NCBI GenBank assembly: GCA_029866025.1
Contig: JARXAD010000006.1
Coordinates: 18,907 to 82,906, forward strand
Direction of reading: 5' to 3'
Length of the DNA stretch: 64,000 nt
From: Vampirovibrionales bacterium
GTDB taxonomy: Bacteria > Cyanobacteriota > Vampirovibrionia > Vampirovibrionales > Vampirovibrionaceae
The notes under the pieces are model-generated. The model saw nothing but the letters and a program-made list of their open reading frames with translations. It was not told the origin of the DNA and searched no databases. The position numbers were made by a program, and so were the translations under genes. Shown piece by piece: positions 1 to 64,000 of this stretch; within the stretch, counting starts at the first letter, position 1; every line of letters starts with the position of its first letter.

Positions 1-289
1 CAGCCTACACATTACCTCCTTCCCCCAAGTGGAAGAAGCCGTCCGTTTTTACTGGGGCAATCGCACCATGGAGCCCTCGCTGGACCGCTTATCGTGGGTC
101 ATTGAACCCCTTGGCTGGCAACCTGGCAGTAACAACACGATAGAACTAGAAGCTTGGGGTTATGCACCCCAAGCGCGCTACTACCTAGGGCATTGGCAGC
201 TCAATGTGGCCACCCAAGCCGTAACCCTTATCAATACCATTAAGGTAACTATTCCAGTGGCCCAAAATGGTGCCTTAGTCTTGCCTTAG
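1..289 (+). CDS. 3' end of an ORF entering from the left edge (partial, product unknown)
   Basis: Reading frame open from nt 2 with no upstream stop, ends TAG 287-289; GTG at 29 is only an internal candidate start; no recognisable motif. Confidence 0.3.
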   Translation, partial: SLHITSFPQVEEAVRFYWGNRTMEPSLDRLSWVIEPLGWQPGSNNTIELEAWGYAPQARYYLGHWQLNVATQAVTLINTIKVTIPVAQNGALVLP

Positions 290-528
290 GCATTGCCCTA
301 AAACCCTTGTTTACTAAAAGTAACCAGCTTACCCACAGCATGAGCGATGGTGGCGCCAACCATATGTTTCTGGGAGAGTAAATCCGAATCCCTGTTTGGG
401 TTTTGTTCTACCATCACAACGATTCAATCCTGATTTTAATTCTGATTGAGTCGCCATGCATCTTCCCCACGACCCTTGAAATCTTTATTTTTACCCTCTT
501 TTACTTTTTATGAAACGAGTTTTTCATC

Positions 529-2112
529 ATGACCCCTCCACCTCGCAAGCCTTCCTCTGCACGCCCTTCAACACCACGCGCGTCGGCAGGTCGTCCCGCA
601 ACCGGTCGCCCCTCTGCTGCCGGTGGCTATGTGAAGAAAGCAGGGCCCAACACAGGCGGTAAATCGTCGGGCGGTGGCGCCCCTTCCAGTGCTCGTGCAA
701 AAGCGGCCCTCAAAGGCAGCTTTGACCGTGCCCCCAAGCGCGGCCCAAAAAGAGATATGAGCCCTAAAAGTACCTACGAAACTCGCGCCCCGCGTGAAGG
801 CGGTGGAGAGTCTACTTCCACTGCTGCTGGCGTGGGTGAGAAAAAAATTGCCCCCCGAAAGCCTGCCTTTGAAGGCCGTTCCGCTCGTGGTGCTGCTCCT
901 TCCCGCTCACCTCGCGAAGGCTACGGTGATTCGACGGGCGACAAAAAACCCTACGCCCGCAAAGCGGCTCCTGCAGCTGGCGGCCCACGTAGCTTTGAAC
1001 GCAGCGACCGACCTGCCTTTGGCGCTAAAAAAACCTACGGAGCCCCTACCGGTCGTCCTCCCATGGGACGCCCGACTGGAAGACCCGCAGGTCGCCCAAC
1101 TACCCCTCGCACCGATGGCCCCGACGCCACGCCGCGGCGTAGTTATCAAGCCTTTGAAAGCAAACTGGAAAAACCAACGCCCCGCCGCGATTCGCGTGAA
1201 AACCGCGACTCTCGCGACAGCCGCCCTTCGGTGGCCCCTCGCACCGGTGCGCGTCCTTTAAGCAATGCCGCCCGCAGCAAAGACGACGCCCTGTGGCTAG
1301 AACCCGGCGATAAAGGCGCCAACTACCCCGTGGGTATTCCGTGGGTGGTAGGCCGTAATGCCGTCTTGGCCATTCTTAAGCAATCGCCCAAACGTATTAT
1401 CAAGCTGTTTATGGCGGAAGGCATGGGCACCGAACGCCGCCTGAAAGCCATTCAGGAAACCGCCCATGAGCATGGCCTCACCATCCAATACGTGGAGCGC
1501 CCTGAGCTAGACAAACGCTGTGAGCAACTGGACGATCCTGATGTGGCCCACCAAGGGGTGTTGGCAGAAGTATTGCCCAAAGACGCTCTCACTCTCTATG
1601 AGTTGATGGACAAGCTAAAAGCCGCCAAAGGCGTGGAAGGCTTAACCCCTGCCACCCAACCCCTCATTATTGCGCTGGATAAAATTACCGACCCACGCAA
1701 CGTGGGGGCTATTTTGCGTGTGGCCGATGGCGTGGGTGCCATGGCCGTGGTGATGCCCAAGCGCCACCAAGCCGGATGGGGCCCCGCCCTAAGCAAAAGC
1801 GCCAGTGGTGCCGATGCCACCGTGGACATTGTGATGGTGCCCAACTTGGTGATGGCTTTAAAAGAGCTAAAAGACGCCGGTGGCTGGGTTGTGGGTGCCG
1901 CCGGTGAAGACGATACCGAGCTGTACACGGATTATAAGTTCGATCGCCCCACGGTGCTGGTGATGGGCAGCGAGGGCGATGGCCTAAGCCGCCTAACCCG
2001 TGCCACCTGCGATTATCTGGTGCGTATCCCTATGATGGGTGCTATGACGTCCCTTAACGTCTCCACGGCTACGGCGGTGTTGGCCTACGGCTGGCGGTCA
2101 TCCAAGGTCTAA
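529..2112 (+). CDS. rlmB: RlmB-family SpoU/TrmH 23S rRNA 2'-O-ribose methyltransferase with ~270-aa N-terminal Arg/Pro/Gly/Lys-rich low-complexity extension
   Basis: C-terminal ~250 aa show SpoU substrate-binding-like segment (HQGVLAEVLP) followed by SpoU methylase core (LIIALDKITDPRNVGAILR...VMGSEGDGLS...); N-terminal half is compositionally biased and generates many shadow ORFs. Confidence 0.7.
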   Translation: MTPPPRKPSSARPSTPRASAGRPATGRPSAAGGYVKKAGPNTGGKSSGGGAPSSARAKAALKGSFDRAPKRGPKRDMSPKSTYETRAPREGGGESTSTAAGVGEKKIAPRKPAFEGRSARGAAPSRSPREGYGDSTGDKKPYARKAAPAAGGPRSFERSDRPAFGAKKTYGAPTGRPPMGRPTGRPAGRPTTPRTDGPDATPRRSYQAFESKLEKPTPRRDSRENRDSRDSRPSVAPRTGARPLSNAARSKDDALWLEPGDKGANYPVGIPWVVGRNAVLAILKQSPKRIIKLFMAEGMGTERRLKAIQETAHEHGLTIQYVERPELDKRCEQLDDPDVAHQGVLAEVLPKDALTLYELMDKLKAAKGVEGLTPATQPLIIALDKITDPRNVGAILRVADGVGAMAVVMPKRHQAGWGPALSKSASGADATVDIVMVPNLVMALKELKDAGGWVVGAAGEDDTELYTDYKFDRPTVLVMGSEGDGLSRLTRATCDYLVRIPMMGAMTSLNVSTATAVLAYGWRSSKV

Positions 2113-2134
2113 TTTTTTCACACCTTATAAAAAG

Positions 2135-2172
2135 CCCTCGCTTCTGTTTAACAACAGTTGCGGGGGTTTTTT
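2135..2172 (+). terminator. Candidate rho-independent terminator after rlmB (7-bp stem incl. G.U, large loop, T6)
   Basis: ccctcgc...gcggggg followed by tttttt at 2167-2172. Confidence 0.4.
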
Positions 2173-2533
2173 GTATGGGTAGCATCTTTTTTATTACACT
2201 GGGTTTTATGCCTGTGTTCATTCACTAACAGGGTAAAACGATGGTGCCAAAAATCTTATACTCTCCACTGCCCAGAATTCATTTCGGCATTGACGAATTT
2301 GATGGCGATGATCCGTATCGAAGAGAGGCAGACAGGATGAATCCCGATACTTCCCGATTTAGAGACAAAGGCTACCGAACCACCGGCGCAGGCCGCGATC
2401 GACAACTTTCTGGACGAGGTTCAGCGAATGGACAATTTGAGGACTTTACTGAAGAAGAACTGAAGTTACTTGGAATACAACCAAAAAATTTGGATGATCA
2501 CGGTCCTCAGTTTTCTGGGTTGAACAGGCTAGC

Positions 2534-5500
2534 TTAAGCGCTTTGCAGCGATCGGGCTTGCAAGCCATGGCCACTTTCTTGCGTCGATTGCAACGACGCA
2601 ATGGCTTCCACCAAGGCCTTGGCCCCTTGCAAGGTGGTCATCATGGGCACATGGCGCAACACCGCCGCCTTGCGGATGTAGCTGTCATCCACGTGGGCCG
2701 CTTCGCCCATGGGGGTGTTAATCACAAGTTGAATGGTGCCCGCCAGAATTTCTTCTTCAATGGTGTGGCCGCCTTCGTGCTTTTTCTGGGTTAGGGTAAC
2801 GCTTAAGCCATGCTGCTGCAAATACGCTGCCGTACCGGCGGTGGCTACCAATTCAAAACCAAGACTGGTTAAGGCTTGGGCCAGCGGCAAGGTGTCCGCT
2901 TTATCGGTGTCGTTTACGCTTACAAACACCCTGCCTTGGGTTGGAATGGTCATTCCAGCGCCCATCATGGCTTTGGCATAGGCCAGCGGGAAAGTGGTGT
3001 CCAGCCCCATCACCTCACCCGTACTCCGCATTTCTGGCCCCAATACCGGGTCCACGCCTCTAAATTTAATAAAGGGAAACACCGGTGCCTTTACCGCCAC
3101 CCACTGGGGCGGCGTGTTGGTGGGCAAAATAGTAGCCAACGGCGTGCCCAGCATCACCTGCACCGCCATATGAATGAGCGGGTAACCCGTGGCTTTGCAC
3201 ACAAAAGGAACCGTTCGGCTGGCGCGTGGATTCACTTCCAGAACGTACAAGGTGCCTTGGTGAATGGCAAACTGGATGTTAATAAAACCTTTCACCTGCA
3301 AGGCCTTGGCCAGCTCATGGGTGGCGGCTTCAATTTGTTGAACCATAGCGGCATCAATGGTTTGGGCGGGGTACACACACACGCTATCGCCACTGTGAAT
3401 GCCGGCGTGCTCCACGTGCTCTAAAATCGCGCCCACAAAGGTGGTGGTGCCATCACTGACGGCATCCACGTCCAGCTCCAAGGCGCCTTCCAAAAATCGG
3501 TCAATCAGCACGGGCTTATCGGGCTCTACTTCTGCAGCGGTGGCTAAGTACTGGCTCAGGCTGGCATCACTGTACACCACACGCATGCCACGCCCACCCA
3601 ACACATAACTGGGGCGCACCATCAACGGATACCCAATACGAGCGGCAATCTCCAGGGCTTCGGCTTCGCTGATGGCTATGCCACTTTCGGGGCAACGTAG
3701 ACCAAGGGCAGCCAGCTCGGGTCGGGCCATAATATCGGCAAACTGCTCACGATCTTCTGCCCAATCCATGCTTTCCGGCGAGGTGCCAATAAAGGGAACG
3801 TCGTCATAGCGAAGGGCTTGAGCCAGCTTGAGAGGCGTTTGGCCGCCCAGTTGAGCAATGACACCCAAGGGTTGCTCTTGGGCCACCAAATTGGCGGTGT
3901 CTTCGGGGGTCATGGGGTCAAAATACAGACGATGACTTATATCGTAGTCCGTAGAGACTGTCTCGGGATTGGAGTTCATCATAATAGGCTCGTAGCCTAA
4001 TTTTTCCAGCGAAAGCGCCGCGTGGACGCAGCAGTAGTCAAATTCAATGCCCTGACCAATGCGGTTGGGTCCACCCCCCAAAATAATCACCCGCTTGTTG
4101 GGTTGAGACACATCCGCTGTGGGAGCTTCGTTTTCAGTGCCGTCATACGAGCTATAAAAGTACGGGGTGTGGGCTTCAAATTCGGCAGCACAGGTATCCA
4201 CCGCTTTGTAAACGGGGTTAATGCCTCGTTTTAAGCGTTCACCACGAACGGTCGATTCATTAATTCCAACAATAGCAGCCATCTGAGCGTCGCCAAAGCC
4301 TTGGGTTTTGGCGGTTTTAAAGAGTTCGTTAGAAATATCAGCAAGGGTTTTACAGGTAGCAAGCTGTTTTTCCGTGGCGATAATACCGGCGTACTGGTGT
4401 AAAAACCATGGATCCAACCCAGAAATGGTGGAAATTTCCGTTAAATCAAAGCCTTGATGGAGGGCTTGATACACCCAGTGCAGACGGTTTTCTGTGGGAG
4501 AAACAAGGTAATCTCGCAGTTCGGTATCACTAACCGATTGCTTTTTAAAATAGAAGCCGCTAAGGCCAACTTCCAAGCCCCGCAAGGCTTTTTGAAAGGA
4601 TTCTTGAAAGCTCAGGCCAATGGCCATCACTTCCCCCACGCTTTTCATTTGAGGCGACAAGGTGGCATCCGCACCGGGAAATTTTTCAAAAGCAAAACGC
4701 GGAATTTTGGTCACCACGTAATCCAGCGCCGGTTCAAAACAGGCGGGGGTGGTGCGGGTAATGTCGTTGGTTAACTCATCCAGCGTGTAGCCCACCGCCA
4801 GTTTAGCGGCTATTTTGGCAATGGGCACCCCCGTGGCCTTGCTTACCAACGCACTGCTGCGCGACACGCGCGGGTTCATCTCAATAACAATTACCCTGCC
4901 CGTTTGGGGATGAATGGCAAATTGAATGTTGCAGCCACCCGCTTCTACGCCTACGGCGCGAATAACAGCAATGCTGGCGTCGCGCAAATGGTGGTATTCT
5001 CGGTCGCTTAGGGTCATGGCGGGGGCCACCGTCATGCTATCGCCCGTGTGAATGCCCATGGGGTCTATATTTTCCACGCTGCTCACAATCACCACATTAT
5101 CCGCAGCGTCGCGCATCACTTCGTATTCGTATTCTTTCCAGCCCAGCGCGCTTTCTTCCAATAGCACCTGATTAATGGGCGATTGCTCGAGCCCGTGTTT
5201 CAGGCTGTCTTCAAAGTCGCTTTGATTGTAGACAATACCGCCGCCACTGCCGCCCATGGTAAAGGCAGGCCGTAAAATAATGGGAAACCCCAACCGCCCA
5301 GCAATGGCCCAACCTTCTTCCACAGTGGTAGCGGTTTCGGAATGCAAGGATTCGAGGCCGCATTGTTCCACCACCACCTTAAAGGCGTCGCGGTCTTCGG
5401 CGGTGTGGATGGCGTTAAAGTTGGCGCCAATGAGTTGCACGTTAAATTCGGCCAGCACACCGTTTTGGTGCAAGGTGTGGGCGATGTTGAGGGCGGTTTG

Positions 5501-5776
5501 GCCGCCCATGGTGGGCAATAAGGCATCAGGTCGGTCTTGGGCGATGATGCGGGTCACCATCTCTGGCGTGATGGGCTCGATGTAGGTTTTGGTAGCGAGG
5601 TTGGGATCCGTCATGATGGTGGCAGGGTTGGAATTGATGAGGATGACCTCATACCCTTCCGCCAACAAGGCTCGGCACGCCTGAGAGCCACTGTAGTCAA
5701 ACTCGCACGCTTGGCCAATGACAATGGGCCCAGCACCAATGACGAGAATACGGCGAATATCGGTGCGTTTGGGCAT
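2534..5776 (-). CDS. carB: Carbamoyl-phosphate synthase large subunit
   Basis: 1080 aa; N-terminus [30 protein letters not shown] and duplicated ATP-grasp halves plus MGS-like C-terminal domain are textbook CarB. Confidence 0.97.
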
Positions 5777-6063
5777 GGCAAGGCTTCCTAGCAGCAGTTA
5801 AACAGCTTTAGTCTGCGGTAAACAAAGCGTTTCGTCTATCTGTTTACGGTGTTAAATTACAGTACGGAAAAACGACAGCACCAAACCGTTAAGCCTACCT
5901 TTGTGGGTGTGGCTAAAGCAACAGGAACCGAGCCGGCGACCAAGGTGTTCACTTGAAAATGAAAGGGCGTGGTTGCTTTTGTGTAGGCAATTACCTCACC
6001 TGTTTGGATTTAAATAAGTAAGACACCTCTTTAAGCTGTGGAGATTGGCATGAACATAACAAC

Positions 6064-6123
6064 TACCTACCTACCTACCTACCTACCTACCTACCTACCT
6101 ACCTACCTACCTACCTACCTACC
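6064..6123 (+). repeat. Perfect tetranucleotide simple-sequence repeat (TACC)x15
   Basis: Directly visible: 15 uninterrupted TACC units; lies between GGAG-N6-ATG (6040-6052) and the methyltransferase ORF. Confidence 0.97.
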
Positions 6124-6162
6124 ACAGAGCCTAAGCCTTTAACACGCTTTGGGGCGGGTCAT

Positions 6163-7029
6163 TTGAACAAAAAGTTTCCAAGCTTTTCTCTAGCAGAGCT
6201 AAAAGCAGGGGTGGCTAAGGGAACGTTTACAACCACGACCCTAAAAAACACCCCAAGCCAAACCATCGACATTTACGCTCCCACGCCTGCTTATTTTAAT
6301 CAATCCCACGTGGCAGATAAACCCCTCAACCAATTTGACGTGTGGTACGTGGAAAGCCACAACAGCGGCACGCCTGTTACCAAAGAAGCCCATAACTACG
6401 ACGAGTTATACCGCTACGATGGCCAAATTTACGAATTTTTGGTGCACAACGTTTTAAACTATAACGGCCACAAGGTGCTGGCCCAAACAGCCATGGATTT
6501 AGCTGAGAAACAGGGTTTAAACAAAGCCGATACCGTGATTGTGGACATGGGCGCCGGCCATGGTCCGATGCTGCAAGTGTTGAGAGAAAAAGGTTTTAAA
6601 GGTAACTTGATTGGTTTAGAAATTAGCGAGGCTGCAAAAAAAGCCCACGACACGTCTCATTCTTACCCCTATTTAAAATACCGTTATGATGACTACTGGC
6701 TAGGCCGGCTATCCAGCCAACCCCATTTGCTTCAACAATTAAAACAAAAATCCCCCGCTATTTTTGTGGCTGCCAGTATCTCTCCCCTTAACGAAGCCAT
6801 GGACGATATTCATGAAGCCTTAAAAATAATGAAACCAAAGTGCTACTTCATTATAAATATGGCATTCAACGAAAGCTCCGACAAAATGTACGCCTATATT
6901 AGCAATCTCGAACAGCAAGGGTATTTATCGATAGAGAAAAAACAGAATTACCAGCATCGCAGCCACCTGAATGGTGCCCCCTTATTTTTTGATTGTTTTA
7001 CCTACAAAATTCTCAAACCCATTACATAA
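6163..7029 (+). CDS. Class I SAM-dependent methyltransferase (substrate unknown); candidate phase-variable gene, alternative start ATG 6050 depending on repeat number
   Basis: Motif I VIVDMGAGHGPML followed by acidic residue in LIGLEIS; frame 1 is open from TAA 6019-6021 through the whole repeat but has only TTG 6163 as start; AT-richer than neighbours. Confidence 0.7.
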   Translation: MNKKFPSFSLAELKAGVAKGTFTTTTLKNTPSQTIDIYAPTPAYFNQSHVADKPLNQFDVWYVESHNSGTPVTKEAHNYDELYRYDGQIYEFLVHNVLNYNGHKVLAQTAMDLAEKQGLNKADTVIVDMGAGHGPMLQVLREKGFKGNLIGLEISEAAKKAHDTSHSYPYLKYRYDDYWLGRLSSQPHLLQQLKQKSPAIFVAASISPLNEAMDDIHEALKIMKPKCYFIINMAFNESSDKMYAYISNLEQQGYLSIEKKQNYQHRSHLNGAPLFFDCFTYKILKPIT

Positions 7030-7269
7030 AACCTTTAGGGGGTTAAGCCCCAGCGGTAGCGAGCCCCCTGAGTTCCATAAGTCCAAGGGATCGTCCCTAG
7101 CGCAAATACTTGCCCCCGTACCGGTTTGGAAAACGAGACCAGACCAAGTATGAGTAATAGTTTTAGTACCGTTACAAAACGCATCAACGTAGCCCCCTTT
7201 TTTCTAAAGCTATTTTTTACTTTAAATAATAAACAGGTGCCATCCTATCCAAAAAACAACCCAAGCTTC

Positions 7270-8196
7270 TTATTTTACCCACGCTTGCGCAGCAGGAAGA
7301 GCAGGCGGCTTAATAACCACCTGAGTGGCGACCTTCAACCAGCGCAAGCAGCAAATAATGGCGTACGTTACGTCCAGCTCAAACCACTGCAGCCCCATGC
7401 GCGCCAACCGCGGGTAGGCATGATGGTTGTTGTGCCAGCCTTCGCCCCAGGTGAGCAGCGCCACAAACCAATTGTTCCGGCTTGAATCCGGCGTGTTGTA
7501 CGAACGATACCCCCACAGATGCGCGGCAGAATTAACCAACCACGTGGCGTTAAGGCCATAGATAATGCGCAATAGCCCACCCCACACCAGAATAGACAGA
7601 CCCATTTTAAGACCGCCAAACCCGCAGCCCACCCCAAACAGCAGCGCTAAAAATAAGACGTTAATGGCGGTGTAATGAGTCTCTAAAAACTGAAGCGCCG
7701 GATCGTCATAGAGATCGGGAGCCAGGCGGCGAACTTGCTCGGGGGATTCATCCAATTGGGGGTGGGTAAAAAACGCCCACAAAAAATGAGACCACAACAC
7801 ACTGTAGCGCGGTGAGTGGGGGTCTCCGTCCTTATCCACGTGGCTGTGATGGAGACGATGGCAAGCAGACCACCAGATGGGACCGCGTTGAAAGGCTAAA
7901 CACCCCAATAAGGCTAAAAACAGCTTAAGAGGCCGCGCCAACACATAGCTTCGATGGGCTAAGAGTCGGTGGTAGCAGAGGGTTATACCCAAACAAATGG
8001 TGGCAAAAGAAAGCACTCCAAAGGTGATAAGCCCCGCTAAGCTATACGTAAAAGGCGCGGCCACAATGGCCATGTACAAGGCTATGTATACCGAGATGAG
8101 AGGGACATTTAAGCGTTCTGCAGTGGCATAGCTGGGGATGTGGTGGTTGGCCGCCAATGCCAGCAGTGGTGTATTCACCCAGTGGGGAGCGCTCAT
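7270..8196 (-). CDS. Membrane fatty-acid (acyl-lipid/acyl-CoA) desaturase
   Basis: Histidine boxes HRLLAHRS, HRLHHSHVD and HNNHHAYP plus hydrophobic membrane segments. Confidence 0.85.
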   Translation of the reverse strand: MSAPHWVNTPLLALAANHHIPSYATAERLNVPLISVYIALYMAIVAAPFTYSLAGLITFGVLSFATICLGITLCYHRLLAHRSYVLARPLKLFLALLGCLAFQRGPIWWSACHRLHHSHVDKDGDPHSPRYSVLWSHFLWAFFTHPQLDESPEQVRRLAPDLYDDPALQFLETHYTAINVLFLALLFGVGCGFGGLKMGLSILVWGGLLRIIYGLNATWLVNSAAHLWGYRSYNTPDSSRNNWFVALLTWGEGWHNNHHAYPRLARMGLQWFELDVTYAIICCLRWLKVATQVVIKPPALPAAQAWVK

Positions 8197-8481
8197 GGGG
8201 TCTCGTTACAGCAAAACGGTGGGCAGAAAATGGTACTATTTAAAAATAGTGTCTATTTCACAATAACAGAAACGGTCTAACTTATGCGTATTGATGGCTT
8301 CTTACTGAAAGCAAATCTGCTCTTCTTCTAACACCAATGAAATTCGTTCCTGAATACTCGTTTTGTGAAACTCTACTTCAGATTTTTTGATTTTCCAGAA
8401 CGTCACTGGGTTGCCCCTCACAGTAAAAAATGTTTTCCCACGCAAATACGATTACCAAAGTATCGTGACGCAATTTTAAAG

Positions 8482-11400
8482 CTAAAGAGTCACAACCAAC
8501 TGGTGCGATTGCCCATCGTTTTGCAAGGTAATTTGGGCGCCGCATTCGTTTACCAAAGCATCGATGCCATTGAAAGTAGCCGACGATACACCACCACACA
8601 CCCCCAACGGGTTGAGAACCGTGATGTTGTAGCAGGTCTCACCACGCGTAAACACCATAGAATACTCGGGCCAATGAGAAGGAATACAGGGATTAATAAA
8701 TAGTTGATCACCTACCACACGCAAGCCTAAAATGGATTCGGTGCCGGCTCTGTACAGCCACCCCGCAGCGCCTGTGTACCACGTCCAACCGCCACGCCCC
8801 ACATGAGGCGCTACCGAATACACATCCGCCGCCATGACATAGGGCTCTACTTTATACCGGTGCACTTGAGACCGCGTACTACTGTGACTGATAGGGTTGA
8901 GCAATGAAAATAATGCCATGGCTTTTTCACCCTGGCCCAGCTTGGCAAAGGCCATCACACTCCAGGTAGCCGCATGGCTGTATTGGCCACCGTTCTCACG
9001 AATACCGGGTGGGTATCCCTTAATGTAACCAGGTTCTTTGTGAGTTGTATCAAAGGCGGGTGTAAACAGTAATGCCAGTTGGTCTTTGCTATTAATCAGC
9101 TGCTTGTCCACTTGCGCCATCGCCCGCTGGCTGCGCTCGCTATCCCCGGCACCAGACAGTACACTCCACGATTGTGCAATGGAATCGATTCGACACTCAT
9201 CACTACTGTGACTGCCCAAGGGGGTGCCGTCATCGTAATAACCACGCCGGTACCACTCGCCATCCCAGGCATTCGCTTCCAACGAGGCCGCTAACTGAAG
9301 GCCATGGGCTTTCCAAATAGCAGCACGCTTTTTCTCCTGACGCTCCAAGGCAATGGGAATAAACGCTTTGAGTGTTGCAACTAAAAACCAACCCAACCAA
9401 ACGCTCTCGCCTTCGCCACCTTCGCCCACGCGATTCATGCCATCGTTCCAATCGCCTGTGCCCATCAAGGGCAATCCATGGCACCCCACGCGCAAACTCA
9501 GGTCTAACCCACGCGCGCAGTGCTCAAACAGGGTAGCCGATTGCTCTGATTGAGTGGGATGATAAAAAGCATCATGCTCGCCTGGCTCTAAGCCACGCCC
9601 CTCTAAAAAAGAAATGGGTTCATCCAAAATAGCGGCATCGCCCGTAGCGGCAACATAATGAGCAGCGGCATACGCCAGCCAAATGCGATCATCGGAAATG
9701 TGGGTACGAACCCCCTGACCCTGGTTGGGCAACCACCAATGTTGCACATCGCCTTCCACAAACTGACGACCGGCGGCACGAAGCAAATGTTCTCGAGTCA
9801 GTTCGGGGCGAGACAAGGTAAGGGCCATACCATCTTGAAGTTGATCACGAAAGCCATAAGCCCCACTGGCCTGATAAAATGCCGAACGCGCCCACACACG
9901 GCACGCCAAACTTTGGTACAACAACCAGCCATTCAGCATGATGTTCATGGCCGCATCCGGTGTGGTTACTTGCACAGCCCCCAAGGTGGAGCGCCAATGG
10001 ACTTTTACGTCGTCCAAAAGGGTCGCTGTATTTTCCTTACGATACCGTTGAATAAGGGCTTGAGCCTCGGAAACCGAAGGAGTTTGTCCCAAGGTCATCA
10101 CAATCTCAATGCTTTCGTTGGGTTGCAACTCCATAAAGGTTTGCAACACACCACAGGGATCCAAGCCCGCCCCTACGCGTTTGGAAAGAATGACTTTGTC
10201 ACCCAAGCCCGCAGGTATTGTGACGCTGCCATTACGGCCAATAAATTCACGACGATCGCCCGTCCACGCATGCTGTTTTCCACCCAAGTCCATAAAGGTA
10301 CAGCGGTTGCCAAACTCTCTGCTCCAAGGGTTGTGTGCCAACAGCGCACCCGTTTCATTATCTAAAGTAGTTACGATATACGGTGCTGATTGGCTGCGCG
10401 ACTGCCCCAACACCCACTCGGCGTAAGCCGTTACGGATAAACGTCGTGTACGCCCCGACGTGTTTTTTAAGGTTAACCGAGAAATTTTAATAGGGTCATG
10501 AAGAGAAACCGTTTGCAGAAGCTGAGAATCAATGCCGTGGGCCGCCGTCTCAAACTGGCTGTAACCAAACCCATGACGAGCAACATACTGCCCTGTGGCG
10601 ATTCGAATGGGAGAAGCCGTAGGGCTCCAAATTTTACCGGAGTCTTCATCTTTAATGTAAAAGGCTTCACCAGTGCGGTCACTAACGGGATCATTGGACC
10701 ATGGTGTCAGCTGATTTTCTCGGCTATTACAAGCCCAAGTGTACCCACTGCCTTCCACAGCCACCTGAAAACCAAAGTTCGGGTTGGCGATGACATTAAT
10801 CCATGGCGCCGGCGTTTGCTGCCCTGGCCCTAGCACCGTAATGTACTCTGTGCCGTCGATAGAAAAACCACCCAATCCGTTAAAAAAATGTAAGTTCTTA
10901 ACCCACTCAGGAGGAGGTAAGGGGGCGACAAGGGAATCGTTTAACAAATCACCCAGGGATAAAGAAGCTTTTCGTGGCAAGAATGGCAACACTTCTTGGG
11001 AGCGTTTTAGCTGTTTGGAAAGGCTACCCCGGCGTCCGTTCAATACAATTCGGGCCACAGCGGGGAGCACGGCAGCAACGTCTGGAGCAATTAAATCAGA
11101 GCGCAAAAGAAATACCGCACGAGGAGCACCATCCTCGTTTCGATTCGGGTGGTTATGACAGCTACGCACTAAGGTTTCCAAGGCAATTTGTAAATCTTGC
11201 ACATAGGAGGCCGATCGTTCATTCAGAACCACCACATCAAAAGCCAACTGTTTAATGGCCAAATACTCATGAGCTCGAAGGACCTGCCGGACTAATCCAA
11301 TGTCCTCAATGGAATCAATACGCACCAACACAATGGATGCATCTCCCGAGATACCTTGGCTCCACAACGCCGATTGGTTGGCTTGGCTCCGTTGCAATAC

Positions 11401-14400
11401 GTATGAAGACGGCCTTAGCAATGGGTTGGTGTACAGAATGTTGCTTCCCAAGCGTTGAAAAAGACTGGCTTCATCTGCTTCAATCCCCAAATGGCGCAAT
11501 TGCACTTGCGCCTGCGTCCACGCCAAGGTGGTAGTACGCACAAAGGCGTGAGCATCCTGATGTTTTTCCACCAGCGCCAACACGTCCGCCTGAGTGCTAG
11601 CAACCAGGGTCCAATAGGCTATTTTAACGGTGGCTCCTGGAGGAAGGGAAATGGATCGACGCAAAGCAAAAATTGGATCAAGTACTGTCCCCACTGTGTT
11701 AGAAAGCGACCGGCCCTGTTGCATGGCCAGCGGAAAACGTGCATCACCGCCACGGCCTACAAAGCGGGCTCGATCGGTTTCTACTTCAAGTTCGCCAACG
11801 GTAGACCCTTCTACCACACTCAAATGGGCCGCCCAAATTTCAGGCTCATTAGGCGCGCGGCGACGACGGGTGGCCAACAACACCCCTTGTTTGGGTAAAT
11901 AACGGGTTTGGACAAACAACTTGGAAAATGCAGGATGCGAGGTATCGGACGATTGGGACGCTAACACCAGTTCCGAATAGGAGGTAATATCCAGTTCGCG
12001 CGTTCGAACGCCCCGGTTGGTAATGGAGATTCGCCGCACTTCGGCATCGTCTTCAGAAGAGACCATGACCTCTAGGCTGGTTACCAGCGAACCATCTCTC
12101 CGCATAAACTCTGCTCGGTCTTCAGTAAAGATGGCTTCATACTGCTTGGGCTCTTTTGCGGTGGGTTGGTACCCCGCAGACCAAACCTTGCCACTTTGTT
12201 TGTCTCGCAAATAAACATAAGCCCCCCAGTTGTCCTGGGTTACATCGCTATGCCAGCGGGTAATATTAAGTGTCTGACCTTGGCATTGCCATTGGCTATA
12301 ACCGGACCCCGCACTGGTAATCATCACCTGGTAACGACCATTGGAAAGCACATGGGCTTCGGGCGTTGCCGAATGAGGACTGGTAATATGCCGACGACTA
12401 ACCGTGGTTAACTCCTGCACGGTGGCCACTTCTTCGGCCCTAGGGTAGGCCACCGCCACATCTTTGGGCATGCGTTCTTGCAATAAAAATTCAGCGGCCT
12501 GTATACACGGCTCGGCATGGAAACGTTGCCGGAATCGACCGTTTTGCAACACATTGGCAATGGAAAGAATACTCATGCCTTGATGGTGGGCCATATAGGC
12601 GTGAACCAAAACAACGGATTGACCTTCCGGCACCCGTGCCTTGGTAAAATCTAGGGCTTCGCAAAAGCCAAAACGCCCTAATGCTTGCAGCGCTTCCAAT
12701 GCATTAAAGTTGGTTAAAGCAGCAGTAGGGTTAATCATACTAGCCAAGGCGGTTGCATACGGTGCAATCACACGATTGTCTCCCAAGCCCCGCTTTAAGC
12801 CCAAACCCGGTACCCCAAAATTAGAATATTGATACGTTAATTCACGATCACGAATATGATACGCCGATTCAGACACCCCCCACGGCAAGCCCAGTTGCTG
12901 GCCATATGCAATTTGTCGATCCACAATCAGCCGATTGGTTTGCTCCAACAAACTACCCAAAGGTGCATGCATCACCAAAGCCGGCATTAAGTATTCAAAC
13001 ATAGAACCTGACCAGGAAATAAGAGCCGCCCCACCGTTTAACGGAGTAACGGCACGGCCCAAGCGAAACCAATGTTTGGCCGGAATATCGCCTTTTGCAA
13101 TGGCATAAAAACTGGCCAAGCGGGCCTCGGATGCCAGCAAGTCATAACAGCTTTCATCCAATCGGTCCTCTTGCACGTTGTACCCAATGGCCAACAATTT
13201 TCGGGCAGGATTGAGCAAAAAGCCAAATTCCATCGCATTGGCCATGGTTCTCGCCGTGTTTTCGACAACCTTTAACCGCTGCTTAAACGCAACCTTTCCA
13301 TTCACATTCAACGTCAAATCGCTTTGATGACTGTGAATGGTCGCTAACGTGGCTTCCGCCCACCACAGCAACTCGTCACTGGCATCCCCCATTACGGTAT
13401 GGGCCAAGGTCGTTGCCACATCCACCAAAGTGGACGCATGGCGATGCAGCGTATTCAAATACGCCACCCTGTTTGGAGCAACCTTTAGCGCTGGAAGTCT
13501 CAAGTCATCGGCAATAACATCCAGCGTTTGGGCTAACTCTGTATGCAAATAATCGTGTTTTTTACGATGGGTAGGTAGTGCCTCAAACGACTGCTGTGTG
13601 AGTGTCACCGCATCCTGAATACCGGCCACCATGTCCGCATGGGTCAGCACCCCTTCTAAAAGAAGAGGACTGTCTTGCGCCCACTCTTGGCACACATTGG
13701 CCAATGTAATTAAATGGCCTGCCAAATTCCCACTATCAACCGCGCTAATATATTGAGGATAAAGAGGGCGACCATCCTGCGTGTCATACCAGTTAAAAAA
13801 GTGGCCCCTAAATTGAGCCAAGCGATTCATGCTGGTTAACGTATTTTCCAAGCGTTCCAACGTCTCTAATTGGCCTGCCCAGCCCAAATCGCAAGCCGAA
13901 ACAGCCGATAGCAAATACAGCCCCATATTGGTGGGAGATGTGCGGTGGGCAATAACAGGCAACGGGTTTTCTTGAAAATTATCCGGTGGCAGCCAGTTTT
14001 CTGATTCCGTAACGAAGGTTTCAAAAAATCGCCACGTTTTTCGTGCAATATGGCGAAGGGTTTGGGCATCACTACCACTAAGGGGTACGGTGTTAGAACC
14101 CACAGGGGATGTGCTAACCCAACGGGCAATCGCTGGGGAAAGAGACCACAGCAACACAAAAGGTAGAACTAAATTTTTATTGGCGTCAGGATTACTGATG
14201 GCAATGCCTAAAGCCGCCAAGGCAATAACAAGAGCGCCACCCATTTGATAGTAGTAACCCCACACTGTTAAATGGGTCCCATTTTTTGCTTGGGCAGCAG
14301 TCACCCATTCCAGCAGCTGTTTATGGCTAATGGTTAGACGGTATAAGGTTCGCCCAATGGCATCCAACATCATCCATGCTTGGTGGGCTAAAAATGCAAC

Positions 14401-17097
14401 AAGTAACGAGGTATGTAGTAACGACAGCCAAGCATCCGTAAGCAAGTGTCTAAAATGTGCTCTAAGGGATGTTTTTGGGCGCGATGGCCACAGGGCTGCG
14501 AGGAGTGGAAGAGCCGTGGGCAGCCCCATACCAATAATAATAAAACCTATCCAAATCAGCGCATCATTAAAGGGTAAGGTAAACGCTAACAGCAAAGCCG
14601 CCATGCTAGCCGGAGCCGATAAAGACCGTCGAAGGTTATCAAACACCTTCCACTGACCCATCAACGGAAGTGTATTACTAGACGGATTTTTTTGTTGACC
14701 GATCAACCACGGCAACAATTGCCAATCGCCCCGTGCCCAACGGTGCTGACGCGCGGAAGCAATATCATACCGAGACGGGAATTCTTCAATCACTTCAATA
14801 TCAGATACAAGGCCCGCACGGGCAAAAATGCCTTCGTACAAATCGTGACTTAGCATGGTGTTGTCTGGCGTGCGGCCACTAAGCGCCGCTTCAAAAGCAT
14901 CCACATCGTAAATGCCTTTACCGGCATAGGATCCTTCACCGTACAAATCTTGATACACATCAGACACTGCTGCCGAATAAGGCTCAATACCACCGGTACT
15001 AGAAAACACACATTGGAATAACGAGTTTTCACTTTGAGCCAACAGAGAAGGAGTAACCCGCGGCTGTAAAATGCCATACCCCTCAACCACCCGAACGGTT
15101 ACCCCATCCACTTGAGGGCGATTCAAAGGGTGAGCCATTTTACCCACCATCTGTCGCACCGTACCCAAGGGTAAGCGGGTGTCACTATCCAAAGTCACCA
15201 CGTATTGAACGCCATAAGGCACCCTGGGGGGCGTGCCATTGAACGCCATATAGCTGGTTTGGGTACTGCCACGCAGCAGTTGGTTTAATTCATGAAGCTT
15301 CCCTCGTTTGCGCTCCCAGCCCATCCACTGGCCTTGGGTTTCATTCCATAAGCGCTTGCGGTGTAGTACATAAAAACGCTGCGCAGGATGCTGTTCTGAA
15401 GACTCTTCGTGAACCGCAGCGCCGTAACGTGCATTAAGAACGGCAATGCCTTGAATGGCCGCCTGCAATAAAACGTCATCTCCCTCTGCGGTTTCCGTGT
15501 CGGAATCTTTCCAATCCGTTAGCAAGGCATAGTGGACATAGTTCTCTTTACTGGCGAGATGATGAATCTCTAAGCGTTCCAGCTGTTCAGACACATCGGT
15601 GGTGCTGGTAAGTAGTGTTGGGATCACCACCATGGTGCGGTATTGCAATGGAATGCCATTTTCCAATTCTAGACTGGGAAGCACGGTGGCATCAAAACCT
15701 TTGGTAATAGCACGATTAACCAACGCAATGGCCATATCCATAGCCGAAGAAGCCCCCAAAAGGGCCAAAAATCCTAATTTCAAAAATCCTAGTTTTAAGG
15801 CCGCCTCGCCCGTGGGGGCAGTGGCAAACACAGGCACCAAGAGCGCCAAGGCTGTCACCGCAGTCACATTGCCAATGTAGCCGCCAATGCCCAAATTAGA
15901 AAGAATTCGTGCAGGCCATTGCTTGACAGGAGCCCGATAACCCAAGTGGGCTTCAAAATCGCGTCGACCTTTAGCAATCAGGTAGTAGCCCGGGTCCTGC
16001 CTTAAATCGTCATCAGGATATTTTGACGCCTCCACCAGAGCGGCTTGAGTGACGGCCAACTCACTTTGTTTAGATCCCTTTGCAAGTTCCTCAATGGCCA
16101 TACGGTAGCCATTACGCGTCGGAAAATCCATGGCTGAAAAATTGCTATGGGCCGTCAATAAGGCATCCACAGGGCTCATTTGCTCAAACAGTTCGGTCCA
16201 ATCCACCTGAGAAATGAGCCGCATGCTCACAATGATGTTGCGGACCGTGACATTGGTAGCCCCTTGGCGCTGGTGTACCCAACGAACAGCAGCCTCTGCC
16301 GTGGTACCTTGCTTTTCCAGTTGATCATCAATCCAGGCCAAGATGGACGTTGCTTTGGGCTCCTGGTCTCGCATGCGCAGCATTAGCTGTACGGCAAAAG
16401 CATCAACCATGGGTTTTTTACTGCTACGATCCATCGCCTTTTGGGCAGCTTGTTCCATTTTAAGAGAATCGCTGAGGACCCAGTCGGCCAACATATCGGC
16501 TTTTTGGCTGGCTTCTCGCCCTGCCATGATGGATTCTGACGCGCGACGAAGGTTCTCTACCAGTAAAATTCGTAATGAAATGGAAACGGCCCAAAGTTCG
16601 CCCATGGTAAGGGGGTGAACCGTTTGATAGGCGGCCACAAAACGGCACAGCAATTCTGGACAGAATAAACTATCGGTATGGGCAATAAAGGCCCACGCAA
16701 TGCCCAGTACTCTGGGGTAACCGGCCAAATGGCCTTCCGTAAGCTTGGGTAATTGGCGATAATACCCCGCTGGCAAATCGTTTTGCACTTGGCGCAATTG
16801 CTCTTCCACCAAGTGGAAGTTATCCAGCAGCCATTCGGCAGCAGGGGTAATCAGGCGGTCTGACTGCACAGCCAACACAATGGCGTTGTAGGCCTTGCGA
16901 ACAACGGCTTCATTGTCATTCAGGCGATGAATGAGGGATTGCCCCCCACTCGGGGAAGTGGCGGTGGTGTGTTCCACAGCCAAGCAAACAGCATGCTGCT
17001 CTAAACTGTCAAGACCAAACAATTCATCCAGAATGAGATCTTGAGAGCTCCATGGAGAAACTGTTTTTTTAAAAAAGCTAAACAAGGCGGGTATCAA
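8482..17097 (-). CDS. ndvB: Cyclic beta-1,2-glucan synthase (NdvB/ChvB/Cgs family; membrane GT84 domain + GH94 glucan phosphorylase-like domain)
   Basis: 2871 aa, size and order of domains as in Cgs; conserved N-terminal AAEWLLDNFHLVEEQ segment, multi-TM glycosyltransferase core, C-terminal GH94-like region; TTG start overlapping upstream mini-ORF stop. Confidence 0.85.
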   Translation of the reverse strand: MIPALFSFFKKTVSPWSSQDLILDELFGLDSLEQHAVCLAVEHTTATSPSGGQSLIHRLNDNEAVVRKAYNAIVLAVQSDRLITPAAEWLLDNFHLVEEQLRQVQNDLPAGYYRQLPKLTEGHLAGYPRVLGIAWAFIAHTDSLFCPELLCRFVAAYQTVHPLTMGELWAVSISLRILLVENLRRASESIMAGREASQKADMLADWVLSDSLKMEQAAQKAMDRSSKKPMVDAFAVQLMLRMRDQEPKATSILAWIDDQLEKQGTTAEAAVRWVHQRQGATNVTVRNIIVSMRLISQVDWTELFEQMSPVDALLTAHSNFSAMDFPTRNGYRMAIEELAKGSKQSELAVTQAALVEASKYPDDDLRQDPGYYLIAKGRRDFEAHLGYRAPVKQWPARILSNLGIGGYIGNVTAVTALALLVPVFATAPTGEAALKLGFLKLGFLALLGASSAMDMAIALVNRAITKGFDATVLPSLELENGIPLQYRTMVVIPTLLTSTTDVSEQLERLEIHHLASKENYVHYALLTDWKDSDTETAEGDDVLLQAAIQGIAVLNARYGAAVHEESSEQHPAQRFYVLHRKRLWNETQGQWMGWERKRGKLHELNQLLRGSTQTSYMAFNGTPPRVPYGVQYVVTLDSDTRLPLGTVRQMVGKMAHPLNRPQVDGVTVRVVEGYGILQPRVTPSLLAQSENSLFQCVFSSTGGIEPYSAAVSDVYQDLYGEGSYAGKGIYDVDAFEAALSGRTPDNTMLSHDLYEGIFARAGLVSDIEVIEEFPSRYDIASARQHRWARGDWQLLPWLIGQQKNPSSNTLPLMGQWKVFDNLRRSLSAPASMAALLLAFTLPFNDALIWIGFIIIGMGLPTALPLLAALWPSRPKTSLRAHFRHLLTDAWLSLLHTSLLVAFLAHQAWMMLDAIGRTLYRLTISHKQLLEWVTAAQAKNGTHLTVWGYYYQMGGALVIALAALGIAISNPDANKNLVLPFVLLWSLSPAIARWVSTSPVGSNTVPLSGSDAQTLRHIARKTWRFFETFVTESENWLPPDNFQENPLPVIAHRTSPTNMGLYLLSAVSACDLGWAGQLETLERLENTLTSMNRLAQFRGHFFNWYDTQDGRPLYPQYISAVDSGNLAGHLITLANVCQEWAQDSPLLLEGVLTHADMVAGIQDAVTLTQQSFEALPTHRKKHDYLHTELAQTLDVIADDLRLPALKVAPNRVAYLNTLHRHASTLVDVATTLAHTVMGDASDELLWWAEATLATIHSHQSDLTLNVNGKVAFKQRLKVVENTARTMANAMEFGFLLNPARKLLAIGYNVQEDRLDESCYDLLASEARLASFYAIAKGDIPAKHWFRLGRAVTPLNGGAALISWSGSMFEYLMPALVMHAPLGSLLEQTNRLIVDRQIAYGQQLGLPWGVSESAYHIRDRELTYQYSNFGVPGLGLKRGLGDNRVIAPYATALASMINPTAALTNFNALEALQALGRFGFCEALDFTKARVPEGQSVVLVHAYMAHHQGMSILSIANVLQNGRFRQRFHAEPCIQAAEFLLQERMPKDVAVAYPRAEEVATVQELTTVSRRHITSPHSATPEAHVLSNGRYQVMITSAGSGYSQWQCQGQTLNITRWHSDVTQDNWGAYVYLRDKQSGKVWSAGYQPTAKEPKQYEAIFTEDRAEFMRRDGSLVTSLEVMVSSEDDAEVRRISITNRGVRTRELDITSYSELVLASQSSDTSHPAFSKLFVQTRYLPKQGVLLATRRRRAPNEPEIWAAHLSVVEGSTVGELEVETDRARFVGRGGDARFPLAMQQGRSLSNTVGTVLDPIFALRRSISLPPGATVKIAYWTLVASTQADVLALVEKHQDAHAFVRTTTLAWTQAQVQLRHLGIEADEASLFQRLGSNILYTNPLLRPSSYVLQRSQANQSALWSQGISGDASIVLVRIDSIEDIGLVRQVLRAHEYLAIKQLAFDVVVLNERSASYVQDLQIALETLVRSCHNHPNRNEDGAPRAVFLLRSDLIAPDVAAVLPAVARIVLNGRRGSLSKQLKRSQEVLPFLPRKASLSLGDLLNDSLVAPLPPPEWVKNLHFFNGLGGFSIDGTEYITVLGPGQQTPAPWINVIANPNFGFQVAVEGSGYTWACNSRENQLTPWSNDPVSDRTGEAFYIKDEDSGKIWSPTASPIRIATGQYVARHGFGYSQFETAAHGIDSQLLQTVSLHDPIKISRLTLKNTSGRTRRLSVTAYAEWVLGQSRSQSAPYIVTTLDNETGALLAHNPWSREFGNRCTFMDLGGKQHAWTGDRREFIGRNGSVTIPAGLGDKVILSKRVGAGLDPCGVLQTFMELQPNESIEIVMTLGQTPSVSEAQALIQRYRKENTATLLDDVKVHWRSTLGAVQVTTPDAAMNIMLNGWLLYQSLACRVWARSAFYQASGAYGFRDQLQDGMALTLSRPELTREHLLRAAGRQFVEGDVQHWWLPNQGQGVRTHISDDRIWLAYAAAHYVAATGDAAILDEPISFLEGRGLEPGEHDAFYHPTQSEQSATLFEHCARGLDLSLRVGCHGLPLMGTGDWNDGMNRVGEGGEGESVWLGWFLVATLKAFIPIALERQEKKRAAIWKAHGLQLAASLEANAWDGEWYRRGYYDDGTPLGSHSSDECRIDSIAQSWSVLSGAGDSERSQRAMAQVDKQLINSKDQLALLFTPAFDTTHKEPGYIKGYPPGIRENGGQYSHAATWSVMAFAKLGQGEKAMALFSLLNPISHSSTRSQVHRYKVEPYVMAADVYSVAPHVGRGGWTWYTGAAGWLYRAGTESILGLRVVGDQLFINPCIPSHWPEYSMVFTRGETCYNITVLNPLGVCGGVSSATFNGIDALVNECGAQITLQNDGQSHQLVVTL

Positions 17098-17204
17098 AGG
17101 GTACTTTTGGCTTCTTTTTTTAAGTTTTTGGCTGCTTTTTTTTCTTTTTGGGTCTTGGCAGGCTTTTTCTTAACATCTTTGACGGTTACTTTTTCTTTTC
17201 CCAT
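17094..17204 (-). CDS. 36-aa Lys-rich mini-ORF (MGKEKVTVKDVKKKPAKTQKEKKAAKNLKKEAKSTL) translationally coupled to ndvB
   Basis: ATG 17202-17204 preceded by AAGGAG at 8-nt spacing; stop TGA overlaps the ndvB TTG (TTTGA); contains A8 and A7 tracts. Confidence 0.4.
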   Translation of the reverse strand: MGKEKVTVKDVKKKPAKTQKEKKAAKNLKKEAKSTL

Positions 17205-17676
17205 GAGTCGGGCTCCTTGTATGAGGACGGCGTCCGTAGATGGCACCCGTGTGACAGGAGCTTACCACACGGCTAACCAAATAGCCGATTGGAGTACGTC
17301 TCAATCCAGGTACCAACTGCTAACGATAACAGCACAAAAGAACCGTGTTCCCTTCAAAGCTAATTACCTGACCGGCCTCTTAGAGAGAATATTTTTATTT
17401 AATATACTTAATGACAGTAGGAATCGATATAATTAGTTCGTTATCGTCTTTATCAAAGAGATTGCACGTAGCAATAACAGTAAAGGTGAGAGCATAACCT
17501 TGAACAGTCCCAAAAAAATGATCATAATTTGTTTGCTTCATTTTTGTAGAATGAAAGCCAATCAACCCATAATATCGGACAGCCTTATAGGCGGTGGCTA
17601 ACAATTCCTAACCCTATCAACTACTTGTTGAAGGTACTCAGAGTGGAGACATTGGCTCTTGAAATTAGAACAAAAC

Positions 17677-17707
17677 ATGGTGGCGCCTCCAGGAATTGAA
17701 CCAGGGA
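17677..17707 (-). repeat. 31-bp exact copy of the 3' end (T-loop to CCA plus 1 nt) of tRNA-Phe; attL-like direct repeat
   Basis: atggtggcgcctccaggaattgaaccaggga identical to 31922-31952; similarity decays over the next ~15 nt. Confidence 0.85.
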
Positions 17708-17854
17708 GAGGAATATTTTTAAGTATATAATGAAGTATACTCTCACTGTCTATTTTTCTAAAAATAGAAGCCATTGAAAGACTTTTGGCTATTGGGCATA
17801 ATGGGCCTTAATTCTCAATGATTCCTTAGTTTACTGGCTTATTCTGTGCACGAC

Positions 17855-17873
17855 TACACAAGAATTACACAAC
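17855..17873. repeat. 19-bp motif tacacaagaattacacaac (tandem ACACAA/AATTACACAA iterons), copy 1, ~150 bp inside left repeat
   Basis: Exact match to 31856-31874. Confidence 0.7.
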
Positions 17874-18075
17874 GTTTTCACCGGAAATGCCATAGGCCCC
17901 CTGGAAATTAGTTCGGATGGCACTTCTTTCTTACGCTTAATTAGTGCCAGTTGTAACAAATTATAAACAAAAGAGTGGTACCCCCTCAGGTTTTGTCAAG
18001 TTAGTCGAAATAAAGTGGTAAGACCATAAAGCCAATAAGAGTAAAAAAGTAGTATTAGCCAAATCGCAACAATCA

Positions 18076-20067
18076 TTGGGTGTTGTTATGTCGTTTCCAT
18101 TACTGCTGTCGTTGTGTCGTTATTACCGGTGGCCCGTGGCCTTAGTGGTCTCTGTAACAGTGTGGACCGCCGGACTGCTAACGGCTGTGCAAGCCCCTAT
18201 TGTTTGGGCACCCAGCGATGTAACAACAGCCTTGGGAGGCATTTTAACCGGTTTGGCGTGGAGTAGTGCTGGGTTATGGCTGTATTTTTTAAAAGATCAA
18301 CCTACGTTTTATGCCCAGCGCACCTTAATACAGGCAGCGGCCATTGCCGTTTTGCTAACCCAGGGGGTGTGGCTTCAGGCGTCGTGGTTATCAGTGGCGA
18401 CAGGTTATTTAACCATTAAGGTTTTAATCGGCCTGTCATATCCCAAAAAACTAGAGCCTGTTTCAGGCGTAGCTCTGGGCGGATTGAGTCAATGGCCTCA
18501 TCGTGTGGGGCCTGCGATTACAAGAGGTGTGCTGATTTTAAGTGTGGCGTGGTTATTGTTCCTCACCTTTTTTCCTTCGTGGGCACTGGGGCTATTGATA
18601 CCAGCGCCCGCCGTTATTAGTGTGTATGGTTTGGCGTTAATGGGATACGCCTTTGCCACCTTTCGGTTGTTTTGTGGACCCATCGCGCCCCCCTCGGTGG
18701 GCCTTACTGGCTGGGGATTGGTTACCGGCTTGGATGTGCTGCTATATGCCGCTGCCTTGCTGGCCACTCTCCAGCCTTTTTCTCTTACCTCGGCAGGGGT
18801 TTCCTCTGCCGTTATCAACACGATGCTGCTCGTTATTCTTAGCCATAGCGTGGCCTTAAGCTGTGTAGAGCAATGGAAGCGATGTCTTGGCAGTGTGCAT
18901 ATTAAGCGGCATCACCACACCGCGCACCAACAGCTGCATGTGGATTTGGCCGTCAAAACCATCCAATTAGAACAGGAAGTAGCCACCCGCCGCAAAGCCC
19001 AAGAAGAGCTACACAAAATTAACCAAGATTTAGAGCAACAAGTGCAACTGCGCACTGCCGATATGGAAATGATTTTACAAGAATTGGGGCAGGTGAATGC
19101 CCAAATGGAAAGCGAACTGAACGAACGTAAGGTGCTGGAATCACAGTTGGTGCAAGCACAAAAAATGGAATCGGTTGGGCAATTGGCTGCTGGGGTGGCC
19201 CACGAAATTAACAACCCTGTTGGGTTTATTCTAAGCAATTTACGCACCTTGGATGAATACGTGCAGTTACTGCAACAACTGCTCAACCATTACGAAGACT
19301 TGGAAACCTCTTTGATGCAAGCCCCCTTAGGTGAATTAGGAGACAACGAAGACTTGGTTCGACCCATCTTAAACAACTTAGCCACCTTTCGAAAAAACGA
19401 AGATATTGGTTTTATTTTGCAAGATTTAACGGGCTTGCTAGCAGAGTCCATTGACGGCTCCAATCGGGTGAAAGAAATTGTGCAAGGCTTAAAAAGCTTT
19501 AGCCGCATTGATGAAAGCACATTGCAGCAAGTGGACTTACACGAGTGTATAGAATCCACTTTAAAGGTGGTTTGGAACGAAGTGAAGTACAAGTGTAACG
19601 TTATCAAACACTACGACGCCCAATTACCGCCCCTACTATGCTACCCCGGCCAACTTAATCAGGTGTTTTTAAACTTGCTGGTCAACGCCGCCCAAGCCAT
19701 TGAACAACGGGGCGATATTACCATTGCCACCCGAACCGAAACCTTCAATGATACTCCTCACATTGTGATTGAGATTACCGACACGGGGGCCGGGATACCG
19801 GCCAAATTACTCACCAAAATTTTTGATCCCTTTTTTACCACCAAGCCAGTTGGCAGTGGTTCGGGGCTGGGATTGGCCATTTCCTACGGCATTGTTCACA
19901 AACACCAAGGCACGTTATCCGTTCAATCCACCGTAGGCAAAGGGACGGTCTTTACCATCGCCCTACCCATCAACGCCCTCACTCCCACCCACGTGTCCGA
20001 ACCGCCGTTGACTACCTCTGGAGTACCCAGCTATGAACGCCAGCTTCTCAGCCCGGTTGCAGCCTAA
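18076..20067 (+). CDS. Sensor histidine kinase with N-terminal multi-TM membrane sensor domain
   Basis: ~8 predicted TM helices, coiled coil, HisKA box AAGVAHEINNP, HATPase_c motifs DTGAGIP and GSGLGLAIS. Confidence 0.85.
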   Translation: MGVVMSFPLLLSLCRYYRWPVALVVSVTVWTAGLLTAVQAPIVWAPSDVTTALGGILTGLAWSSAGLWLYFLKDQPTFYAQRTLIQAAAIAVLLTQGVWLQASWLSVATGYLTIKVLIGLSYPKKLEPVSGVALGGLSQWPHRVGPAITRGVLILSVAWLLFLTFFPSWALGLLIPAPAVISVYGLALMGYAFATFRLFCGPIAPPSVGLTGWGLVTGLDVLLYAAALLATLQPFSLTSAGVSSAVINTMLLVILSHSVALSCVEQWKRCLGSVHIKRHHHTAHQQLHVDLAVKTIQLEQEVATRRKAQEELHKINQDLEQQVQLRTADMEMILQELGQVNAQMESELNERKVLESQLVQAQKMESVGQLAAGVAHEINNPVGFILSNLRTLDEYVQLLQQLLNHYEDLETSLMQAPLGELGDNEDLVRPILNNLATFRKNEDIGFILQDLTGLLAESIDGSNRVKEIVQGLKSFSRIDESTLQQVDLHECIESTLKVVWNEVKYKCNVIKHYDAQLPPLLCYPGQLNQVFLNLLVNAAQAIEQRGDITIATRTETFNDTPHIVIEITDTGAGIPAKLLTKIFDPFFTTKPVGSGSGLGLAISYGIVHKHQGTLSVQSTVGKGTVFTIALPINALTPTHVSEPPLTTSGVPSYERQLLSPVAA

Positions 20068-20287
20068 TGCCAACGTATTTGGTGCCAACGTGTTTGGCAG
20101 CGATGAATTTTCCCCCATGTCCACCCGTCCCATTGTGGGAATGTCTGCCATCCTAGACGAGGTGGTGTGGCAAGACCTAAGCCTGATGGAAATGAGTACT
20201 CGCTGTCATCCCCGTGGCAACGTGGCCTTAGAGCCCCTTATTTTAGGCTGGGTGACCCTAACCCCTTGTGGTGCATGTTTATAAATA

Positions 20288-21211
20288 ATGACCTTTATTC
20301 CTCACTCTCCTAAAAAGGAACAATCCGTGGCCGCTTCTTATCCTTCTTACAACGCAACGGTAGAACAACTGTTTACCACCCCACGTGGGGTCCCCACCGC
20401 GTCGGTGGTACCCATCCACCCTCAGCCTGAAAAAAACCGACTGCTGTTAGTGGATGACGAACACAACGTGTTAAAAGCCCTAGCCCGCATGTTGCGAAAC
20501 GAAGGTTACGACATTATTACGGCCAGCAGTGGCGAAGAAGCCCTTCAAATTTTAGAGACCCACCCCATGGATGTGGTGATTAGCGACCAGCGCATGCCCC
20601 ACATGACGGGCACTGAACTATTGGCTAAGGTCCATCAGCGTTACCCCGATACGGTGCGCATGGTGCTCTCGGGCTACGCGGATATTGATTCCATTTTGGG
20701 TGCCATTAATTACGGGCACATTTATAAATTTCAAACCAAACCGTGGGATGAAACCCAACTAAAAGCCGTGATTAGCGAGTGCTTTACCCACCACAGCTAC
20801 CTGCAAGAACGCAAAGTGCTGGCCAAGGCCCTGCAGGAAGAAAATAAAAGTTTAATGAACAACACGCAGCATCTGTTTCAGTTTATGGTGTCTCGCTTGC
20901 AACGCACCGATATGTGCCAAGACGTGTTTCAGGATTTTCCCCTGCCTATTATGGGCATTGATGCCAACCAGCGGCTGTTTTTACTCAGTGAAATGACGCA
21001 TTTGCTGTTCCCCTCGCTGGAATCAGCCGGTGTGATGGAGCACATTCAAGATTGCTTGCCGAGTGCGTTACTGGAGGCTTACGAAAAAATACTCCACAAC
21101 CCGCCGCTAGAGCCCATGGCCTTAAGCGTCAATGGCATGGATCTCCGTATTCATTCGTACCGGTTGTGCGCCAATAATAGCCACTTACTGCTGCTAGAAA
21201 TTGTTAGCTAA
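20288..21211 (+). CDS. Response-regulator receiver protein with ~150-aa C-terminal domain of unknown function
   Basis: REC signature LLLVDDEHNV...DVVISDQRMPHMTG...KP; C-terminal half has no recognisable DNA-binding or enzymatic motif. Confidence 0.7.
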   Translation: MTFIPHSPKKEQSVAASYPSYNATVEQLFTTPRGVPTASVVPIHPQPEKNRLLLVDDEHNVLKALARMLRNEGYDIITASSGEEALQILETHPMDVVISDQRMPHMTGTELLAKVHQRYPDTVRMVLSGYADIDSILGAINYGHIYKFQTKPWDETQLKAVISECFTHHSYLQERKVLAKALQEENKSLMNNTQHLFQFMVSRLQRTDMCQDVFQDFPLPIMGIDANQRLFLLSEMTHLLFPSLESAGVMEHIQDCLPSALLEAYEKILHNPPLEPMALSVNGMDLRIHSYRLCANNSHLLLLEIVS

Positions 21212-21247
21212 CCCGCCAATGGCGGGTGTTTAATAGTGAAAGAAGGG

Positions 21248-21907
21248 TTATTCGTCGATGTCCTCGTCCAGCACGTCGGCGGCGGTTAGCTTGGCTACCA
21301 ATGCCAACAACATATCGTTGCTAAAGGGCTTGGGCACAATGGCATCGGCGCCCAATTCCCGCACTCGGTTTAGCTCTTCGGAAGTGCCCGCCGAGATAAT
21401 CACCACTTTTAAATCGTTTAAAGTGGGCTGAGCCCGAACAAAACGAAGCACATCTTCTCCTGCCATACCCGGCATGTGCAAATCCAAAGTCATGACGCCG
21501 GGGTGATGGGTGGCCAATAACGTTCCAGCCTCAAAACCATTGTGGGCAATCAGCACATCATACCGAGCGCGTTTAAACACCCGTTGCAAGGCGCTGGAAA
21601 AATACGCATCATCATCCACCACTAAAATTTGGTTGTGGTTGCGCTCGGGGTAAGGAGATTCCGCCGTGGAAATGTCGGCCTCATCCTGCAATTCGTCAGG
21701 CAGTGGCATATTGTGGGCCACCATAAAGGCTTGAAGGTGCTCGCGCAAAATGCGCTTATCGCCGCGCCCAGGCAGTTGATAGGCTTGCAAATCGCCACGC
21801 TCCACCCATCGCACAATGGTGCGCAGGTTAACGTGGCACAATTTGGCGGCGTCACCAGTAGTGTAAATGGCTTTTTTGAGGGGCTCAGAAGACATTGGGG
21901 GCAGCAT
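21248..21907 (-). CDS. Transcriptional regulator with N-terminal MerR/excisionase-type HTH and C-terminal REC domain
   Basis: AAKLCHVNLRTIVRWVERGDLQAYQL HTH followed by receiver ILVVDDD...DLHMPGMAGEDVL. Confidence 0.7.
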   Translation of the reverse strand: MLPPMSSEPLKKAIYTTGDAAKLCHVNLRTIVRWVERGDLQAYQLPGRGDKRILREHLQAFMVAHNMPLPDELQDEADISTAESPYPERNHNQILVVDDDAYFSSALQRVFKRARYDVLIAHNGFEAGTLLATHHPGVMTLDLHMPGMAGEDVLRFVRAQPTLNDLKVVIISAGTSEELNRVRELGADAIVPKPFSNDMLLALVAKLTAADVLDEDIDE

Positions 21908-22117
21908 TCCAAAACAAAGGAAAGATAATCACCAGTATGAAAGTGACAACAGGAAGCCGTATCATCCAAATAGCGGGTTTTTAAAGATATATTACAAAAA
22001 CGAGTCATTATTTTAAGTCTACTATTCATAAATAGTCAATTTAGTCGATACAAAAAGAGTCGGCACGTCGGACAGGGGTGCTAAAAACTACCGGAGCCAT
22101 AATCGGCCAAGAAAATT

Positions 22118-23395
22118 TTGTTTGTAGACGATGAGCCCAACATTCTCAATGCCCTGAGGCGTGTGATGCGTTCCTCTGGCGGCTTCTCTGGTGATTGGGA
22201 GATAGAAACCACCGATGACCCAGAAGCAGCCCTTCGTATGGTGGAGCGAGAATCGGTTGCTGTTGTGGTCTCAGATCAGCGGATGCCCAGCATGGTAGGG
22301 TCCGATTGACTGGAGGCCATACGCCTTAAATCGCCCCAAACCCGCCGCATGATTTTAACGGGCTACGCCGATATGAATTCTGCCATGGATGCCATTAACA
22401 AAGGCGGTGCCCACCGGTATTTGGCCAAGCCGTGGGATGACGAGATTTTACGCCAAGCCATTTATGAAGGTGTGGAACAGTATCGTTTGGCGCAAGAAAA
22501 CTTTCGTCTCAAAGTCTCGTTAGAAAAGAAAAACGAAGCGCTGGTGCAGTTAAGCCGCACCATGGAGCGGAAAGTAGTGGAACGCACTCAAGATTTAGGG
22601 TCACTGAATGAACGCCTGCAATCGGAGCTGAAAGGCGTTATCCAACTCTTGCTTAAACTGGAAGAATCCCACAGTGTCACGGTATTTGGCCACAGCAACC
22701 GAGTGTTTGAATGGTCGACACGGGTGGGTGAAGCCCTGGGATTGAGTGAGGAAATGCGTTACCAGCTGGGGGTAGCCGCCCAGCTGCATGATATTGGCAA
22801 AATTGGGCTACCCTTGGCATTGCTATCCAAGCCCATGATGGTGATGTCTCCCTATGAAAAAAGCGTGTACCAATCCCACGCTGCTCGTGGGGCCGATTGG
22901 TTGGCGCAAATCCCTCAGTTTAAACTATCGGCGTCGGTTGTTCGCTACCACCACGAGCTAATGGACGGCAGCGGCTTTCCGGAAGGGCGCGTGGGTAAAG
23001 AAATCCCCTTAGGAGCCCGAATTTTGTGCGCCGTGGATGCGTTGGATCAGTGGCTACAAACGCAACCGGTTTTAGATGCCGAAGCGGTGCGTGAAGGTTT
23101 ACGAGTGTTGGAGGCCGATCGCAACCTACTGTATGACGGAGAGATTTTGGATGCCTTGCGCCAAGTAACCAATGTGTATATGCCCCTCAATCCCGTCATT
23201 CAAGAAGTAGCCCCCTCCGCCATTCAGGAAGGCATGATACTGGCCCGAGATTTGGTAACCAGCCAAGGGATGCTGGTACTGAAGCAAGGCAGCGTAATAA
23301 CCCCTTACAATTACGATAAAGTGGTGAGCCTTTTGCGCAAACAAACCCCTTTGGATGGCGTGTACGTGTACCAACCCGTGAATTTGAAGGTGTAA
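22118..23395 (+). pseudogene. HD-GYP-domain response regulator (RpfG-like c-di-GMP phosphodiesterase) interrupted by in-frame TGA at 22307-22309
   Basis: REC domain split as ...DQRMPSMVGSD*LEAIRLKSPQTRRMILTGYAD with alignment preserved across the stop, so a single-base nonsense change; downstream HD...HHELMDGSGFPEG HD-GYP motifs intact; only a TTG start upstream. Confidence 0.6.
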
Positions 23396-23742
23396 CAATG
23401 GAAATGAAACGACCTATTACTAATTTATTTAGACTTAGGCGCCAATGAATGATGCCTTTCGAACGACCTTCACCAGTGGCCAAGTGATCTCTCGGCTGGT
23501 GCTAATGGCCCTCCATTCGAGGGGCAGGTCACAGACGCATCGTTGCAACATCCTCCAATTTGTTAAGCAACTCTAATAAAAGCAATTGCGAAAAGGGTTA
23601 CAACCTTGGTTGATCATTAATTGTGCCACCCAGTTAGGGTTACTATCCCCCATTAGAGGGAGGGCTGGTGGGGTATTGGCCTTGGGCGTGGATTCATTAT
23701 CCTATGGGTAGGTATTTGTCCCTACGGAAAGAGAGCGCCTTT

Positions 23743-24282
23743 ATGATAGCCACTTCCTGTTTTGCAGCTAACATTATGACCACTCGTCTGATTACGCTCC
23801 ACCCTGACATGACTTGTCAAGATGCCGTTCAGGTGCTGCTCAATAATCACATTTCAGGGTCACCCGTTGTCGATTCGTTCGGAGAACTCGTCGGCGTCAT
23901 TAGTCTGAAGGATTTACTTGGAAATAGTGAATACCAGCTGCCGTCACCTATGTATTACGACGAATTATATTTAGATGATCTCATGACGGAAGAGGCCTTT
24001 GATTTGGTGAATTTAAACACCGGAACGGTGTCTGAGCTAATGACCTTGGACGTTGTAACAGTGGTACAAACAGCCCCCATAGAAACCGTGGCTAAAGTGC
24101 TTTACACCCAAAAGGTGCACCGAGTGATTGTGGTGGCCGAAGGGGGCAAGCCTGTAGGCATTGTTACTACCTTTGATGTACTGAAAGCTTTTACAGGTGA
24201 CAGAGACACTTTAAAAGAACCTTTGCGAAAGGGTTCCTTGCCATCTGTACCCACTAAAATTCCAACAGGGCTGGGTGTATAG
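23743..24282 (+). CDS. CBS-domain pair protein
   Basis: Two CBS-like repeats (IMTTRLITLHPDMT..., VSELMTLDVVTV...); start moved to ATG 23743 with GAGAG upstream, the longer ORF from 23668 lacks signal features. Confidence 0.65.
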   Translation: MIATSCFAANIMTTRLITLHPDMTCQDAVQVLLNNHISGSPVVDSFGELVGVISLKDLLGNSEYQLPSPMYYDELYLDDLMTEEAFDLVNLNTGTVSELMTLDVVTVVQTAPIETVAKVLYTQKVHRVIVVAEGGKPVGIVTTFDVLKAFTGDRDTLKEPLRKGSLPSVPTKIPTGLGV

Positions 24283-24318
24283 TGCTGTTATTCATGTAAT
24301 TGTTTAAAAAGCCCCCCT

Positions 24319-25563
24319 ATGTCTCATTCATCTTCCCCTCTTTTTACGGATGCCCAAACCAAGGAGTCGCTACTCGGGGACGAGCAACTGCGTCATATTC
24401 AGTATGCGCTAGATGAATCGGCGATTGTTGCTGTAACCAACCCACAGGGTGTTATTACCTATGTCAATGATACGTTTTGTGCAATTTCTGGCTATGAGCG
24501 AGATGAACTCATCGGCGCCACTCACAAAGTAATTAATTCGGGGTATCATGGCCCCACTTTTTTTAAAGAACTGTGGGGTGCCATCCGTGAATGCAAGGTG
24601 TGGCGGGGCGAAATTCAGAACCGCGCAAAAAACGGAAAACCTTATTGGGTTTCTACAACCATTGTACCCAAGTGCCAAAAAGAACTCGGCCATGCACTAG
24701 AAACCAATCACCGCCCTCAGGAATACACAGCTATCCGTTTTGACATTACCCCGTTAAAGCGTGTGGAGGTAGAAATTCAGGGACTATATAACGAACTTGA
24801 CGAGCGAGTCCGCCAACGTACCGCTCAGTTGGCCTCGGCTAACGCCGAGTTAGAAACCTTATTAGAACGTCTGCAAGAAACGGAACACCAGCGGGAACGT
24901 TACGTGGCTGCTATTACCCATGATTTGCGAACGCCTCTGATTGGCCAGCAGAGGGCTTTAAGTATTGTGGCCAAACATCAGCACTTGCTGCCTCCCTCGG
25001 TACAGCCTTTTTTACACAGCATGGCTACCAGTACCGATCATACATTGGCGTTGGTACAAAAACTACTCGATGTTCACCACCTCGAATCGGGCCACGTGGT
25101 GCCCGTACTTCAATCGATACGTATTAGAGAATTGATTGATAGTGCTTTTGCCGACGTGCTACCCTTGGCCAGTGAGCGAAATATTGCATTAACGAATGAT
25201 ACTGACCCTGTAGAACTATTGGCAATGTTAGATCCTCGACTGATTCGAAGAGTGTTGGTTAATTTGTTGGGCAATAGCCTGGCTTTGCCCGCATGCGCAA
25301 AAATTACCGTCTCAGCGCGATCTGTAACCAATGGTTTGCAGCTAACAGTATGCGATGACGGCCCAGGTATTGAGGCCGAACGATTACGCAATTTGTTTGA
25401 GAGACACTGGGGTGAAAAAACACGCCAAATTGGGTCGGGCTTGGGTCTTAATATTTGTAAACTCATTGTGGATCGTCACAATGGCACACTAACGGTTACT
25501 AGCAATACCTCGGGCCTTCATCGTGGTACCCGTTTTGTTATGACGCTTCCCAATCAACGTTAG
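24319..25563 (+). CDS. Cytoplasmic PAS-domain sensor histidine kinase
   Basis: PAS S-box (IVAVTNPQGVITYVNDTFCAISGYERDELIG...), H-box ITHDLRTPLIG, HATPase_c (GSGLGLNICK); no TM segments. Confidence 0.85.
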   Translation: MSHSSSPLFTDAQTKESLLGDEQLRHIQYALDESAIVAVTNPQGVITYVNDTFCAISGYERDELIGATHKVINSGYHGPTFFKELWGAIRECKVWRGEIQNRAKNGKPYWVSTTIVPKCQKELGHALETNHRPQEYTAIRFDITPLKRVEVEIQGLYNELDERVRQRTAQLASANAELETLLERLQETEHQRERYVAAITHDLRTPLIGQQRALSIVAKHQHLLPPSVQPFLHSMATSTDHTLALVQKLLDVHHLESGHVVPVLQSIRIRELIDSAFADVLPLASERNIALTNDTDPVELLAMLDPRLIRRVLVNLLGNSLALPACAKITVSARSVTNGLQLTVCDDGPGIEAERLRNLFERHWGEKTRQIGSGLGLNICKLIVDRHNGTLTVTSNTSGLHRGTRFVMTLPNQR

Positions 25564-25585
25564 AAAAATTTCAGGAGGTTTTCGA

Positions 25586-26254
25586 ATGACCCGCATACTG
25601 CCCCTACGCTTATTGATTGTGGAAGACCACGAATTAGTCCGCCAAGGCTTGGCTTACACCCTAAACGAACACGGCTTTGAGAGCATTGACTGTGTAGACG
25701 ATGGGAAAAAAGCGCTGGAGCGTTGTCAACAACAAGAAAATCGTCCAGAACTTATTTTAATGGATATTGGCTTACCGATACTGGATGGTATTAGCGCCAC
25801 ACAGGCTATTAAAAAAACAGCACCGGACGTTAAAATTATTATGCTCACCTCTCACCAAGACCCTATGGAAGTGCGAGCAGCCTTAACGGCTGGGGCCGAT
25901 GGTTATTGCCTCAAAGACATCCCCATTGAACGACTGTGCCGCGTGATGGAAGACCTAATGGAAGGCGGCCTATGGTTAGACCCTGCCGTAGCCCAAGCCT
26001 TGCAACAGTGGATTGTGGCCATTCCCAACCACCCTGGCGTTAGCCCCGAAGCAACCCCTGACCCCGGCTTAACGGAACGCGAGCGCGAAGTACTGGCCGA
26101 AATTGTGAACGGCAAAAGCAATAAAGAAATTGCGGTGTATTTGGGCATGTCACCCCACACGGTAAAAACCCACGTCACCAACGTCATTCAAAAACTGTCA
26201 GTTACGGATCGTACCCAAGCCGCCGTAAAAGCCATTAAGCAGCAGTTGGTCTAA
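25586..26254 (+). CDS. NarL/FixJ-family response regulator (REC + LuxR-type HTH)
   Basis: LLIVEDHELVRQGL...LMDIGLP receiver; C-terminal LTEREREVLAEIVNGKSNKEIAVYLGMSPHTVKTHV LuxR HTH. Confidence 0.85.
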   Translation: MTRILPLRLLIVEDHELVRQGLAYTLNEHGFESIDCVDDGKKALERCQQQENRPELILMDIGLPILDGISATQAIKKTAPDVKIIMLTSHQDPMEVRAALTAGADGYCLKDIPIERLCRVMEDLMEGGLWLDPAVAQALQQWIVAIPNHPGVSPEATPDPGLTEREREVLAEIVNGKSNKEIAVYLGMSPHTVKTHVTNVIQKLSVTDRTQAAVKAIKQQLV

Positions 26255-26450
26255 ACCAACTAAACACTGTGGGTTCACAAGCCGCCTTTTAACAATGCTT
26301 CGGACTTTTTAGGGTTTTTTTTCGTACCCCAGGACCTAACCAACAGCGTTTTGGTATTATATCCAGCGAAAGCGTAAAGAAAAACGCCGCTTTCCTTTAG
26401 GAAAAGGATGCCTGATTTACCAGCATGGTAATCAACGAGAGATTGGTGTG

Positions 26451-27812
26451 TTAATGCATCTCGGGTTGAGGTTTTCGCAAGGTGGCTAAATACGTGGCCA
26501 ACGCATCCACTTCATCAACAGTACCTGCCACTGGCGGCATAATGCCCATGTACGGGTTTTTGGCTTTATCGGTACTGTGAATGGTGGTGAGGAAGGCCAC
26601 AATGGCTTTCTCATCCCGTTCGCCTAACATATTGGGCATACTTCGGTACCCACCCTTGGTGTGGCATGCCAAACACTGCCCTTCAAACATAGCTTTACCC
26701 ATGCGCATTTTATTACCAGCCACGTCGCCTTCAATCAACTGAGGCTTCCATTTACTGGTGGCAATGTAACCCGTCTCATTAATAGTTTTGATATCGCTAA
26801 TACGCAAGCCGTTGGAATACAAATGGCCATACACCACGTAGGGTTTTCGCAGCATTTCGCGAGACCATTCGCCTATGCTAGTAACCAACAACCCGCATAC
26901 CATAAAGGCCAAGGCCATTTTGGGCGTAAAAACCCGTGGGTTTAAGTACGGCCCCACGTAAGCAAAAATAATAATGGTGCCAGAAAGAATAAGGCCCAAA
27001 TACGACGCCCGCGCCAAAATGGAAAAGTTACCCACCCCCGACGTTTGCATGCCATTTTGAATAGTGTGCAACACATCGGGCGGAATGTTAAGGCCAAACC
27101 ACCACGCCAGCACAGGGCCTACTGCAAAGGTGGGGATAAACCACTTGGCAGCATATTGCAGCATCCGATCCCGAAAGCTAGCCTCTGCTTCTGTGGTTTG
27201 AGGTAATTTACTGGCCGTGTAAAGAGAATACATCCCAGCCATGCTGGCCATAATCACAATACGAATAAGCAACGAGGGCCAGTAGGTTCGGTTAAAGAAG
27301 CCATCAAACCAGTAGCCCGTTTGGATCCATTTATCCGGCGTGAGCATAAAGGTTAGAATACCGTTGATAATAACCAGCGTGAGAATAGAAGCAACCGCGT
27401 AAGCAATGGCCAACTGCAAGTGAGTTTTCCGAGAGACTCGATCCCAGCAGTAGTAATACACAAACACTACCGCTAGTTCTGCCACAAAAAACAGATACTC
27501 ACACGCCCAGCCAAAGGTATACACTTGGATGAGAGTGTGCAGCCCGTCAGGGCTTACCAACGCAATGACCGTCCAAATACCCACCCCTGTTACGGCACCG
27601 GCCACGGTGGTTACCAGCATAAAAAATTGAGCGTGTTTTTTTAAGTAGTCATACATGGCCTCGTCGTTGTTTTTGTAGGCCAGCCATTCGCTTAAGGCAA
27701 AGTACAACCCGCCTCCCACGGCAAAGTGAGAGATAAAAATGTGGATGCAGGCCATAATGCCAATCAGCCACGAGCCGCCGAGAATCGGGATTTCCCAAAT
27801 GGGGTAGTTCAT
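26451..27812 (-). CDS. Polytopic membrane protein with C-terminal monoheme cytochrome c domain (last gene of the Rieske/cyt b operon)
   Basis: ~9 hydrophobic helices in first 330 aa; C-terminal CLACH heme-binding motif with downstream Met; family not recognised. Confidence 0.6.
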   Translation of the reverse strand: MNYPIWEIPILGGSWLIGIMACIHIFISHFAVGGGLYFALSEWLAYKNNDEAMYDYLKKHAQFFMLVTTVAGAVTGVGIWTVIALVSPDGLHTLIQVYTFGWACEYLFFVAELAVVFVYYYCWDRVSRKTHLQLAIAYAVASILTLVIINGILTFMLTPDKWIQTGYWFDGFFNRTYWPSLLIRIVIMASMAGMYSLYTASKLPQTTEAEASFRDRMLQYAAKWFIPTFAVGPVLAWWFGLNIPPDVLHTIQNGMQTSGVGNFSILARASYLGLILSGTIIIFAYVGPYLNPRVFTPKMALAFMVCGLLVTSIGEWSREMLRKPYVVYGHLYSNGLRISDIKTINETGYIATSKWKPQLIEGDVAGNKMRMGKAMFEGQCLACHTKGGYRSMPNMLGERDEKAIVAFLTTIHSTDKAKNPYMGIMPPVAGTVDEVDALATYLATLRKPQPEMH

Positions 27813-27868
27813 AACGCCAACGTCCTATTTACCAATGAAGTTTAAAAACTGAGAAATAACCAAAAAAC

Positions 27869-28969
27869 TTACTGAAAACCAAGGAAGGTAAAGAGAATCA
27901 TGCCTGCCAGCACAACACAGCCAAACCAGTGGTACAACTTACTCACACCAGTCCCTGGGGTTTTATCTACAAAAGGAGCCGAGGCAAACACCAAACCAAT
28001 GGCAGAAAAGAAGAGCAGGCCCGCCTGTTCACCTTCCAGCGGCCCCACATAGGCCGGAATCCCTTTGAGGAACTGGAACATTGCCAAGAAGTACCACTCG
28101 GGTTTAATACCCATGGGCGCGGGGGCTGCGGGGTCGGCCTGAGCCCCCAAGCCCCATGGGAACAGCGCCACCAAAGTGGCCACTAGGTTAATCACCAACA
28201 GCCACACCATGGCATCTTTTAACGCAAAGTTGGGGACAAAGGGCTCGGATTTCTTTTGGGCTTCCGGCAAGGCGTTATCGGCCTCTGGGCGGGAGATGCC
28301 GTGGGCTTGTACTAACCACAGGTGAGTTCCCAATAATCCTATCAGCGCCAAGGGCAACCCAATCACGTGGATTAAAAAGAACCGAGACAACGTCGCTTGC
28401 CCCACCACCTCGCCACCACGCAATAACGTGGCCATCATGGCACCAATTACGGGCACCTTGGATGTTATATCGAGGCCAATTTTACTAGCAGCGTAAGCCA
28501 CTTCATCCCACGGCAACAAATAGCCCGTAAAACCAAAACCCATGCACACCACCAGCAGCACCAAGCCCGTTAGCCACGTCATCTCACGAGGGGCACGATA
28601 GGCCTTCATAAAATAGGTGCTAAACATGTGAATAAACAGCGCCAAGATCAGCAAGTTAGCGCTCCAGCTGTGAAAAGATCGCACAAACCAGCCAAAATCC
28701 ACGCGGGTATTGATGTTAAGAATGGATGCATAGGCGGCATCAATGGAGGGCACATAATGTACCATCAACAACAGGCCGGTGACAAACTGAATGCCAATGA
28801 GCATAAGAGCAATGCCGCCCAAGTAGTACCACACACTGTGGGTATGCACCGGCACCGTTTTTTTAGCCACCATCGTCAATACAGGGCCCAGACCTAAACG
28901 ATCAATGAACCACCCTTTCAGGGCACAGTCACAATTAGCTTTAGAAGAACTGGCAGGAGGAACAGCCAT
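27869..28969 (-). CDS. Cytochrome b of a bc/b6f-type complex (short, b6+subunit-IV-length form)
   Basis: N-terminal WFIDRL b6-like segment, conserved His ligands in helices, PEWY motif (GIKPEWYFL); 366 aa, shorter than proteobacterial bc1 cytochrome b. Confidence 0.85.
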   Translation of the reverse strand: MAVPPASSSKANCDCALKGWFIDRLGLGPVLTMVAKKTVPVHTHSVWYYLGGIALMLIGIQFVTGLLLMVHYVPSIDAAYASILNINTRVDFGWFVRSFHSWSANLLILALFIHMFSTYFMKAYRAPREMTWLTGLVLLVVCMGFGFTGYLLPWDEVAYAASKIGLDITSKVPVIGAMMATLLRGGEVVGQATLSRFFLIHVIGLPLALIGLLGTHLWLVQAHGISRPEADNALPEAQKKSEPFVPNFALKDAMVWLLVINLVATLVALFPWGLGAQADPAAPAPMGIKPEWYFLAMFQFLKGIPAYVGPLEGEQAGLLFFSAIGLVFASAPFVDKTPGTGVSKLYHWFGCVVLAGMILFTFLGFQ

Positions 28970-29029
28970 GGAGCAAAGTCCTTGTACATAAAAAAATAGA
29001 GAGAATCAAAAAACAGGAAGAGCTAGACT

Positions 29030-29608
29030 TTAAGCCTTGGAAACAATAATGGAATCTTTTACAACCTCGGCTTTAAGTAAATCCAAAGGACGTGGTGGAG
29101 GACCTGCAATGTTAGTACCTGTGGCAGCATCATACTGGCCTCCGTGGCACGCACACCAAATATTTTTTTCGCCGGCGTTGTATTGCACCGTGCACCCCAA
29201 GTGGGTACACGTGGCGTTGTAGGCTTTATAGGTGCCATCGGGCAAGCAAATCAACAAAGCCGGAATACTACCAAACTGAAAATTTTTCGCACTGCCGGGC
29301 GGAAAATCCGTGGTTTTCCCCACCGTTACCGAAGACACCTGCGTGGCGCTGGCATCTGCGGTTCCCGATGACAAGTACTTAAAGAAAGGCGATGCGGCTA
29401 ATCCGGCCCACAACAAGCCCAACCCACCCAAGGCTACTTTTAAAAAACCACGGCGTGTGGGCTCTACCAAGGTGCCATCGCCCGGACGAAGATGGCATGC
29501 CATTTGTTGCTGCAATTGTCCACTCAAGGCAGCTTCACGAGGGCAATGCCCGGTGGGCTCTTGTGGCGTGTGATTGTCCTTTTGGTTATCTAAGGTCATC
29601 TCAATCAA
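29030..29608 (-). CDS. Rieske [2Fe-2S] protein with Tat signal; probable true start ATG at 29503
   Basis: RRGFLKVALGG twin-arginine motif; boxes CTHLGC and CACHGGQY. Confidence 0.85.
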   Translation of the reverse strand: MIEMTLDNQKDNHTPQEPTGHCPREAALSGQLQQQMACHLRPGDGTLVEPTRRGFLKVALGGLGLLWAGLAASPFFKYLSSGTADASATQVSSVTVGKTTDFPPGSAKNFQFGSIPALLICLPDGTYKAYNATCTHLGCTVQYNAGEKNIWCACHGGQYDAATGTNIAGPPPRPLDLLKAEVVKDSIIVSKA

Positions 29609-29637
29609 TCCTTGTAATAATCATTTTTCTAGAAGGC

Positions 29638-30846
29638 TTACTTGGCTTCGGGAAAAAAGCCTTTCCAAGCGGTTTTAATCAACCAGGTCAGGAAAATAAC
29701 CAGTCCCACGGCAATGATTAAAAAGGCAATAAGCAAATCCAGTTGCAACTTCACCGGCAACAAGTCTGGCGTAACCAAGGAAGCCAGATTGATGTAGCGA
29801 AGGATGGCACGCATTCCAATCATGCCCAAAATGGTAACCAAACCCAGCGACTGAGTAAGCACCATGGGCAAGCCTTTACCCGTTTGCCACGCCCACATCG
29901 CCATTACCAAACTTAAAACAGTGGTGGCTAAGCTGCCCATCATTAGAGGGGTTGCCACGGCGTGCTGTCCCATAAAGGCCAGCATTTGGGCTTTGGGCAA
30001 GCTCATTAAAAACCAACCGCCAATACCAAACTGCAACAGGGTAATCACGGCATACAGGGCCGCACCCGTTTTAATCAGCCATTGGCCATAGGCCAAATCG
30101 CGCTTTAAAAAGACCAGACCATAAATCCCCATCACCAAGCCATTGACGGCCAAGGAACCAAACCACATATGCAAAAAGCGAGGAATCACTTGCGGGTTGG
30201 CCACATTAAGGAACCAGCCCGTGCGGGTGGCACCTTCTTGCCAATGAGCGGTGTCCGTCATGAGCGTTACCATGTTGACAAAGCCGAAGCCAATAAAGGC
30301 AAACAGCAAGGATGACAGCAACAAATAGCCGACAGGGCCGACTTTAGTACGGTCTTTGACCGAAAATTTATAACCGTACAAGCTATAGTAAGCCACAATC
30401 AATACAGGAATGGCACTAAGCCAAGGCCACGCCTGTTGAACCGTAGATACATAATAGAGAGGACCATAGATAAGTTGCAAAAATAACAAGGGCACCACGC
30501 CTTGGGTAATGGCCACCGATAAATACACAGGCAAGTGAGCTGCCAAGGTGTTGCCAAACCGGGTGCCGTGGGGCGAACGCCCCAACAACCCTGCCGATAC
30601 CAAGCCGCCGGTTAAAATTACGTTCATGGGGATAAGGTGGGTAATAAAGCCTACCAGCAACAGCACTTGCAGCAGCCAAATGGGGGCAGGCATCGGCACT
30701 GGCTGATAATGAGGCACCATCGCGGCGGTAGCATGGGCAGCATCGGGGTGGAGAGGCCCAGAGAACAAGGCGGTGACAACAGACGAGAGCGAAGCAACAT
30801 CGGGCATGGATGATAGAACCCTACAAATACACACTGAAGAAAACAC
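29638..30846 (-). CDS. Polytopic integral membrane protein, first gene of the Rieske/cyt b operon (unknown family)
   Basis: ~10-12 hydrophobic helices, no cofactor motif recognised; 29-bp gap to the Rieske gene. Confidence 0.55.
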   Translation of the reverse strand: MFSSVCICRVLSSMPDVASLSSVVTALFSGPLHPDAAHATAAMVPHYQPVPMPAPIWLLQVLLLVGFITHLIPMNVILTGGLVSAGLLGRSPHGTRFGNTLAAHLPVYLSVAITQGVVPLLFLQLIYGPLYYVSTVQQAWPWLSAIPVLIVAYYSLYGYKFSVKDRTKVGPVGYLLLSSLLFAFIGFGFVNMVTLMTDTAHWQEGATRTGWFLNVANPQVIPRFLHMWFGSLAVNGLVMGIYGLVFLKRDLAYGQWLIKTGAALYAVITLLQFGIGGWFLMSLPKAQMLAFMGQHAVATPLMMGSLATTVLSLVMAMWAWQTGKGLPMVLTQSLGLVTILGMIGMRAILRYINLASLVTPDLLPVKLQLDLLIAFLIIAVGLVIFLTWLIKTAWKGFFPEAK

Positions 30847-31139
30847 TTTTTCAAATGCTAATTAAAAAGTTCGTATATGTAACAAGAATACTTTTTACTG
30901 TGACACAGGATTATGCATGAATGGATGCCCCAGCAGCCCTCGCCCAAATGGGTGAGGGGGAATTTGTGTCCAATTGCGTGGATTCGCACCAAAATAATTT
31001 ATAAATAGTAAAATTTCTAACCTATAGAATTGGACCACTAACCCCCTTATCCAACCCAGGTCAGAAGGGCGAGGTGTTTGAAAAAAATTTCAAAGACAAT
31101 GCCATGGTTTCCCTACAATAAATAAGAAGGTTTTCTATC

Positions 31140-31526
31140 ATGATTGTATTAGTACCCATCGATGGAGCAGAACAATCTTTATGCACCCTTGAAAGGGCCG
31201 CTCATTTCTTAGATAAAGAATTTTGTTCTCTTCATTTGTTTATGGTTCAAATCCCTATCTCGCCAGAAATTCCTTGGGAGCTGGAGGATAGCAAAGAAAC
31301 CGAAAGCTATCTAAACCGAGCAAAAGCCAAAGCAGAATCATTGGGATTTAAAGTTGATAAAACAGACTACACCACATCGTATAATCCAGCTGATATCATT
31401 TGCAATTATGCGGAAGCCATTGCTACGCAATTAATTGTAATGGGATCCCATTGGCATAAATGCATCACCCAGTTTTTCATCGGTAGTGTTAGCGAAGAGG
31501 TGTTTAAAGAAGCTACCAGCCTGTGA
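31140..31526 (+). CDS. Universal stress protein (UspA family)
   Basis: 128 aa, MIVLVPIDGAEQS...VMGSHWHKCITQFFIGSVSEEV typical USP fold signature. Confidence 0.8.
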   Translation: MIVLVPIDGAEQSLCTLERAAHFLDKEFCSLHLFMVQIPISPEIPWELEDSKETESYLNRAKAKAESLGFKVDKTDYTTSYNPADIICNYAEAIATQLIVMGSHWHKCITQFFIGSVSEEVFKEATSL

Positions 31527-31616
31527 TTGTGCGAAATGACAAACTACACTCTGCTAAAATTAGTCACTTGGATATCTCGAGTTTACATCAAATGAGTCAT
31601 TAATTAGTTAAACCCT

Positions 31617-31658
31617 AAATACCTCCCCCCACCGCTTATCGGTGGGGGGAGGTATTTA
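31617..31658. terminator. Perfect 18-bp-stem hairpin (loop cttat) downstream of USP gene; probable bidirectional terminator/insulator
   Basis: aaatacctccccccaccg / cggtggggggaggtattt exactly complementary. Confidence 0.5.
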
Positions 31659-31855
31659 TTACAACGGCTTATTCTTCATTATTGCGAGGCGATTTCATTA
31701 AAAGATGCTTCTCTTTTTCAATCACTTCTGACTGCCCTCCAAAAGGTGATCCGATCATAAGTAGAGAATTGGGTCATATTATAATTGACTCAAGTGACGA
31801 GTTTCTGTCACATTCCCTCAAAGCCCTATGCTATATGGATAATTACCGGCTAAAT

Positions 31856-31874
31856 TACACAAGAATTACACAAC
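31856..31874. repeat. 19-bp tandem-iteron motif copy 2, ~50 bp inside the tRNA-Phe end
   Basis: aattacacaag aattacacaac; identical to 17855-17873. Confidence 0.7.
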
Positions 31875-31922
31875 AGGCCGTTTGATTATTTATTTAAACT
31901 TAGACCGTAATCAGTCGTAAAA

Positions 31923-31998
<76 letters not shown>

Positions 31999-32063
31999 GA
32001 CCATGCCTTTATTCAACTGTAAACGGTCGTAACAATCAACCTCTCAGCCACTTCATTTTCAAA

Positions 32064-33275
32064 TTAAACGCTGGCAGCAACCCGTAAACGCTGAGAGAGG
32101 AGTTCGGGTAACTTTAACAAGCGCTCGCGCGCCGCAGCCAAAGTTTCTGGTTTTTTGCTAAAGCAAAAGCGAATCATAGGCGCCTGTTGGCTGCCTTCGC
32201 TTAAAAAGCTGCTGCCCGGCACCACGGCCACACCCACGGTTTCAATCATAAACTGGGCAAAGTCCACATCGTTGGTAAAGCCGTATTGCTTGCACAACTG
32301 GCTAATATCACACAGCACATAATAAGCCCCTTGGGGTGAATAATAAGGCAGACCAATTTCATCTAAAATTTCCAGCATGGAGGCTTTCTTGTTAGCGTAG
32401 CTGGCTAACAGGCCATCATAGTATGTTTGGGGCAATTGCATGGCCGTAATGCCCGCTTGCTGCAAGGGGGCGGCAGCTCCTACCGTTAAAAAGTCGTGGA
32501 CCTTACGAATGGCAGCCGTCAGTTCAGCCGGGGCAATAATGGTGCCCACGCGCCAGCCGGTAACGCTGTAGGTTTTGGAGAGGCCATTAATCGTCACAGT
32601 GCGCTCTAACATACCGGGTAAAGAGGCCAATGCCAAGTGCTCAAGGCCGTCGTAGAGAATATGCTCGTAAATTTCGTCGGTAAAGGCCAACACATCCCAC
32701 TGCTGGCACAAGTCGGTAATGGTTTGCAGTTCTTTGCGGCTAAACACCTTCCCCGTAGGGTTATGAGGGGTATTGATAATAATGGCGCGAGTTTTTTCGT
32801 TAAAAGCAGCAGCCAACTCCGCCGGATCAAAGCTCCAGGTAGGGGGCTTAAGCTGCACATAACGAGGAATGGCACCGGCCAAAATGGCATCGGGGCCATA
32901 ATTTTCGTAATAGGGCTCAAAGACAATCACTTCATCGCCGGGGTCTACCAAGGCCAGCATGGTGGCCGCCATCGCCTCGGTACTACCGCAGGTAACGGTA
33001 ATATCCGTATCAGGATTAATGGGAATACCCAAATAGCGGCTGGATTTTTCTGCAATGGCATAACGAAAAGGGGTGGCACCCCATGTAATGGCGTACTGGT
33101 TAATGTCTTTATCAATGGCTGCTTTGGCTGCTTCTTTGAGTTCCGTCGGGCAAGGAAAATCAGGAAAACCTTGGGCTAAATTGACGGCCTCATGCTTGGC
33201 CGCTAAACGAGACATCTCGCGAATGACCGACTCTTTAAACTGGCTGGCTTTGATGGACGTTTTGGGTCGTGTCAT
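32064..33275 (-). CDS. PLP-dependent class I aminotransferase (methionine-salvage / YbdL-like)
   Basis: 403 aa aminotransferase fold with lysine region SKTYSVTGWRVG; divergent from mtnBDC. Confidence 0.8.
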   Translation of the reverse strand: MTRPKTSIKASQFKESVIREMSRLAAKHEAVNLAQGFPDFPCPTELKEAAKAAIDKDINQYAITWGATPFRYAIAEKSSRYLGIPINPDTDITVTCGSTEAMAATMLALVDPGDEVIVFEPYYENYGPDAILAGAIPRYVQLKPPTWSFDPAELAAAFNEKTRAIIINTPHNPTGKVFSRKELQTITDLCQQWDVLAFTDEIYEHILYDGLEHLALASLPGMLERTVTINGLSKTYSVTGWRVGTIIAPAELTAAIRKVHDFLTVGAAAPLQQAGITAMQLPQTYYDGLLASYANKKASMLEILDEIGLPYYSPQGAYYVLCDISQLCKQYGFTNDVDFAQFMIETVGVAVVPGSSFLSEGSQQAPMIRFCFSKKPETLAAARERLLKLPELLSQRLRVAASV

Positions 33276-33382
33276 GGCTGGGAAGTTCCTCGATTGAACT
33301 GAAAATAGCTTCTTATTGTATCGTAATCCAAATAATGACTGACAATATTGAGAAATGGATATCTTGGTGGCATTCTAAACCC

Positions 33383-34051
33383 ATGAATACTTCCACCACT
33401 CCCTTCCAACCAGTAGCCATTAGCGAGGCTCTTACTGAGCTTATTTCGGTATCCCAATTTTTGCATCAGCAAGGGTGGACGCCTGCCACCAGCTCTAATT
33501 TTTCTACCCGTAACAACGAACCAAAGGGCAGTTTTTTTATTTCTCGCTCTGGTAAAGACAAAGGCACCTTAACACAACACGACTTTATGGCGGTGGATGC
33601 AAAGGGGCTTCCCTTGGCAGGCGTGGAGGGTACCCCTTCTGCAGAAACCTTATTACATGCGTGGGTGTATGAGAATTTCCCCGAAGTCAATACTGTACTT
33701 CATACGCATTCGCTGAATGGCACCTTACTCTCTAAGCTGTGCGAAGAATTTGGCGAGTTTACGGTGTCGAACCTTGAAATTCTCAAAGGCTTTGCTGGTA
33801 TTACCAGTCATGAAGCCTCGGTGACGATACCCATTATTGCTAATCACCAAGATATGACGGTTATTGCTGAAGGCTTATCACGCTACCAAGCAAACGTAAC
33901 AAACCCACTCCGTGGGTTTTTACTAGCAGGGCATGGTCTGTACACATGGGGAAACACCACAGCTGAAGCCCGTCGCCACGTGGAAGTGATGGAATTTTTA
34001 ATGGCCTATGCCCTGCAATGGTACCAAAGCACGGGAGCATGGCCCGAATGA
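33383..34051 (+). CDS. mtnB: Methylthioribulose-1-phosphate dehydratase (class II aldolase/adducin fold)
   Basis: FFISRSGKDKG...VLHTHS motifs; start set at ATG 33383 (typical size) rather than 33269. Confidence 0.8.
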   Translation: MNTSTTPFQPVAISEALTELISVSQFLHQQGWTPATSSNFSTRNNEPKGSFFISRSGKDKGTLTQHDFMAVDAKGLPLAGVEGTPSAETLLHAWVYENFPEVNTVLHTHSLNGTLLSKLCEEFGEFTVSNLEILKGFAGITSHEASVTIPIIANHQDMTVIAEGLSRYQANVTNPLRGFLLAGHGLYTWGNTTAEARRHVEVMEFLMAYALQWYQSTGAWPE

Positions 34052-34617
34052 CAACCCTGTACCAAGCCCAATCCAAACACGTTGTAAGTGACTTTGGGAC
34101 CATTCAGACTTTTTTAGCCCAACGCGGCGTGGCTTTCGCTCGGTGGAATGCCAGTGTTGATTTTGAGCCTGATGCCGATGAAACCACCATTTTGGATGTG
34201 TATCAGCATGAATTACAGCCCTTCATGGCATCAAACGGTTTTCAAAGTGCGGATGTCATTACCATTCACCCCAAAACGGAGAATGTGGCAGCGTTGAATG
34301 CAAAATTTTTAAAAGAGCACACCCACAGCGAAGACGAAGTTCGATTTTTTGTGGCAGGGCAAGGCGATTTCTGGTTTCATTTGGAAGAGCCCACTGATGA
34401 AGTGTTTGGTGTTACCTGCACCGCAGGCGATTTCCTCTCCGTGCCGGCAGGGGTCAAACATTGGTTTGACATGGGCCCTGCCGATGACGAAACGTCGCCC
34501 AACGTTAAGGTGATTCGGATTTTTACCAGCAAAGACGGTTGGACCCCCCACTACACTCAATCAGGACTAGAACAAACCGTTGCAAAACCTTTATTAACAG
34601 CAGGAGCCACGGTATGA
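34048..34617 (+). CDS. mtnD: Acireductone dioxygenase (ARD)
   Basis: Cupin with HxH...E...H pattern (EHTHSEDEVRFF...HWF); ATGA overlap with mtnB stop. Confidence 0.8.
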   Translation: MTTLYQAQSKHVVSDFGTIQTFLAQRGVAFARWNASVDFEPDADETTILDVYQHELQPFMASNGFQSADVITIHPKTENVAALNAKFLKEHTHSEDEVRFFVAGQGDFWFHLEEPTDEVFGVTCTAGDFLSVPAGVKHWFDMGPADDETSPNVKVIRIFTSKDGWTPHYTQSGLEQTVAKPLLTAGATV

Positions 34618-35336
34618 GTTTAGCCAATCCCAACCGCTACGAGTCCATTCGCTGTGTACTGATGGACATTGAAGGCACCACGACTGATATTGAGTTTGTC
34701 CATTCGGTACTGTTCCCGTATTCGGCCCAGCATTTGCCCCAGTATGTAATGGACCACGAAGACGACACCACTGTACAAAAGTGCTTGCTAGGCGTGCGCC
34801 AAACCCTGCTAGACGAAAACGAAGTAACCGAGGCGCATACTCACACCTGCATTCAAGCCTTGCTCCATTGGATTGCCACAGACCGCAAGCACACCGCCCT
34901 GAAGACCCTTCAAGGCCTGATTTGGAAAACCGGTTACGAAACGGGCGCCTACCAAAGCCACGTGTACCCCGATGTACTACCCGCTTTACAGCGCTGGCAA
35001 GCCAAAGGGCTTACGCTCGCCATATACTCGTCGGGTTCGGTTGCGGCCCAGCAGTTGCTGTTTGGTCACACCCCCCATGGGGATTTAGCCCCCTACTTTA
35101 GCCACTACTTTGACACCACGGTGGGCGGCAAAAAAGAGATGGCATCTTATCAGGACATTGCCAAAGCCTTAGCACTCCCGCCAGAAGCCATTTTATTTTT
35201 AAGCGACATGGAAGATGAGTTGGAGGCCGCTGAAGAAGCAGGCTTTCAGGTCATTCAGTTACAGCGCGATGACAATGTGATTAGTGGTCATGTGCCTTAC
35301 CCCGTTAAGCGCAGCTTTGACGCTATTTTGCCGTAA
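34614..35336 (+). CDS. mtnC: Enolase-phosphatase E1 (HAD family)
   Basis: HAD motif I LMDIEGTTT; ATGA overlap with mtnD stop, RBS caggag. Confidence 0.8.
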   Translation: MSLANPNRYESIRCVLMDIEGTTTDIEFVHSVLFPYSAQHLPQYVMDHEDDTTVQKCLLGVRQTLLDENEVTEAHTHTCIQALLHWIATDRKHTALKTLQGLIWKTGYETGAYQSHVYPDVLPALQRWQAKGLTLAIYSSGSVAAQQLLFGHTPHGDLAPYFSHYFDTTVGGKKEMASYQDIAKALALPPEAILFLSDMEDELEAAEEAGFQVIQLQRDDNVISGHVPYPVKRSFDAILP

Positions 35337-35352
35337 TGGTTAACAACACCCT

Positions 35353-36831
35353 TTAGGATGAACAGCTAATAACCAAGGGCTTTGTGTCTACTGGGGGTGG
35401 GCTGGCAAAAGGCGAGGCATCGGCTTCCGTAGCATAGGGATTTTTCAGCACGTCCCACAACGCTTGGGTCACGCTAAAATCGCCTTGCTGAGCTGCCGTA
35501 ATGGCCGCTTGGGCATGGTGGTTGCGCAATACCACGGCAGGATTGCGGCTTAACGTGTAGCGCTTTAAGTCCTCGTCAGAAAGCTGACTGTTGCCATCAT
35601 TCGCTAAGCGATCACCATAGGCTTCCACCCACTGGTGCCAAGCGTCGGACTCACACCCAAACAAGGGTGCCAACGCCTCTTTCGCCAAATCGGCTGTTTT
35701 GTAGCTCCAACGCCTAAAAAACTGGGTGTAATCCACTTTATGAGCAGCCATTAACTTTAGGAGCGTCTCCAACAAGGCGTCGTCACCTTCCTGTACCGAA
35801 GATAACCCCAGTTTTCCAGCCATCAAAGAGCGGTAGTGGGTGAGATACGCCTGAGGATAAACCTTGAGGGCCTCTTGAATGGTCTCAACCGGTAACATAT
35901 GGGCCAAGGTTTGCCCCAAAGCGGCGCAATTCCAATACCCCACATCGGGCTGACGATGGTAGGCATAGCGCCCCTCATGATCCGAGTGATTGCAAATATG
36001 ATATGGGTCAAAGGTATCCAAAAAGCCGTAAGGACCATAATCCAAGGTCAGGCCCAGTAGGCTCATGTTATCCGTGTTCATCACCCCGTGGCAAAAACCC
36101 ACTGCCTGCCACTGGGCCATGAGTTGGGCTGTGTGTGTGGTCACCGCTTGCAACCAGGCCACACACCCCGCTTCACTGTCCTCAAAGGTTTCACCAAAGG
36201 CAGTACCGCAAATGTCCATCGCTAAGGTTAGATAGTTTTTCAGCAACACATCGTTGCCTTGATAATACGCATATTCCAAATGGCCAAAGCGCAAAAAGCT
36301 AGGAGCCACACGAACCATGCTGGCACCCATTTCCATCATTTCTCGGTATACGGGTTCGGTGCTGGTAAACAAACTTAGGGCCCGTGTTGTGGGAATACCC
36401 AAGCCCGCCACGGCTTCACTGGCTAAAAACTCTCGCAGGGTTGAGCGCAAGACAGCCCTACCGTCGCCTCGGCGAGAATACGGCGTTGGGCCAGCACCCT
36501 TTAGCTGAATTTCCCAGCGCTGGTTGGCAGAGTCTACCACATCACCCAAGAAAATCGCTCGGCCATCGCCCAGTTGTGGCACTAAATGGCCAAATTGATG
36601 CCCTGCATACACGGTGGCAATGGGTTGAGGTGAATAATGATTCAACTGGCCATTGCAGATGTCTAACCACTGAGGGCTGTTTAGCGCGCTAACACGTAAA
36701 CCCAGTTGCTGACCCAGTGCATCATTGTTTAACGCCAACTGGGCCCCTGTGAGGGGTGTTATGGAAACGGTTGAAAACGCTTCGGGGCCTAAGGCTTCGT
36801 AGCGGGTGGGGGTCGGCAGAAAGATTGGCAT
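35353..36831 (-). CDS. selO: Protein adenylyltransferase SelO/YdiU (UPF0061)
   Basis: 492 aa; conserved SelO N-terminal segment and pseudokinase-like core (GVMNTDNMS). Confidence 0.8.
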   Translation of the reverse strand: MPIFLPTPTRYEALGPEAFSTVSITPLTGAQLALNNDALGQQLGLRVSALNSPQWLDICNGQLNHYSPQPIATVYAGHQFGHLVPQLGDGRAIFLGDVVDSANQRWEIQLKGAGPTPYSRRGDGRAVLRSTLREFLASEAVAGLGIPTTRALSLFTSTEPVYREMMEMGASMVRVAPSFLRFGHLEYAYYQGNDVLLKNYLTLAMDICGTAFGETFEDSEAGCVAWLQAVTTHTAQLMAQWQAVGFCHGVMNTDNMSLLGLTLDYGPYGFLDTFDPYHICNHSDHEGRYAYHRQPDVGYWNCAALGQTLAHMLPVETIQEALKVYPQAYLTHYRSLMAGKLGLSSVQEGDDALLETLLKLMAAHKVDYTQFFRRWSYKTADLAKEALAPLFGCESDAWHQWVEAYGDRLANDGNSQLSDEDLKRYTLSRNPAVVLRNHHAQAAITAAQQGDFSVTQALWDVLKNPYATEADASPFASPPPVDTKPLVISCSS

Positions 36832-37236
36832 AGGGGTATTAAAGCGTAAAGTCGTTTTAAGATCGTCGTTTCACCCCTATGGGCGAAGTCATTTAGGGCA
36901 TTTTCATGGGTACGTTTAGCAGTATCCTTTGGTTAGTAAACGTTCAAAGTAAATCAGCGTTCAGGGTGAAAGGAGATTTCGCCATGAGACCATGCTTTAC
37001 CTCATTTTCACAACCTTTTTTGTGGAGACACCTTAAATTATAAAAAACAATAATAAACCGTTACAAAGCCTCCAGCGCTATTGGATCTAGTCCGAAAGGA
37101 TAAGTAAGGTCATTCACCCAAGGTTGTGCTTAGGGTGATGGTTTTGTGGGTGCGTATTAAAAGCACCGTCAGAGATGATAAGCGCAATCAGCGCGATGTG
37201 GGTTTTTAGTCAATTTACTGAAAGAGAGTATTTATA

Positions 37237-37956
37237 ATGAGCCAATTATTAAAGCAGCGCATTGTGGCCGTGTCGTGTGCGGTATGTGTAGGAATGGTGG
37301 GTTTATTCGCACCCGCTTTTGCAGATTCTGCCGTATTGTTAGCCAGCAGCTTTTCGCCATCCCTTGCAGCGCCAAGCCTTGTAGCACCCACTCTGCCTGA
37401 ATTATTGAATGAAGCCGCTCAACAATCGCCCTCCATTTTTAAGATAAACATTCAACACAGCGATACACTCTCCGATGATTCCAGTGCCAAAAAATCGGGC
37501 CGTCATGGCCGCAGCCGCCGCAGTAAAGAGACTGTAGCCAGCCACATTCAACTGGATGATGAAGCCCGTACCATTGGCGGCCAACTGAGTGATGGCGATG
37601 CCGCCAAACTACGACCCGCCCAAAAATATTTGTTTGAACTTCCCAAAGTGGTGAACAACAAAACCGTGTGGCTTAGCATCGGAAAACTTAATGGCATACA
37701 TACACCACAAGCCCACACCTTGGGCCAAACCAGCGATGACCACATTAGCAGCCCATTGGCCATTAAACTGAATGGAAAAACCATTCAATACGTGTACGTG
37801 AATGGCGATAATCTCCACATTCGCATTCCTAAAAGCTTGCTAAATAAAGAAGGCTATAACGCCTTGCAATTGCAGGCAGGCTACTATTATTCGGCACCCA
37901 ACACCATTGCTTACGATCGCGTGAGTTTTGAGAACGTCCGTCTCGAGCCCTCGTAA
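37237..37956 (+). CDS. Secreted hypothetical protein (signal peptide), convergent with tpsA
   Basis: N-terminal hydrophobic signal ending AFADSAV; no known motif. Confidence 0.5.
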   Translation: MSQLLKQRIVAVSCAVCVGMVGLFAPAFADSAVLLASSFSPSLAAPSLVAPTLPELLNEAAQQSPSIFKINIQHSDTLSDDSSAKKSGRHGRSRRSKETVASHIQLDDEARTIGGQLSDGDAAKLRPAQKYLFELPKVVNNKTVWLSIGKLNGIHTPQAHTLGQTSDDHISSPLAIKLNGKTIQYVYVNGDNLHIRIPKSLLNKEGYNALQLQAGYYYSAPNTIAYDRVSFENVRLEPS

Positions 37957-38010
37957 GCAAACCGCTTTTACCTTTCGTTTAAGACAAGGCAACACTTATA
38001 AATAAACGTT

Positions 38011-38058
38011 TATAAACAAACCCCCTCCTTCGAAAATCGAGAGAGGGGGCTTTTTTTG
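38011..38058. terminator. Bidirectional rho-independent terminator between the secreted-protein gene and tpsA
   Basis: ccccctc...gaggggg stem flanked by A-run upstream and T7 downstream. Confidence 0.6.
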
Positions 38059-38093
38059 TTTATTACTTTTTTACTGACGACGATGTTAAACCA

Positions 38094-41000
38094 CTAGAAA
38101 AGAGGACCGCCCAAGCCAGCATTGCCAGACGGGTTACCGCCAAACTGTTGGGAATTTTGAACAGAGTCTTCGTTTAACGGAATGGTTGTGCCTTTAAATT
38201 GGTTGTTAATTTGGCTGCCCGAACGGCCTCTCAAATTACCCGCCAAGTTTTTCAGCTTGTTGCTTTCCTCACCGCCATCATCGTCTCCAGGTACGTTTAC
38301 AAAGGCAGACCCGTTGGGAGTAATCACTTTGAGGAACTTACCGCTAAACAAGCCATCGGGTAGTTTGGCATACAACAAGCCATCACCATTTAGCTCCACA
38401 TCCAAATCGCCAAAGCGCTGGGTATTAGTACCCACAAAACGAATGCCTGCCGATGTCGTACGATCGTCGGCATTGGTAGCACCGCCCGTATAGTACACGC
38501 TACGGTTGTTGGCCATACGTAAGTTCCAGCGACCCGCACCTGAATCGCTATTGGGTGTGGTTTCTTGAGTGGAGAAACGGGTATTGAAGGTGATGTCCGT
38601 TGCTGCTTTGGCACGTGCATCCAATAGACCCAAGTTAATAAGGCCATTGGTTTCCGAATCGCCAAAGAAGATGTCACGAGCCGTCAGATTGTCAAACTCG
38701 GTTTGAGTAATGTTTAGCAATCCAGAGCCACCGCCTAAGCCAAGGGTGGTATTGGCATCCCAAGCAGACAAGGTGATTTGGCCGCTTTCGGTACCAGCAT
38801 TTACCAAGCCTTGAATGTCTTGAAGGTTGGACTTAAACCAAATCAACGCATCATCGGCAGTGACGGTGGCACCTTCGCCAATGTTAATGGATGAATCTGA
38901 GTTCTCCGTAGTGACGGTCACACCATTATCGCCGTGGGTATCGCCATTGAGGTTGATATCACTGTAGGTTTGGCTGCCATCTTCAACGCGTTCTTTCTCA
39001 TTAGAGAAGCCACCGCCCTTGGTACGAATATCCACCTTGTTGCCAGCGTCAATGGAGCCACCGGCAATGAAGAAGCTTTCTTCTTCAAAGCGACCTTCAA
39101 AGAAAGGACCGCTAAAGCCTGTAGAGCCTGAACTGCCCGACGAACCCGAAGAGCCGCTGCTACCAATGGAGCCCCCTTGGGTAATGGGCGAGCCATTGCC
39201 TTCTGTGAGCAACGATACATTATTACCGGCGTAAATAGCACCGTTTTGGTCAATGCGGCTGTCATCACCATAGGAAATAAAGTTCACGTCATGGCCTGCA
39301 TCTACCACAGACCCTTGGCTACGATATTTAGAGTACCAGCCCATACCCGAGCCGCCTTCTTGGAGAATACGGCTGCTAAAGCCATCGGTGATGACATTAA
39401 TATCACCCGAAGAACGTACTTCAGAACGCTCAAAGAATCCTGTTGCACCTGAAGACCCAGAGGAACCGGACACTCCGCTACCACCGGTGCTGGCCGAAGC
39501 GCCCGAACTGTAGGTAGCCAAATAGCTATCGGAACCTAAGGTAATACTGCTGTAACTGCCTTCGGTGTGAACATCAATGTTGCCGTCTTCACTAATCACG
39601 GTGCCATTCACGTCAACAGGGGCATTGTAGCCAGTGGTTTCAATCCGCACATCGCCATCGGCATCCACATAAGAGCCACTATTTTGGTTGATACTGGCGT
39701 AATTGCCCGTGGTTTTTACTGTAATGCCATCCCCATAAACGCGGCTTTCTTCTTCCACATAGCCGCCGGTTTCCAAATCACTGCTTTCGCCCAAGGTAAT
39801 GGTACTGTCATCACCTTCGGTTAGCACATCAATGGCGCCTGCATAGCTGGTTATATCACCATTAATATCCACCGTGGCGTTACTGGCCAACGTGTTTACC
39901 AACACATTGTTGTCGGATTCAATAGCGGCTGTGCTGGTTAAGGTAATGTCGGAATTGGCACCTTCGGTAGCAACCGTCACACCATTGGTGCCTTCGGTAT
40001 AACCATTCAAGGTGATATCGCTATCCACTCCGGTCGTCACGCGATAAACCATACCACTCATGCCAGAACCACCGTAACCGCCGGAGGCACCCGATTCACC
40101 GCGACTCGTGGTTCCTTGGGTGCGAATGTCGACTGTGTTACCAGCTTCAATGGTGCCTACGGTTGTGGTGTAACCCGAAGCACCCGAGTAACCACTGTAA
40201 CCATAGTAACCGCTGTAACCTGAGGAACCCGAGCTACCGATCGATGACCCTTGAGTAATGGGCGAGCCATTGCCTTCGGTTAGCAAAGTTGCGTTGTTAT
40301 CGGCCACAACGTAGCCGTTTTGATCAATGCGGCTGGTGTCGCCGGTGGTTTTAAAGGTCACATCATTGACCGAATCCACCAATGAGCCAGCATTTTGAAC
40401 AATGGCGCTATCGGCACCCGTGGTGTTAAGGGTAATGTTACCCATACCCGCAGTAGCACCGGTAGAGCCTGAGTAACCACTCGATCCACTGGAACCCGTT
40501 GGGCCTTCATAGACAGCGGCGGCAACCATTTCACCGTCATTGCCGTAGGTGGCTAAATAGCTGTTAGCACCTAAGGTAATATCGCTATCTTGGCCTTCCG
40601 TTAGTACGTCAATGTTGCCATTGTCGCTGGTAACAGTGCCGTTTAGCTCAATGTCTGCGTTGTTATCGGTGGTTTCAATCAGCACATCGGCTTCGCCATT
40701 CACTTCCGAGCCGTTTAGCTGAGTAATACCGCTCTGTTTGTTGGTGGTGCGAATAATGATTTTACCGTCAGCGTCTTCACCCAACATAACACGCTTTACG
40801 TCACTAAAGGTGCTGTTGGTAATGGTGCTGTTTTCGCCCAAAGTAATGTCGCTGTCTTTTCCATGAGTGGCAATACGAACCAAATCATCGCCATTCACGT
40901 CGCCATCCAATTCAATGGCGGAATCTTTGGCAAAGGTGCGAATCACTGCATTTTTATCGGCATTCACATCGCTATTTTTGTACTGAGTAATGTCAGCGTC

Positions 41001-44000
41001 TTCGCCATGGGTTTCTACCGAAATCGTGCGAGAGGCGTCTAAATCACCGCGCAATACCACATCCGCATCCACACCGGTGGTATCAATGGTAATGTTTCCG
41101 CCCTTGGCTTTAGGTTTCTCCAAAATAACCATTTGTTCAACCAATGCTGGCATTGCAACCAACTGCTCATTCGTTGCTAAATCAGCGGATGCTTGAATAA
41201 CCACATCGCTATTTTCACCCGTCGTGGTGATAAGGATATCGTTGCCCGAGTCAATTTGGCCGCCCAGCGTGATTTGGCTATTGTCGCCAACGGTGGAAAG
41301 CTCGGTATTACCATCGCTATCAATCGTTCCGCCGCTTACTTGAGTAATATCGGCGTTACGATCAGCAAGGGTTTTAACAATAACCGTGCCACCCTTGCTA
41401 TTAATGTTGCTGTCATCGTTTAAGCGAATATGGCTACGGCGACCATTGGTTTGCAACGTCACACCGTTGCTACCACTCACTTCCGAGTCGATAGTCAATT
41501 CGGCGTCGTTACCCGTGGTGCTTAAGGCTACCGTATTTGAGGCGATAATCGTGGCAGGGGTGTTCACATTTAGGTCTAGATTGTTGGCCGTGGCACTAAA
41601 GATTCCGCCGGTAGAGGCACCTGCAAAATCCAAGCTGGTTTCGTCAACAGCGTTGTCGGCAGTAATCTCAGCGCCAGCAATAATGGTGACGTTACCGGTA
41701 CCGCCAGCAGCCATTACCGTCACACCGTCTTTATCGGTGAAGGTAATGGCACCGTTGTTACTGGTAAGGGTTGCCGTCGTGGCATCGACGTTAGTTAAGG
41801 TAATGGTTTTAGCAGATTCCTTTGTTTCAGCCGTTAAGGTACCCGCAGCTACAGTGGATAGAGATGCCTGACCAATATTGCCAACCTTGGCAGTGGTTGT
41901 TAACCCACTGGCACGGTTAGCGCCAACAAAGGTAATACCGGTTTCTACGTTGTTATTGTTGTTTACATCGGTACCGCTAGAAGCTGCGACCAAAGTCACA
42001 TTGGCGCCAGAAGCTCCCACGGTGGCGGTAAAGCCGTCGCTATCGCTGTACTCATGAGTTCCACCCGACGTGGCCAAGGTGTACTGCGTAACATCGTTGC
42101 CTTCATTATTTAGGGTTGTGTTACCCGTGCCGGTGGTTAAATTCAAGGTATTAGCCGTAACACTACCCGTCACGCTAATGTTATTGCTACCAGCGGCCAA
42201 TAAATTAACGTTGCCAGCCGTGCTGGCCAAAGTGCCTGCGGTTATGCTGGTGGGGCCATAGCCGCCAGCACTGCCATCCAAGGTAATATCGCCAGTGGTA
42301 TTGATGGTACCAATGTCAATGGCGCTGTTGGAAGCGGCCGTCACACTCACGCTATCGGCGGTGATGCTGGTACCGGTGGTGGGGGCCGAGTTGCCTTGGG
42401 TAATCACCACGTCATCGGTGGCGTTCAGGGTCCCAAAGGTTAAGCCTGTGCTGTTACCACCACTAATCGTAATGTCATCGGTGGCGTCAATACGGGTGAT
42501 ACCAGTGACGTCACGCAAGGTGACAGCCACATCGCCATCCACGCCTTGGGCATTCAGGGTTAAACCTGCCAAATGGTTGTTGTTAACGTGGTCTAAAGTA
42601 ATGTCACCATCGGCGGTGGTAATGGAAACGGCAGCGGTGTTGGACAAACCACCCGACTGGGTCACGTTACCGGCAGAAACGGTGGCCAATTTTAAGGTGC
42701 CTTTACCGCCAGTCGCATCCGTATCCAAGTTGCTTACGCCTAAAATCACGCCATTGGCTTCACTAATGTTGGCGGTACCGGCTTGGGTGTTAAAGGACAA
42801 AGTCCCAACAGTGGTATTAATCGCAGCGCCTGCAGCCGTGCCATCTTTGGTGGCATTACCGGTGCCAGTAGTTAAGTTGAGGGCATTACCCGAAACACTA
42901 CCCGTCACGCTAATGTTGTTGCTACCTGCGGCTAATAGATTCACGTTACCGGCGGTGCTGTTTAAGATGTTGCTGGTAATGCTGGTGGGGCCAAAGCCGC
43001 CTGCACTGCCATCCAAGGTAATATTACCCACGGTATTGATGGTGCCAATGTTAATGGCGCTGTTGGAAGCAGCCGTCACACTCACGCTATCGGCAGTGAT
43101 GCTGGTACCGGTGGTGGGAGCCGAGTTGCTTTGGGTGATCACCACGTCATCAGTGGCGTTTAGGGTACCAAAGGTAAAGCCGGTGCTGTTTCCGCCATTA
43201 ATGGTGATGTCATCGCCTGCAGTGGCATTGCTAATGGCGCTCACACCGCCCAAGCCCAAGGTAATATCCGCAGCAGAGTTGAGGCTAATGGTTTTGGCGC
43301 CCAAGGTAAAAATGCGATTAGCACTGGTGGTAATATCGCCCAAGTTACTCAAGCCCAAGTTGTAGCCCAAGGTGCCAGCATTCAAGTCACCCGTAATAGA
43401 AAGGCCCGTACCCGTAGTGGTTTGACCAATATTCACGGTGCCTGCACCCAAACGACCCAATTCATTGGCGCTTACGCCCAAGGTAGCAATGCCATCGGCT
43501 GCCGCGCCACCCACTTGGATGCCACGACTATCGGTGGTTTGAATGGCCAAGGTGCCGCTACCCGCGTTCACCATTTTGGTGGCTGGGTTAATAAAATTAG
43601 AATCCACAACCAACTGCTTGCCTTTTAGGGTGATGTTTTGGTTGTTGGTTTGAATGACGCTATTGCTGCCACTAGAAGGCGCAATCGTCATGGAATTGAG
43701 GGTGATTTCACCCGTTGAACCCACACCATTACCAGCGGTGACAGCTACCGTGCCATTTTGAGAGACCAATTGGCCTTGGTTAATCAACAAATTGTTGTTC
43801 AACGTTACTTGATTGTTGGCATTGACCACAATGTTTTGGACAGCCACAACACCACGATTGACCACAATACTGTTACCACCCGCATAGGTGCTGGTGTCTA
43901 AGGTTACGTTTTTACCAGAAATAGCGGTGGAATTAGAGGTGGAATCAATATTGATGTTGCGGCCTGTCAAGGTCACATCACCCAAGCCATTGGTGTTAAT

Positions 44001-45956
44001 ACCCGAACCAAAAATGTTGTTAAGGTTCACATCCCCACTACCGTTGCGAGTGGGAGTGGCAACACCGCCGGTAATGTCAGAATCCGCATTAAGCACTACA
44101 TTCAACGCACCGATACCGGCATTACCCGTAATGGTGCTGGACACATTGATATCATTTGCTGCGTTCATGGTGAGGGTAGCAGCGCCCGCACCACCACTTT
44201 TAGTAATATTAGCCAACACATTAATGTTGCCATCTTGAGAGCCTGTAGTACCTGTCGTAATCGTTACGCTGGTGCCTGCATTTAAGGCACTCTCAATATT
44301 ACTAGCCCGCACGTTGGATAAAATGCCATTCGCATTAAAGTTTGGAGAAGCCGTTACGCTAAAAGTAGGCAAATTGGTAATAGTGACGTTACGAGGATCC
44401 ATGAGCCACGTACCGCCCACGCCATTGCTAGCACTGGCATCTACTAAGCCTAAGTCTACGGCCAAGTACTCTTTACCGCTGGTTTCTACAAAACCGCCGT
44501 TACCGCCTTGGGGACCGCCTTTGGCTTCAATACGGCCGTCAAAAAAGGTGGCGTTATCGGCCCAAACAATGGCCTTACCACCATTACCATTATTGGTGGC
44601 ACTCACGTTAATGGTGGCGCCGTTCTCTACCACGGTGTTTTTGGCATTCTGAATGGAGGCATCTTGGCCTAAGTAGTTACCACCCACCAAGACGATTCCA
44701 CCACCGGTGGCACCGCTGGCATCAATCACCGAGGTAGCTAGCAACGAAACGGTTTCATCGCCCAACACGTGAACCGCTCCGCCTTTGCCGGTTTGGCTAC
44801 TGGCCAGTAGTTCACCACTGTTTACTACATCGCCGCCTTTGGCGATCAGCTCAATGGTGCCGCCGTCGCCTTCTACTAAAGCATTGGCGCTAACACGACC
44901 GGTGTTGTTAACGATGGCATCCATCAAAGCGTTTTTCACGCCATCGGCAACAATTTGAATTTTTTGTGCAGACAAGGTGCCTGAGTTCAACACGGACGAG
45001 CCTTCAACGGCTTCTTTCACGCCTTCGGTTACGGTTAAACCAATGAGGTCATCGCCCAAGGTAATGCGCTCACCCACACCCAGGTTGATGGTACCGCCAG
45101 TAGCAGTAAGGGCTCCGGCTTGGGCAATTTGGGTAGCCAGCAACGAGAGGGACCCACCCTGAGACGCGTTTAGCTGAGCGCCATTCTCCACCGTGATTTT
45201 GCCCATGGCATCGGTAGCACTGCGAAAGAAGTTGTAGCGACCGGCCAAGAAATCAGAGTTGTTGATGTTTAAGGTAGAAGCAACCAAACCACCCACGTTA
45301 ATGACGGACGAGCCACCAAACACCACGCCGCCGGGGTTGACCAAAAACACCCGACCGTTGCTGTTAATGTTTCCGTAAATCTGAGAGAGCTGACCACTGA
45401 CCACCCGGTTGAGAATGGACGAGCTGGCAGACGGCAAATTAAAGTTAACAGTGGCGTTACTACCCACGTTAAAGGTGTTGTAGTTTACAATGCTGCGAAC
45501 CGACCCCGTGCTCACATCCAGCACATTACCGTTTTGGGTAAAGGTATGGTTACCGCTTACCGACACATAACCCGTTGGTAGCGCGTTGGGGTCTAGGGCA
45601 AAAGCAGGTGCTAACAGAGACTGCGTCAGAACCGCAGCCAATCCGGCGGCAACAGCGCCACGGGTGGCCAAGCCGTTTAAGTGGCCGAAGAGGAGAGCCA
45701 CTGTAGTATTAAGGTCTTCTTTGTCTGTAGTGAAGGTTTTTAAACGACCACCGGCAAAACACACATAGGTGTGAGATTTGTTGCCAATTCGCTGAATATT
45801 GGACACCCACGAGGAAGATTCAGCTTGTTTGGCCTGCTTTTGCTGAAGGGCCTGCGCTAATAAGCGCTGAGATGAGGTGGAACGACCTTCAACAGGAGAA
45901 TCGGTAGGAATAGCAGCGGTGGTGGTGGTAGACATGCGGTAAAACCCTATCTTCAA
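38094..45956 (-). CDS. Two-partner-secretion exoprotein (TpsA; filamentous haemagglutinin/adhesin-like, 2620 aa)
   Basis: N-terminal TPS/haemagglutination-activity domain (…NPGGVVFGGSSVINVGGLVAS…), very Asn/Thr/Gly-rich beta-helical repeats, internal duplications, tpsB immediately upstream. Confidence 0.85.
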   Translation of the reverse strand: MKIGFYRMSTTTTAAIPTDSPVEGRSTSSQRLLAQALQQKQAKQAESSSWVSNIQRIGNKSHTYVCFAGGRLKTFTTDKEDLNTTVALLFGHLNGLATRGAVAAGLAAVLTQSLLAPAFALDPNALPTGYVSVSGNHTFTQNGNVLDVSTGSVRSIVNYNTFNVGSNATVNFNLPSASSSILNRVVSGQLSQIYGNINSNGRVFLVNPGGVVFGGSSVINVGGLVASTLNINNSDFLAGRYNFFRSATDAMGKITVENGAQLNASQGGSLSLLATQIAQAGALTATGGTINLGVGERITLGDDLIGLTVTEGVKEAVEGSSVLNSGTLSAQKIQIVADGVKNALMDAIVNNTGRVSANALVEGDGGTIELIAKGGDVVNSGELLASSQTGKGGAVHVLGDETVSLLATSVIDASGATGGGIVLVGGNYLGQDASIQNAKNTVVENGATINVSATNNGNGGKAIVWADNATFFDGRIEAKGGPQGGNGGFVETSGKEYLAVDLGLVDASASNGVGGTWLMDPRNVTITNLPTFSVTASPNFNANGILSNVRASNIESALNAGTSVTITTGTTGSQDGNINVLANITKSGGAGAATLTMNAANDINVSSTITGNAGIGALNVVLNADSDITGGVATPTRNGSGDVNLNNIFGSGINTNGLGDVTLTGRNINIDSTSNSTAISGKNVTLDTSTYAGGNSIVVNRGVVAVQNIVVNANNQVTLNNNLLINQGQLVSQNGTVAVTAGNGVGSTGEITLNSMTIAPSSGSNSVIQTNNQNITLKGKQLVVDSNFINPATKMVNAGSGTLAIQTTDSRGIQVGGAAADGIATLGVSANELGRLGAGTVNIGQTTTGTGLSITGDLNAGTLGYNLGLSNLGDITTSANRIFTLGAKTISLNSAADITLGLGGVSAISNATAGDDITINGGNSTGFTFGTLNATDDVVITQSNSAPTTGTSITADSVSVTAASNSAINIGTINTVGNITLDGSAGGFGPTSITSNILNSTAGNVNLLAAGSNNISVTGSVSGNALNLTTGTGNATKDGTAAGAAINTTVGTLSFNTQAGTANISEANGVILGVSNLDTDATGGKGTLKLATVSAGNVTQSGGLSNTAAVSITTADGDITLDHVNNNHLAGLTLNAQGVDGDVAVTLRDVTGITRIDATDDITISGGNSTGLTFGTLNATDDVVITQGNSAPTTGTSITADSVSVTAASNSAIDIGTINTTGDITLDGSAGGYGPTSITAGTLASTAGNVNLLAAGSNNISVTGSVTANTLNLTTGTGNTTLNNEGNDVTQYTLATSGGTHEYSDSDGFTATVGASGANVTLVAASSGTDVNNNNNVETGITFVGANRASGLTTTAKVGNIGQASLSTVAAGTLTAETKESAKTITLTNVDATTATLTSNNGAITFTDKDGVTVMAAGGTGNVTIIAGAEITADNAVDETSLDFAGASTGGIFSATANNLDLNVNTPATIIASNTVALSTTGNDAELTIDSEVSGSNGVTLQTNGRRSHIRLNDDSNINSKGGTVIVKTLADRNADITQVSGGTIDSDGNTELSTVGDNSQITLGGQIDSGNDILITTTGENSDVVIQASADLATNEQLVAMPALVEQMVILEKPKAKGGNITIDTTGVDADVVLRGDLDASRTISVETHGEDADITQYKNSDVNADKNAVIRTFAKDSAIELDGDVNGDDLVRIATHGKDSDITLGENSTITNSTFSDVKRVMLGEDADGKIIIRTTNKQSGITQLNGSEVNGEADVLIETTDNNADIELNGTVTSDNGNIDVLTEGQDSDITLGANSYLATYGNDGEMVAAAVYEGPTGSSGSSGYSGSTGATAGMGNITLNTTGADSAIVQNAGSLVDSVNDVTFKTTGDTSRIDQNGYVVADNNATLLTEGNGSPITQGSSIGSSGSSGYSGYYGYSGYSGASGYTTTVGTIEAGNTVDIRTQGTTSRGESGASGGYGGSGMSGMVYRVTTGVDSDITLNGYTEGTNGVTVATEGANSDITLTSTAAIESDNNVLVNTLASNATVDINGDITSYAGAIDVLTEGDDSTITLGESSDLETGGYVEEESRVYGDGITVKTTGNYASINQNSGSYVDADGDVRIETTGYNAPVDVNGTVISEDGNIDVHTEGSYSSITLGSDSYLATYSSGASASTGGSGVSGSSGSSGATGFFERSEVRSSGDINVITDGFSSRILQEGGSGMGWYSKYRSQGSVVDAGHDVNFISYGDDSRIDQNGAIYAGNNVSLLTEGNGSPITQGGSIGSSGSSGSSGSSGSTGFSGPFFEGRFEEESFFIAGGSIDAGNKVDIRTKGGGFSNEKERVEDGSQTYSDINLNGDTHGDNGVTVTTENSDSSINIGEGATVTADDALIWFKSNLQDIQGLVNAGTESGQITLSAWDANTTLGLGGGSGLLNITQTEFDNLTARDIFFGDSETNGLINLGLLDARAKAATDITFNTRFSTQETTPNSDSGAGRWNLRMANNRSVYYTGGATNADDRTTSAGIRFVGTNTQRFGDLDVELNGDGLLYAKLPDGLFSGKFLKVITPNGSAFVNVPGDDDGGEESNKLKNLAGNLRGRSGSQINNQFKGTTIPLNEDSVQNSQQFGGNPSGNAGLGGPLF

Positions 45957-46178
45957 AGTGTAAAACGTGTATCAAAGTCGTATCAAAAAATGGTGGGGAA
46001 AAGTCCCTGTTAGAGATTAAAACCAGTGGAGAAATATTTATTGCCCCTTTTTGGTGTTGCCACCAAAAAGGGTTACAAGGTAAAAATTTGTATCTTTTTT
46101 GTATTTTTTTGTTGCTTATGTGTCAACCAACTCCAGCAAATAGTGGGTAGGAAAAAGACACCTAAAGAACGAAAAACC

Positions 46179-48059
46179 TTAGAATAGACGGCTTTCTAGG
46201 CCAAAGTGAATACGCACACCATTGGAGTCTGGTTGTTGTTTTAACAAGGGGACGCCTAAATCCATACGAGCATTAAACAAGCGCGTTAGCTTGGCTCGAA
46301 CACCAATGCCGGCACCCCAAGCAAATGCCCCCGACTGCACACTGCCTGATGCGGGATTAACACCGTTAAAGGCATTGTTTTCTGCAACATAACCAAAATC
46401 AGTAAAGGTTACGAGCTCTAAATTATTGTGCAAGTTGTAGCCAAGTACATTGAAGGTTTCTGGAATAAAGCGGCAAGGGATGTGCCATTCGCCACTAATT
46501 GTCACGCCCGTATCGCCAATCATCCGGCCTTCTTTGTAGCCGCGCACGGTGGCGTTACCTCCCAATTGAAATTGCTCCAAAGAAATTAACGAGTCGCGGC
46601 TAAACTGGCCGAAGCTTTTAAAAATACCGTAGGTTTGCCAGGGTAGGCGTTGCACTCTAGACACCATGGTTGTGTTCTTTAAGAATGCCCTGTCGGCATT
46701 GGGACGGCTTGAGTCCACTTCTTCATTAAGGATGCTGCCCAACGATAATTCACTACGAACAAAGGTTTGGCCCCATTTGTCATAAAAGCGGCCACTAAGG
46801 GCTGGATTTACAACAAACAAGCTATCGGCATTGATGCGGGTTCCGTTAGCAAAAAACTTGCTCCGCTTGGTACCCAAGGCTAATTCTGCGGTTACCACGG
46901 CCCGCTCATTGCGGAATAATTCTTGAGACACGTAAGGCAGATAAAAACTGGATCGGCCTCTAAAATCGTTACCATCTTGAGAGAAGTCAAAGTGAGTGTG
47001 GGCAAAGTTAATACCCAACTTGGTACCGTGACTGGCAATGGGCAATTCATACCCGTTAATCAAACCCCAAGAGTGGCGGGTCATAAAGAAGCTGCTAAAG
47101 GCACTATCACCCAAACCCAAAGTGTTGGAAGAACTTAAGGTGGCTCCGGTGCGGTACAAACCAATGGGCTCACGGCCCAAGTTGTCAAAAAATGGGGTTA
47201 AGTGAATAGGAAAAACTTGCCCGCCTTCTTTAGGTGAAATCACCACTTCCGTCTGACCCGATTCTTTGCCGGGCTTAAGGGTGGCTTGCAAGGCTAAATC
47301 GGGGTTTTCGTTAATTCGGCGTAACGACCGTTTCAAATCTTGCACTTTAAACACGTCGCCTTCGTGCAAATCAATGCGGGGGCGCAGCGAGAGCGGTGCG
47401 TAATGGTACTTCATCCCTTCAAAACGAACTTCACTAATCACCCCCTCATCGGCTTTAATTAAAATCACGCCGTTTTCAATTTTCTGGGGCGGTATAAACA
47501 CCAAGGTGGTTATGAAGCCCTTTTCTTCGTATAAATCCGTTAACTTATCAGCAATGGCGTCCTGCATTTCAATAAAAGGCACTTCTTTGCCAATAAAGGG
47601 GCCCGTAATGGCCTCAATTTCTTTCTCAGAAAGCTTGGTTGCGCCTTCAATGTTGATTTGATTGATTTTAATAGGCTTGGTTAAGGATGGATCCAGCACA
47701 GGGGCTTCTGGGCTTTCATCTTCCACCACGGGGTCTTTCGGCGCTTCTTTTACATCGGCAGGCAACTCGTTGGTGGGGGCAATTTCATTGGGCTGGCTGG
47801 TAAAGGGGTTTTTTTGGTCTGGCGTTAGGCTACCAGGTAAAACTTTAAAGCTATTGGGAATGGCTTGTGCGCTTGCCACCATGGGCAATGTGGAGGCCAC
47901 CATAATAGAAATCGCACCCACCGCAAGCACCGAAGCCGTATTTCGCGACAAAATTCCTTTATAGCCGAAAAATTCCATAGGTTTGATATCCTCCAATTTC
48001 TCTACCCCAGATAAGCCAAAGAGGGCAAAGACAAAACATGCATTAAGAATTAGTAACAC
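46179..48059 (-). CDS. TpsB outer-membrane transporter (ShlB/FhaC/HecB family, POTRA + 16-strand barrel)
   Basis: 626 aa, POTRA-like region, C-terminal beta-barrel ending RLF; genuine start may be the internal Met with signal peptide (MEFFGYKGIL...). Confidence 0.85.
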   Translation of the reverse strand: MLLILNACFVFALFGLSGVEKLEDIKPMEFFGYKGILSRNTASVLAVGAISIMVASTLPMVASAQAIPNSFKVLPGSLTPDQKNPFTSQPNEIAPTNELPADVKEAPKDPVVEDESPEAPVLDPSLTKPIKINQINIEGATKLSEKEIEAITGPFIGKEVPFIEMQDAIADKLTDLYEEKGFITTLVFIPPQKIENGVILIKADEGVISEVRFEGMKYHYAPLSLRPRIDLHEGDVFKVQDLKRSLRRINENPDLALQATLKPGKESGQTEVVISPKEGGQVFPIHLTPFFDNLGREPIGLYRTGATLSSSNTLGLGDSAFSSFFMTRHSWGLINGYELPIASHGTKLGINFAHTHFDFSQDGNDFRGRSSFYLPYVSQELFRNERAVVTAELALGTKRSKFFANGTRINADSLFVVNPALSGRFYDKWGQTFVRSELSLGSILNEEVDSSRPNADRAFLKNTTMVSRVQRLPWQTYGIFKSFGQFSRDSLISLEQFQLGGNATVRGYKEGRMIGDTGVTISGEWHIPCRFIPETFNVLGYNLHNNLELVTFTDFGYVAENNAFNGVNPASGSVQSGAFAWGAGIGVRAKLTRLFNARMDLGVPLLKQQPDSNGVRIHFGLESRLF

Positions 48060-48172
48060 AAAAACGAATGGAACCCCACTATTATCGTCAACCCCCTAAA
48101 TGCCTTAGCGCCTTTGCATTAAGCCACCCATTTTTATAAGAACGGGTTTTAATGACGACATAGGCTGTTGTT

Positions 48173-49240
48173 TTATGGGGGCCATACAATACCAGGCCAA
48201 TGAGCAAGCAATGTTTCTACGGCCTTGGACCAACTGTACCGCTGGGCAATTGTTACACATTGCAACAATAACGCTGGTTTTTGCCGGGCCAACCGCTGCG
48301 CCTCAGCGGCCAATGCTTCGGGGGTAGCCACCAAAGCCGCCGCATCGGTTTCATCGGAAAATATATCTCGCGGCCCCGTCACATTAAAAGCCACCACAGG
48401 CGTACCACACGCCAAGGCCTCCAACATCACTAGGCCAAAGGTATCTGTTTTACTCGGAAACACCAACACATCACAGGACGCGTAAATGTTTCGAAGGGTT
48501 TCACCCGTCTGCAACCCTAAAAATACAGCCGTTGGATACTGTTGCTTTAACAGCTCTAGGGCAGGGCCCGTACCCACTACCACCTTCGTACCTTCAACCG
48601 CCATGGTTAAAAAATCATCAATGTTCTTTTCCTGAGACACTCGCCCGGCATACAGGTATAACGGCCTGGGACAGTCGGGTAAAAAATCCATTGCCTCTGT
48701 GGCTTCAGTATTGGGATAGAACCGCTGAGTGTCTACGCCTCGAGTCCACAAGGTGAGGTTGTTAAAGCCCTTTCGCTCTAAAAAAGTTTTAAGAGATTGG
48801 GTTGCCACCAACGTTGTTGTGGCCGCCCGATGAAAGCGTCGCAACAGCCAATAACTCCATCGAACGGGGGGAAAGCCGATGTGAGTGCAAATGTATTCTG
48901 GCCATTTGGTGGTTAAAGCGGTAATAAAAGGAATGTGTTTTCGGGCACAGTACCAGCGCGCGGCCATGCCCAAGGGGCCTTCCGTCATAATCAATATGCG
49001 AGTGGGACACACCATTCGAATGTGATGCCCCACAAATAACGGAACCGACAGATGTAAATTGGGGTAAAAGGTGGGGACTGTAAAAAACCGCTGAGGCGTC
49101 AGCACTACAACGGTGTAGCCTTGCTGTTCGAGATAGGCCGTAATGCTTTTAATGGTGGTAACAACCCCATTGGTTTGAGGTTCCCACGCATCGGTAATAA
49201 TCAACAAGGTTTCGTGGCTTGTTATTTGTTGAGGCAGCAC
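48173..49240 (-). CDS. GT4-family glycosyltransferase (group 1)
   Basis: ITDAWEPQTNGVV N-terminal motif and C-terminal E-x7-E-like region (MLEALACGTPVVAF). Confidence 0.8.
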   Translation of the reverse strand: MLPQQITSHETLLIITDAWEPQTNGVVTTIKSITAYLEQQGYTVVVLTPQRFFTVPTFYPNLHLSVPLFVGHHIRMVCPTRILIMTEGPLGMAARWYCARKHIPFITALTTKWPEYICTHIGFPPVRWSYWLLRRFHRAATTTLVATQSLKTFLERKGFNNLTLWTRGVDTQRFYPNTEATEAMDFLPDCPRPLYLYAGRVSQEKNIDDFLTMAVEGTKVVVGTGPALELLKQQYPTAVFLGLQTGETLRNIYASCDVLVFPSKTDTFGLVMLEALACGTPVVAFNVTGPRDIFSDETDAAALVATPEALAAEAQRLARQKPALLLQCVTIAQRYSWSKAVETLLAHWPGIVWPP

Positions 49241-49540
49241 AAGATTATTTCACTCAAAAACAGATACCTCCTATTCAATCACATGAACGTCACGGTGTTG
49301 GGCATTTTGATGACACCCCGCAAGCTGGGTTTACAAGGCAAGGGTAAAAATAGGCGTCGTTTTAATAATTTACCCCCGTTATGATTAATATTGCCACTAA
49401 AAAGGCCGCTGTTGCGGCCAAAGAAAAAGGCCAGATTGCTCTGGCCGGATCATCAAGAGAGAGAGAAAATAATTGAGAGAGAAAATATATAAAAGAAGGT
49501 GATGAGAGTCAATGGCTACGTGCAACAAAGCCCTGTTTTG

Positions 49541-49558
49541 TGTAACAAGGTTGTTACA
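49541..49558. promoter_or_regulatory. 18-bp inverted repeat TGTAACAA-gg-TTGTTACA in ORF-poor spacer
   Basis: Arms exactly complementary. Confidence 0.35.
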
Positions 49559-49642
49559 AGCCGTCTCTACAACGGCTCTCTACACTGATGATTGACCTCA
49601 CCCGATTTCCCACTAAAACCAAAACTGCTAAAGGTTTATACG

Positions 49643-50101
49643 CTAATCATAGACTGATTTTTCAAACTGATAGGACGGCTGACTACCCGCACCGGTTCGC
49701 CCGGTTTTGCCTTCAACCAGCTTAAAATTTTCTTTCCAAATATTGGTACCACCTTGAGAGCGCACCAACCCACGCTTGGGATGGATGATCATGGTATTTT
49801 CCGGTGGATGCATGGGCGGTTTTTGTAGTAAGCCCACGGCTTCTAATAGCCAAATAGCGCCATCAAACCACTGAGAACTGTAGGTGCTGTCCTGTCGCAC
49901 CAATTTAATGTTTTGCATCAACTCCTGGCACGACGCCAACAAATCCAAAATACGATCCACGATGGAAGGCTGAGCATACCGAGGGACGGGGCCCTGTCTT
50001 TTTCTGGCCAAGGCCGAACGGCCTTGCTGCCGCTGAGGAAGGGTGGGTCGACGGTGTGGGGCAGATTGCCTTAAGGTTTTTTCAGGTGGGCGCTGGGCCA
50101 T
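49643..50101 (-). CDS. Hypothetical protein (152 aa, basic N-terminus)
   Basis: Only ORF of reasonable length in the 1.3-kb spacer; no motif. Confidence 0.3.
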   Translation of the reverse strand: MAQRPPEKTLRQSAPHRRPTLPQRQQGRSALARKRQGPVPRYAQPSIVDRILDLLASCQELMQNIKLVRQDSTYSSQWFDGAIWLLEAVGLLQKPPMHPPENTMIIHPKRGLVRSQGGTNIWKENFKLVEGKTGRTGAGSQPSYQFEKSVYD

Positions 50102-50384
50102 ACCAAAATCCTCTAAAGCCTCAAGGGCTCGTTAATCCACGACAGTAGGTTTTATGTATCTTTTGTAGAGTGGGCAATCCACTCCGTCGCCTACAACCGG
50201 TAAGCGTTGGTCTCCGATTTTTAACATCACTCCACTCTGTTTGTTTTACGTCTCTTCTCGGAACGAATGTGGCTCGGTGGCGCTGCTCTGTTCCGTGTTT
50301 TATTAATATACACCTGCACAAATATAAAAACAATCCTAATATTTTCACGATGTTGAGTGGCTGTAACAAACAGCGGTTAAAGCA

Positions 50385-50405
50385 CTCTTAAGAAATTCTT
50401 AAGAG
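50385..50405. promoter_or_regulatory. 21-bp perfect inverted repeat ctcttaagaa-a-ttcttaagag
   Basis: 10-bp arms exactly complementary; adjacent smaller IR gctgtaacaaacagc at 50360-50374. Confidence 0.35.
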
Positions 50406-50584
50406 TATCAACCCCATATCTACTAGATTCATGAGAGATACTCTCCTACGGCCATTCTGTTACATAACATTGCGTTACATACTAGCACCTGCTCCAAAAG
50501 GAGCTTTTATACTGACATTTGGCGTAAGTCTCTAAAACCAATGCAAAATGCCCGCATATCACATATAAAAGCCGGATTTGCCGC

Positions 50585-51817
50585 CTATTTGACGTTTTGG
50601 CTGAGCTGGAAAATGGGGAGGTAAAGACCGATAAGAATAAAGGTGAGCACCACCCCAATGACTACCGTAATAGCAGGCTGAATCATTTCAGTGAGGGCGT
50701 TCACCGCTTCCGTTACTTCGCGGTCCAGCACTTTGGCGGCTTTACCCAGCATGTAATCCAGGTTTCCTGTTTCTTCGCCAATACTAATCATCTTCACCAC
50801 CATGGGCGGGAAGGCGTTGGTTTCTTCCAAAGGCTTAAACAGGGTGCTACCTTCCAAAATTTTGTCTCGGGCATGCTTTAAGTGGGTCAGCAAAATTTCG
50901 TTATCCACCGTATCGGCAGCAATCATCAAGCTATCGGTTAAGGCCACACCAGCACCTTGCAAGGTGGCCAGGGTTTGAATAAACCCACTGGTAGAAGACT
51001 TTAAGACGAGGTTCCCAAATACAGGTAAGGTAAGGCTCCATTGATCAATCACCGGCTTACCGGCGGGAGACAGTCGGTACACGTTAAGCCACATGATGAA
51101 CCCGCCCAGGGCTAGAAAAATAGCCCACCAAAAGCCACACAAAAAATGGCTCACAAACACCAGTACTTGGGTAATAAAGGGTAGCTCACTGCCAGCCTGT
51201 TTAAAAATAGGCTCAAACTGTGGCACCAAAAAAATTACCACGCCACCCGTTACCAGAGTAATAATTACGGAGGTAATGGCAGGCATCATCAGGGCGCCAT
51301 TAATGCGGTTTTTCAGCACAATTTGGTTGTCAATTAAAAACGCCAAACGGTTGCTAATTTCCGACAGTTGCCCAGAGGATTCTCCGGCACGCATCAGGTT
51401 AATGTACAGCTTGCTAAACACGTGGGGGTGGCGAGCAATGGCGTTACTAAAAGTATCGCCCGTCATAATATCGGTACGGACCTTGTGAATGGTTTTTTGA
51501 AGGCTTTCGTTGGTGGTTTGGTTTTCAATCAGGTTTAAACCGTCAATAAGGGGCACCCCACTATCCAGCAAGGTGGCCAACTGCTCGGTAAACACCAGCA
51601 AATCGCGCTGGGTGGGTTGGTTCATGTTGCCAATGATGGGAATGGTTTTTAGCAGGGATTCAACAGTGATTTCTTCACGGTGCTCCAGCACTTCGGTAGG
51701 GATGTGGCCCTGGTTACGAATAAGCTCTTTGGCCTGGCGGTGATCCAGCGCCTCAATTTTGCCCTGCACCGCTCGGTGAGAGTTGGCATCAATGGCGTTG
51801 TAGCGATAGATAGGCAT
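50585..51817 (-). CDS. pilC: Type IV pilus / T2SS inner-membrane platform protein (PilC/GspF family)
   Basis: 410 aa, duplicated GspF domains with three TM helices. Confidence 0.85.
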   Translation of the reverse strand: MPIYRYNAIDANSHRAVQGKIEALDHRQAKELIRNQGHIPTEVLEHREEITVESLLKTIPIIGNMNQPTQRDLLVFTEQLATLLDSGVPLIDGLNLIENQTTNESLQKTIHKVRTDIMTGDTFSNAIARHPHVFSKLYINLMRAGESSGQLSEISNRLAFLIDNQIVLKNRINGALMMPAITSVIITLVTGGVVIFLVPQFEPIFKQAGSELPFITQVLVFVSHFLCGFWWAIFLALGGFIMWLNVYRLSPAGKPVIDQWSLTLPVFGNLVLKSSTSGFIQTLATLQGAGVALTDSLMIAADTVDNEILLTHLKHARDKILEGSTLFKPLEETNAFPPMVVKMISIGEETGNLDYMLGKAAKVLDREVTEAVNALTEMIQPAITVVIGVVLTFILIGLYLPIFQLSQNVK

Positions 51818-51919
51818 GGCGTTTGGACTTTACCTAAGTTGTCTCAAGGGCTGCTTTATCAAAAAAAGTTAGTGATGTTTACGCGAGGAGTTGTTTTATA
51901 AAGGACCCGCGTTGCGGGC

Positions 51920-53875
51920 CTACCAGTCGAGACCGAGGACGCGGATGGCTTCGGGGAGGGTGGTGTGACCTTGGAGAATTTTGGATCGGGCGGACATAGC
52001 GAGGGTGTTCATGCCTTGCTGGATGGCCATGTCTTGGATGGTGAAGGATGACGCTTTGGTATCAATCAATTCTTGAATTTCACGAGTCACGCGGAGAATT
52101 TCGTAAATAGGCATCCGGCCAGAATAACCCGTGTTTTCGCACTGAGAACAGCCAGCAGCGTTGTACAAGGTGTGGTGGTGGGATTCTTCGGCTGAGAGAT
52201 GGAGCTGTTCTAAATCGTCCATGGTGGGTGTGTAGGGCACTTTGCAATGGGGACACAGCTTCCGAATGAGGCGCTGGGCCACAATACCAATAACGGTGGA
52301 ACTAATAAGGTAACCCTGGGCACCCATTTCACTCAATCGACTAATGGACTTGGCAGCGCTGTTGGTATGAAGGGTACTAAACACCAAGTGACCGGTTAAC
52401 GCCGCATGGATGGCAGACTCAAGAGTTTCATGATCCCGTACCTCACCCACAAGGATGACGTCGGGATCTTGGCGCAAGAAAGCCCGCAAGGTGCTGGCAA
52501 AGGTAATACCTGCCTTGGGGTTAATGGCCACCTGGTTCACGCCCAACAGTGGGTATTCCACCGGGTCTTCCACGGTACAAATATTCACTTCGGGGCTGTT
52601 AATTTCTCGCAAACAGCCATACAGGGTGGTGGTTTTACCGCTACCCGTAGGGCCTGTAACCAAAATAATGCCGTTGGGCGACTTAATGAGCCGCGACATG
52701 ATACGAAATTCGTCTTCATTGAGACCCACGTTGGCCAAGCCACCGCTCATTACCGTGGATCGCAGCACACGAATAACGATTTTTTCGCCAAACTGAATGG
52801 GAATGGTACTCACCCGCATGTCCACTTCTTGCGAGCCCACCTTAATGCGCATGCGTCCGTCTTGGGGGCGGCGGCGCTCGGCAATGTCCATGCCGCTACT
52901 CACCTTAATACGCGAAATTACAGCCCCTGCCATTTTACGAGGAATGTTTTTCACTTCACGCAAAATGCCATCCACCCGGTAGCGTATAAGCAATTGTGCA
53001 CGCTGGGGCTCTACGTGAATATCGGAAGCATTCAGTTCAATGGCTTCCAGCAGCAAGGCATTCACCAACTGAACGACTGGCGCATCTTCAATGTCGGCTT
53101 CCGTAGTGCTGTCGTTTTCCTGGGTCAGGTAAACGTCTTCGCCACCCTTAAAGTTGGCTTCCAACTTGCGTAAGGCTTCATCGCCAGAAAAATGCTGCTT
53201 AAAATGCGTGTCAAAAAAGGCCAGCAATTCGCTGTGGGTTGAGACCCGTGGAACCGCCCGATACCCTGTAATGAGGGCAATTTCATCCAAAGGGGCCACA
53301 TGATCAGGGCGCGCCACCGCCACTTCCAAACGGCGCAGCTCTTTGTTGAGGCGCAAGGGCAGTACCAAATGGCGCTTCATAAAGTCTTCCGGCAGCAAAG
53401 ATAGCAGCTCAGGATCCACCTGAATGCCCTTGAGGCTGATGTATTGCAGGTGGTGCAGTTGGGCCAGGGCACGGCCAATGTCAGATTCGTCCACATACCC
53501 CAAGCGAACCAAGGTCATGCCCAAGGGCAATTTGCTGGATTTGGATTGGGATAGAGCTCGTTTTAGCTGGTCTTCGTTGATAAGGCCATTGGCCGTTAAA
53601 ATATCTCCCAAGCGCAATGGGGCTTTAGAGGTAGATGCCTGTTGGTTGGCCTGCACCACTTGCTGTTGGGGAGGAACCGAGCCCCCATTGGAGGGGCCAC
53701 TAATAAATTGGGTTTGGCCGTTTTGCAAGGCCTCTTTGGCTTGGGGATGACTATAGCCCTGAGACGTTTGGGGCACCACGCCGCTGCCACCATCGCCAGG
53801 GTTAGAACCTTGGGGGCGAGGGTTGTTGTTTGAAAAAGGTGGTGGCGGAACGGGCATCCGTTTCGCTAGCTCCAA
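51920..53875 (-). CDS. pilB: Type IV pilus assembly / T2SS ATPase (PilB/GspE family) with ~130-aa Pro/Gln-rich N-terminal extension
   Basis: GspE_N domain, Walker A GPTGSGKTTT, Asp/His boxes, C-terminal tetracysteine CPHC...CSQC. Confidence 0.85.
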   Translation of the reverse strand: MELAKRMPVPPPPFSNNNPRPQGSNPGDGGSGVVPQTSQGYSHPQAKEALQNGQTQFISGPSNGGSVPPQQQVVQANQQASTSKAPLRLGDILTANGLINEDQLKRALSQSKSSKLPLGMTLVRLGYVDESDIGRALAQLHHLQYISLKGIQVDPELLSLLPEDFMKRHLVLPLRLNKELRRLEVAVARPDHVAPLDEIALITGYRAVPRVSTHSELLAFFDTHFKQHFSGDEALRKLEANFKGGEDVYLTQENDSTTEADIEDAPVVQLVNALLLEAIELNASDIHVEPQRAQLLIRYRVDGILREVKNIPRKMAGAVISRIKVSSGMDIAERRRPQDGRMRIKVGSQEVDMRVSTIPIQFGEKIVIRVLRSTVMSGGLANVGLNEDEFRIMSRLIKSPNGIILVTGPTGSGKTTTLYGCLREINSPEVNICTVEDPVEYPLLGVNQVAINPKAGITFASTLRAFLRQDPDVILVGEVRDHETLESAIHAALTGHLVFSTLHTNSAAKSISRLSEMGAQGYLISSTVIGIVAQRLIRKLCPHCKVPYTPTMDDLEQLHLSAEESHHHTLYNAAGCSQCENTGYSGRMPIYEILRVTREIQELIDTKASSFTIQDMAIQQGMNTLAMSARSKILQGHTTLPEAIRVLGLDW

Positions 53876-54063
53876 CGCGGGGTGTTTTTAGAACCGGTTA
53901 CAGGCTATTCAGCAATCCAATAGCAGGTAAACAGGCTTAAAACCGACAGAAATTCCAATGGATGGCAATGGTATCGACTCAAATCAACCAAATGACAGAA
54001 CAAATGATGTTTGTTTCACAATGAACTCAACCGATACGGATCCCCAAAAGAGACCTTAATCGT

Positions 54064-55041
54064 TTGTATCGACCTGTTATCCCCAAACTTGAGAGTGGCC
54101 CCGCCATGCCCACCCCAAAACCGTCCTTTTTGCCGCCGGGTCGGCTTTCTTTAGAGGCATGCCGTGTGTTTTTACGAGAAGCCTTGACCCCCGTTACCAC
54201 CAGCCAAGCCCAATGCACCACAGAAACTCATTGGTTATTGGAAAAGGCCACAGGAATGTCTCCATCGGCCTGGCTGGCCAACCCACGCACCCTTCTCTCC
54301 ACTCAAGCCAGAGAGCAACTGGACCACTGGCTACACCAGCGTGTTGTAGATCGGTGCCCCATCCAATACCTTCTGGGGGAAGCTCACTTTTTTGGGCTCA
54401 CCTTTGCTGTTTCGCCAGCAGTCCTTATCCCACGTCCCGAGACTGAGCTGTTGGTAGAAGCCGCCGTAGCGGAAGCCCTTCATCGTCTAAAACACAGCAC
54501 GGGCACATTACGCATTGTGGATGTGGGCACGGGGTCGGGCTGTATCCCCATTGCTATAGGCCATACGCTTCGTTCTCAACTCTCTAACAAAGATTGGAAG
54601 CGCATTGAAGTCTTGGCTGTGGATTGTTCTTCCGAAGCCCTGGCTGTGGCAACACAAAACGCAACCAAGCATGCCATTCCCATCACTTTTTACCAGGGCA
54701 GTTGGCTACAGCCTCTATTGGCTGGAAAATTAACGGTGGAGATGATTATCTCTAACCCGCCCTACATTCCAAGTGCCGTGTGCAATGAGCTAGCCCCTGA
54801 AGTCATTGGCCACGAGCCTCGCTTGGCCTTGGATGGTGGCCCCGATGGACTGCAGCCCTACCGAGAATTGTTTGCCCAAGCCAAAGGCTGTTTAACCCCT
54901 AACGGGTGGATTTCATGTGAATTCGGGGGTTACCAAGCAAGTTTAATAACCACCCTCCTTCATTCGTTTGGATTTCAGTCAGTTTATGTACAACAGGATT
55001 TGGCTGGCGTTGAGCGGCTTGTAACTGCTCGTCAATCTTAA
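54064..55041 (+). CDS. prmC: Release-factor glutamine N5-methyltransferase
   Basis: SAM motif VDVGTGSGCIPIA, catalytic IISNPPY, C-terminal DLAGVERLV. Confidence 0.85.
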   Translation: MYRPVIPKLESGPAMPTPKPSFLPPGRLSLEACRVFLREALTPVTTSQAQCTTETHWLLEKATGMSPSAWLANPRTLLSTQAREQLDHWLHQRVVDRCPIQYLLGEAHFFGLTFAVSPAVLIPRPETELLVEAAVAEALHRLKHSTGTLRIVDVGTGSGCIPIAIGHTLRSQLSNKDWKRIEVLAVDCSSEALAVATQNATKHAIPITFYQGSWLQPLLAGKLTVEMIISNPPYIPSAVCNELAPEVIGHEPRLALDGGPDGLQPYRELFAQAKGCLTPNGWISCEFGGYQASLITTLLHSFGFQSVYVQQDLAGVERLVTARQS

Positions 55042-55513
55042 CGCCAGGCAACAAACGCCTTATTTTTTGCTCATACTCTGCTGCAGATAAATTTTCCATT
55101 GGAATGAGTGGTCGTTCTAACCGAGCACTCGCTGCAATGTCCTGAGGGTGGTTCAATACAATATAGTAGGTATTATTTAAAATCATAAAATAATAGGGAT
55201 TAGAGGGATCCTTCATTTGCCAAAGCTCAATGGTGGTTTCTACCTTCGGATCAAAACGACTACAAAACTGTCTTACGGTTTCACCCTCGCCAAGCTTATC
55301 CAGCAAGCCTAACAGCTGTTGGGTGTTCTCAAACCCCACTATTGTTAAATTCGGGTATTCCTTAAACGCAGAATGTGACAGCTTAAAGGGACTCGGAAGT
55401 GACTCCGTTGGGGCATCCAGAAAAGGGTGAGCAGAAAACGTAGAAAAAACAGGCCCGAGAGGAGAGCGAGGCTTTAAGAATGAAAATGTCGAAAGACGCA
55501 TTGATGTTACCAT
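54899..55513 (-). CDS. Hypothetical protein whose 3' 143 nt overlap prmC antisense
   Basis: Protein-like composition, no motif; overlap makes annotation uncertain. Confidence 0.3.
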   Translation of the reverse strand: MVTSMRLSTFSFLKPRSPLGPVFSTFSAHPFLDAPTESLPSPFKLSHSAFKEYPNLTIVGFENTQQLLGLLDKLGEGETVRQFCSRFDPKVETTIELWQMKDPSNPYYFMILNNTYYIVLNHPQDIAASARLERPLIPMENLSAAEYEQKIRRLLPGVKIDEQLQAAQRQPNPVVHKLTEIQTNEGGWLLNLLGNPRIHMKSTR

Positions 55514-55538
55514 TTTTTAAATAAAGGCCCGTTTGGGC

Positions 55539-56240
55539 CTAGCGTCCAAACATAGTGGAATCAACGCGCTGCATGTTGCGAAATTGCCCTCGGCTATTTG
55601 CCGGTTCCGACTGAATGTCTTCAATAACAAAGGGACTTGGGTTTCCGCCCAATGTGGTGCGGGCTGCGCCCAATTTTTCCGCTTCAATGGCGTACAGGCT
55701 GCTCATCATGCCCACCACTTGGCCGTTTCGCATGCTTACGTATTGGTGGGTGGTGGTGCCGTGCATACGGTTGCCCTCCACCGTTAAGGTAGGGCGCTCC
55801 ACCAAATATTCTCGGCCCGCTCGCAGCACTGCCTTGTGGTTAAAGGTGGCCGTATTGCCCCGCACTTGATCCACCGTAATGGTGGCCAGGGCACCCGTGT
55901 TGGGGTTGGACAACGTGACAGCATCGCCGGCTTGCACCAAGTTCCACACATCGTTTACCACGGGGGTGTGAGGCCCCGGCACGCTGGTTTTAATGAGTGT
56001 GGCCGTCACGCTCCACTGGCCGTACATCTCACTGGGCAGCTGGTAGCTTTCCGTCACCCGAATCTTCATGGGCTCTCGCTGCGGAGAGACTTGAGGCGGG
56101 GCTTGAGTGGAAGGCAACTTGGGCAAGGTTTTACTGCCCACAGAAGGATCCTGCTCCAGTGTGGGTTCACTGGCCATGGCCAACAGATGGCCCCCTGCAA
56201 AGGTAGCCATCAGCACGGTAAAAACAAGGCGATGTTTCAT
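55539..56240 (-). CDS. Secreted hypothetical protein (start set at ATG 56238-56240 giving signal peptide MKHRLVFTVLMATFAGGHLLAMA)
   Basis: Signal peptide only appears from this internal Met; the longer ORF to 56351 would bury a 20-bp palindrome in coding sequence. Confidence 0.5.
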   Translation of the reverse strand: MKHRLVFTVLMATFAGGHLLAMASEPTLEQDPSVGSKTLPKLPSTQAPPQVSPQREPMKIRVTESYQLPSEMYGQWSVTATLIKTSVPGPHTPVVNDVWNLVQAGDAVTLSNPNTGALATITVDQVRGNTATFNHKAVLRAGREYLVERPTLTVEGNRMHGTTTHQYVSMRNGQVVGMMSSLYAIEAEKLGAARTTLGGNPSPFVIEDIQSEPANSRGQFRNMQRVDSTMFGR

Positions 56241-56300
56241 AGACTTTATAGTAGCCAACTTAGGCCATTTTGTTCCATAACGAATGATCGAAATAGCCAA

Positions 56301-56320
56301 GGTTGACGTTAACGTCAACC
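56301..56320. promoter_or_regulatory. 20-bp perfect palindrome GGTTGACGTTAACGTCAACC in divergent promoter region
   Basis: Exactly self-complementary. Confidence 0.5.
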
Positions 56321-56364
56321 TCGTAAGCTGGCCTTTTAAAAAAGAAGGCAATGTTCACTCCAAA

Positions 56365-56384
56365 GGTTTACGTCAACGTCAACC
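56365..56384. promoter_or_regulatory. Second copy of the 20-bp element (GGTTTACGTCAACGTCAACC, 2 mismatches), 64 bp from the first
   Basis: 18/20 identity to 56301-56320. Confidence 0.45.
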
Positions 56385-56452
56385 TTCATAAAGAGGAACG
56401 ATGGTGTTTGCTATGATTAAGGAGCCCCCCGTATTAAACAAGGAACGTTGCC

Positions 56453-57451
56453 ATGAACATCAAAGCCAACATCTCAGAGCTCGTAGGTAACACGCCCCTG
56501 GTATATCTAGGTGGCATGAACACCAGCGGTGCCCGCATAGCCCTCAAACTAGAGAGCATGGAACCCACCAGCAGCGTGAAAGATCGCATTGCCCTCAGCA
56601 TGATTCGCAATGCCGAAGCCCGTGGCACCATTACGCCGGGTAAAACCGTTCTAGTAGAACCCACCAGCGGCAACACCGGCGTTGGGTTGGCTTGTATGGC
56701 GGCTGCACGGGGCTATCGCCTTATTCTCACCATGCCAGAAACGATGAGCTTAGAACGCCGTATCGTATTGCTTGCCTTTGGGGCGGAAATCATCCTCACC
56801 CCAGGTCCTTTGGGCATGAAGGGCGCCATTGCCAAAGCAGACGAGATTTTGGCCGACCTGAAAGCCAGCGGCCAAGACGCCGTGATGCTCCAACAATTTG
56901 ACAACCCCGATAACCCCCTCATCCATTACCAAACCACGGGCCCCGAAATTTGGGCCGACACCGACGGTACTGTGGATATTTTTGTGGCAGGCGTGGGCAC
57001 CGGCGGCACCATTACCGGCGTGGGCACGTACCTTAAAGAACAAAATTCCTCCGTGCGCTTGGTGGCGGTAGAGCCCGCCGAAAGCCCTGTATTAACAGGC
57101 GGTCAGGCGGGGCCTCATAAAATACAGGGTATTGGTGCAGGCTTTGTGCCTAAGGTACTGAATTTAGCTTTGCTGGATGAAACCATGACGGTAACCAGCG
57201 AGGATGCCATGATTATGACCCGCCGATTGGCGAAAGAAGAAGGCCTGTTTGTGGGTATTTCCAGCGGCGCCACGGTGCATGCAGCCCTAAAATTGGCCCA
57301 ACGCCCCACCTACGAAGGCAAGCTAATTGTGGTGATTATTGCCAGCTTTGGGGAACGTTACTTGTCTGCCCCTGTGTTTGATGAGTACCGGGAAGCCGCC
57401 TTGGCTTTACTCCCTCAGGCTGCTCACGCCAAGGCGTGTTTATCTACTTAA
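56453..57451 (+). CDS. cysK: Cysteine synthase (O-acetylserine sulfhydrylase)
   Basis: PLP lysine region [13 protein letters not shown] and GxGTGGT loops. Confidence 0.85.
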
Positions 57452-57570
57452 ACAAAGTGTAAACCTCAATAGATTTAGAAATCAACCTGATCCTGTGGGT
57501 GAGGGTCCGGTCCCTCAACGAAATGGCGCTATCTTTATGATCTTTCGGTAATAAAACGTGTTTCTCTCCT

Positions 57571-58257
57571 TTGTTCAATAATAGCCAAATGCAATCCATC
57601 CCCCTCATCGACATCTCCGTTCCCATGACGGAAAGCCTCCCAGTGTGGCCCGGCGACCCACCCATGCAGGTGGAACGAGTATTAGACGTGTGCTGCGGAG
57701 ACGACGCCACCGTAAGCCGCTGGACCATTGGTGCCCACACAGGCACTCACGTGGATGCCCCGTCTCACTTTATCAAAGGCGGTAAAACGCTGGCAGAAAT
57801 CCCTCTACACGAATGGTGTGGCCCCTGCCGCGTGGTAGAGATACGTGACAGAGCTTTGATTACCATTGCCGATGTGATGCACCTTGCTTGGGATGGCGTG
57901 ACAAAGGTTTTCTTCAAAACCGATAACTCCCTACTCATAGAGGATAAGCCATGGTACGAGCGTCCGTTCAACCCACAGTTTAGCGCGCTCTCAGTAGATG
58001 CAGCCCAATATCTCCTCCAACAAGGGATTACGTTAATTGGCATCGACTACTTGTCCGTCGAAGCCTATGATTCCGAAGGTGCACCCGTGCACCACACCCT
58101 GCTGGGTCATGATGTTCGCATTGTGGAAGGGCTAAATCTAACTCAGGTGGAGGCGGGCGATTATCAGCTGTGGTGTTTCCCTATACACATGGCTCATACC
58201 AACGGCGGCGATGGCGCTTTGGCCCGCGTGGCACTGCAGGCAATACCTGAACAATAA
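57571..58257 (+). CDS. Cyclase-family metal hydrolase (kynurenine formamidase-like)
   Basis: HTGTHVDAPSHF signature of cyclase/KynB family. Confidence 0.7.
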   Translation: MFNNSQMQSIPLIDISVPMTESLPVWPGDPPMQVERVLDVCCGDDATVSRWTIGAHTGTHVDAPSHFIKGGKTLAEIPLHEWCGPCRVVEIRDRALITIADVMHLAWDGVTKVFFKTDNSLLIEDKPWYERPFNPQFSALSVDAAQYLLQQGITLIGIDYLSVEAYDSEGAPVHHTLLGHDVRIVEGLNLTQVEAGDYQLWCFPIHMAHTNGGDGALARVALQAIPEQ

Positions 58258-58350
58258 TGGATCCTTGGCTCCTTTTGACCCGACTGTCCTTCCCCACTAC
58301 AATACACAGACGGCTTTTTTGACAAGGCGGGTTGGGGAAAGGGAACGGTT

Positions 58351-59004
58351 GTGAGCGAACATACCGAGGAAATCATTCAAACATTATCGCAAGTGCCGGC
58401 CATACCCATTGTGCGCAGCACCAGCCCAGAAGCGGCCTTGTGGGCTGCCCAAACCATTTTATCCAGCGGCTGGAACCTCGTGGAGCTGACATGGACCATT
58501 CCGCAAGCCAATGAAGTGATTGCTCAATTGCGAAAAGAGTTCCCCAAGGCCAGCATTGGGGTGGGCAGCATTTTAAGCGAGGCCCACTACGAAGCCGCTC
58601 AACTGGCCGGTGGCAATTGGTTCGTTACCCCCATGCTGGATGAAGGTTTGGTCCAGGCCGTTCACAACAACGGCGGCGTGGTGATTCCAGGCGTCTTAAC
58701 CCCCACCGAAGTCTATCGTGGGTGCTTGTTGGGCGTTCCCGCCATGAAAGTGTTTCCTATCTCTTCTATGGGCGGCGTTTCGTACTTAAAAAGCTTGCTG
58801 GAACCCTTTGGCCATACGGTGCAACAACCGTTACAACTCATGGTGTGTGGCGGCATTGGCCTGGAAGACGTGGCTGCCTACAAGCAAGCCGGTGCTTTAT
58901 CGGTTGGGCTAGGTAAAGCGCTCGTCTCCAATGATATTCTCAATCGCCGCGATGGCGATTTGCTGCGCAGCCGATTGAGTGCATTGCAGCCCGTTGCGAT
59001 ATAG
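58351..59004 (+). CDS. eda: KDPG / 4-hydroxy-2-oxoglutarate aldolase
   Basis: 217 aa, Eda-like layout (IPIVRS..., VELTWT, C-terminal GxGG loop, Schiff-base Lys region). Confidence 0.6.
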   Translation: MSEHTEEIIQTLSQVPAIPIVRSTSPEAALWAAQTILSSGWNLVELTWTIPQANEVIAQLRKEFPKASIGVGSILSEAHYEAAQLAGGNWFVTPMLDEGLVQAVHNNGGVVIPGVLTPTEVYRGCLLGVPAMKVFPISSMGGVSYLKSLLEPFGHTVQQPLQLMVCGGIGLEDVAAYKQAGALSVGLGKALVSNDILNRRDGDLLRSRLSALQPVAI

Positions 59005-59070
59005 AATGCTGCCCCTAGTGGTGTTAACAATAAAATAGTGGTGTTGGCAATAAAATGAGTACATTGGGTT

Positions 59071-60159
59071 GTGAAAATTGTAACCGTCTTGGGCGCTCGC
59101 CCTCAATTTATTAAAGCCGCGCCGGTTTCTAAGGCACTGGCCGAGGCTGGGCTAGATGAAATTCTGGTTCATACCGGCCAGCATTACGACGCCAATATGT
59201 CATCCGTATTTTTTGACGAACTGGGCATGCGCCCCCCTGCCTATACGCTGGAAACCGGTGGCGGCAGCCGCATGAGCCAAGTCAGCCGTGGACTCGCCCA
59301 GTTAGAAGAAATCCTGATTAAAGAGAAACCCGACCGGGTGCTGGTGTATGGCGATACCAACGCCACCTTTAGTGGGGCCTTTGCTGCTGTGGCTCATAAC
59401 ATCCCTTTGGCCCATGTGGAAGCAGGCCTGCGTAGCTTTAACCGCCGCATGCCCGAAGAAACCAACCGAATCCTCACGGATCATGTGGCGCAATGGTGCT
59501 TTACCCCCACGCCAGAGGCCACCCAACAACTGGCCAAGGAAGGCATTACCGGCCATTGGGTGGGGGATGTGATGCTGGACGCCCTCCTTCAATTCTCTCC
59601 CACGGCTCAAGAGCATGCCTCTTGGGTAGCCTTAAAAAACCAACATGGGCTTGAAAAAAACAGCTATGTGCTGTTGACCATGCACCGTGCGGAAAGCACG
59701 GACAAGCCCGACGTGCTGCGTGATCTCTTTAAAACCTTAAACAACAGTGGTCATCGGGTGTTGTTTCCGGTGCATCCCCGCACAAAACCCCTGTGGAAGG
59801 CCATTGTGGAGGAGACGCCGTTGGCCAATATCATCCCCGTAGAACCCTTGGGCTACTTGGCCATGCTGGCTGCCGAAAGCAACGCCAGTGCTATTGTAAC
59901 GGATAGTGGCGGCGTGCAAAAAGAAGCCGCCATGCTGGGCGTGCCTTGCCTGACACTTCGTACCGAAACCGAGTGGGTGGAAACCGTTGCTTGGGGCGTC
60001 AATCAGGTGATTGGGCTGGATGCTGAAAAACTTTCCAGCGCCTTGGCAGCCTTACAAACCAATGCCCCAGTTGCTGTTAGCCTGCAAACCATCCATCAGT
60101 ATTATGGCAGTGGCCACGCCAGCCAGCGGATTGTCGCCCTGTTGCAGGGCAATGATTAG
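59071..60159 (+). CDS. wecB: UDP-N-acetylglucosamine 2-epimerase (non-hydrolysing)
   Basis: MKIVTVLGARPQFIKAAPV...HTGQHYD N-terminus and conserved DSGGVQKEA. Confidence 0.9.
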   Translation: MKIVTVLGARPQFIKAAPVSKALAEAGLDEILVHTGQHYDANMSSVFFDELGMRPPAYTLETGGGSRMSQVSRGLAQLEEILIKEKPDRVLVYGDTNATFSGAFAAVAHNIPLAHVEAGLRSFNRRMPEETNRILTDHVAQWCFTPTPEATQQLAKEGITGHWVGDVMLDALLQFSPTAQEHASWVALKNQHGLEKNSYVLLTMHRAESTDKPDVLRDLFKTLNNSGHRVLFPVHPRTKPLWKAIVEETPLANIIPVEPLGYLAMLAAESNASAIVTDSGGVQKEAAMLGVPCLTLRTETEWVETVAWGVNQVIGLDAEKLSSALAALQTNAPVAVSLQTIHQYYGSGHASQRIVALLQGND

Positions 60160-60192
60160 GGGCATTGCCCTGCAAGCAAATGTTCCATTTAA

Positions 60193-60591
60193 TTAGAATT
60201 GTATTTTCTTTTTTTTGTAACCCGGCTTTTTTATAAAGCCTTCACAATCATTACGGTTTGGGCCTGTATAAACCCTTTGTTTTTCAACACCATTACTATC
60301 GCGAATTATAAACACATCACCCTGTTCTTTACTGTAACTATGCGTAAGATGACAGTATCTAGGGTCCGTTGGAGGAACTGTAAGGTTATAATTATACAGG
60401 GCAATGCCCGCGGTTTTGTTCGCCTCTGTTACCTCATTGCACGGTTGCTTTGGTTCTGTGGCTTTATGTTGCCTCGGAGCCAGGCTTGGCTGATACCTTT
60501 GATACTTTTGTTTTGGTTGCTCACGCTGCCCCCAAGCCGCGGCTGGCAACGCCAAGGCTAGAGGTATCATTAATGTTTTCCAAGAAACCAT
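60193..60591 (-). CDS. Small secreted protein (133 aa with signal peptide), low GC
   Basis: Start at ATG 60589-60591 with AGGAG 10 nt upstream; MVSWKTLMIPLALALPAAAWG signal. Confidence 0.5.
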   Translation of the reverse strand: MVSWKTLMIPLALALPAAAWGQREQPKQKYQRYQPSLAPRQHKATEPKQPCNEVTEANKTAGIALYNYNLTVPPTDPRYCHLTHSYSKEQGDVFIIRDSNGVEKQRVYTGPNRNDCEGFIKKPGYKKKKIQF

Positions 60592-60803
60592 GGTGTGTTT
60601 ACTCCTGTCATGGATTTGCAAATGGTGTGTATACTGTATCAACTTAAAAAAGTATATTATTCATGCTAATGGGGCTAAGACAACATGTTAAAACAACACG
60701 ACGCCTAACGGGTTTATTTTTGGCTGCCACTGGCGTTTAATGCTTCATACTCCCTTTTGTACCGTGTTGCCTACACTTTTTTAACTCATAGGACTGCATT
60801 CCC

Positions 60804-62162
60804 ATGCCAACCTCTACCCTTGAAGCCCCTGCCATCACGGCGTCTCCTGTCTACACCGAGCTACTCAAACGCTTGGAAGCTCGCACCGCAACCATTGCCG
60901 TGGTAGGCATGGGCTATGTGGGCTTACCCCTAGCGGTTTGCGTTGCCAAAGCAGGCTTTAAGGCCATTGGCTTTGACATTGGCGAACAACGCGTGGCTCA
61001 ACTAAACAAGGGCGAAAGCTACATTACGGACGTCACCACCGAAGAATTGGCTCCCTTGGTAGCCAATGGCAGTGTGGCCGCCACCACCGATATGAGCCGC
61101 CTGGCAGAAGCCGACGTGGTAGTGATTTGCGTCCCCACCCCCTTAACCCCCAACCAAACGCCGGATATTACCTACATTGAGGCCACCGGCAGAACCATTG
61201 CCCAATACCTTCGCCCCGGCCAGTTGGTAACGCTGGAAAGCACCACCTACCCCGGCACCACCGAAGAAGTGTTACAACCCCTGCTGGAAACCAGCGGCCT
61301 GACCTTGGGCATTGACTTTTTCTTGGCCTATTCCCCAGAGCGTGTGGACCCCGGCAACGAACGCTACACCACCCACAACACCAACAAGGTATTAGGCGGT
61401 GTCACGCCTGCGTGTTTGCAAGCCGCCAAAACCTTTTACCAGTCCATTATTCAAAACATTGTTGCGGTAAGCAGCCCCGGCTGTGCCGAAATGGTGAAAG
61501 TGTTTGAGAACACCTTTCGTGCGGTGAATATTGCTCTCGTTAACGAGCTGGCCCTGCTGTGCGACCCCATGAACCTGAACATTTGGGAAGTGGTGGAAGC
61601 CGCCGGTACCAAACCCTTTGGCATGATGACTTTTTACCCCGGCCCCGGTGTGGGCGGCCATTGCATCCCCATTGATCCCTTTTACTTGGCGTGGAAAGCC
61701 CGTGAGTATAAATTCCAGACCCGCTTTATTGAGCTGGCAGGGGAAATTAACGCCGGTATGCCTCGCTTTGTGCGTGAAAAGGTCATTCGCGCCCTTGGCA
61801 AACAGCGTAAGTCGGTAGCCGGTAGCACCATACTGCTGCTGGGCATGGCGTATAAAAAAGATCTCGGCGACTGGCGGGATTCGCCCGCCGTGGATGTATT
61901 TGAGATTTTGCAAGGCGATGATGCCAACGTGATTTACCACGATCCCTACGTGCCCACCATGACGGATGGCAACGGCCAAAGTCACGCTTCGGTGGCGCTA
62001 ACCCCAGATACCTTGGCCACCGTGGATTGCGTCGTCATTGTGACGGATCACACCTGCGTGGATACCCAGTGGGTGGTGGAAAACAGTGCCTTGGTGGTGG
62101 ATACTCGCAACGCGACCAAAGCCATTACCGGTTCGCTGCGCGATAAAATCGTTCTGTTGTAA
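60804..62162 (+). CDS. UDP-N-acetyl-hexosamine 6-dehydrogenase (WecC/WbpA-type nucleotide-sugar dehydrogenase)
   Basis: N-terminal Rossmann VVGMGYVGLP, catalytic Cys region GPGVGGHCIPID. Confidence 0.85.
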   Translation: MPTSTLEAPAITASPVYTELLKRLEARTATIAVVGMGYVGLPLAVCVAKAGFKAIGFDIGEQRVAQLNKGESYITDVTTEELAPLVANGSVAATTDMSRLAEADVVVICVPTPLTPNQTPDITYIEATGRTIAQYLRPGQLVTLESTTYPGTTEEVLQPLLETSGLTLGIDFFLAYSPERVDPGNERYTTHNTNKVLGGVTPACLQAAKTFYQSIIQNIVAVSSPGCAEMVKVFENTFRAVNIALVNELALLCDPMNLNIWEVVEAAGTKPFGMMTFYPGPGVGGHCIPIDPFYLAWKAREYKFQTRFIELAGEINAGMPRFVREKVIRALGKQRKSVAGSTILLLGMAYKKDLGDWRDSPAVDVFEILQGDDANVIYHDPYVPTMTDGNGQSHASVALTPDTLATVDCVVIVTDHTCVDTQWVVENSALVVDTRNATKAITGSLRDKIVLL

Positions 62163-62340
62163 GCACACCTTCTCTCCGTAAGGGCGTTCTCATGGGATTT
62201 TCTGTCTCACAAGCAACCTATTCCATCACCCCTCAGTTTGGTAAGCAGGGTTGGTGGCGACGATTTAAGTATAACTATTTCCCTTTTACAGGGGCACAAC
62301 GACCTGTACAAAATGCGGATTTAAAATTGGATACACTAGC

Positions 62341-63312
62341 ATGAACATTTTACTGATTGGCTGTGGTTACTGGGGTAAAAACTGGGCCAACACCCTCTTT
62401 GAGGCCGGTGAGCTGGCCGCCATTTGCGAAGCCAACACCTCCATTCACGCAGATCTGACAGCCGCCTACCCTGGCGTTACGCTGGTGAGCAGTTTGGACG
62501 AAGCACTGGCATTGACGGATATTGAAGCGGCTGTGGTGGCCACGCCCGTGTTTACCCATGCAGAAACGGCACGCCGTTGCCTACAAAACAACTGGCACGT
62601 GTTGGTGGAAAAACCCCTCACCGACGACCCTGTAACCGCTGCCGACTTGGTGGCCTTGGCTGCCGAACGTGGCAAAACCTTGGCCGTGGGTCACATTTGT
62701 TTGTTTTACCCAGGCTGGCAACGCCTCAAAGAACTCATGGCCGACGGCACGCTGGGCGACATCAAAAGCATTACCTGCACACGCGAAAAACTGGGCATTG
62801 TGCGCAACGAAGAAGACGTGTGGTGGAGCTTTGCCCCCCATGATATTTCGCTGATAGCCGACGTGTTTGACGGCCCGCTAACGGTGCAAAGCGTTGCCAG
62901 TACTTATGAACTGGGCCGCCCCGCCATTGCGGACCATGTGACCGCCGTACTCACCACAACTGCGGGCCAAACCGCCACCATTCGCGTTGGTTGGCTAACA
63001 CCCAACAAACGCTTTGAAACCGTGGTGGTGGGCAGCAAAGCCATTGCCTGTCTGGATCATGCAGGGCAGCCACAAACCCTAACAGTGCAAGCCATTACTG
63101 CCGATAGCAAAGGGGCTATACGCTACAATACCCCCGCCACGCGCGAAACCTTTGAGATGGCGTCGCCCTTGTCCATTCAACTCAACGCATTTTTAGGCGC
63201 CATTCGCAACGGAGCACCCCTGCCCAATACCGGTTTGAATGGGGCACAGGTGGTTTCTGTGTTAGCGGAGGTTGCTCAGGAACTCAACAAAAAAAATTTG
63301 GTGATTGTTTAA
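62341..63312 (+). CDS. Gfo/Idh/MocA-family oxidoreductase (WbpB-like, nucleotide-sugar oxidation)
   Basis: N-terminal Rossmann MNILLIGCGYWGKNWA, EKP motif. Confidence 0.75.
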   Translation: MNILLIGCGYWGKNWANTLFEAGELAAICEANTSIHADLTAAYPGVTLVSSLDEALALTDIEAAVVATPVFTHAETARRCLQNNWHVLVEKPLTDDPVTAADLVALAAERGKTLAVGHICLFYPGWQRLKELMADGTLGDIKSITCTREKLGIVRNEEDVWWSFAPHDISLIADVFDGPLTVQSVASTYELGRPAIADHVTAVLTTTAGQTATIRVGWLTPNKRFETVVVGSKAIACLDHAGQPQTLTVQAITADSKGAIRYNTPATRETFEMASPLSIQLNAFLGAIRNGAPLPNTGLNGAQVVSVLAEVAQELNKKNLVIV

Positions 63313-63675
63313 GCCATTAAAAACCAACATTGCTCGACGGATATCGCTTGCTCCTGTTTTATAAAGCCAGCTTGCTGGCAATTAAAAAGCCGAGCTCTGG
63401 TTTCGCTCGGCTTTGAGTCGATAAATTAAATACTTCGGTAATTAATATTCGCCTATCATTACGGCGTTTAACACTCTCTCTTGACGAAAACAACACTCGT
63501 ATAAATTTAAATAAAGTTTTAATAGATAAGAATAAATAACGAATAATTTAGATAATTAAAACCCTAATGATTGCAAGGTTTGGCCAATCAGAAAAATAGT
63601 TTACTGAAATAAATAAAAACGAATAAAGTAACTTGAATAGCAAAATAATTAAATTAATTAAGGGGAGCTTGCTCC

Positions 63676-63852
63676 CTATTTTTTGAGGACGTCTTTGACG
63701 ATAGCCCAGGCGACATCGAGGGTTTGGGGCTGGATGTTGGCGACGCTCATGTCGTTAAACGAGTAGGAAGCGGGCACTTCCCAGTGGCTGCTGGTAGGCA
63801 CAGGGACGGCAACGTTGCAGAGGGTTTCTTGGCTGCGGGCTTGAATAAACAT
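63676..63852 (-). CDS. 58-aa hypothetical ORF (GC-rich patch in AT-rich DNA)
   Basis: ATG with AGGAAA 8 nt upstream; below the ORF-track length cutoff; no motif. Confidence 0.2.
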   Translation of the reverse strand: MFIQARSQETLCNVAVPVPTSSHWEVPASYSFNDMSVANIQPQTLDVAWAIVKDVLKK

Positions 63853-64000
63853 GAGGGATGATTTCCTTATCTATAGGGGGGAGTGTGTCATGGGAAGTTA
63901 AAATTGTGGAAGTTGACTAAAATAAATAAGTGGTTAATAAAAAAAACGACGATTGTTAAACCTATCAAAACGGTGCCCTTGGGCACTTTATATAGATCGC

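Follow-up and report, generated by a model that had tools for sequence, protein, structure and literature searches.

A (TACC)15 array between an upstream ATG and a class I methyltransferase frame: a candidate translational switch in an uncultured Vampirovibrionales genome

The repeat and its reading frames

The locus described here lies in a 64 kb window (the whole stretch of DNA that was analysed, 64,000 nucleotides) from a metagenome-assembled genome (MAG) of a Vampirovibrionales bacterium. Its central feature is a perfect run of fifteen TACC units, 60 nt in all, which is preceded by an ATG with a Shine-Dalgarno-like motif and followed by the ORF of a class I SAM-dependent methyltransferase (Table 1). 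TRF called the array at 6063–6123, with a period of 4, 15.2 copies and 100% matches. A search with a 12-nt TACC pattern, allowing at most one mismatch, returned 13 matches in the window versus 0.16 expected, and all 13 fell within the array. No other simple repeat longer than 12 nt was found in the 64 kb. On the plus strand the array encodes Thr-Tyr-Leu-Pro in all three frames without stops, whereas its antisense (GGTA) carries TAG in every frame; the repeat is used here in its stop-free orientation.

In the 15-unit allele, the frame of ATG 6050 encodes MNITT(TYLP)5QSLSL and closes at TAA 6140–6142. The methyltransferase frame, bounded upstream by TAA 6019–6021, stays open across the array as far as 7029. 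TTG 6163 is the first ATG, GTG or TTG in it, with no start codon between 6022 and 6163. The third frame has its own stop shortly beyond the repeat (Table 1). When alleles of other lengths were built in silico, 16 units gave a protein of 327 aa and 13 units one of 323 aa, both uninterrupted fusions from ATG 6050 that start MNITT(TYLP)n TEPKPLTRFGAGHLNKKFPSF and continue into the enzyme. On all of these points the original prediction was borne out. Sequence and TRF agree on the perfect array, translation agrees on the reading of ATG 6050 through the repeat to its TAA, three-frame translations agree on the stop-free Thr-Tyr-Leu-Pro, the ORF map and translation agree on the open methyltransferase frame with TTG 6163 as its first start, and the in silico alleles show the predicted fusion at 16 or 13 units.

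Table 1. Features of the repeat-methyltransferase locus, numbered by position in the window
Feature	Coordinates	Strand	Basis
Intergenic region separating carB (minus strand) from the divergent proposed switch	5777..6049		ORF map
Shine-Dalgarno-like GGAG	6040..6043	+	Sequence; 6 nt before ATG 6050
ATG, proposed true initiation codon of the methyltransferase	6050..6052	+	Sequence, translation
30-codon ORF of the assembled 15-unit state, proposed to be OFF	6050..6142	+	Translation
(TACC)15 array, putative slippage-prone element	6064..6123	+	Sequence, TRF
TAA closing the second proposed OFF frame (units = 2 mod 3, e.g. 14 or 17)	6132..6134	+	Translation
13 methyltransferase-frame codons TEPKPLTRFGAGH between the repeat and TTG 6163	6124..6162	+	Profile, alignment, AlphaFold2
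Class I SAM-dependent methyltransferase ORF, 288 aa from TTG	6163..7029	+	Deposited model

The genes that flank this arrangement are carB and a fatty-acid desaturase. Since carB (2534–5776; 1573 bits to the NCBIfam model of the carbamoyl-phosphate synthase large subunit) is transcribed from the minus strand and diverges from the methyltransferase, the earlier suggestion that the methyltransferase sits directly upstream of carB, where carA would be expected, had to be dropped. A GH94 glucan enzyme is located 1.4 kb off on the opposite strand, with the desaturase in between. The promoters of both divergent units presumably lie within the intergenic region between them; a search for a sigma-70-like consensus promoter across 5600–7400 returned none, and there was no Rfam match in 5500–7600. 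The methyltransferase gene was also said to be AT-richer than its neighbours, and the difference is real but modest, with a GC fraction of 0.43–0.47 versus 0.52–0.56 for carB.

The initiation codon of the enzyme

Both deposited models of the protein begin 3′ of the array. The first, MDH4379377.1 ([quoted passage not shown]), has 288 aa and starts at TTG, while the second has 272 aa and starts at GTG 6211. These models favour an alternative in which synthesis of the methyltransferase begins at TTG 6163 (or GTG 6211) and the repeat belongs to a 5′ leader or upstream ORF, where it would either tune expression or be inert. Tuning could conceivably proceed through termination of the upstream ORF and re-initiation 20 nt before TTG, or through mRNA structure or processing. 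The position of TAA 6140–6142, 20 nt ahead of TTG 6163, is compatible with re-initiation, and simple repeats in 5′ UTRs of H. influenzae are documented to act via mRNA processing (PMC12721329).

The signals for translation point the other way. Neither TTG 6163 nor GTG 6211 is preceded by a Shine-Dalgarno-like motif, whereas ATG 6050 has GGAG with a 6-nt spacer, and a survey of starts among the genes of the window showed TTG to be a minority start codon. The original prediction had called this ribosome-binding site strong; the motif and its spacing stand, but its strength is ordinary, since a Shine-Dalgarno-like motif of 4 nt or more is found close to a candidate start in about 14 of the window's 34 long genes. 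The sole stop-free orientation of the repeat likewise argues against this alternative, and a role for the array as the spacer of a −35/−10 promoter was considered and rejected, 60 nt being too long.

Additional evidence comes from homologues. An exhaustive HMMER scan over 1.84 billion cluster representatives returned four close relatives, which share 45% (P0003), 37% (P0004), 33% (P0005) and 28% (P0006) identity with the protein. In these alignments, residues 8 and 11 of the TTG-start query pair with P0004 residue 22 and P0005 residue 27, respectively, and P0004, P0005 and P0006 all possess 14–16 N-terminal residues beyond what a TTG start would give. Their N-termini read MAAVLNFSHSYFSS, MLANVSPVRFGS and MQYLNATFFSG, and in a homologue that is split (locus L169) the upstream ORF starts MYKPITNVPLFFSS. 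The corresponding order in the window is MNITT, the repeat, TEPKPLTRFGAGH and then TTG directly.

A profile built from the four close homologues alone was used as a test of the N-terminus. It aligned with the TTG-start protein from profile position 22 at 265.7 bits, and scored 259.7 bits with the GTG-start protein. When the 13 upstream codons were added, the alignment reached back to the R of RFGAG (profile position 9) and the score rose to 268.8 bits, an increase of 3.1 bits relative to the TTG start and of 9.1 bits relative to the GTG start. The 3.1-bit gain is small and comes from four homologues, but it is in the right direction. The codons for RFGAG can be translated only by way of the repeat, because the frame contains no start codon upstream of TTG 6163 after its last stop. 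When the sequences are aligned globally, so that their ends have to pair, MNITT falls opposite the homologue N-termini M..N[VFA][ST]; this is weak support, since the local profile alignment stops short of MNITT.

In related genomes, the homologues lack any tetranucleotide repeat and start in the ordinary way, as with the AGGAGG-N6-ATG of P0004. Therefore, the array and about seven linker codons would represent a lineage-specific insertion near the N-terminus, at a tolerant position. In the AlphaFold2 model, the 13 residues ahead of TTG form a tail with pLDDT under 50, which is predicted to be disordered and would tolerate a repeat peptide, while the TTG-start protein formed a complete and confident fold (pLDDT 93, pTM 0.91). 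Given a fold that is complete without the predicted tail, a TTG-initiated enzyme could be functional as well. The structural prediction for the upstream residues is thus best taken as neutral toward a start at ATG 6050, even if the complete fold and the disordered tail both fit initiation at TTG. Considering the Shine-Dalgarno-like motif and the homologue N-termini together, we infer that ATG 6050 is probably the real start codon, and initiation downstream of the array appears unlikely. The proposed wiring of ATG, repeat and methyltransferase also held up, in that the frames fit and the homologue N-termini align upstream of TTG 6163.

The methyltransferase and its relatives

The protein is a class I SAM-dependent methyltransferase with a confident structure model. 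It has the seven-stranded beta-sheet Rossmann fold of this class, with an acidic residue where strand 2 ends and the GxGxG motif; its SAM-binding motif I reads VDMGAGHG and is intact. The Pfam match was to Methyltransf_23, barely above the cut-off (E 1.7e-6), and no NCBIfam family scored above its cut-off. A search with the family profile, of the kind that had been suggested for predicting the substrate class, placed the protein closest among solved structures to human METTL27/WBSCR27 (7qcb; E 2.3e-11 over about 170 residues). The two proteins have in common the seven-beta-strand Rossmann fold with GxGxG, but their identity is low, and the N-terminus of the protein described here bears an additional beta/alpha domain, about 100 residues long, that only the four close relatives share. 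METTL27 itself has no known substrate (PMC9240639) from which a function could be carried over, and the search identifies the protein as a METTL27-like class I methyltransferase.

The original prediction had also offered two roles for the enzyme, one as a regulator of the phasevarion type and the other as a modifier of a surface glycan. Neither found support. The sequence has no PP dipeptide and hence no (D/N/S)PP(Y/F) motif, it matched no DNA-methyltransferase family in Pfam or NCBIfam, and it contains no target-recognition domain. There are no Res/HsdR or other restriction-modification genes beside it, the adjoining genes being carB and the desaturase, and the PADLOC matches were weak, partial and confined to the SAM-binding motif. 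A phasevarion was therefore rejected, the defining features of a DNA methyltransferase being absent. Similarly, no sugar-methyltransferase family in Pfam or NCBIfam matched the protein, and its gene is not located in a glycan cluster. The top structural neighbours were methyltransferases of small molecules, lipids, proteins or RNA, and a small molecule, a lipid or a protein is a more likely substrate than DNA.

The gene is rare. A word-indexed search of 5.8 billion proteins returned only the gene itself, and among 15 billion proteins it was found on a single contig (147,680 bp), while an exact-sequence look-up gave no contig. Searches of JGI metagenomes found neither a related locus nor a match to the exact 28-nt pattern of flank plus repeat. 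Beyond the four close relatives, the HMMER scan returned about 50 remote class I methyltransferases at 22–30% identity. Two of the close relatives, P0004 and P0006, came from the same sample, and P0006 adjoins secE-nusG-L11-L1, where the best named matches of L1 were to Vampirovibrio, Vampirovibrionales and Melainabacteria at 59–68% identity. In so far as these searches show, close relatives are confined to a Vampirovibrionales-like lineage. No conserved gene neighbourhood was found among the homologues.

Such a tiny and patchy family, with four close relatives among all of the representatives scanned, might also be expected of a dispensable gene that is being lost. By this account, a possibly horizontally acquired gene of low GC content would have been inactivated by neutral expansion of a microsatellite, with no selection for switching. 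The AT-richness of the gene relative to its neighbours, the frameshift that splits its closest relative, the out-of-frame state of the assembled allele and the lack of other simple-repeat loci nearby are all in keeping with gene loss. Against it stand the 288-codon body, which is intact, as is its SAM-binding motif, and whose fold is modelled with high confidence, and the retention of the start codon, the Shine-Dalgarno-like motif and the open linker codons. Moreover, decaying repeats gather interruptions, whereas this array is uninterrupted and any inactivation by it would be readily reversible. Taken together, these features make gene loss an improbable explanation of the locus.

A proposed contingency switch and its parallels

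The reading we prefer, to which we would give a probability of roughly 0.65, is that of a slipped-strand translational ON/OFF contingency switch acting on the methyltransferase and assembled in its OFF state. The repeat is perfect, its unit is not a multiple of three and its length is in the hypermutable range, and it lies inside the reading frame of ATG 6050, 14 nt downstream. Translation from this ATG, directed by the GGAG 6 nt upstream, would run straight into the array, where each 4-nt unit gained or lost would move the reading frame by one. With a unit number of 1 mod 3 (13, 16, 19 and so on), ATG 6050 would be in frame with the 288-codon body and the enzyme would be ON, as a product of the form MNITT-(TYLP)n-TEPKPLTRFGAGH-enzyme that carries the repeat peptide in its putatively disordered N-terminal tail. 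In either of the remaining phases, translation would halt 3 or 6 codons past the array, at TAA 6132 or TAA 6140, and the assembled 15-unit genome would accordingly be OFF. Such a switch presupposes that the array slips at a useful rate in its Vampirovibrionales host and that turning the enzyme on and off affects fitness, and both are presumed here.

OFF is the only state observed, in the consensus sequence of one MAG, and the unit count of such a consensus could be off by one. If the number of units were an artefact of assembly or consensus, the true allele might be in frame (16 or 13 units) and normally expressed, with a repetitive N-terminal tail. Assemblers can indeed miscount low-complexity arrays, and a mixed population in a MAG can be collapsed to one allele. 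However, a 60-nt array together with both flanks fits within a typical short read, which makes a gross miscount unlikely, and we consider this explanation very improbable. In any event, a perfect tetranucleotide tract of 13–16 units would still be hypermutable (PMC2651432), and a miscount would alter the current state and not the mechanism.

The mechanism proposed for this locus is that of a classical tetranucleotide contingency locus, which is textbook; what is unusual is the lineage. Well-known examples from H. influenzae include lic1A, lic2A and lic3A with CAAT, lgtC with GACA and mod with AGTC. Like the array described here, these loci carry a perfect 4-nt repeat of hypermutable length within an ORF, a few codons past the ATG, so that the gene is ON in one phase of three and, in the remaining two, is OFF because translation ends shortly past the tract. 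The unit here is TACC, though, and the host is an uncultured Vampirovibrionales (Melainabacteria) MAG and not a pathogen of the Pasteurellaceae. In addition, an H. influenzae genome has about a dozen or more such loci compared with one in the 64 kb here, and because this window contains no second simple-repeat locus there is no sign of a multi-locus phasome. The switch proposed here is, moreover, known from one assembled sequence alone, in contrast to the H. influenzae loci.

In H. influenzae, tetranucleotide tracts mutate by unit gain or loss at a rate of about 1e-4 per generation, and strain F3043 has a (CAAT)21 tract in the 5′ end of an ORF for a putative SAM-dependent methyltransferase (PMC2651432). 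The F3043 tract is the nearest parallel to the present one and resembles it also in being placed on a SAM methyltransferase that does not act on DNA. The phasevarions of Haemophilus, Neisseria and Moraxella (type III Mod and type I Hsd) likewise have a simple repeat in the 5′ coding region of a methyltransferase, but the enzyme described here is not a DNA methyltransferase, and it is without their target-recognition domain and Res/HsdR neighbour. It also differs from glycan loci of the lic1/lgtC type in falling outside the sugar-modifying families and glycan clusters.

Vampirovibrionales are non-photosynthetic, predatory or epibiotic relatives of cyanobacteria, and to our knowledge phase variation has never been described in this lineage or lifestyle. 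In the literature searched, TACC was not tied to tetranucleotide phase variation, and neither Melainabacteria nor Vampirovibrio was tied to phase variation by simple repeats. It is conceivable, though tentative, that Vampirovibrionales use slipped-strand contingency loci, one of which switches a lineage-restricted METTL27-like methyltransferase, as a form of bet-hedging in which self-modification relevant to interactions with prey or phage is varied. If this were true, tetranucleotide switching would extend to a predatory, uncultured lineage and an orphan methyltransferase would be marked as a trait under fluctuating selection. It would also offer a way into the function of the METTL27-like family, of which even the human member has no known substrate. 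The value of the locus would then lie in distribution and ecology and not in a new mechanism. Phase variation by simple repeats has mostly been reported from host-adapted pathogens and commensals, possibly reflecting database bias, and a review has noted that mapping such loci over wider phylogenies would inform why they evolve (PMC11868660).

A scan for (TACC)6 in one genome per species gave at least 119 loci from many phyla, and it shows how often such an array is wired in this manner. The Vampirovibrionales genome described here was not among the matches listed. Of those matches, 103 arrays had enough flanking sequence to be evaluated, and in four of these an ORF of 200 codons or more emerges from the repeat and an ATG within 30 nt upstream is open to it. 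Merely possessing a TACC array therefore does not bring this wiring with it. The four arrays lie at the 5′ gene ends of a T9SS-sorted M4 protease in Flavobacteriaceae (L130), a SulP transporter in Methylomarinum (L155), a LysM protein in Chloroflexota (L128) and a C25-propeptide protein in Coatesbacteria (L101). They have the same TACC unit and wiring as the present locus, with the ATG 5–25 nt upstream, but they contain 6–9 units and their products are secreted or membrane proteins; none is on a methyltransferase or occurs in Melainabacteria. Surface or secreted products are typical cargo of contingency loci.

The TACC switch architecture is thus specific and is also present in other uncultured bacteria. 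If the proposed switch is real, then together with the arrays of Flavobacteriaceae, Chloroflexota, Coatesbacteria and Methylomarinum it would suggest that switches of this tetranucleotide kind are widespread in environmental bacteria that have not been cultured. A separate (TACC)6 scan of viral contigs gave 48 loci, which were uninformative for the methyltransferase locus. Two arrays of the Melainabacteria type were among the matches listed in the scan of genomes, one of them at a contig end in UBA5018 (L057) and the other an intergenic array of 18 units in Obscuribacterales (L127).

TACC arrays at the starts of long ORFs

Among the matches listed, four loci in other bacteria (L130, L155, L128, and L101) carry 6–9 TACC units that begin 5–25 nt past an ATG and run into long ORFs (table). 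These arrays are candidate contingency loci of environmental bacteria. An array of 18 units also occurs at L127, in a Candidatus Obscuribacterales (Melainabacteria) MAG; since no long ORF was found leaving it, this array appears to be intergenic.

Coordinates of TACC arrays, homologues, and window features
Feature	Location	Strand	Host	Product or content	Frame
L130 array	4454-4485		Flavobacteriaceae	M4 protease with T9SS sorting domain	out
L155 array		minus	Methylomarinum	SulP transporter	in
L128 array		minus	Chloroflexota	914-aa LysM protein	out
L101 array		minus	Coatesbacteria	C25-propeptide protein	out
L127 array	5468-5539	minus
L109 array	5462-5493
L160 array	3888-3927
L102 array	2093-2264
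P0003	L169 528-1447
P0004 neighbourhood	L168 2546-3877
Tandem repeat	window 17105-17151			21 nt, 2.3 copies, T7/T8 runs
Intergenic region	window 17100-18300
2871-aa gene	window 8482-17097	minus		GH94/glucoamylase domains
2620-aa ORF	window 38094-45956	minus

Genomes with several arrays

The Verrucomicrobia MAG SRR11784281_bin.6 possesses at least three TACC arrays (in L069, L109, and L160), and because two of them immediately adjoin the starts of paralogous genes of ~250 aa, a small multi-locus phasome is suggested. The gene at the L109 array has a signal-peptide-like start. Numerous long arrays also occur in the Metamycoplasmataceae MAG CBDHHR01 (L102, L071, L103, L122, and L137 among the matches listed), where they reach 43 units in those matches and some lie within long open frames; instead of acting as switches, the arrays may simply belong to coding sequence that is repetitive.

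Methyltransferase homologues and other window features

The closest homologue of the window's methyltransferase, P0003 (45% identity), is broken by a 1-nt frameshift close to a short T-run (about 680–700 of its locus), leaving its N-terminal piece as a separate 64-aa ORF that starts MYKPITNVPLFFSS. Possible explanations of the split are an error in sequencing, decay to a pseudogene, or switching at a homopolymer. A second homologue, P0004, lies directly 3′ of a GNAT acetyltransferase and of a 443-aa protein with protein arginine methyltransferase (PRMT)-type domains (PRMT5, PRMT_C), a eukaryote-like enzyme that is unusual for a Vampirovibrionales-like genome.

Within the window itself, the 21-nt tandem repeat lies in an intergenic region of low GC content (0.38–0.42), upstream of the 2871-aa gene, whose product would be cyclic beta-1,2-glucan synthase-like judging by its domain content. 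The window also encodes a 2620-aa ORF.

Follow-up and report, generated by a model that had tools for sequence, protein, structure and literature searches.

A four-gene operon of a Vampirovibrionales bacterium combining Rieske and cytochrome b genes with the predicted subunits of a haem-c-fused bd-type oxidase

Introduction

Does an operon in which Rieske and cytochrome b genes are accompanied by two polytopic membrane proteins encode an embellished complex III, or does it encode a longer part of a respiratory chain? This question is raised by a locus on the minus strand at 26451–30846 of a 64-kb window (the whole stretch of DNA analysed, contig JARXAD010000006.1 of a Vampirovibrionales bacterium), whose ORF list shows four tightly packed co-directional genes. 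A reading of the sequence alone had taken the two membrane proteins as additional subunits of a non-canonical bc complex, and could place neither of them in a known family. The bd-like oxidases have been divided by Murali et al. into several types, among which OR-C is assigned to the oxygen reductase superfamily and listed in the phylum Cyanobacteria.

Results and Discussion

Gene organization of the operon

The first gene (29638..30846; P402), encoding the partner protein, has a longest ORF of 402 aa with a GTG start at 30846. It is followed by the gene for the Rieske [2Fe-2S] protein (29030..29608; 192 aa from TTG), the gene for a cytochrome b of the fused b6 plus subunit-IV type (27869..28969; 366 aa) and the gene for a CydA-like catalytic subunit of the OR-C type of bd oxidase (26451..27812; 453 aa). 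All four ORFs are thus where the sequence-only reading had put them. The intergenic gaps are 29, 60 and 56 bp in gene order, so the range of 29–56 bp given previously holds for the first and the last gap, while the middle one is longer. In the Vampirovibrionia-type loci (n = 46) the order is always partner, Rieske, cytochrome b and CydA-like gene with the cytochrome c domain. Such a recurrence of one gene order in 46 independent loci is far more than chance would produce, and the operon is a conserved feature of the non-photosynthetic relatives of cyanobacteria.

The Rieske and cytochrome b pair

The Rieske protein matches PF00355 (1.2e-13), carries a Tat-like RRGFL signal with a weak match to the Tat-signal model, and has b6f-type Rieske proteins as its closest relatives in PDB, the nearest being PetC. 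Its cluster motifs, CTHLGC (29192–29209) and CACHGG (29138–29155), are invariant in the 46 loci. The cytochrome b matches both PF00033 (Cytochrome_B, 3e-47) and PF00032 (Cytochrom_B_C), and its top PDB match is a cyanobacterial cytochrome b6 (7r0w, E 8.5e-55). The haem ligands are the pairs H100/H114 and H201/H216, the PEWY motif lies at 28091–28102, and the Cys that binds haem ci is replaced by Tyr49; all 46 loci keep the His residues, PEWY and Tyr49. In comparison with the cyanobacterial b6f complex, the N-terminal half of the protein is closest to b6 and the second His pair has the b6-type spacing of 14 residues. However, b6 and subunit IV are separate proteins there and fused here, the haem-ci Cys is Tyr in every locus, and there are no genes for cytochrome f or the small subunits. 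Neither c1 nor cytochrome f is encoded in the operon, and the Rieske protein, the cytochrome b and the partner contain no further CxxCH motif. The pair is therefore non-canonical, as proposed before. The absence of c1 and f refers to the 64-kb window, and a gene for a soluble or membrane cytochrome c, or for a c1-like protein, may lie elsewhere in the genome.

The 453-aa protein is a CydA-like subunit with a fused haem c

The 453-aa protein had been described as having about nine TM helices and no recognizable family. It matches PF01654 (Cyt_bd_oxida_I) at 1.5e-11 and 44 bits, above the curated cut-off of 26.2, and is named 'cytochrome ubiquinol oxidase subunit I' by NCBI. Its AlphaFold model is of moderate confidence (pLDDT 76.8) and shows eight TM helices, and the top 18 Foldseek matches are all bd subunits. 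Moreover, phmmer aligns it in register with CydA of G. thermodenitrificans (5doq_A, residues 6–158), and the first four-helix bundle (27330..27788, codons 9–161) is conserved. The residues H24, E105, E112, Y119, Y121, H131 and T145 are each kept in 76–78 of the 78 family members; in the alignment with CydA, H24 is equivalent to the haem ligand H19, and E105 and E112 to E99 and E107 of the proton channel and haem-d site. An ExxRE motif in TM8 (E315, R318, E319) is also conserved, whereas the Q-loop and the His of haem b558 are absent from the 453-aa sequence.

The only c-type haem of the unit is indeed fused to this large membrane domain, as had been noticed earlier. The cytochrome c domain spans residues 369–445 (PF13442/PF00034) and, by direct reading of the sequence, contains a single CLACH attachment motif (C380, C383, H384) at 26661..26675, which, like the Rieske and PEWY motifs, had been reported correctly and is invariant across the 46 orthologous loci. 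The two Cys and the His of CLACH, together with a Met, are conserved in 77/78 homologues; the distal ligand is probably M425. The mono-haem domain resembles cytochrome c6 (1a2s, E 2e-3), and the protein is not a c1 or a cytochrome c4 over its full length. With OR-C1a of Murali et al. it shares eight TM helices, the lack of a quinol site, a C-terminal CxxCH domain and, in the same numbering as the reference in their Supplementary Table 6, H24, E105, E112, Y119, Y121, H131 and T/S145. By sequence it is thus assigned to the OR-C1a subfamily as a CydA-like subunit with a C-terminal periplasmic c6-like mono-haem domain.

The acceptor O2 is assigned by homology, since no biochemically characterised OR-C enzyme was found in the searchable literature. 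An oxygen-related role agrees with the placement of OR-C in the oxygen reductase superfamily by Murali et al. and with the surroundings of the homologous two-gene loci in anaerobes, which adjoin genes for AhpC, thioredoxin, flavodoxin, Fur and rubrerythrin. As no OR-C appears in that literature as having been assayed, the bd-like module might instead reduce a different oxidant of the periplasm or membrane (H2O2, NO or another small molecule), or serve mainly for detoxification, and its electrons would come from the Rieske/cytochrome b pair. The loss of the haem b558 site from the catalytic subunit would fit this, as would the peroxide and oxidative-stress genes (AhpC, rubrerythrin, Fur, thioredoxin) near the homologues in anaerobes. 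However, the equivalents of H19, E99 and E107 are among the residues strictly kept throughout the family, and the Vampirovibrionia bearing the operon are described as aerobic respirers, so that we regard a role without O2 as quite improbable.

The partner protein is the probable second subunit of the oxidase

The start of the partner gene is probably downstream of the 402-aa GTG start: NCBI calls an ATG at 30807 (389 aa), and the start favoured by aligning 26 homologues is M43 (ATG at 30720, 360 aa). The protein has no sequence match in Pfam, NCBIfam or PDB, and the CydB model of Pfam also misses it. If nothing else were considered, this would suit the explanation that an unusual bc complex includes both polytopic proteins as novel accessory subunits of no known family. 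However, its AlphaFold model (pLDDT 91.9, pTM 0.90, nine TM helices) has only cytochrome bd subunits among its top 18 Foldseek matches in PDB (CydA 5doq_A, TM 0.74), hhalign aligns it with the family of the 453-aa protein (93% probability, E 2.7e-7), and the two families join in one component in an all-against-all BLASTP. Sequence comparison thus makes the partner a distant paralogue of the 453-aa protein, and by sequence and fold both proteins belong to the cytochrome bd superfamily. In addition, in at least four other phyla the two proteins occur together and without a bc complex, which makes novel accessory subunits highly improbable. The interpretation of the membrane proteins as extra subunits of the bc complex is rejected, and neither of them is an unrelated transporter. 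Because both are subunits of a terminal reductase of the bd superfamily, the operon most likely represents a complex III combined with a complex IV of the bd type.

In the partner family, H70, N75, Q124, W142, Y153, Y157 and R223 are invariant and H226 and M342 nearly so; the channel glutamates are absent, and none of 84 sequences has a haem-c motif. In a weak and non-significant profile alignment with CydA (full-sequence E 6.9), which is in register, the His residues of the partner fall on H19 and H186. H226, M342 and R350 are lost together in planctomycete loci, essentially as one phylogenetic event. Since the His residues match H19 and H186 of CydA and M342 disappears with the second His, the partner may hold a His/Met low-spin haem b. 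In one homologue of the partner, a Tll0287-like domain with a CxxCH motif is fused to the protein.

A second bd-like membrane subunit is likewise encoded alongside OR-C in Murali et al.; OR-C1b is described with eight TM helices and CxxCH motifs, while the partner here has nine predicted helices and no haem-c motif. Archaeal CydAA' (qOR4a/qOR4b) and canonical CydAB are also heterodimers of two bd-fold subunits, in which the second subunit is a degenerate paralogue keeping the H19-equivalent His and lacking the E99/E107 channel. However, quinol is their direct substrate, oxidised at the Q-loop and haem b558 of subunit I, a site that is lost from subunit I here, and the aligned His/Met pair sits in the partner.

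Proposed electron-transfer chain

We consider it probable that the four genes form one respiratory unit, leading electrons from membrane quinol to a terminal bd-type site, where O2 is most probably reduced to water. Oxidation of quinol by a Q-cycle would be the task of the Rieske protein and the fused b6-like cytochrome b, judging from the families to which they belong. Because no cytochrome c1 or f is encoded, the Rieske cluster would hand its electrons to the fused periplasmic c6-like haem c of the CydA-like subunit, and the oxidase haem c most likely stands in for c1/f. Such direct transfer would mean that both halves must sit together, and the gene content thus suggests a physical supercomplex. 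Owing to the loss of the Q-loop and the haem b558 His, the CydA-like subunit would have haem c, not quinol, as its electron donor, and the conserved residues suggest that protons are taken from the cytoplasm. The partner would act as a pseudo-symmetric second subunit in the role of CydB or CydA'. By textbook stoichiometries of the Q-cycle and of bd charge separation, the predicted chain would move about twice the charge per electron of a plain bd quinol oxidase.

The distribution of the genes bears on whether the two halves are one unit. Both oxidase subunits of the Vampirovibrionia-type lineage are monophyletic. About 35 loci in other phyla (Desulfobacterota-type, Acidobacteriota, Planctomycetota and Chloroflexota) have the two oxidase genes adjacent with no Rieske/cytochrome b genes nearby, and outside the lineage the partner homologues always directly adjoin a CydA-like/cytochrome c gene. 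The operon could therefore encode two co-transcribed enzymes, a c1-less Rieske/cytochrome b complex reducing a soluble or separate cytochrome c and an independent OR-C oxidase, with no obligate supercomplex. Since the two-gene enzyme exists without Rieske/cytochrome b and a soluble cytochrome c was proposed as OR-C donor by Murali et al., the fused haem-c domain would predate the association and already work with external donors. However, the 46 loci share no cytochrome c gene that accompanies the operon, and the Rieske/cytochrome b genes interrupt the pair of oxidase genes instead of adjoining it, which favours co-assembly. Furthermore, all Rieske/cytochrome b complexes known to us have a bound c-type or equivalent acceptor, which also counts against two separate enzymes. 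We therefore consider this explanation unlikely and prefer the single unit.

A working analogy for the single unit, implying no homology, is the actinobacterial cytochrome bcc-aa3, an obligate III–IV supercomplex. It uses no soluble cytochrome c; electrons pass from the Rieske cluster to the oxidase through a bound c-type haem domain. Its structures 6hwh and 7e1v appeared as weak matches in the PDB search. There, the haem-c domains are part of complex III (QcrC) and a haem-copper enzyme serves as oxidase, whereas here haem c resides in a bd-type oxidase subunit.

Comparison with related operons

The paper and supplements of Murali et al. make no mention of a Rieske protein and report pet genes only with OR-N, not with OR-C, while here the two oxidase genes enclose the Rieske/cytochrome b pair. 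According to their supplementary text, the bd-like oxidases OR-N1 and OR-N5a/b are encoded with petA/petB/petD in Nitrospira, Rubrobacter and Chloroflexi and are inferred to use quinol via a bc-type module. These are also bd-like oxidases that lack a quinol site and share an operon with genes for Rieske and cytochrome b proteins. However, OR-N subunits have 10–14 TM helices, keep the H186-equivalent His and have no fused haem c; the oxidase here is of the OR-C type and the link is the fused c6-like haem domain. In the same lineage, petB/petC of aerobic Melainabacteria adjoin a C-family haem-copper oxidase (Soo et al. 2017, as cited in Matheus Carnevali et al. 2019, PMC6349859). This complex III–IV operon likewise has a terminal oxidase beside a b6-like Rieske/cytochrome b pair that lacks both cytochrome f and c1, but the oxidase is cbb3-type there and bd-type here. 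The fourth gene, the haem-c fusion and the conservation of the present arrangement went unrecognised in Matheus Carnevali et al. 2019 (PMC6349859). OR-C is a little-studied haem-c-fused bd type, and together with the Rieske/cytochrome b pair its genes in the present operon would encode a whole quinol-to-oxygen chain.

Upstream region and neighbouring genes

Low-oxygen or redox control had been suggested from the neighbourhood of the operon. The divergent USP gene (31140..31526) and the genes for a PAS histidine kinase and a REC-LuxR regulator (24319..26254) were both located as described. However, USP, the kinase and the FixJ-like regulator are kept in only 2, 4 and 4 of the 46 orthologous loci, so this regulation is unsupported by synteny, and no flanking gene is conserved alongside the operon among these loci. 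A scan for consensus promoters and terminators gave sites no more frequent than in shuffled sequence. The promoter presumably lies in the AT-rich intergenic region at 30847..31139, which is shared divergently with the USP gene.

Organization of the operon

The reading best supported by our analysis is that the four-gene operon encodes a unit of complex III and a bd-type complex IV, and it draws on the family membership, residue conservation, gene content and synteny observed here. The genes form one run on the minus strand (26451–30846), with spacings of 29, 60 and 56 bp in the ORF list. The first ORF (30846..29638) encodes the partner subunit of 402 aa from a GTG start, and is followed by a Rieske protein (29608..29030, 192 aa, TTG start), a cytochrome b (28969..27869, 366 aa) and a CydA-like protein with a cytochrome c domain (27812..26451, 453 aa). 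Pfam finds a Rieske domain in the second, Cytochrome_B and Cytochrom_B_C fused in one protein in the third, and a cytochrome c domain at residues 369–445 of the last. In the NCBI annotation (proteins MDH4379389–92), the 453-aa protein is named 'cytochrome ubiquinol oxidase subunit I' and the cytochrome b 'cytochrome b N-terminal domain-containing protein', while the first gene is given as a 'hypothetical protein' of 389 aa with an ATG at 30807. The alignment with 26 homologues suggests that the conserved part of this protein starts at M43, which would give 360 aa. A consensus promoter and terminator scan of 26000–31600 predicted fewer sites than in shuffled sequence, and is uninformative on internal promoters.

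The Rieske/cytochrome b pair is b6-like

The best PDB match to the N-terminal 228 residues of the cytochrome b is cyanobacterial b6 (7r0w, E 8.5e-55), and the full-length alignment to proteobacterial cytochrome b is weaker. Two histidine pairs ligate its haems, H100/H114 and H201/H216, and the latter pair shows the 14-residue spacing of b6. With its 366 aa, the protein differs from its counterpart in the canonical proteobacterial bc1 complex (petABC), where a cytochrome b of about 420 aa occurs together with cytochrome c1, and resembles cytochrome b6f in both the spacing and the PDB similarity. Unlike in b6f, however, b6 and subunit IV are fused, and the position of the haem-ci cysteine is occupied by tyrosine in 46 of the 46 orthologues, in which PEWY is invariant. 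The Rieske protein is also closest to those of the b6f type, with invariant cluster motifs. No gene for cytochrome f, a component of b6f, was found here, and a cytochrome c1 gene is lacking in or beside the operon in all 46 loci. Since neither the partner nor the Rieske protein nor the cytochrome b contains a CxxCH motif, the domain fused to the CydA-like protein is the only c-type haem of the unit.

The 453-aa protein belongs to the OR-C branch of the bd superfamily

The sequence-only reading had left both membrane proteins outside any known family. For the 453-aa protein this does not hold. The Pfam model Cyt_bd_oxida_I (PF01654) matches residues 15–182 with 44 bits, against a curated cut-off of 26.2. 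Using phmmer, residues 9–161 align to CydA of G. thermodenitrificans (5doq_A), and H24, E105 and E112 fall on the haem ligand H21 and the glutamates E101 and E108 of the latter, which correspond to H19, E99 and E107 in E. coli and lie in the first four-helix bundle of the CydA type. These three residues are kept in 76–78 of 78 homologues. At least 75 of the 78 retain H24, E105, E112, H131, R184, the ExxRE motif of TM8 (E315, R318, E319, R322) and the CxxCH...M ligands of haem c, and the CLACH motif together with M425 is present in 77. The C-terminal domain is matched by PF13442 and PF00034. The AlphaFold model (pLDDT 76.8) shows eight TM helices followed by a C-terminal domain that is likewise helical, and its best 18 PDB matches in Foldseek are bd oxidase subunits throughout.

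The OR-C family was described by Murali, Gennis and Hemp (bioRxiv 10.1101/2021.01.16.426971) as having eight TM helices, lacking a quinol site and carrying a haem-c extension at the C-terminus, on the periplasmic side, and the reference row for its OR-C1a subunit contains H24, E105, E112, Y119, Y121, H131 and S145 (Supp. Table 6 therein). In our protein, the signature Y119, Y121, H131 and S/T145 occurs with identical numbering, position 145 being threonine. As in OR-C1a, the ligands of haem b558 (H186 and M393) and the quinol-binding Q-loop are absent: the position equivalent to H186 is isoleucine or valine, TM5, which carries the haem b558 site in CydA, has no conserved histidine among the 78 homologues, conserved histidines in the membrane part are limited to H24, H29 and H131, and no long TM6–TM7 loop is seen in the AlphaFold model. 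The N-terminus of CydA lies outside; with eight helices, the haem-c domain should therefore be located in the periplasm. Judged by PF01654, the residue signature and the fold, the protein is an OR-C-type CydA, and oxygen reductase activity with cytochrome c as donor is predicted for it.

The first gene encodes a bd-fold partner subunit

Searches of the 402-aa sequence against Pfam, NCBIfam and the PDB gave nothing meaningful, and a PDB glycosyltransferase match at E 0.015 was rejected as chance. The AlphaFold model built on a 27-sequence alignment has nine TM helices (pLDDT 91.9, pTM 0.90), and its best 18 Foldseek matches are cytochrome bd subunits only, with TM-scores of 0.61–0.74 for CydA chains and 0.45–0.66 for CydB chains. 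Moreover, profile–profile comparison using hhalign relates the partner family to the family of the 453-aa protein (93% probability, E 2.7e-7, about 190 residues) and aligns the motifs TLMxxPxxW and xRxxLR common to both, and all-against-all BLASTP joins the two families in one component. The protein earlier regarded as placeable in no family thus has the bd fold and is a paralogue of the CydA-like subunit. Because the evidence from fold, paralogy, genomic context and breadth converges, we conclude that the first gene encodes the second subunit of the oxidase, a bd-fold paralogue of OR-C1a.

The partner does not resemble the CydB family in sequence, as neither the Pfam CydB model (PF02322) nor NCBIfam matches it at E<=1, and its fold is closer to CydA chains than to CydB chains. 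It also differs from the second OR-C subunit, OR-C1b, as Murali et al. (bioRxiv 10.1101/2021.01.16.426971) describe it, with CxxCH motif(s) and eight TM helices: none of the 84 family members has CxxCH and nine TM helices are predicted, a comparison made with their description. At 50% identity, 2,575 representatives belong to the family when E<=1e-3 is required and 1,660 when the limit is E<=1e-10; all named members are 'hypothetical' and there is no Pfam model for it. A large family of about 2,600 clusters therewith gains an identity.

In the partner family, H70 (TM1), N75, Q124, W142, Y153, Y157 and R223 are invariant, and H226 and M342 nearly so. The family profile runs in register with G. 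thermodenitrificans CydA from the N-terminus, a weak match (E 0.04 for the domain, and no significance over the whole sequence) in which H70 coincides with the H19 site and H226 with H186, the histidine of haem b558. Equivalents of E99 and E107 are absent, and the 'b-type' partner subunits described by Murali et al. (bioRxiv 10.1101/2021.01.16.426971) likewise lack them. In six planctomycete loci (L061, L066, L069, L072, L074 and L081), H226 is replaced by leucine or methionine, and in these loci except the truncated L061, M342 is changed to asparagine and R350 to glutamine as well. In the Vampirovibrionia-type locus L021, positions 226 and 342 are methionine and phenylalanine. The joint loss of H226 and M342 suggests that they are a ligand pair, but it amounts to roughly one evolutionary event. 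A distant member of 560 aa, P0342, contains the partner domain, an extra hydrophobic segment or TM helix, and then a Tll0287-like domain with CLTCH, and this natural haem-c fusion suggests a role of the partner in electron transfer. Tentatively, then, the partner may be a redox-active second subunit, and the low-spin His/Met haem no longer present in the catalytic subunit may reside there.

Conservation of the operon and its neighbourhood

A scan of a genome collection with the partner-family alignment found relatives in 192 stretches, from which 80 loci were kept. The order partner, Rieske, cytochrome b and CydA-like gene on one strand is found in all 46 distinct Vampirovibrionia-type loci, truncated contigs excepted. 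Their labels, taken as deposited for the metagenome-assembled genomes (MAGs), include Vampirovibrio, Vampirovibrionales, Obscuribacterales, Caenarcaniphilales, Melainabacteria and 'Cyanobacteria bacterium'. Seven full-operon loci (L006, L021, L016, L014, L025, L026 and L033) come from MAGs labelled otherwise, either as Gammaproteobacteria/Proteobacteria or as the oxygenic Coleofasciculaceae (two copies in one MAG), Drouetiella and Oculatellaceae; either these are mislabelled or mis-binned, or the operon reaches beyond Vampirovibrionia. One locus, L039, bears the BJP prefix of the study of Matheus Carnevali et al.

Distant partner homologues (24–34% identity to the protein encoded here) adjoin a gene with Cyt_bd_oxida_I and cytochrome c domains, in either order and sometimes with a 4-bp overlap. 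Among the kept non-Vampirovibrionia loci, which were chosen by one peptide pattern and limited to the 80 of 192 matches, the CydA-like gene, where detected, always adjoins or overlaps the partner gene; the loci concerned belong to Terriglobia/Acidobacteriota, Holophagae, Planctomycetota, Chloroflexota and Desulfobacterota. In the Vampirovibrionia-type loci, the Rieske and cytochrome b genes part the two oxidase genes, and neighbour-joining trees of both oxidase subunits group the Vampirovibrionia-type sequences in a single clade that lies within the two-gene loci. This pattern fits a single event in which the Rieske and cytochrome b genes were inserted between those of the oxidase. It has also been considered that both membrane proteins are accessory subunits, of some unknown family, of a bc complex; the lack of a Pfam, NCBIfam or PDB sequence match for the first gene agrees with this, but the Foldseek matches to bd subunits and the pairing of the oxidase genes without Rieske or cytochrome b elsewhere among the kept loci contradict it and make it extremely improbable.

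When ORFs of 35 aa or longer from the 46 loci were clustered, no fifth conserved gene emerged, be it for a cytochrome c or for a small subunit resembling CydX or PetG; the further conserved clusters were shadow frames inside the four genes and were rejected. No Rosetta-stone fusion of the oxidase with bc subunits was found among the family members either, and the long ones carry a Tll0287-like haem-c fusion or unannotated tails. It is unlikely, in our estimate, that the operon encodes two separate enzymes with a soluble cytochrome c as link; the existence of the oxidase as a two-gene unit elsewhere is compatible with that arrangement, and the position of the Rieske and cytochrome b genes between those of the oxidase, with no cytochrome c gene conserved beside the operon in the 46 loci, speaks for a closer one.

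The neighbours are less constant. The neighbours noticed from the sequence were confirmed: a USP gene lies divergently to the operon, whose 3' end is approached convergently by the genes for a PAS histidine kinase and a REC-LuxR regulator. The latter two belong to a plus-strand signalling cluster (22349–26254), which also encodes an HD_5 (HD-GYP-like) protein and a tandem-CBS protein, and of which the kinase and the regulator alone recur. The USP, kinase and regulator genes are found beside the operon in 2, 4 and 4 of the 46 loci, respectively. Since these neighbours are not syntenic, the low-oxygen or redox control once proposed from them is unsupported, and we reject it.

Proposed electron transfer and relation to known systems

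In the mechanism that we propose, the Rieske/cytochrome b module would oxidise quinol, and the Rieske cluster would reduce the fused haem c directly, as a substitute for cytochrome c1 or f. Electrons would then pass to the active site of the CydA-like subunit, which is of the bd type and would take cytoplasmic protons via the conserved E105/E112 path and presumably reduce O2. We consider it a possibility, somewhat short of an even chance, that these proteins make up an obligate bc:bd supercomplex of an undescribed kind, where a b6-type Rieske/cytochrome b dimer without its own c1 or f docks directly onto the c6-like haem domain of the OR-C subunit, and the partner, from a large unannotated family, holds the His/Met low-spin haem lost by the catalytic subunit.

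The acceptor may be considered from the surroundings of the two-gene homologues. In the anaerobe-type locus L002, genes for cytochrome c3, two AhpC-like proteins, flavodoxin and thioredoxin are nearby, and in another, L005, those for Fur and rubrerythrin; the surroundings of L002/L003 and L005 are an oxidative-stress neighbourhood. The CydA-like protein of L002 is multihaem and has 812 aa. Reduction of O2 or another oxidant agrees with these neighbours and with aerobic respiration in the lineage, as described in passages of Matheus Carnevali et al. 2019 (PMC6349859) and of a preprint citing Soo et al. An acceptor other than O2, or a role in detoxification, would suit the same neighbourhoods, but in view of the described aerobic respiration and the retained bd-type residues we regard it as distinctly improbable, and O2 is the acceptor expected.

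Murali et al. (bioRxiv 10.1101/2021.01.16.426971) report pet genes for OR-N1 and OR-N5 only, of the OR-N branch, and do not mention Rieske in text or supplements. The OR-N enzymes with pet genes have 10–14 TM helices, keep H186 and lack a fused haem c (Supp. Table 6 of the same paper), whereas the protein described here has eight, lacks the H186 equivalent and bears haem c in a fused domain. The known melainabacterial complex III–IV operon contains a cbb3-type oxidase (Matheus Carnevali et al. 2019, PMC6349859), in contrast to the OR-C bd-type oxidase found here. Passages of the preprint citing Soo et al. name only a complex III–IV operon, a C-family oxidase and two further 'cytochrome bc oxydases'. 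Within the literature checked, Soo et al. 2017 aside, the tight coupling of an OR-C oxidase with Rieske and cytochrome b proteins of b6-like type is a new variant, and so is the identification of the partner family as bd-fold.

A literature search found no biochemical characterisation of any OR-C enzyme. This cytochrome-c-fed branch is widespread, and the operon supplies a defined electron donor, quinol, for assays. About twice the energy conserved per electron by a classical bd quinol oxidase is predicted, and the chain may retain the high O2 affinity and the sulfide and NO resistance of the bd type. Furthermore, the supercomplex, if real, would bear on the respiratory chain of the cyanobacterial lineage before or alongside b6f, given the b6-like cytochrome b and the conservation of the unit throughout the sister class of the oxygenic cyanobacteria, which is non-photosynthetic. 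Matheus Carnevali et al. 2019 (PMC6349859) raised the question of whether oxygenic photosynthesis in the phylum was preceded by a b6-type complex; being b6-like, devoid of cytochrome f and haem ci, and kept in Vampirovibrionia, the module is relevant to this debate.

Other genes in the window

A minus-strand ORF of 2,871 aa (8482–17097) has glucoamylase-like, GH94 supersandwich and GH94 catalytic domains, resembling cyclic beta-1,2-glucan synthase. At 32064–36831 there is a methionine-salvage-type cluster for a class I/II aminotransferase, a class II aldolase (MtnB-like), an ARD dioxygenase and a HAD enolase-phosphatase-like protein, followed within the same interval by a gene for the protein adenylyltransferase SelO. 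Another minus-strand ORF, of 2,620 aa (38094–45956), has an N-terminal TPS secretion domain and is a two-partner-secretion/filamentous-haemagglutinin-like exoprotein, and the 626-aa ORF upstream of it on the same strand (46179–48059) could be its putative TpsB transporter.
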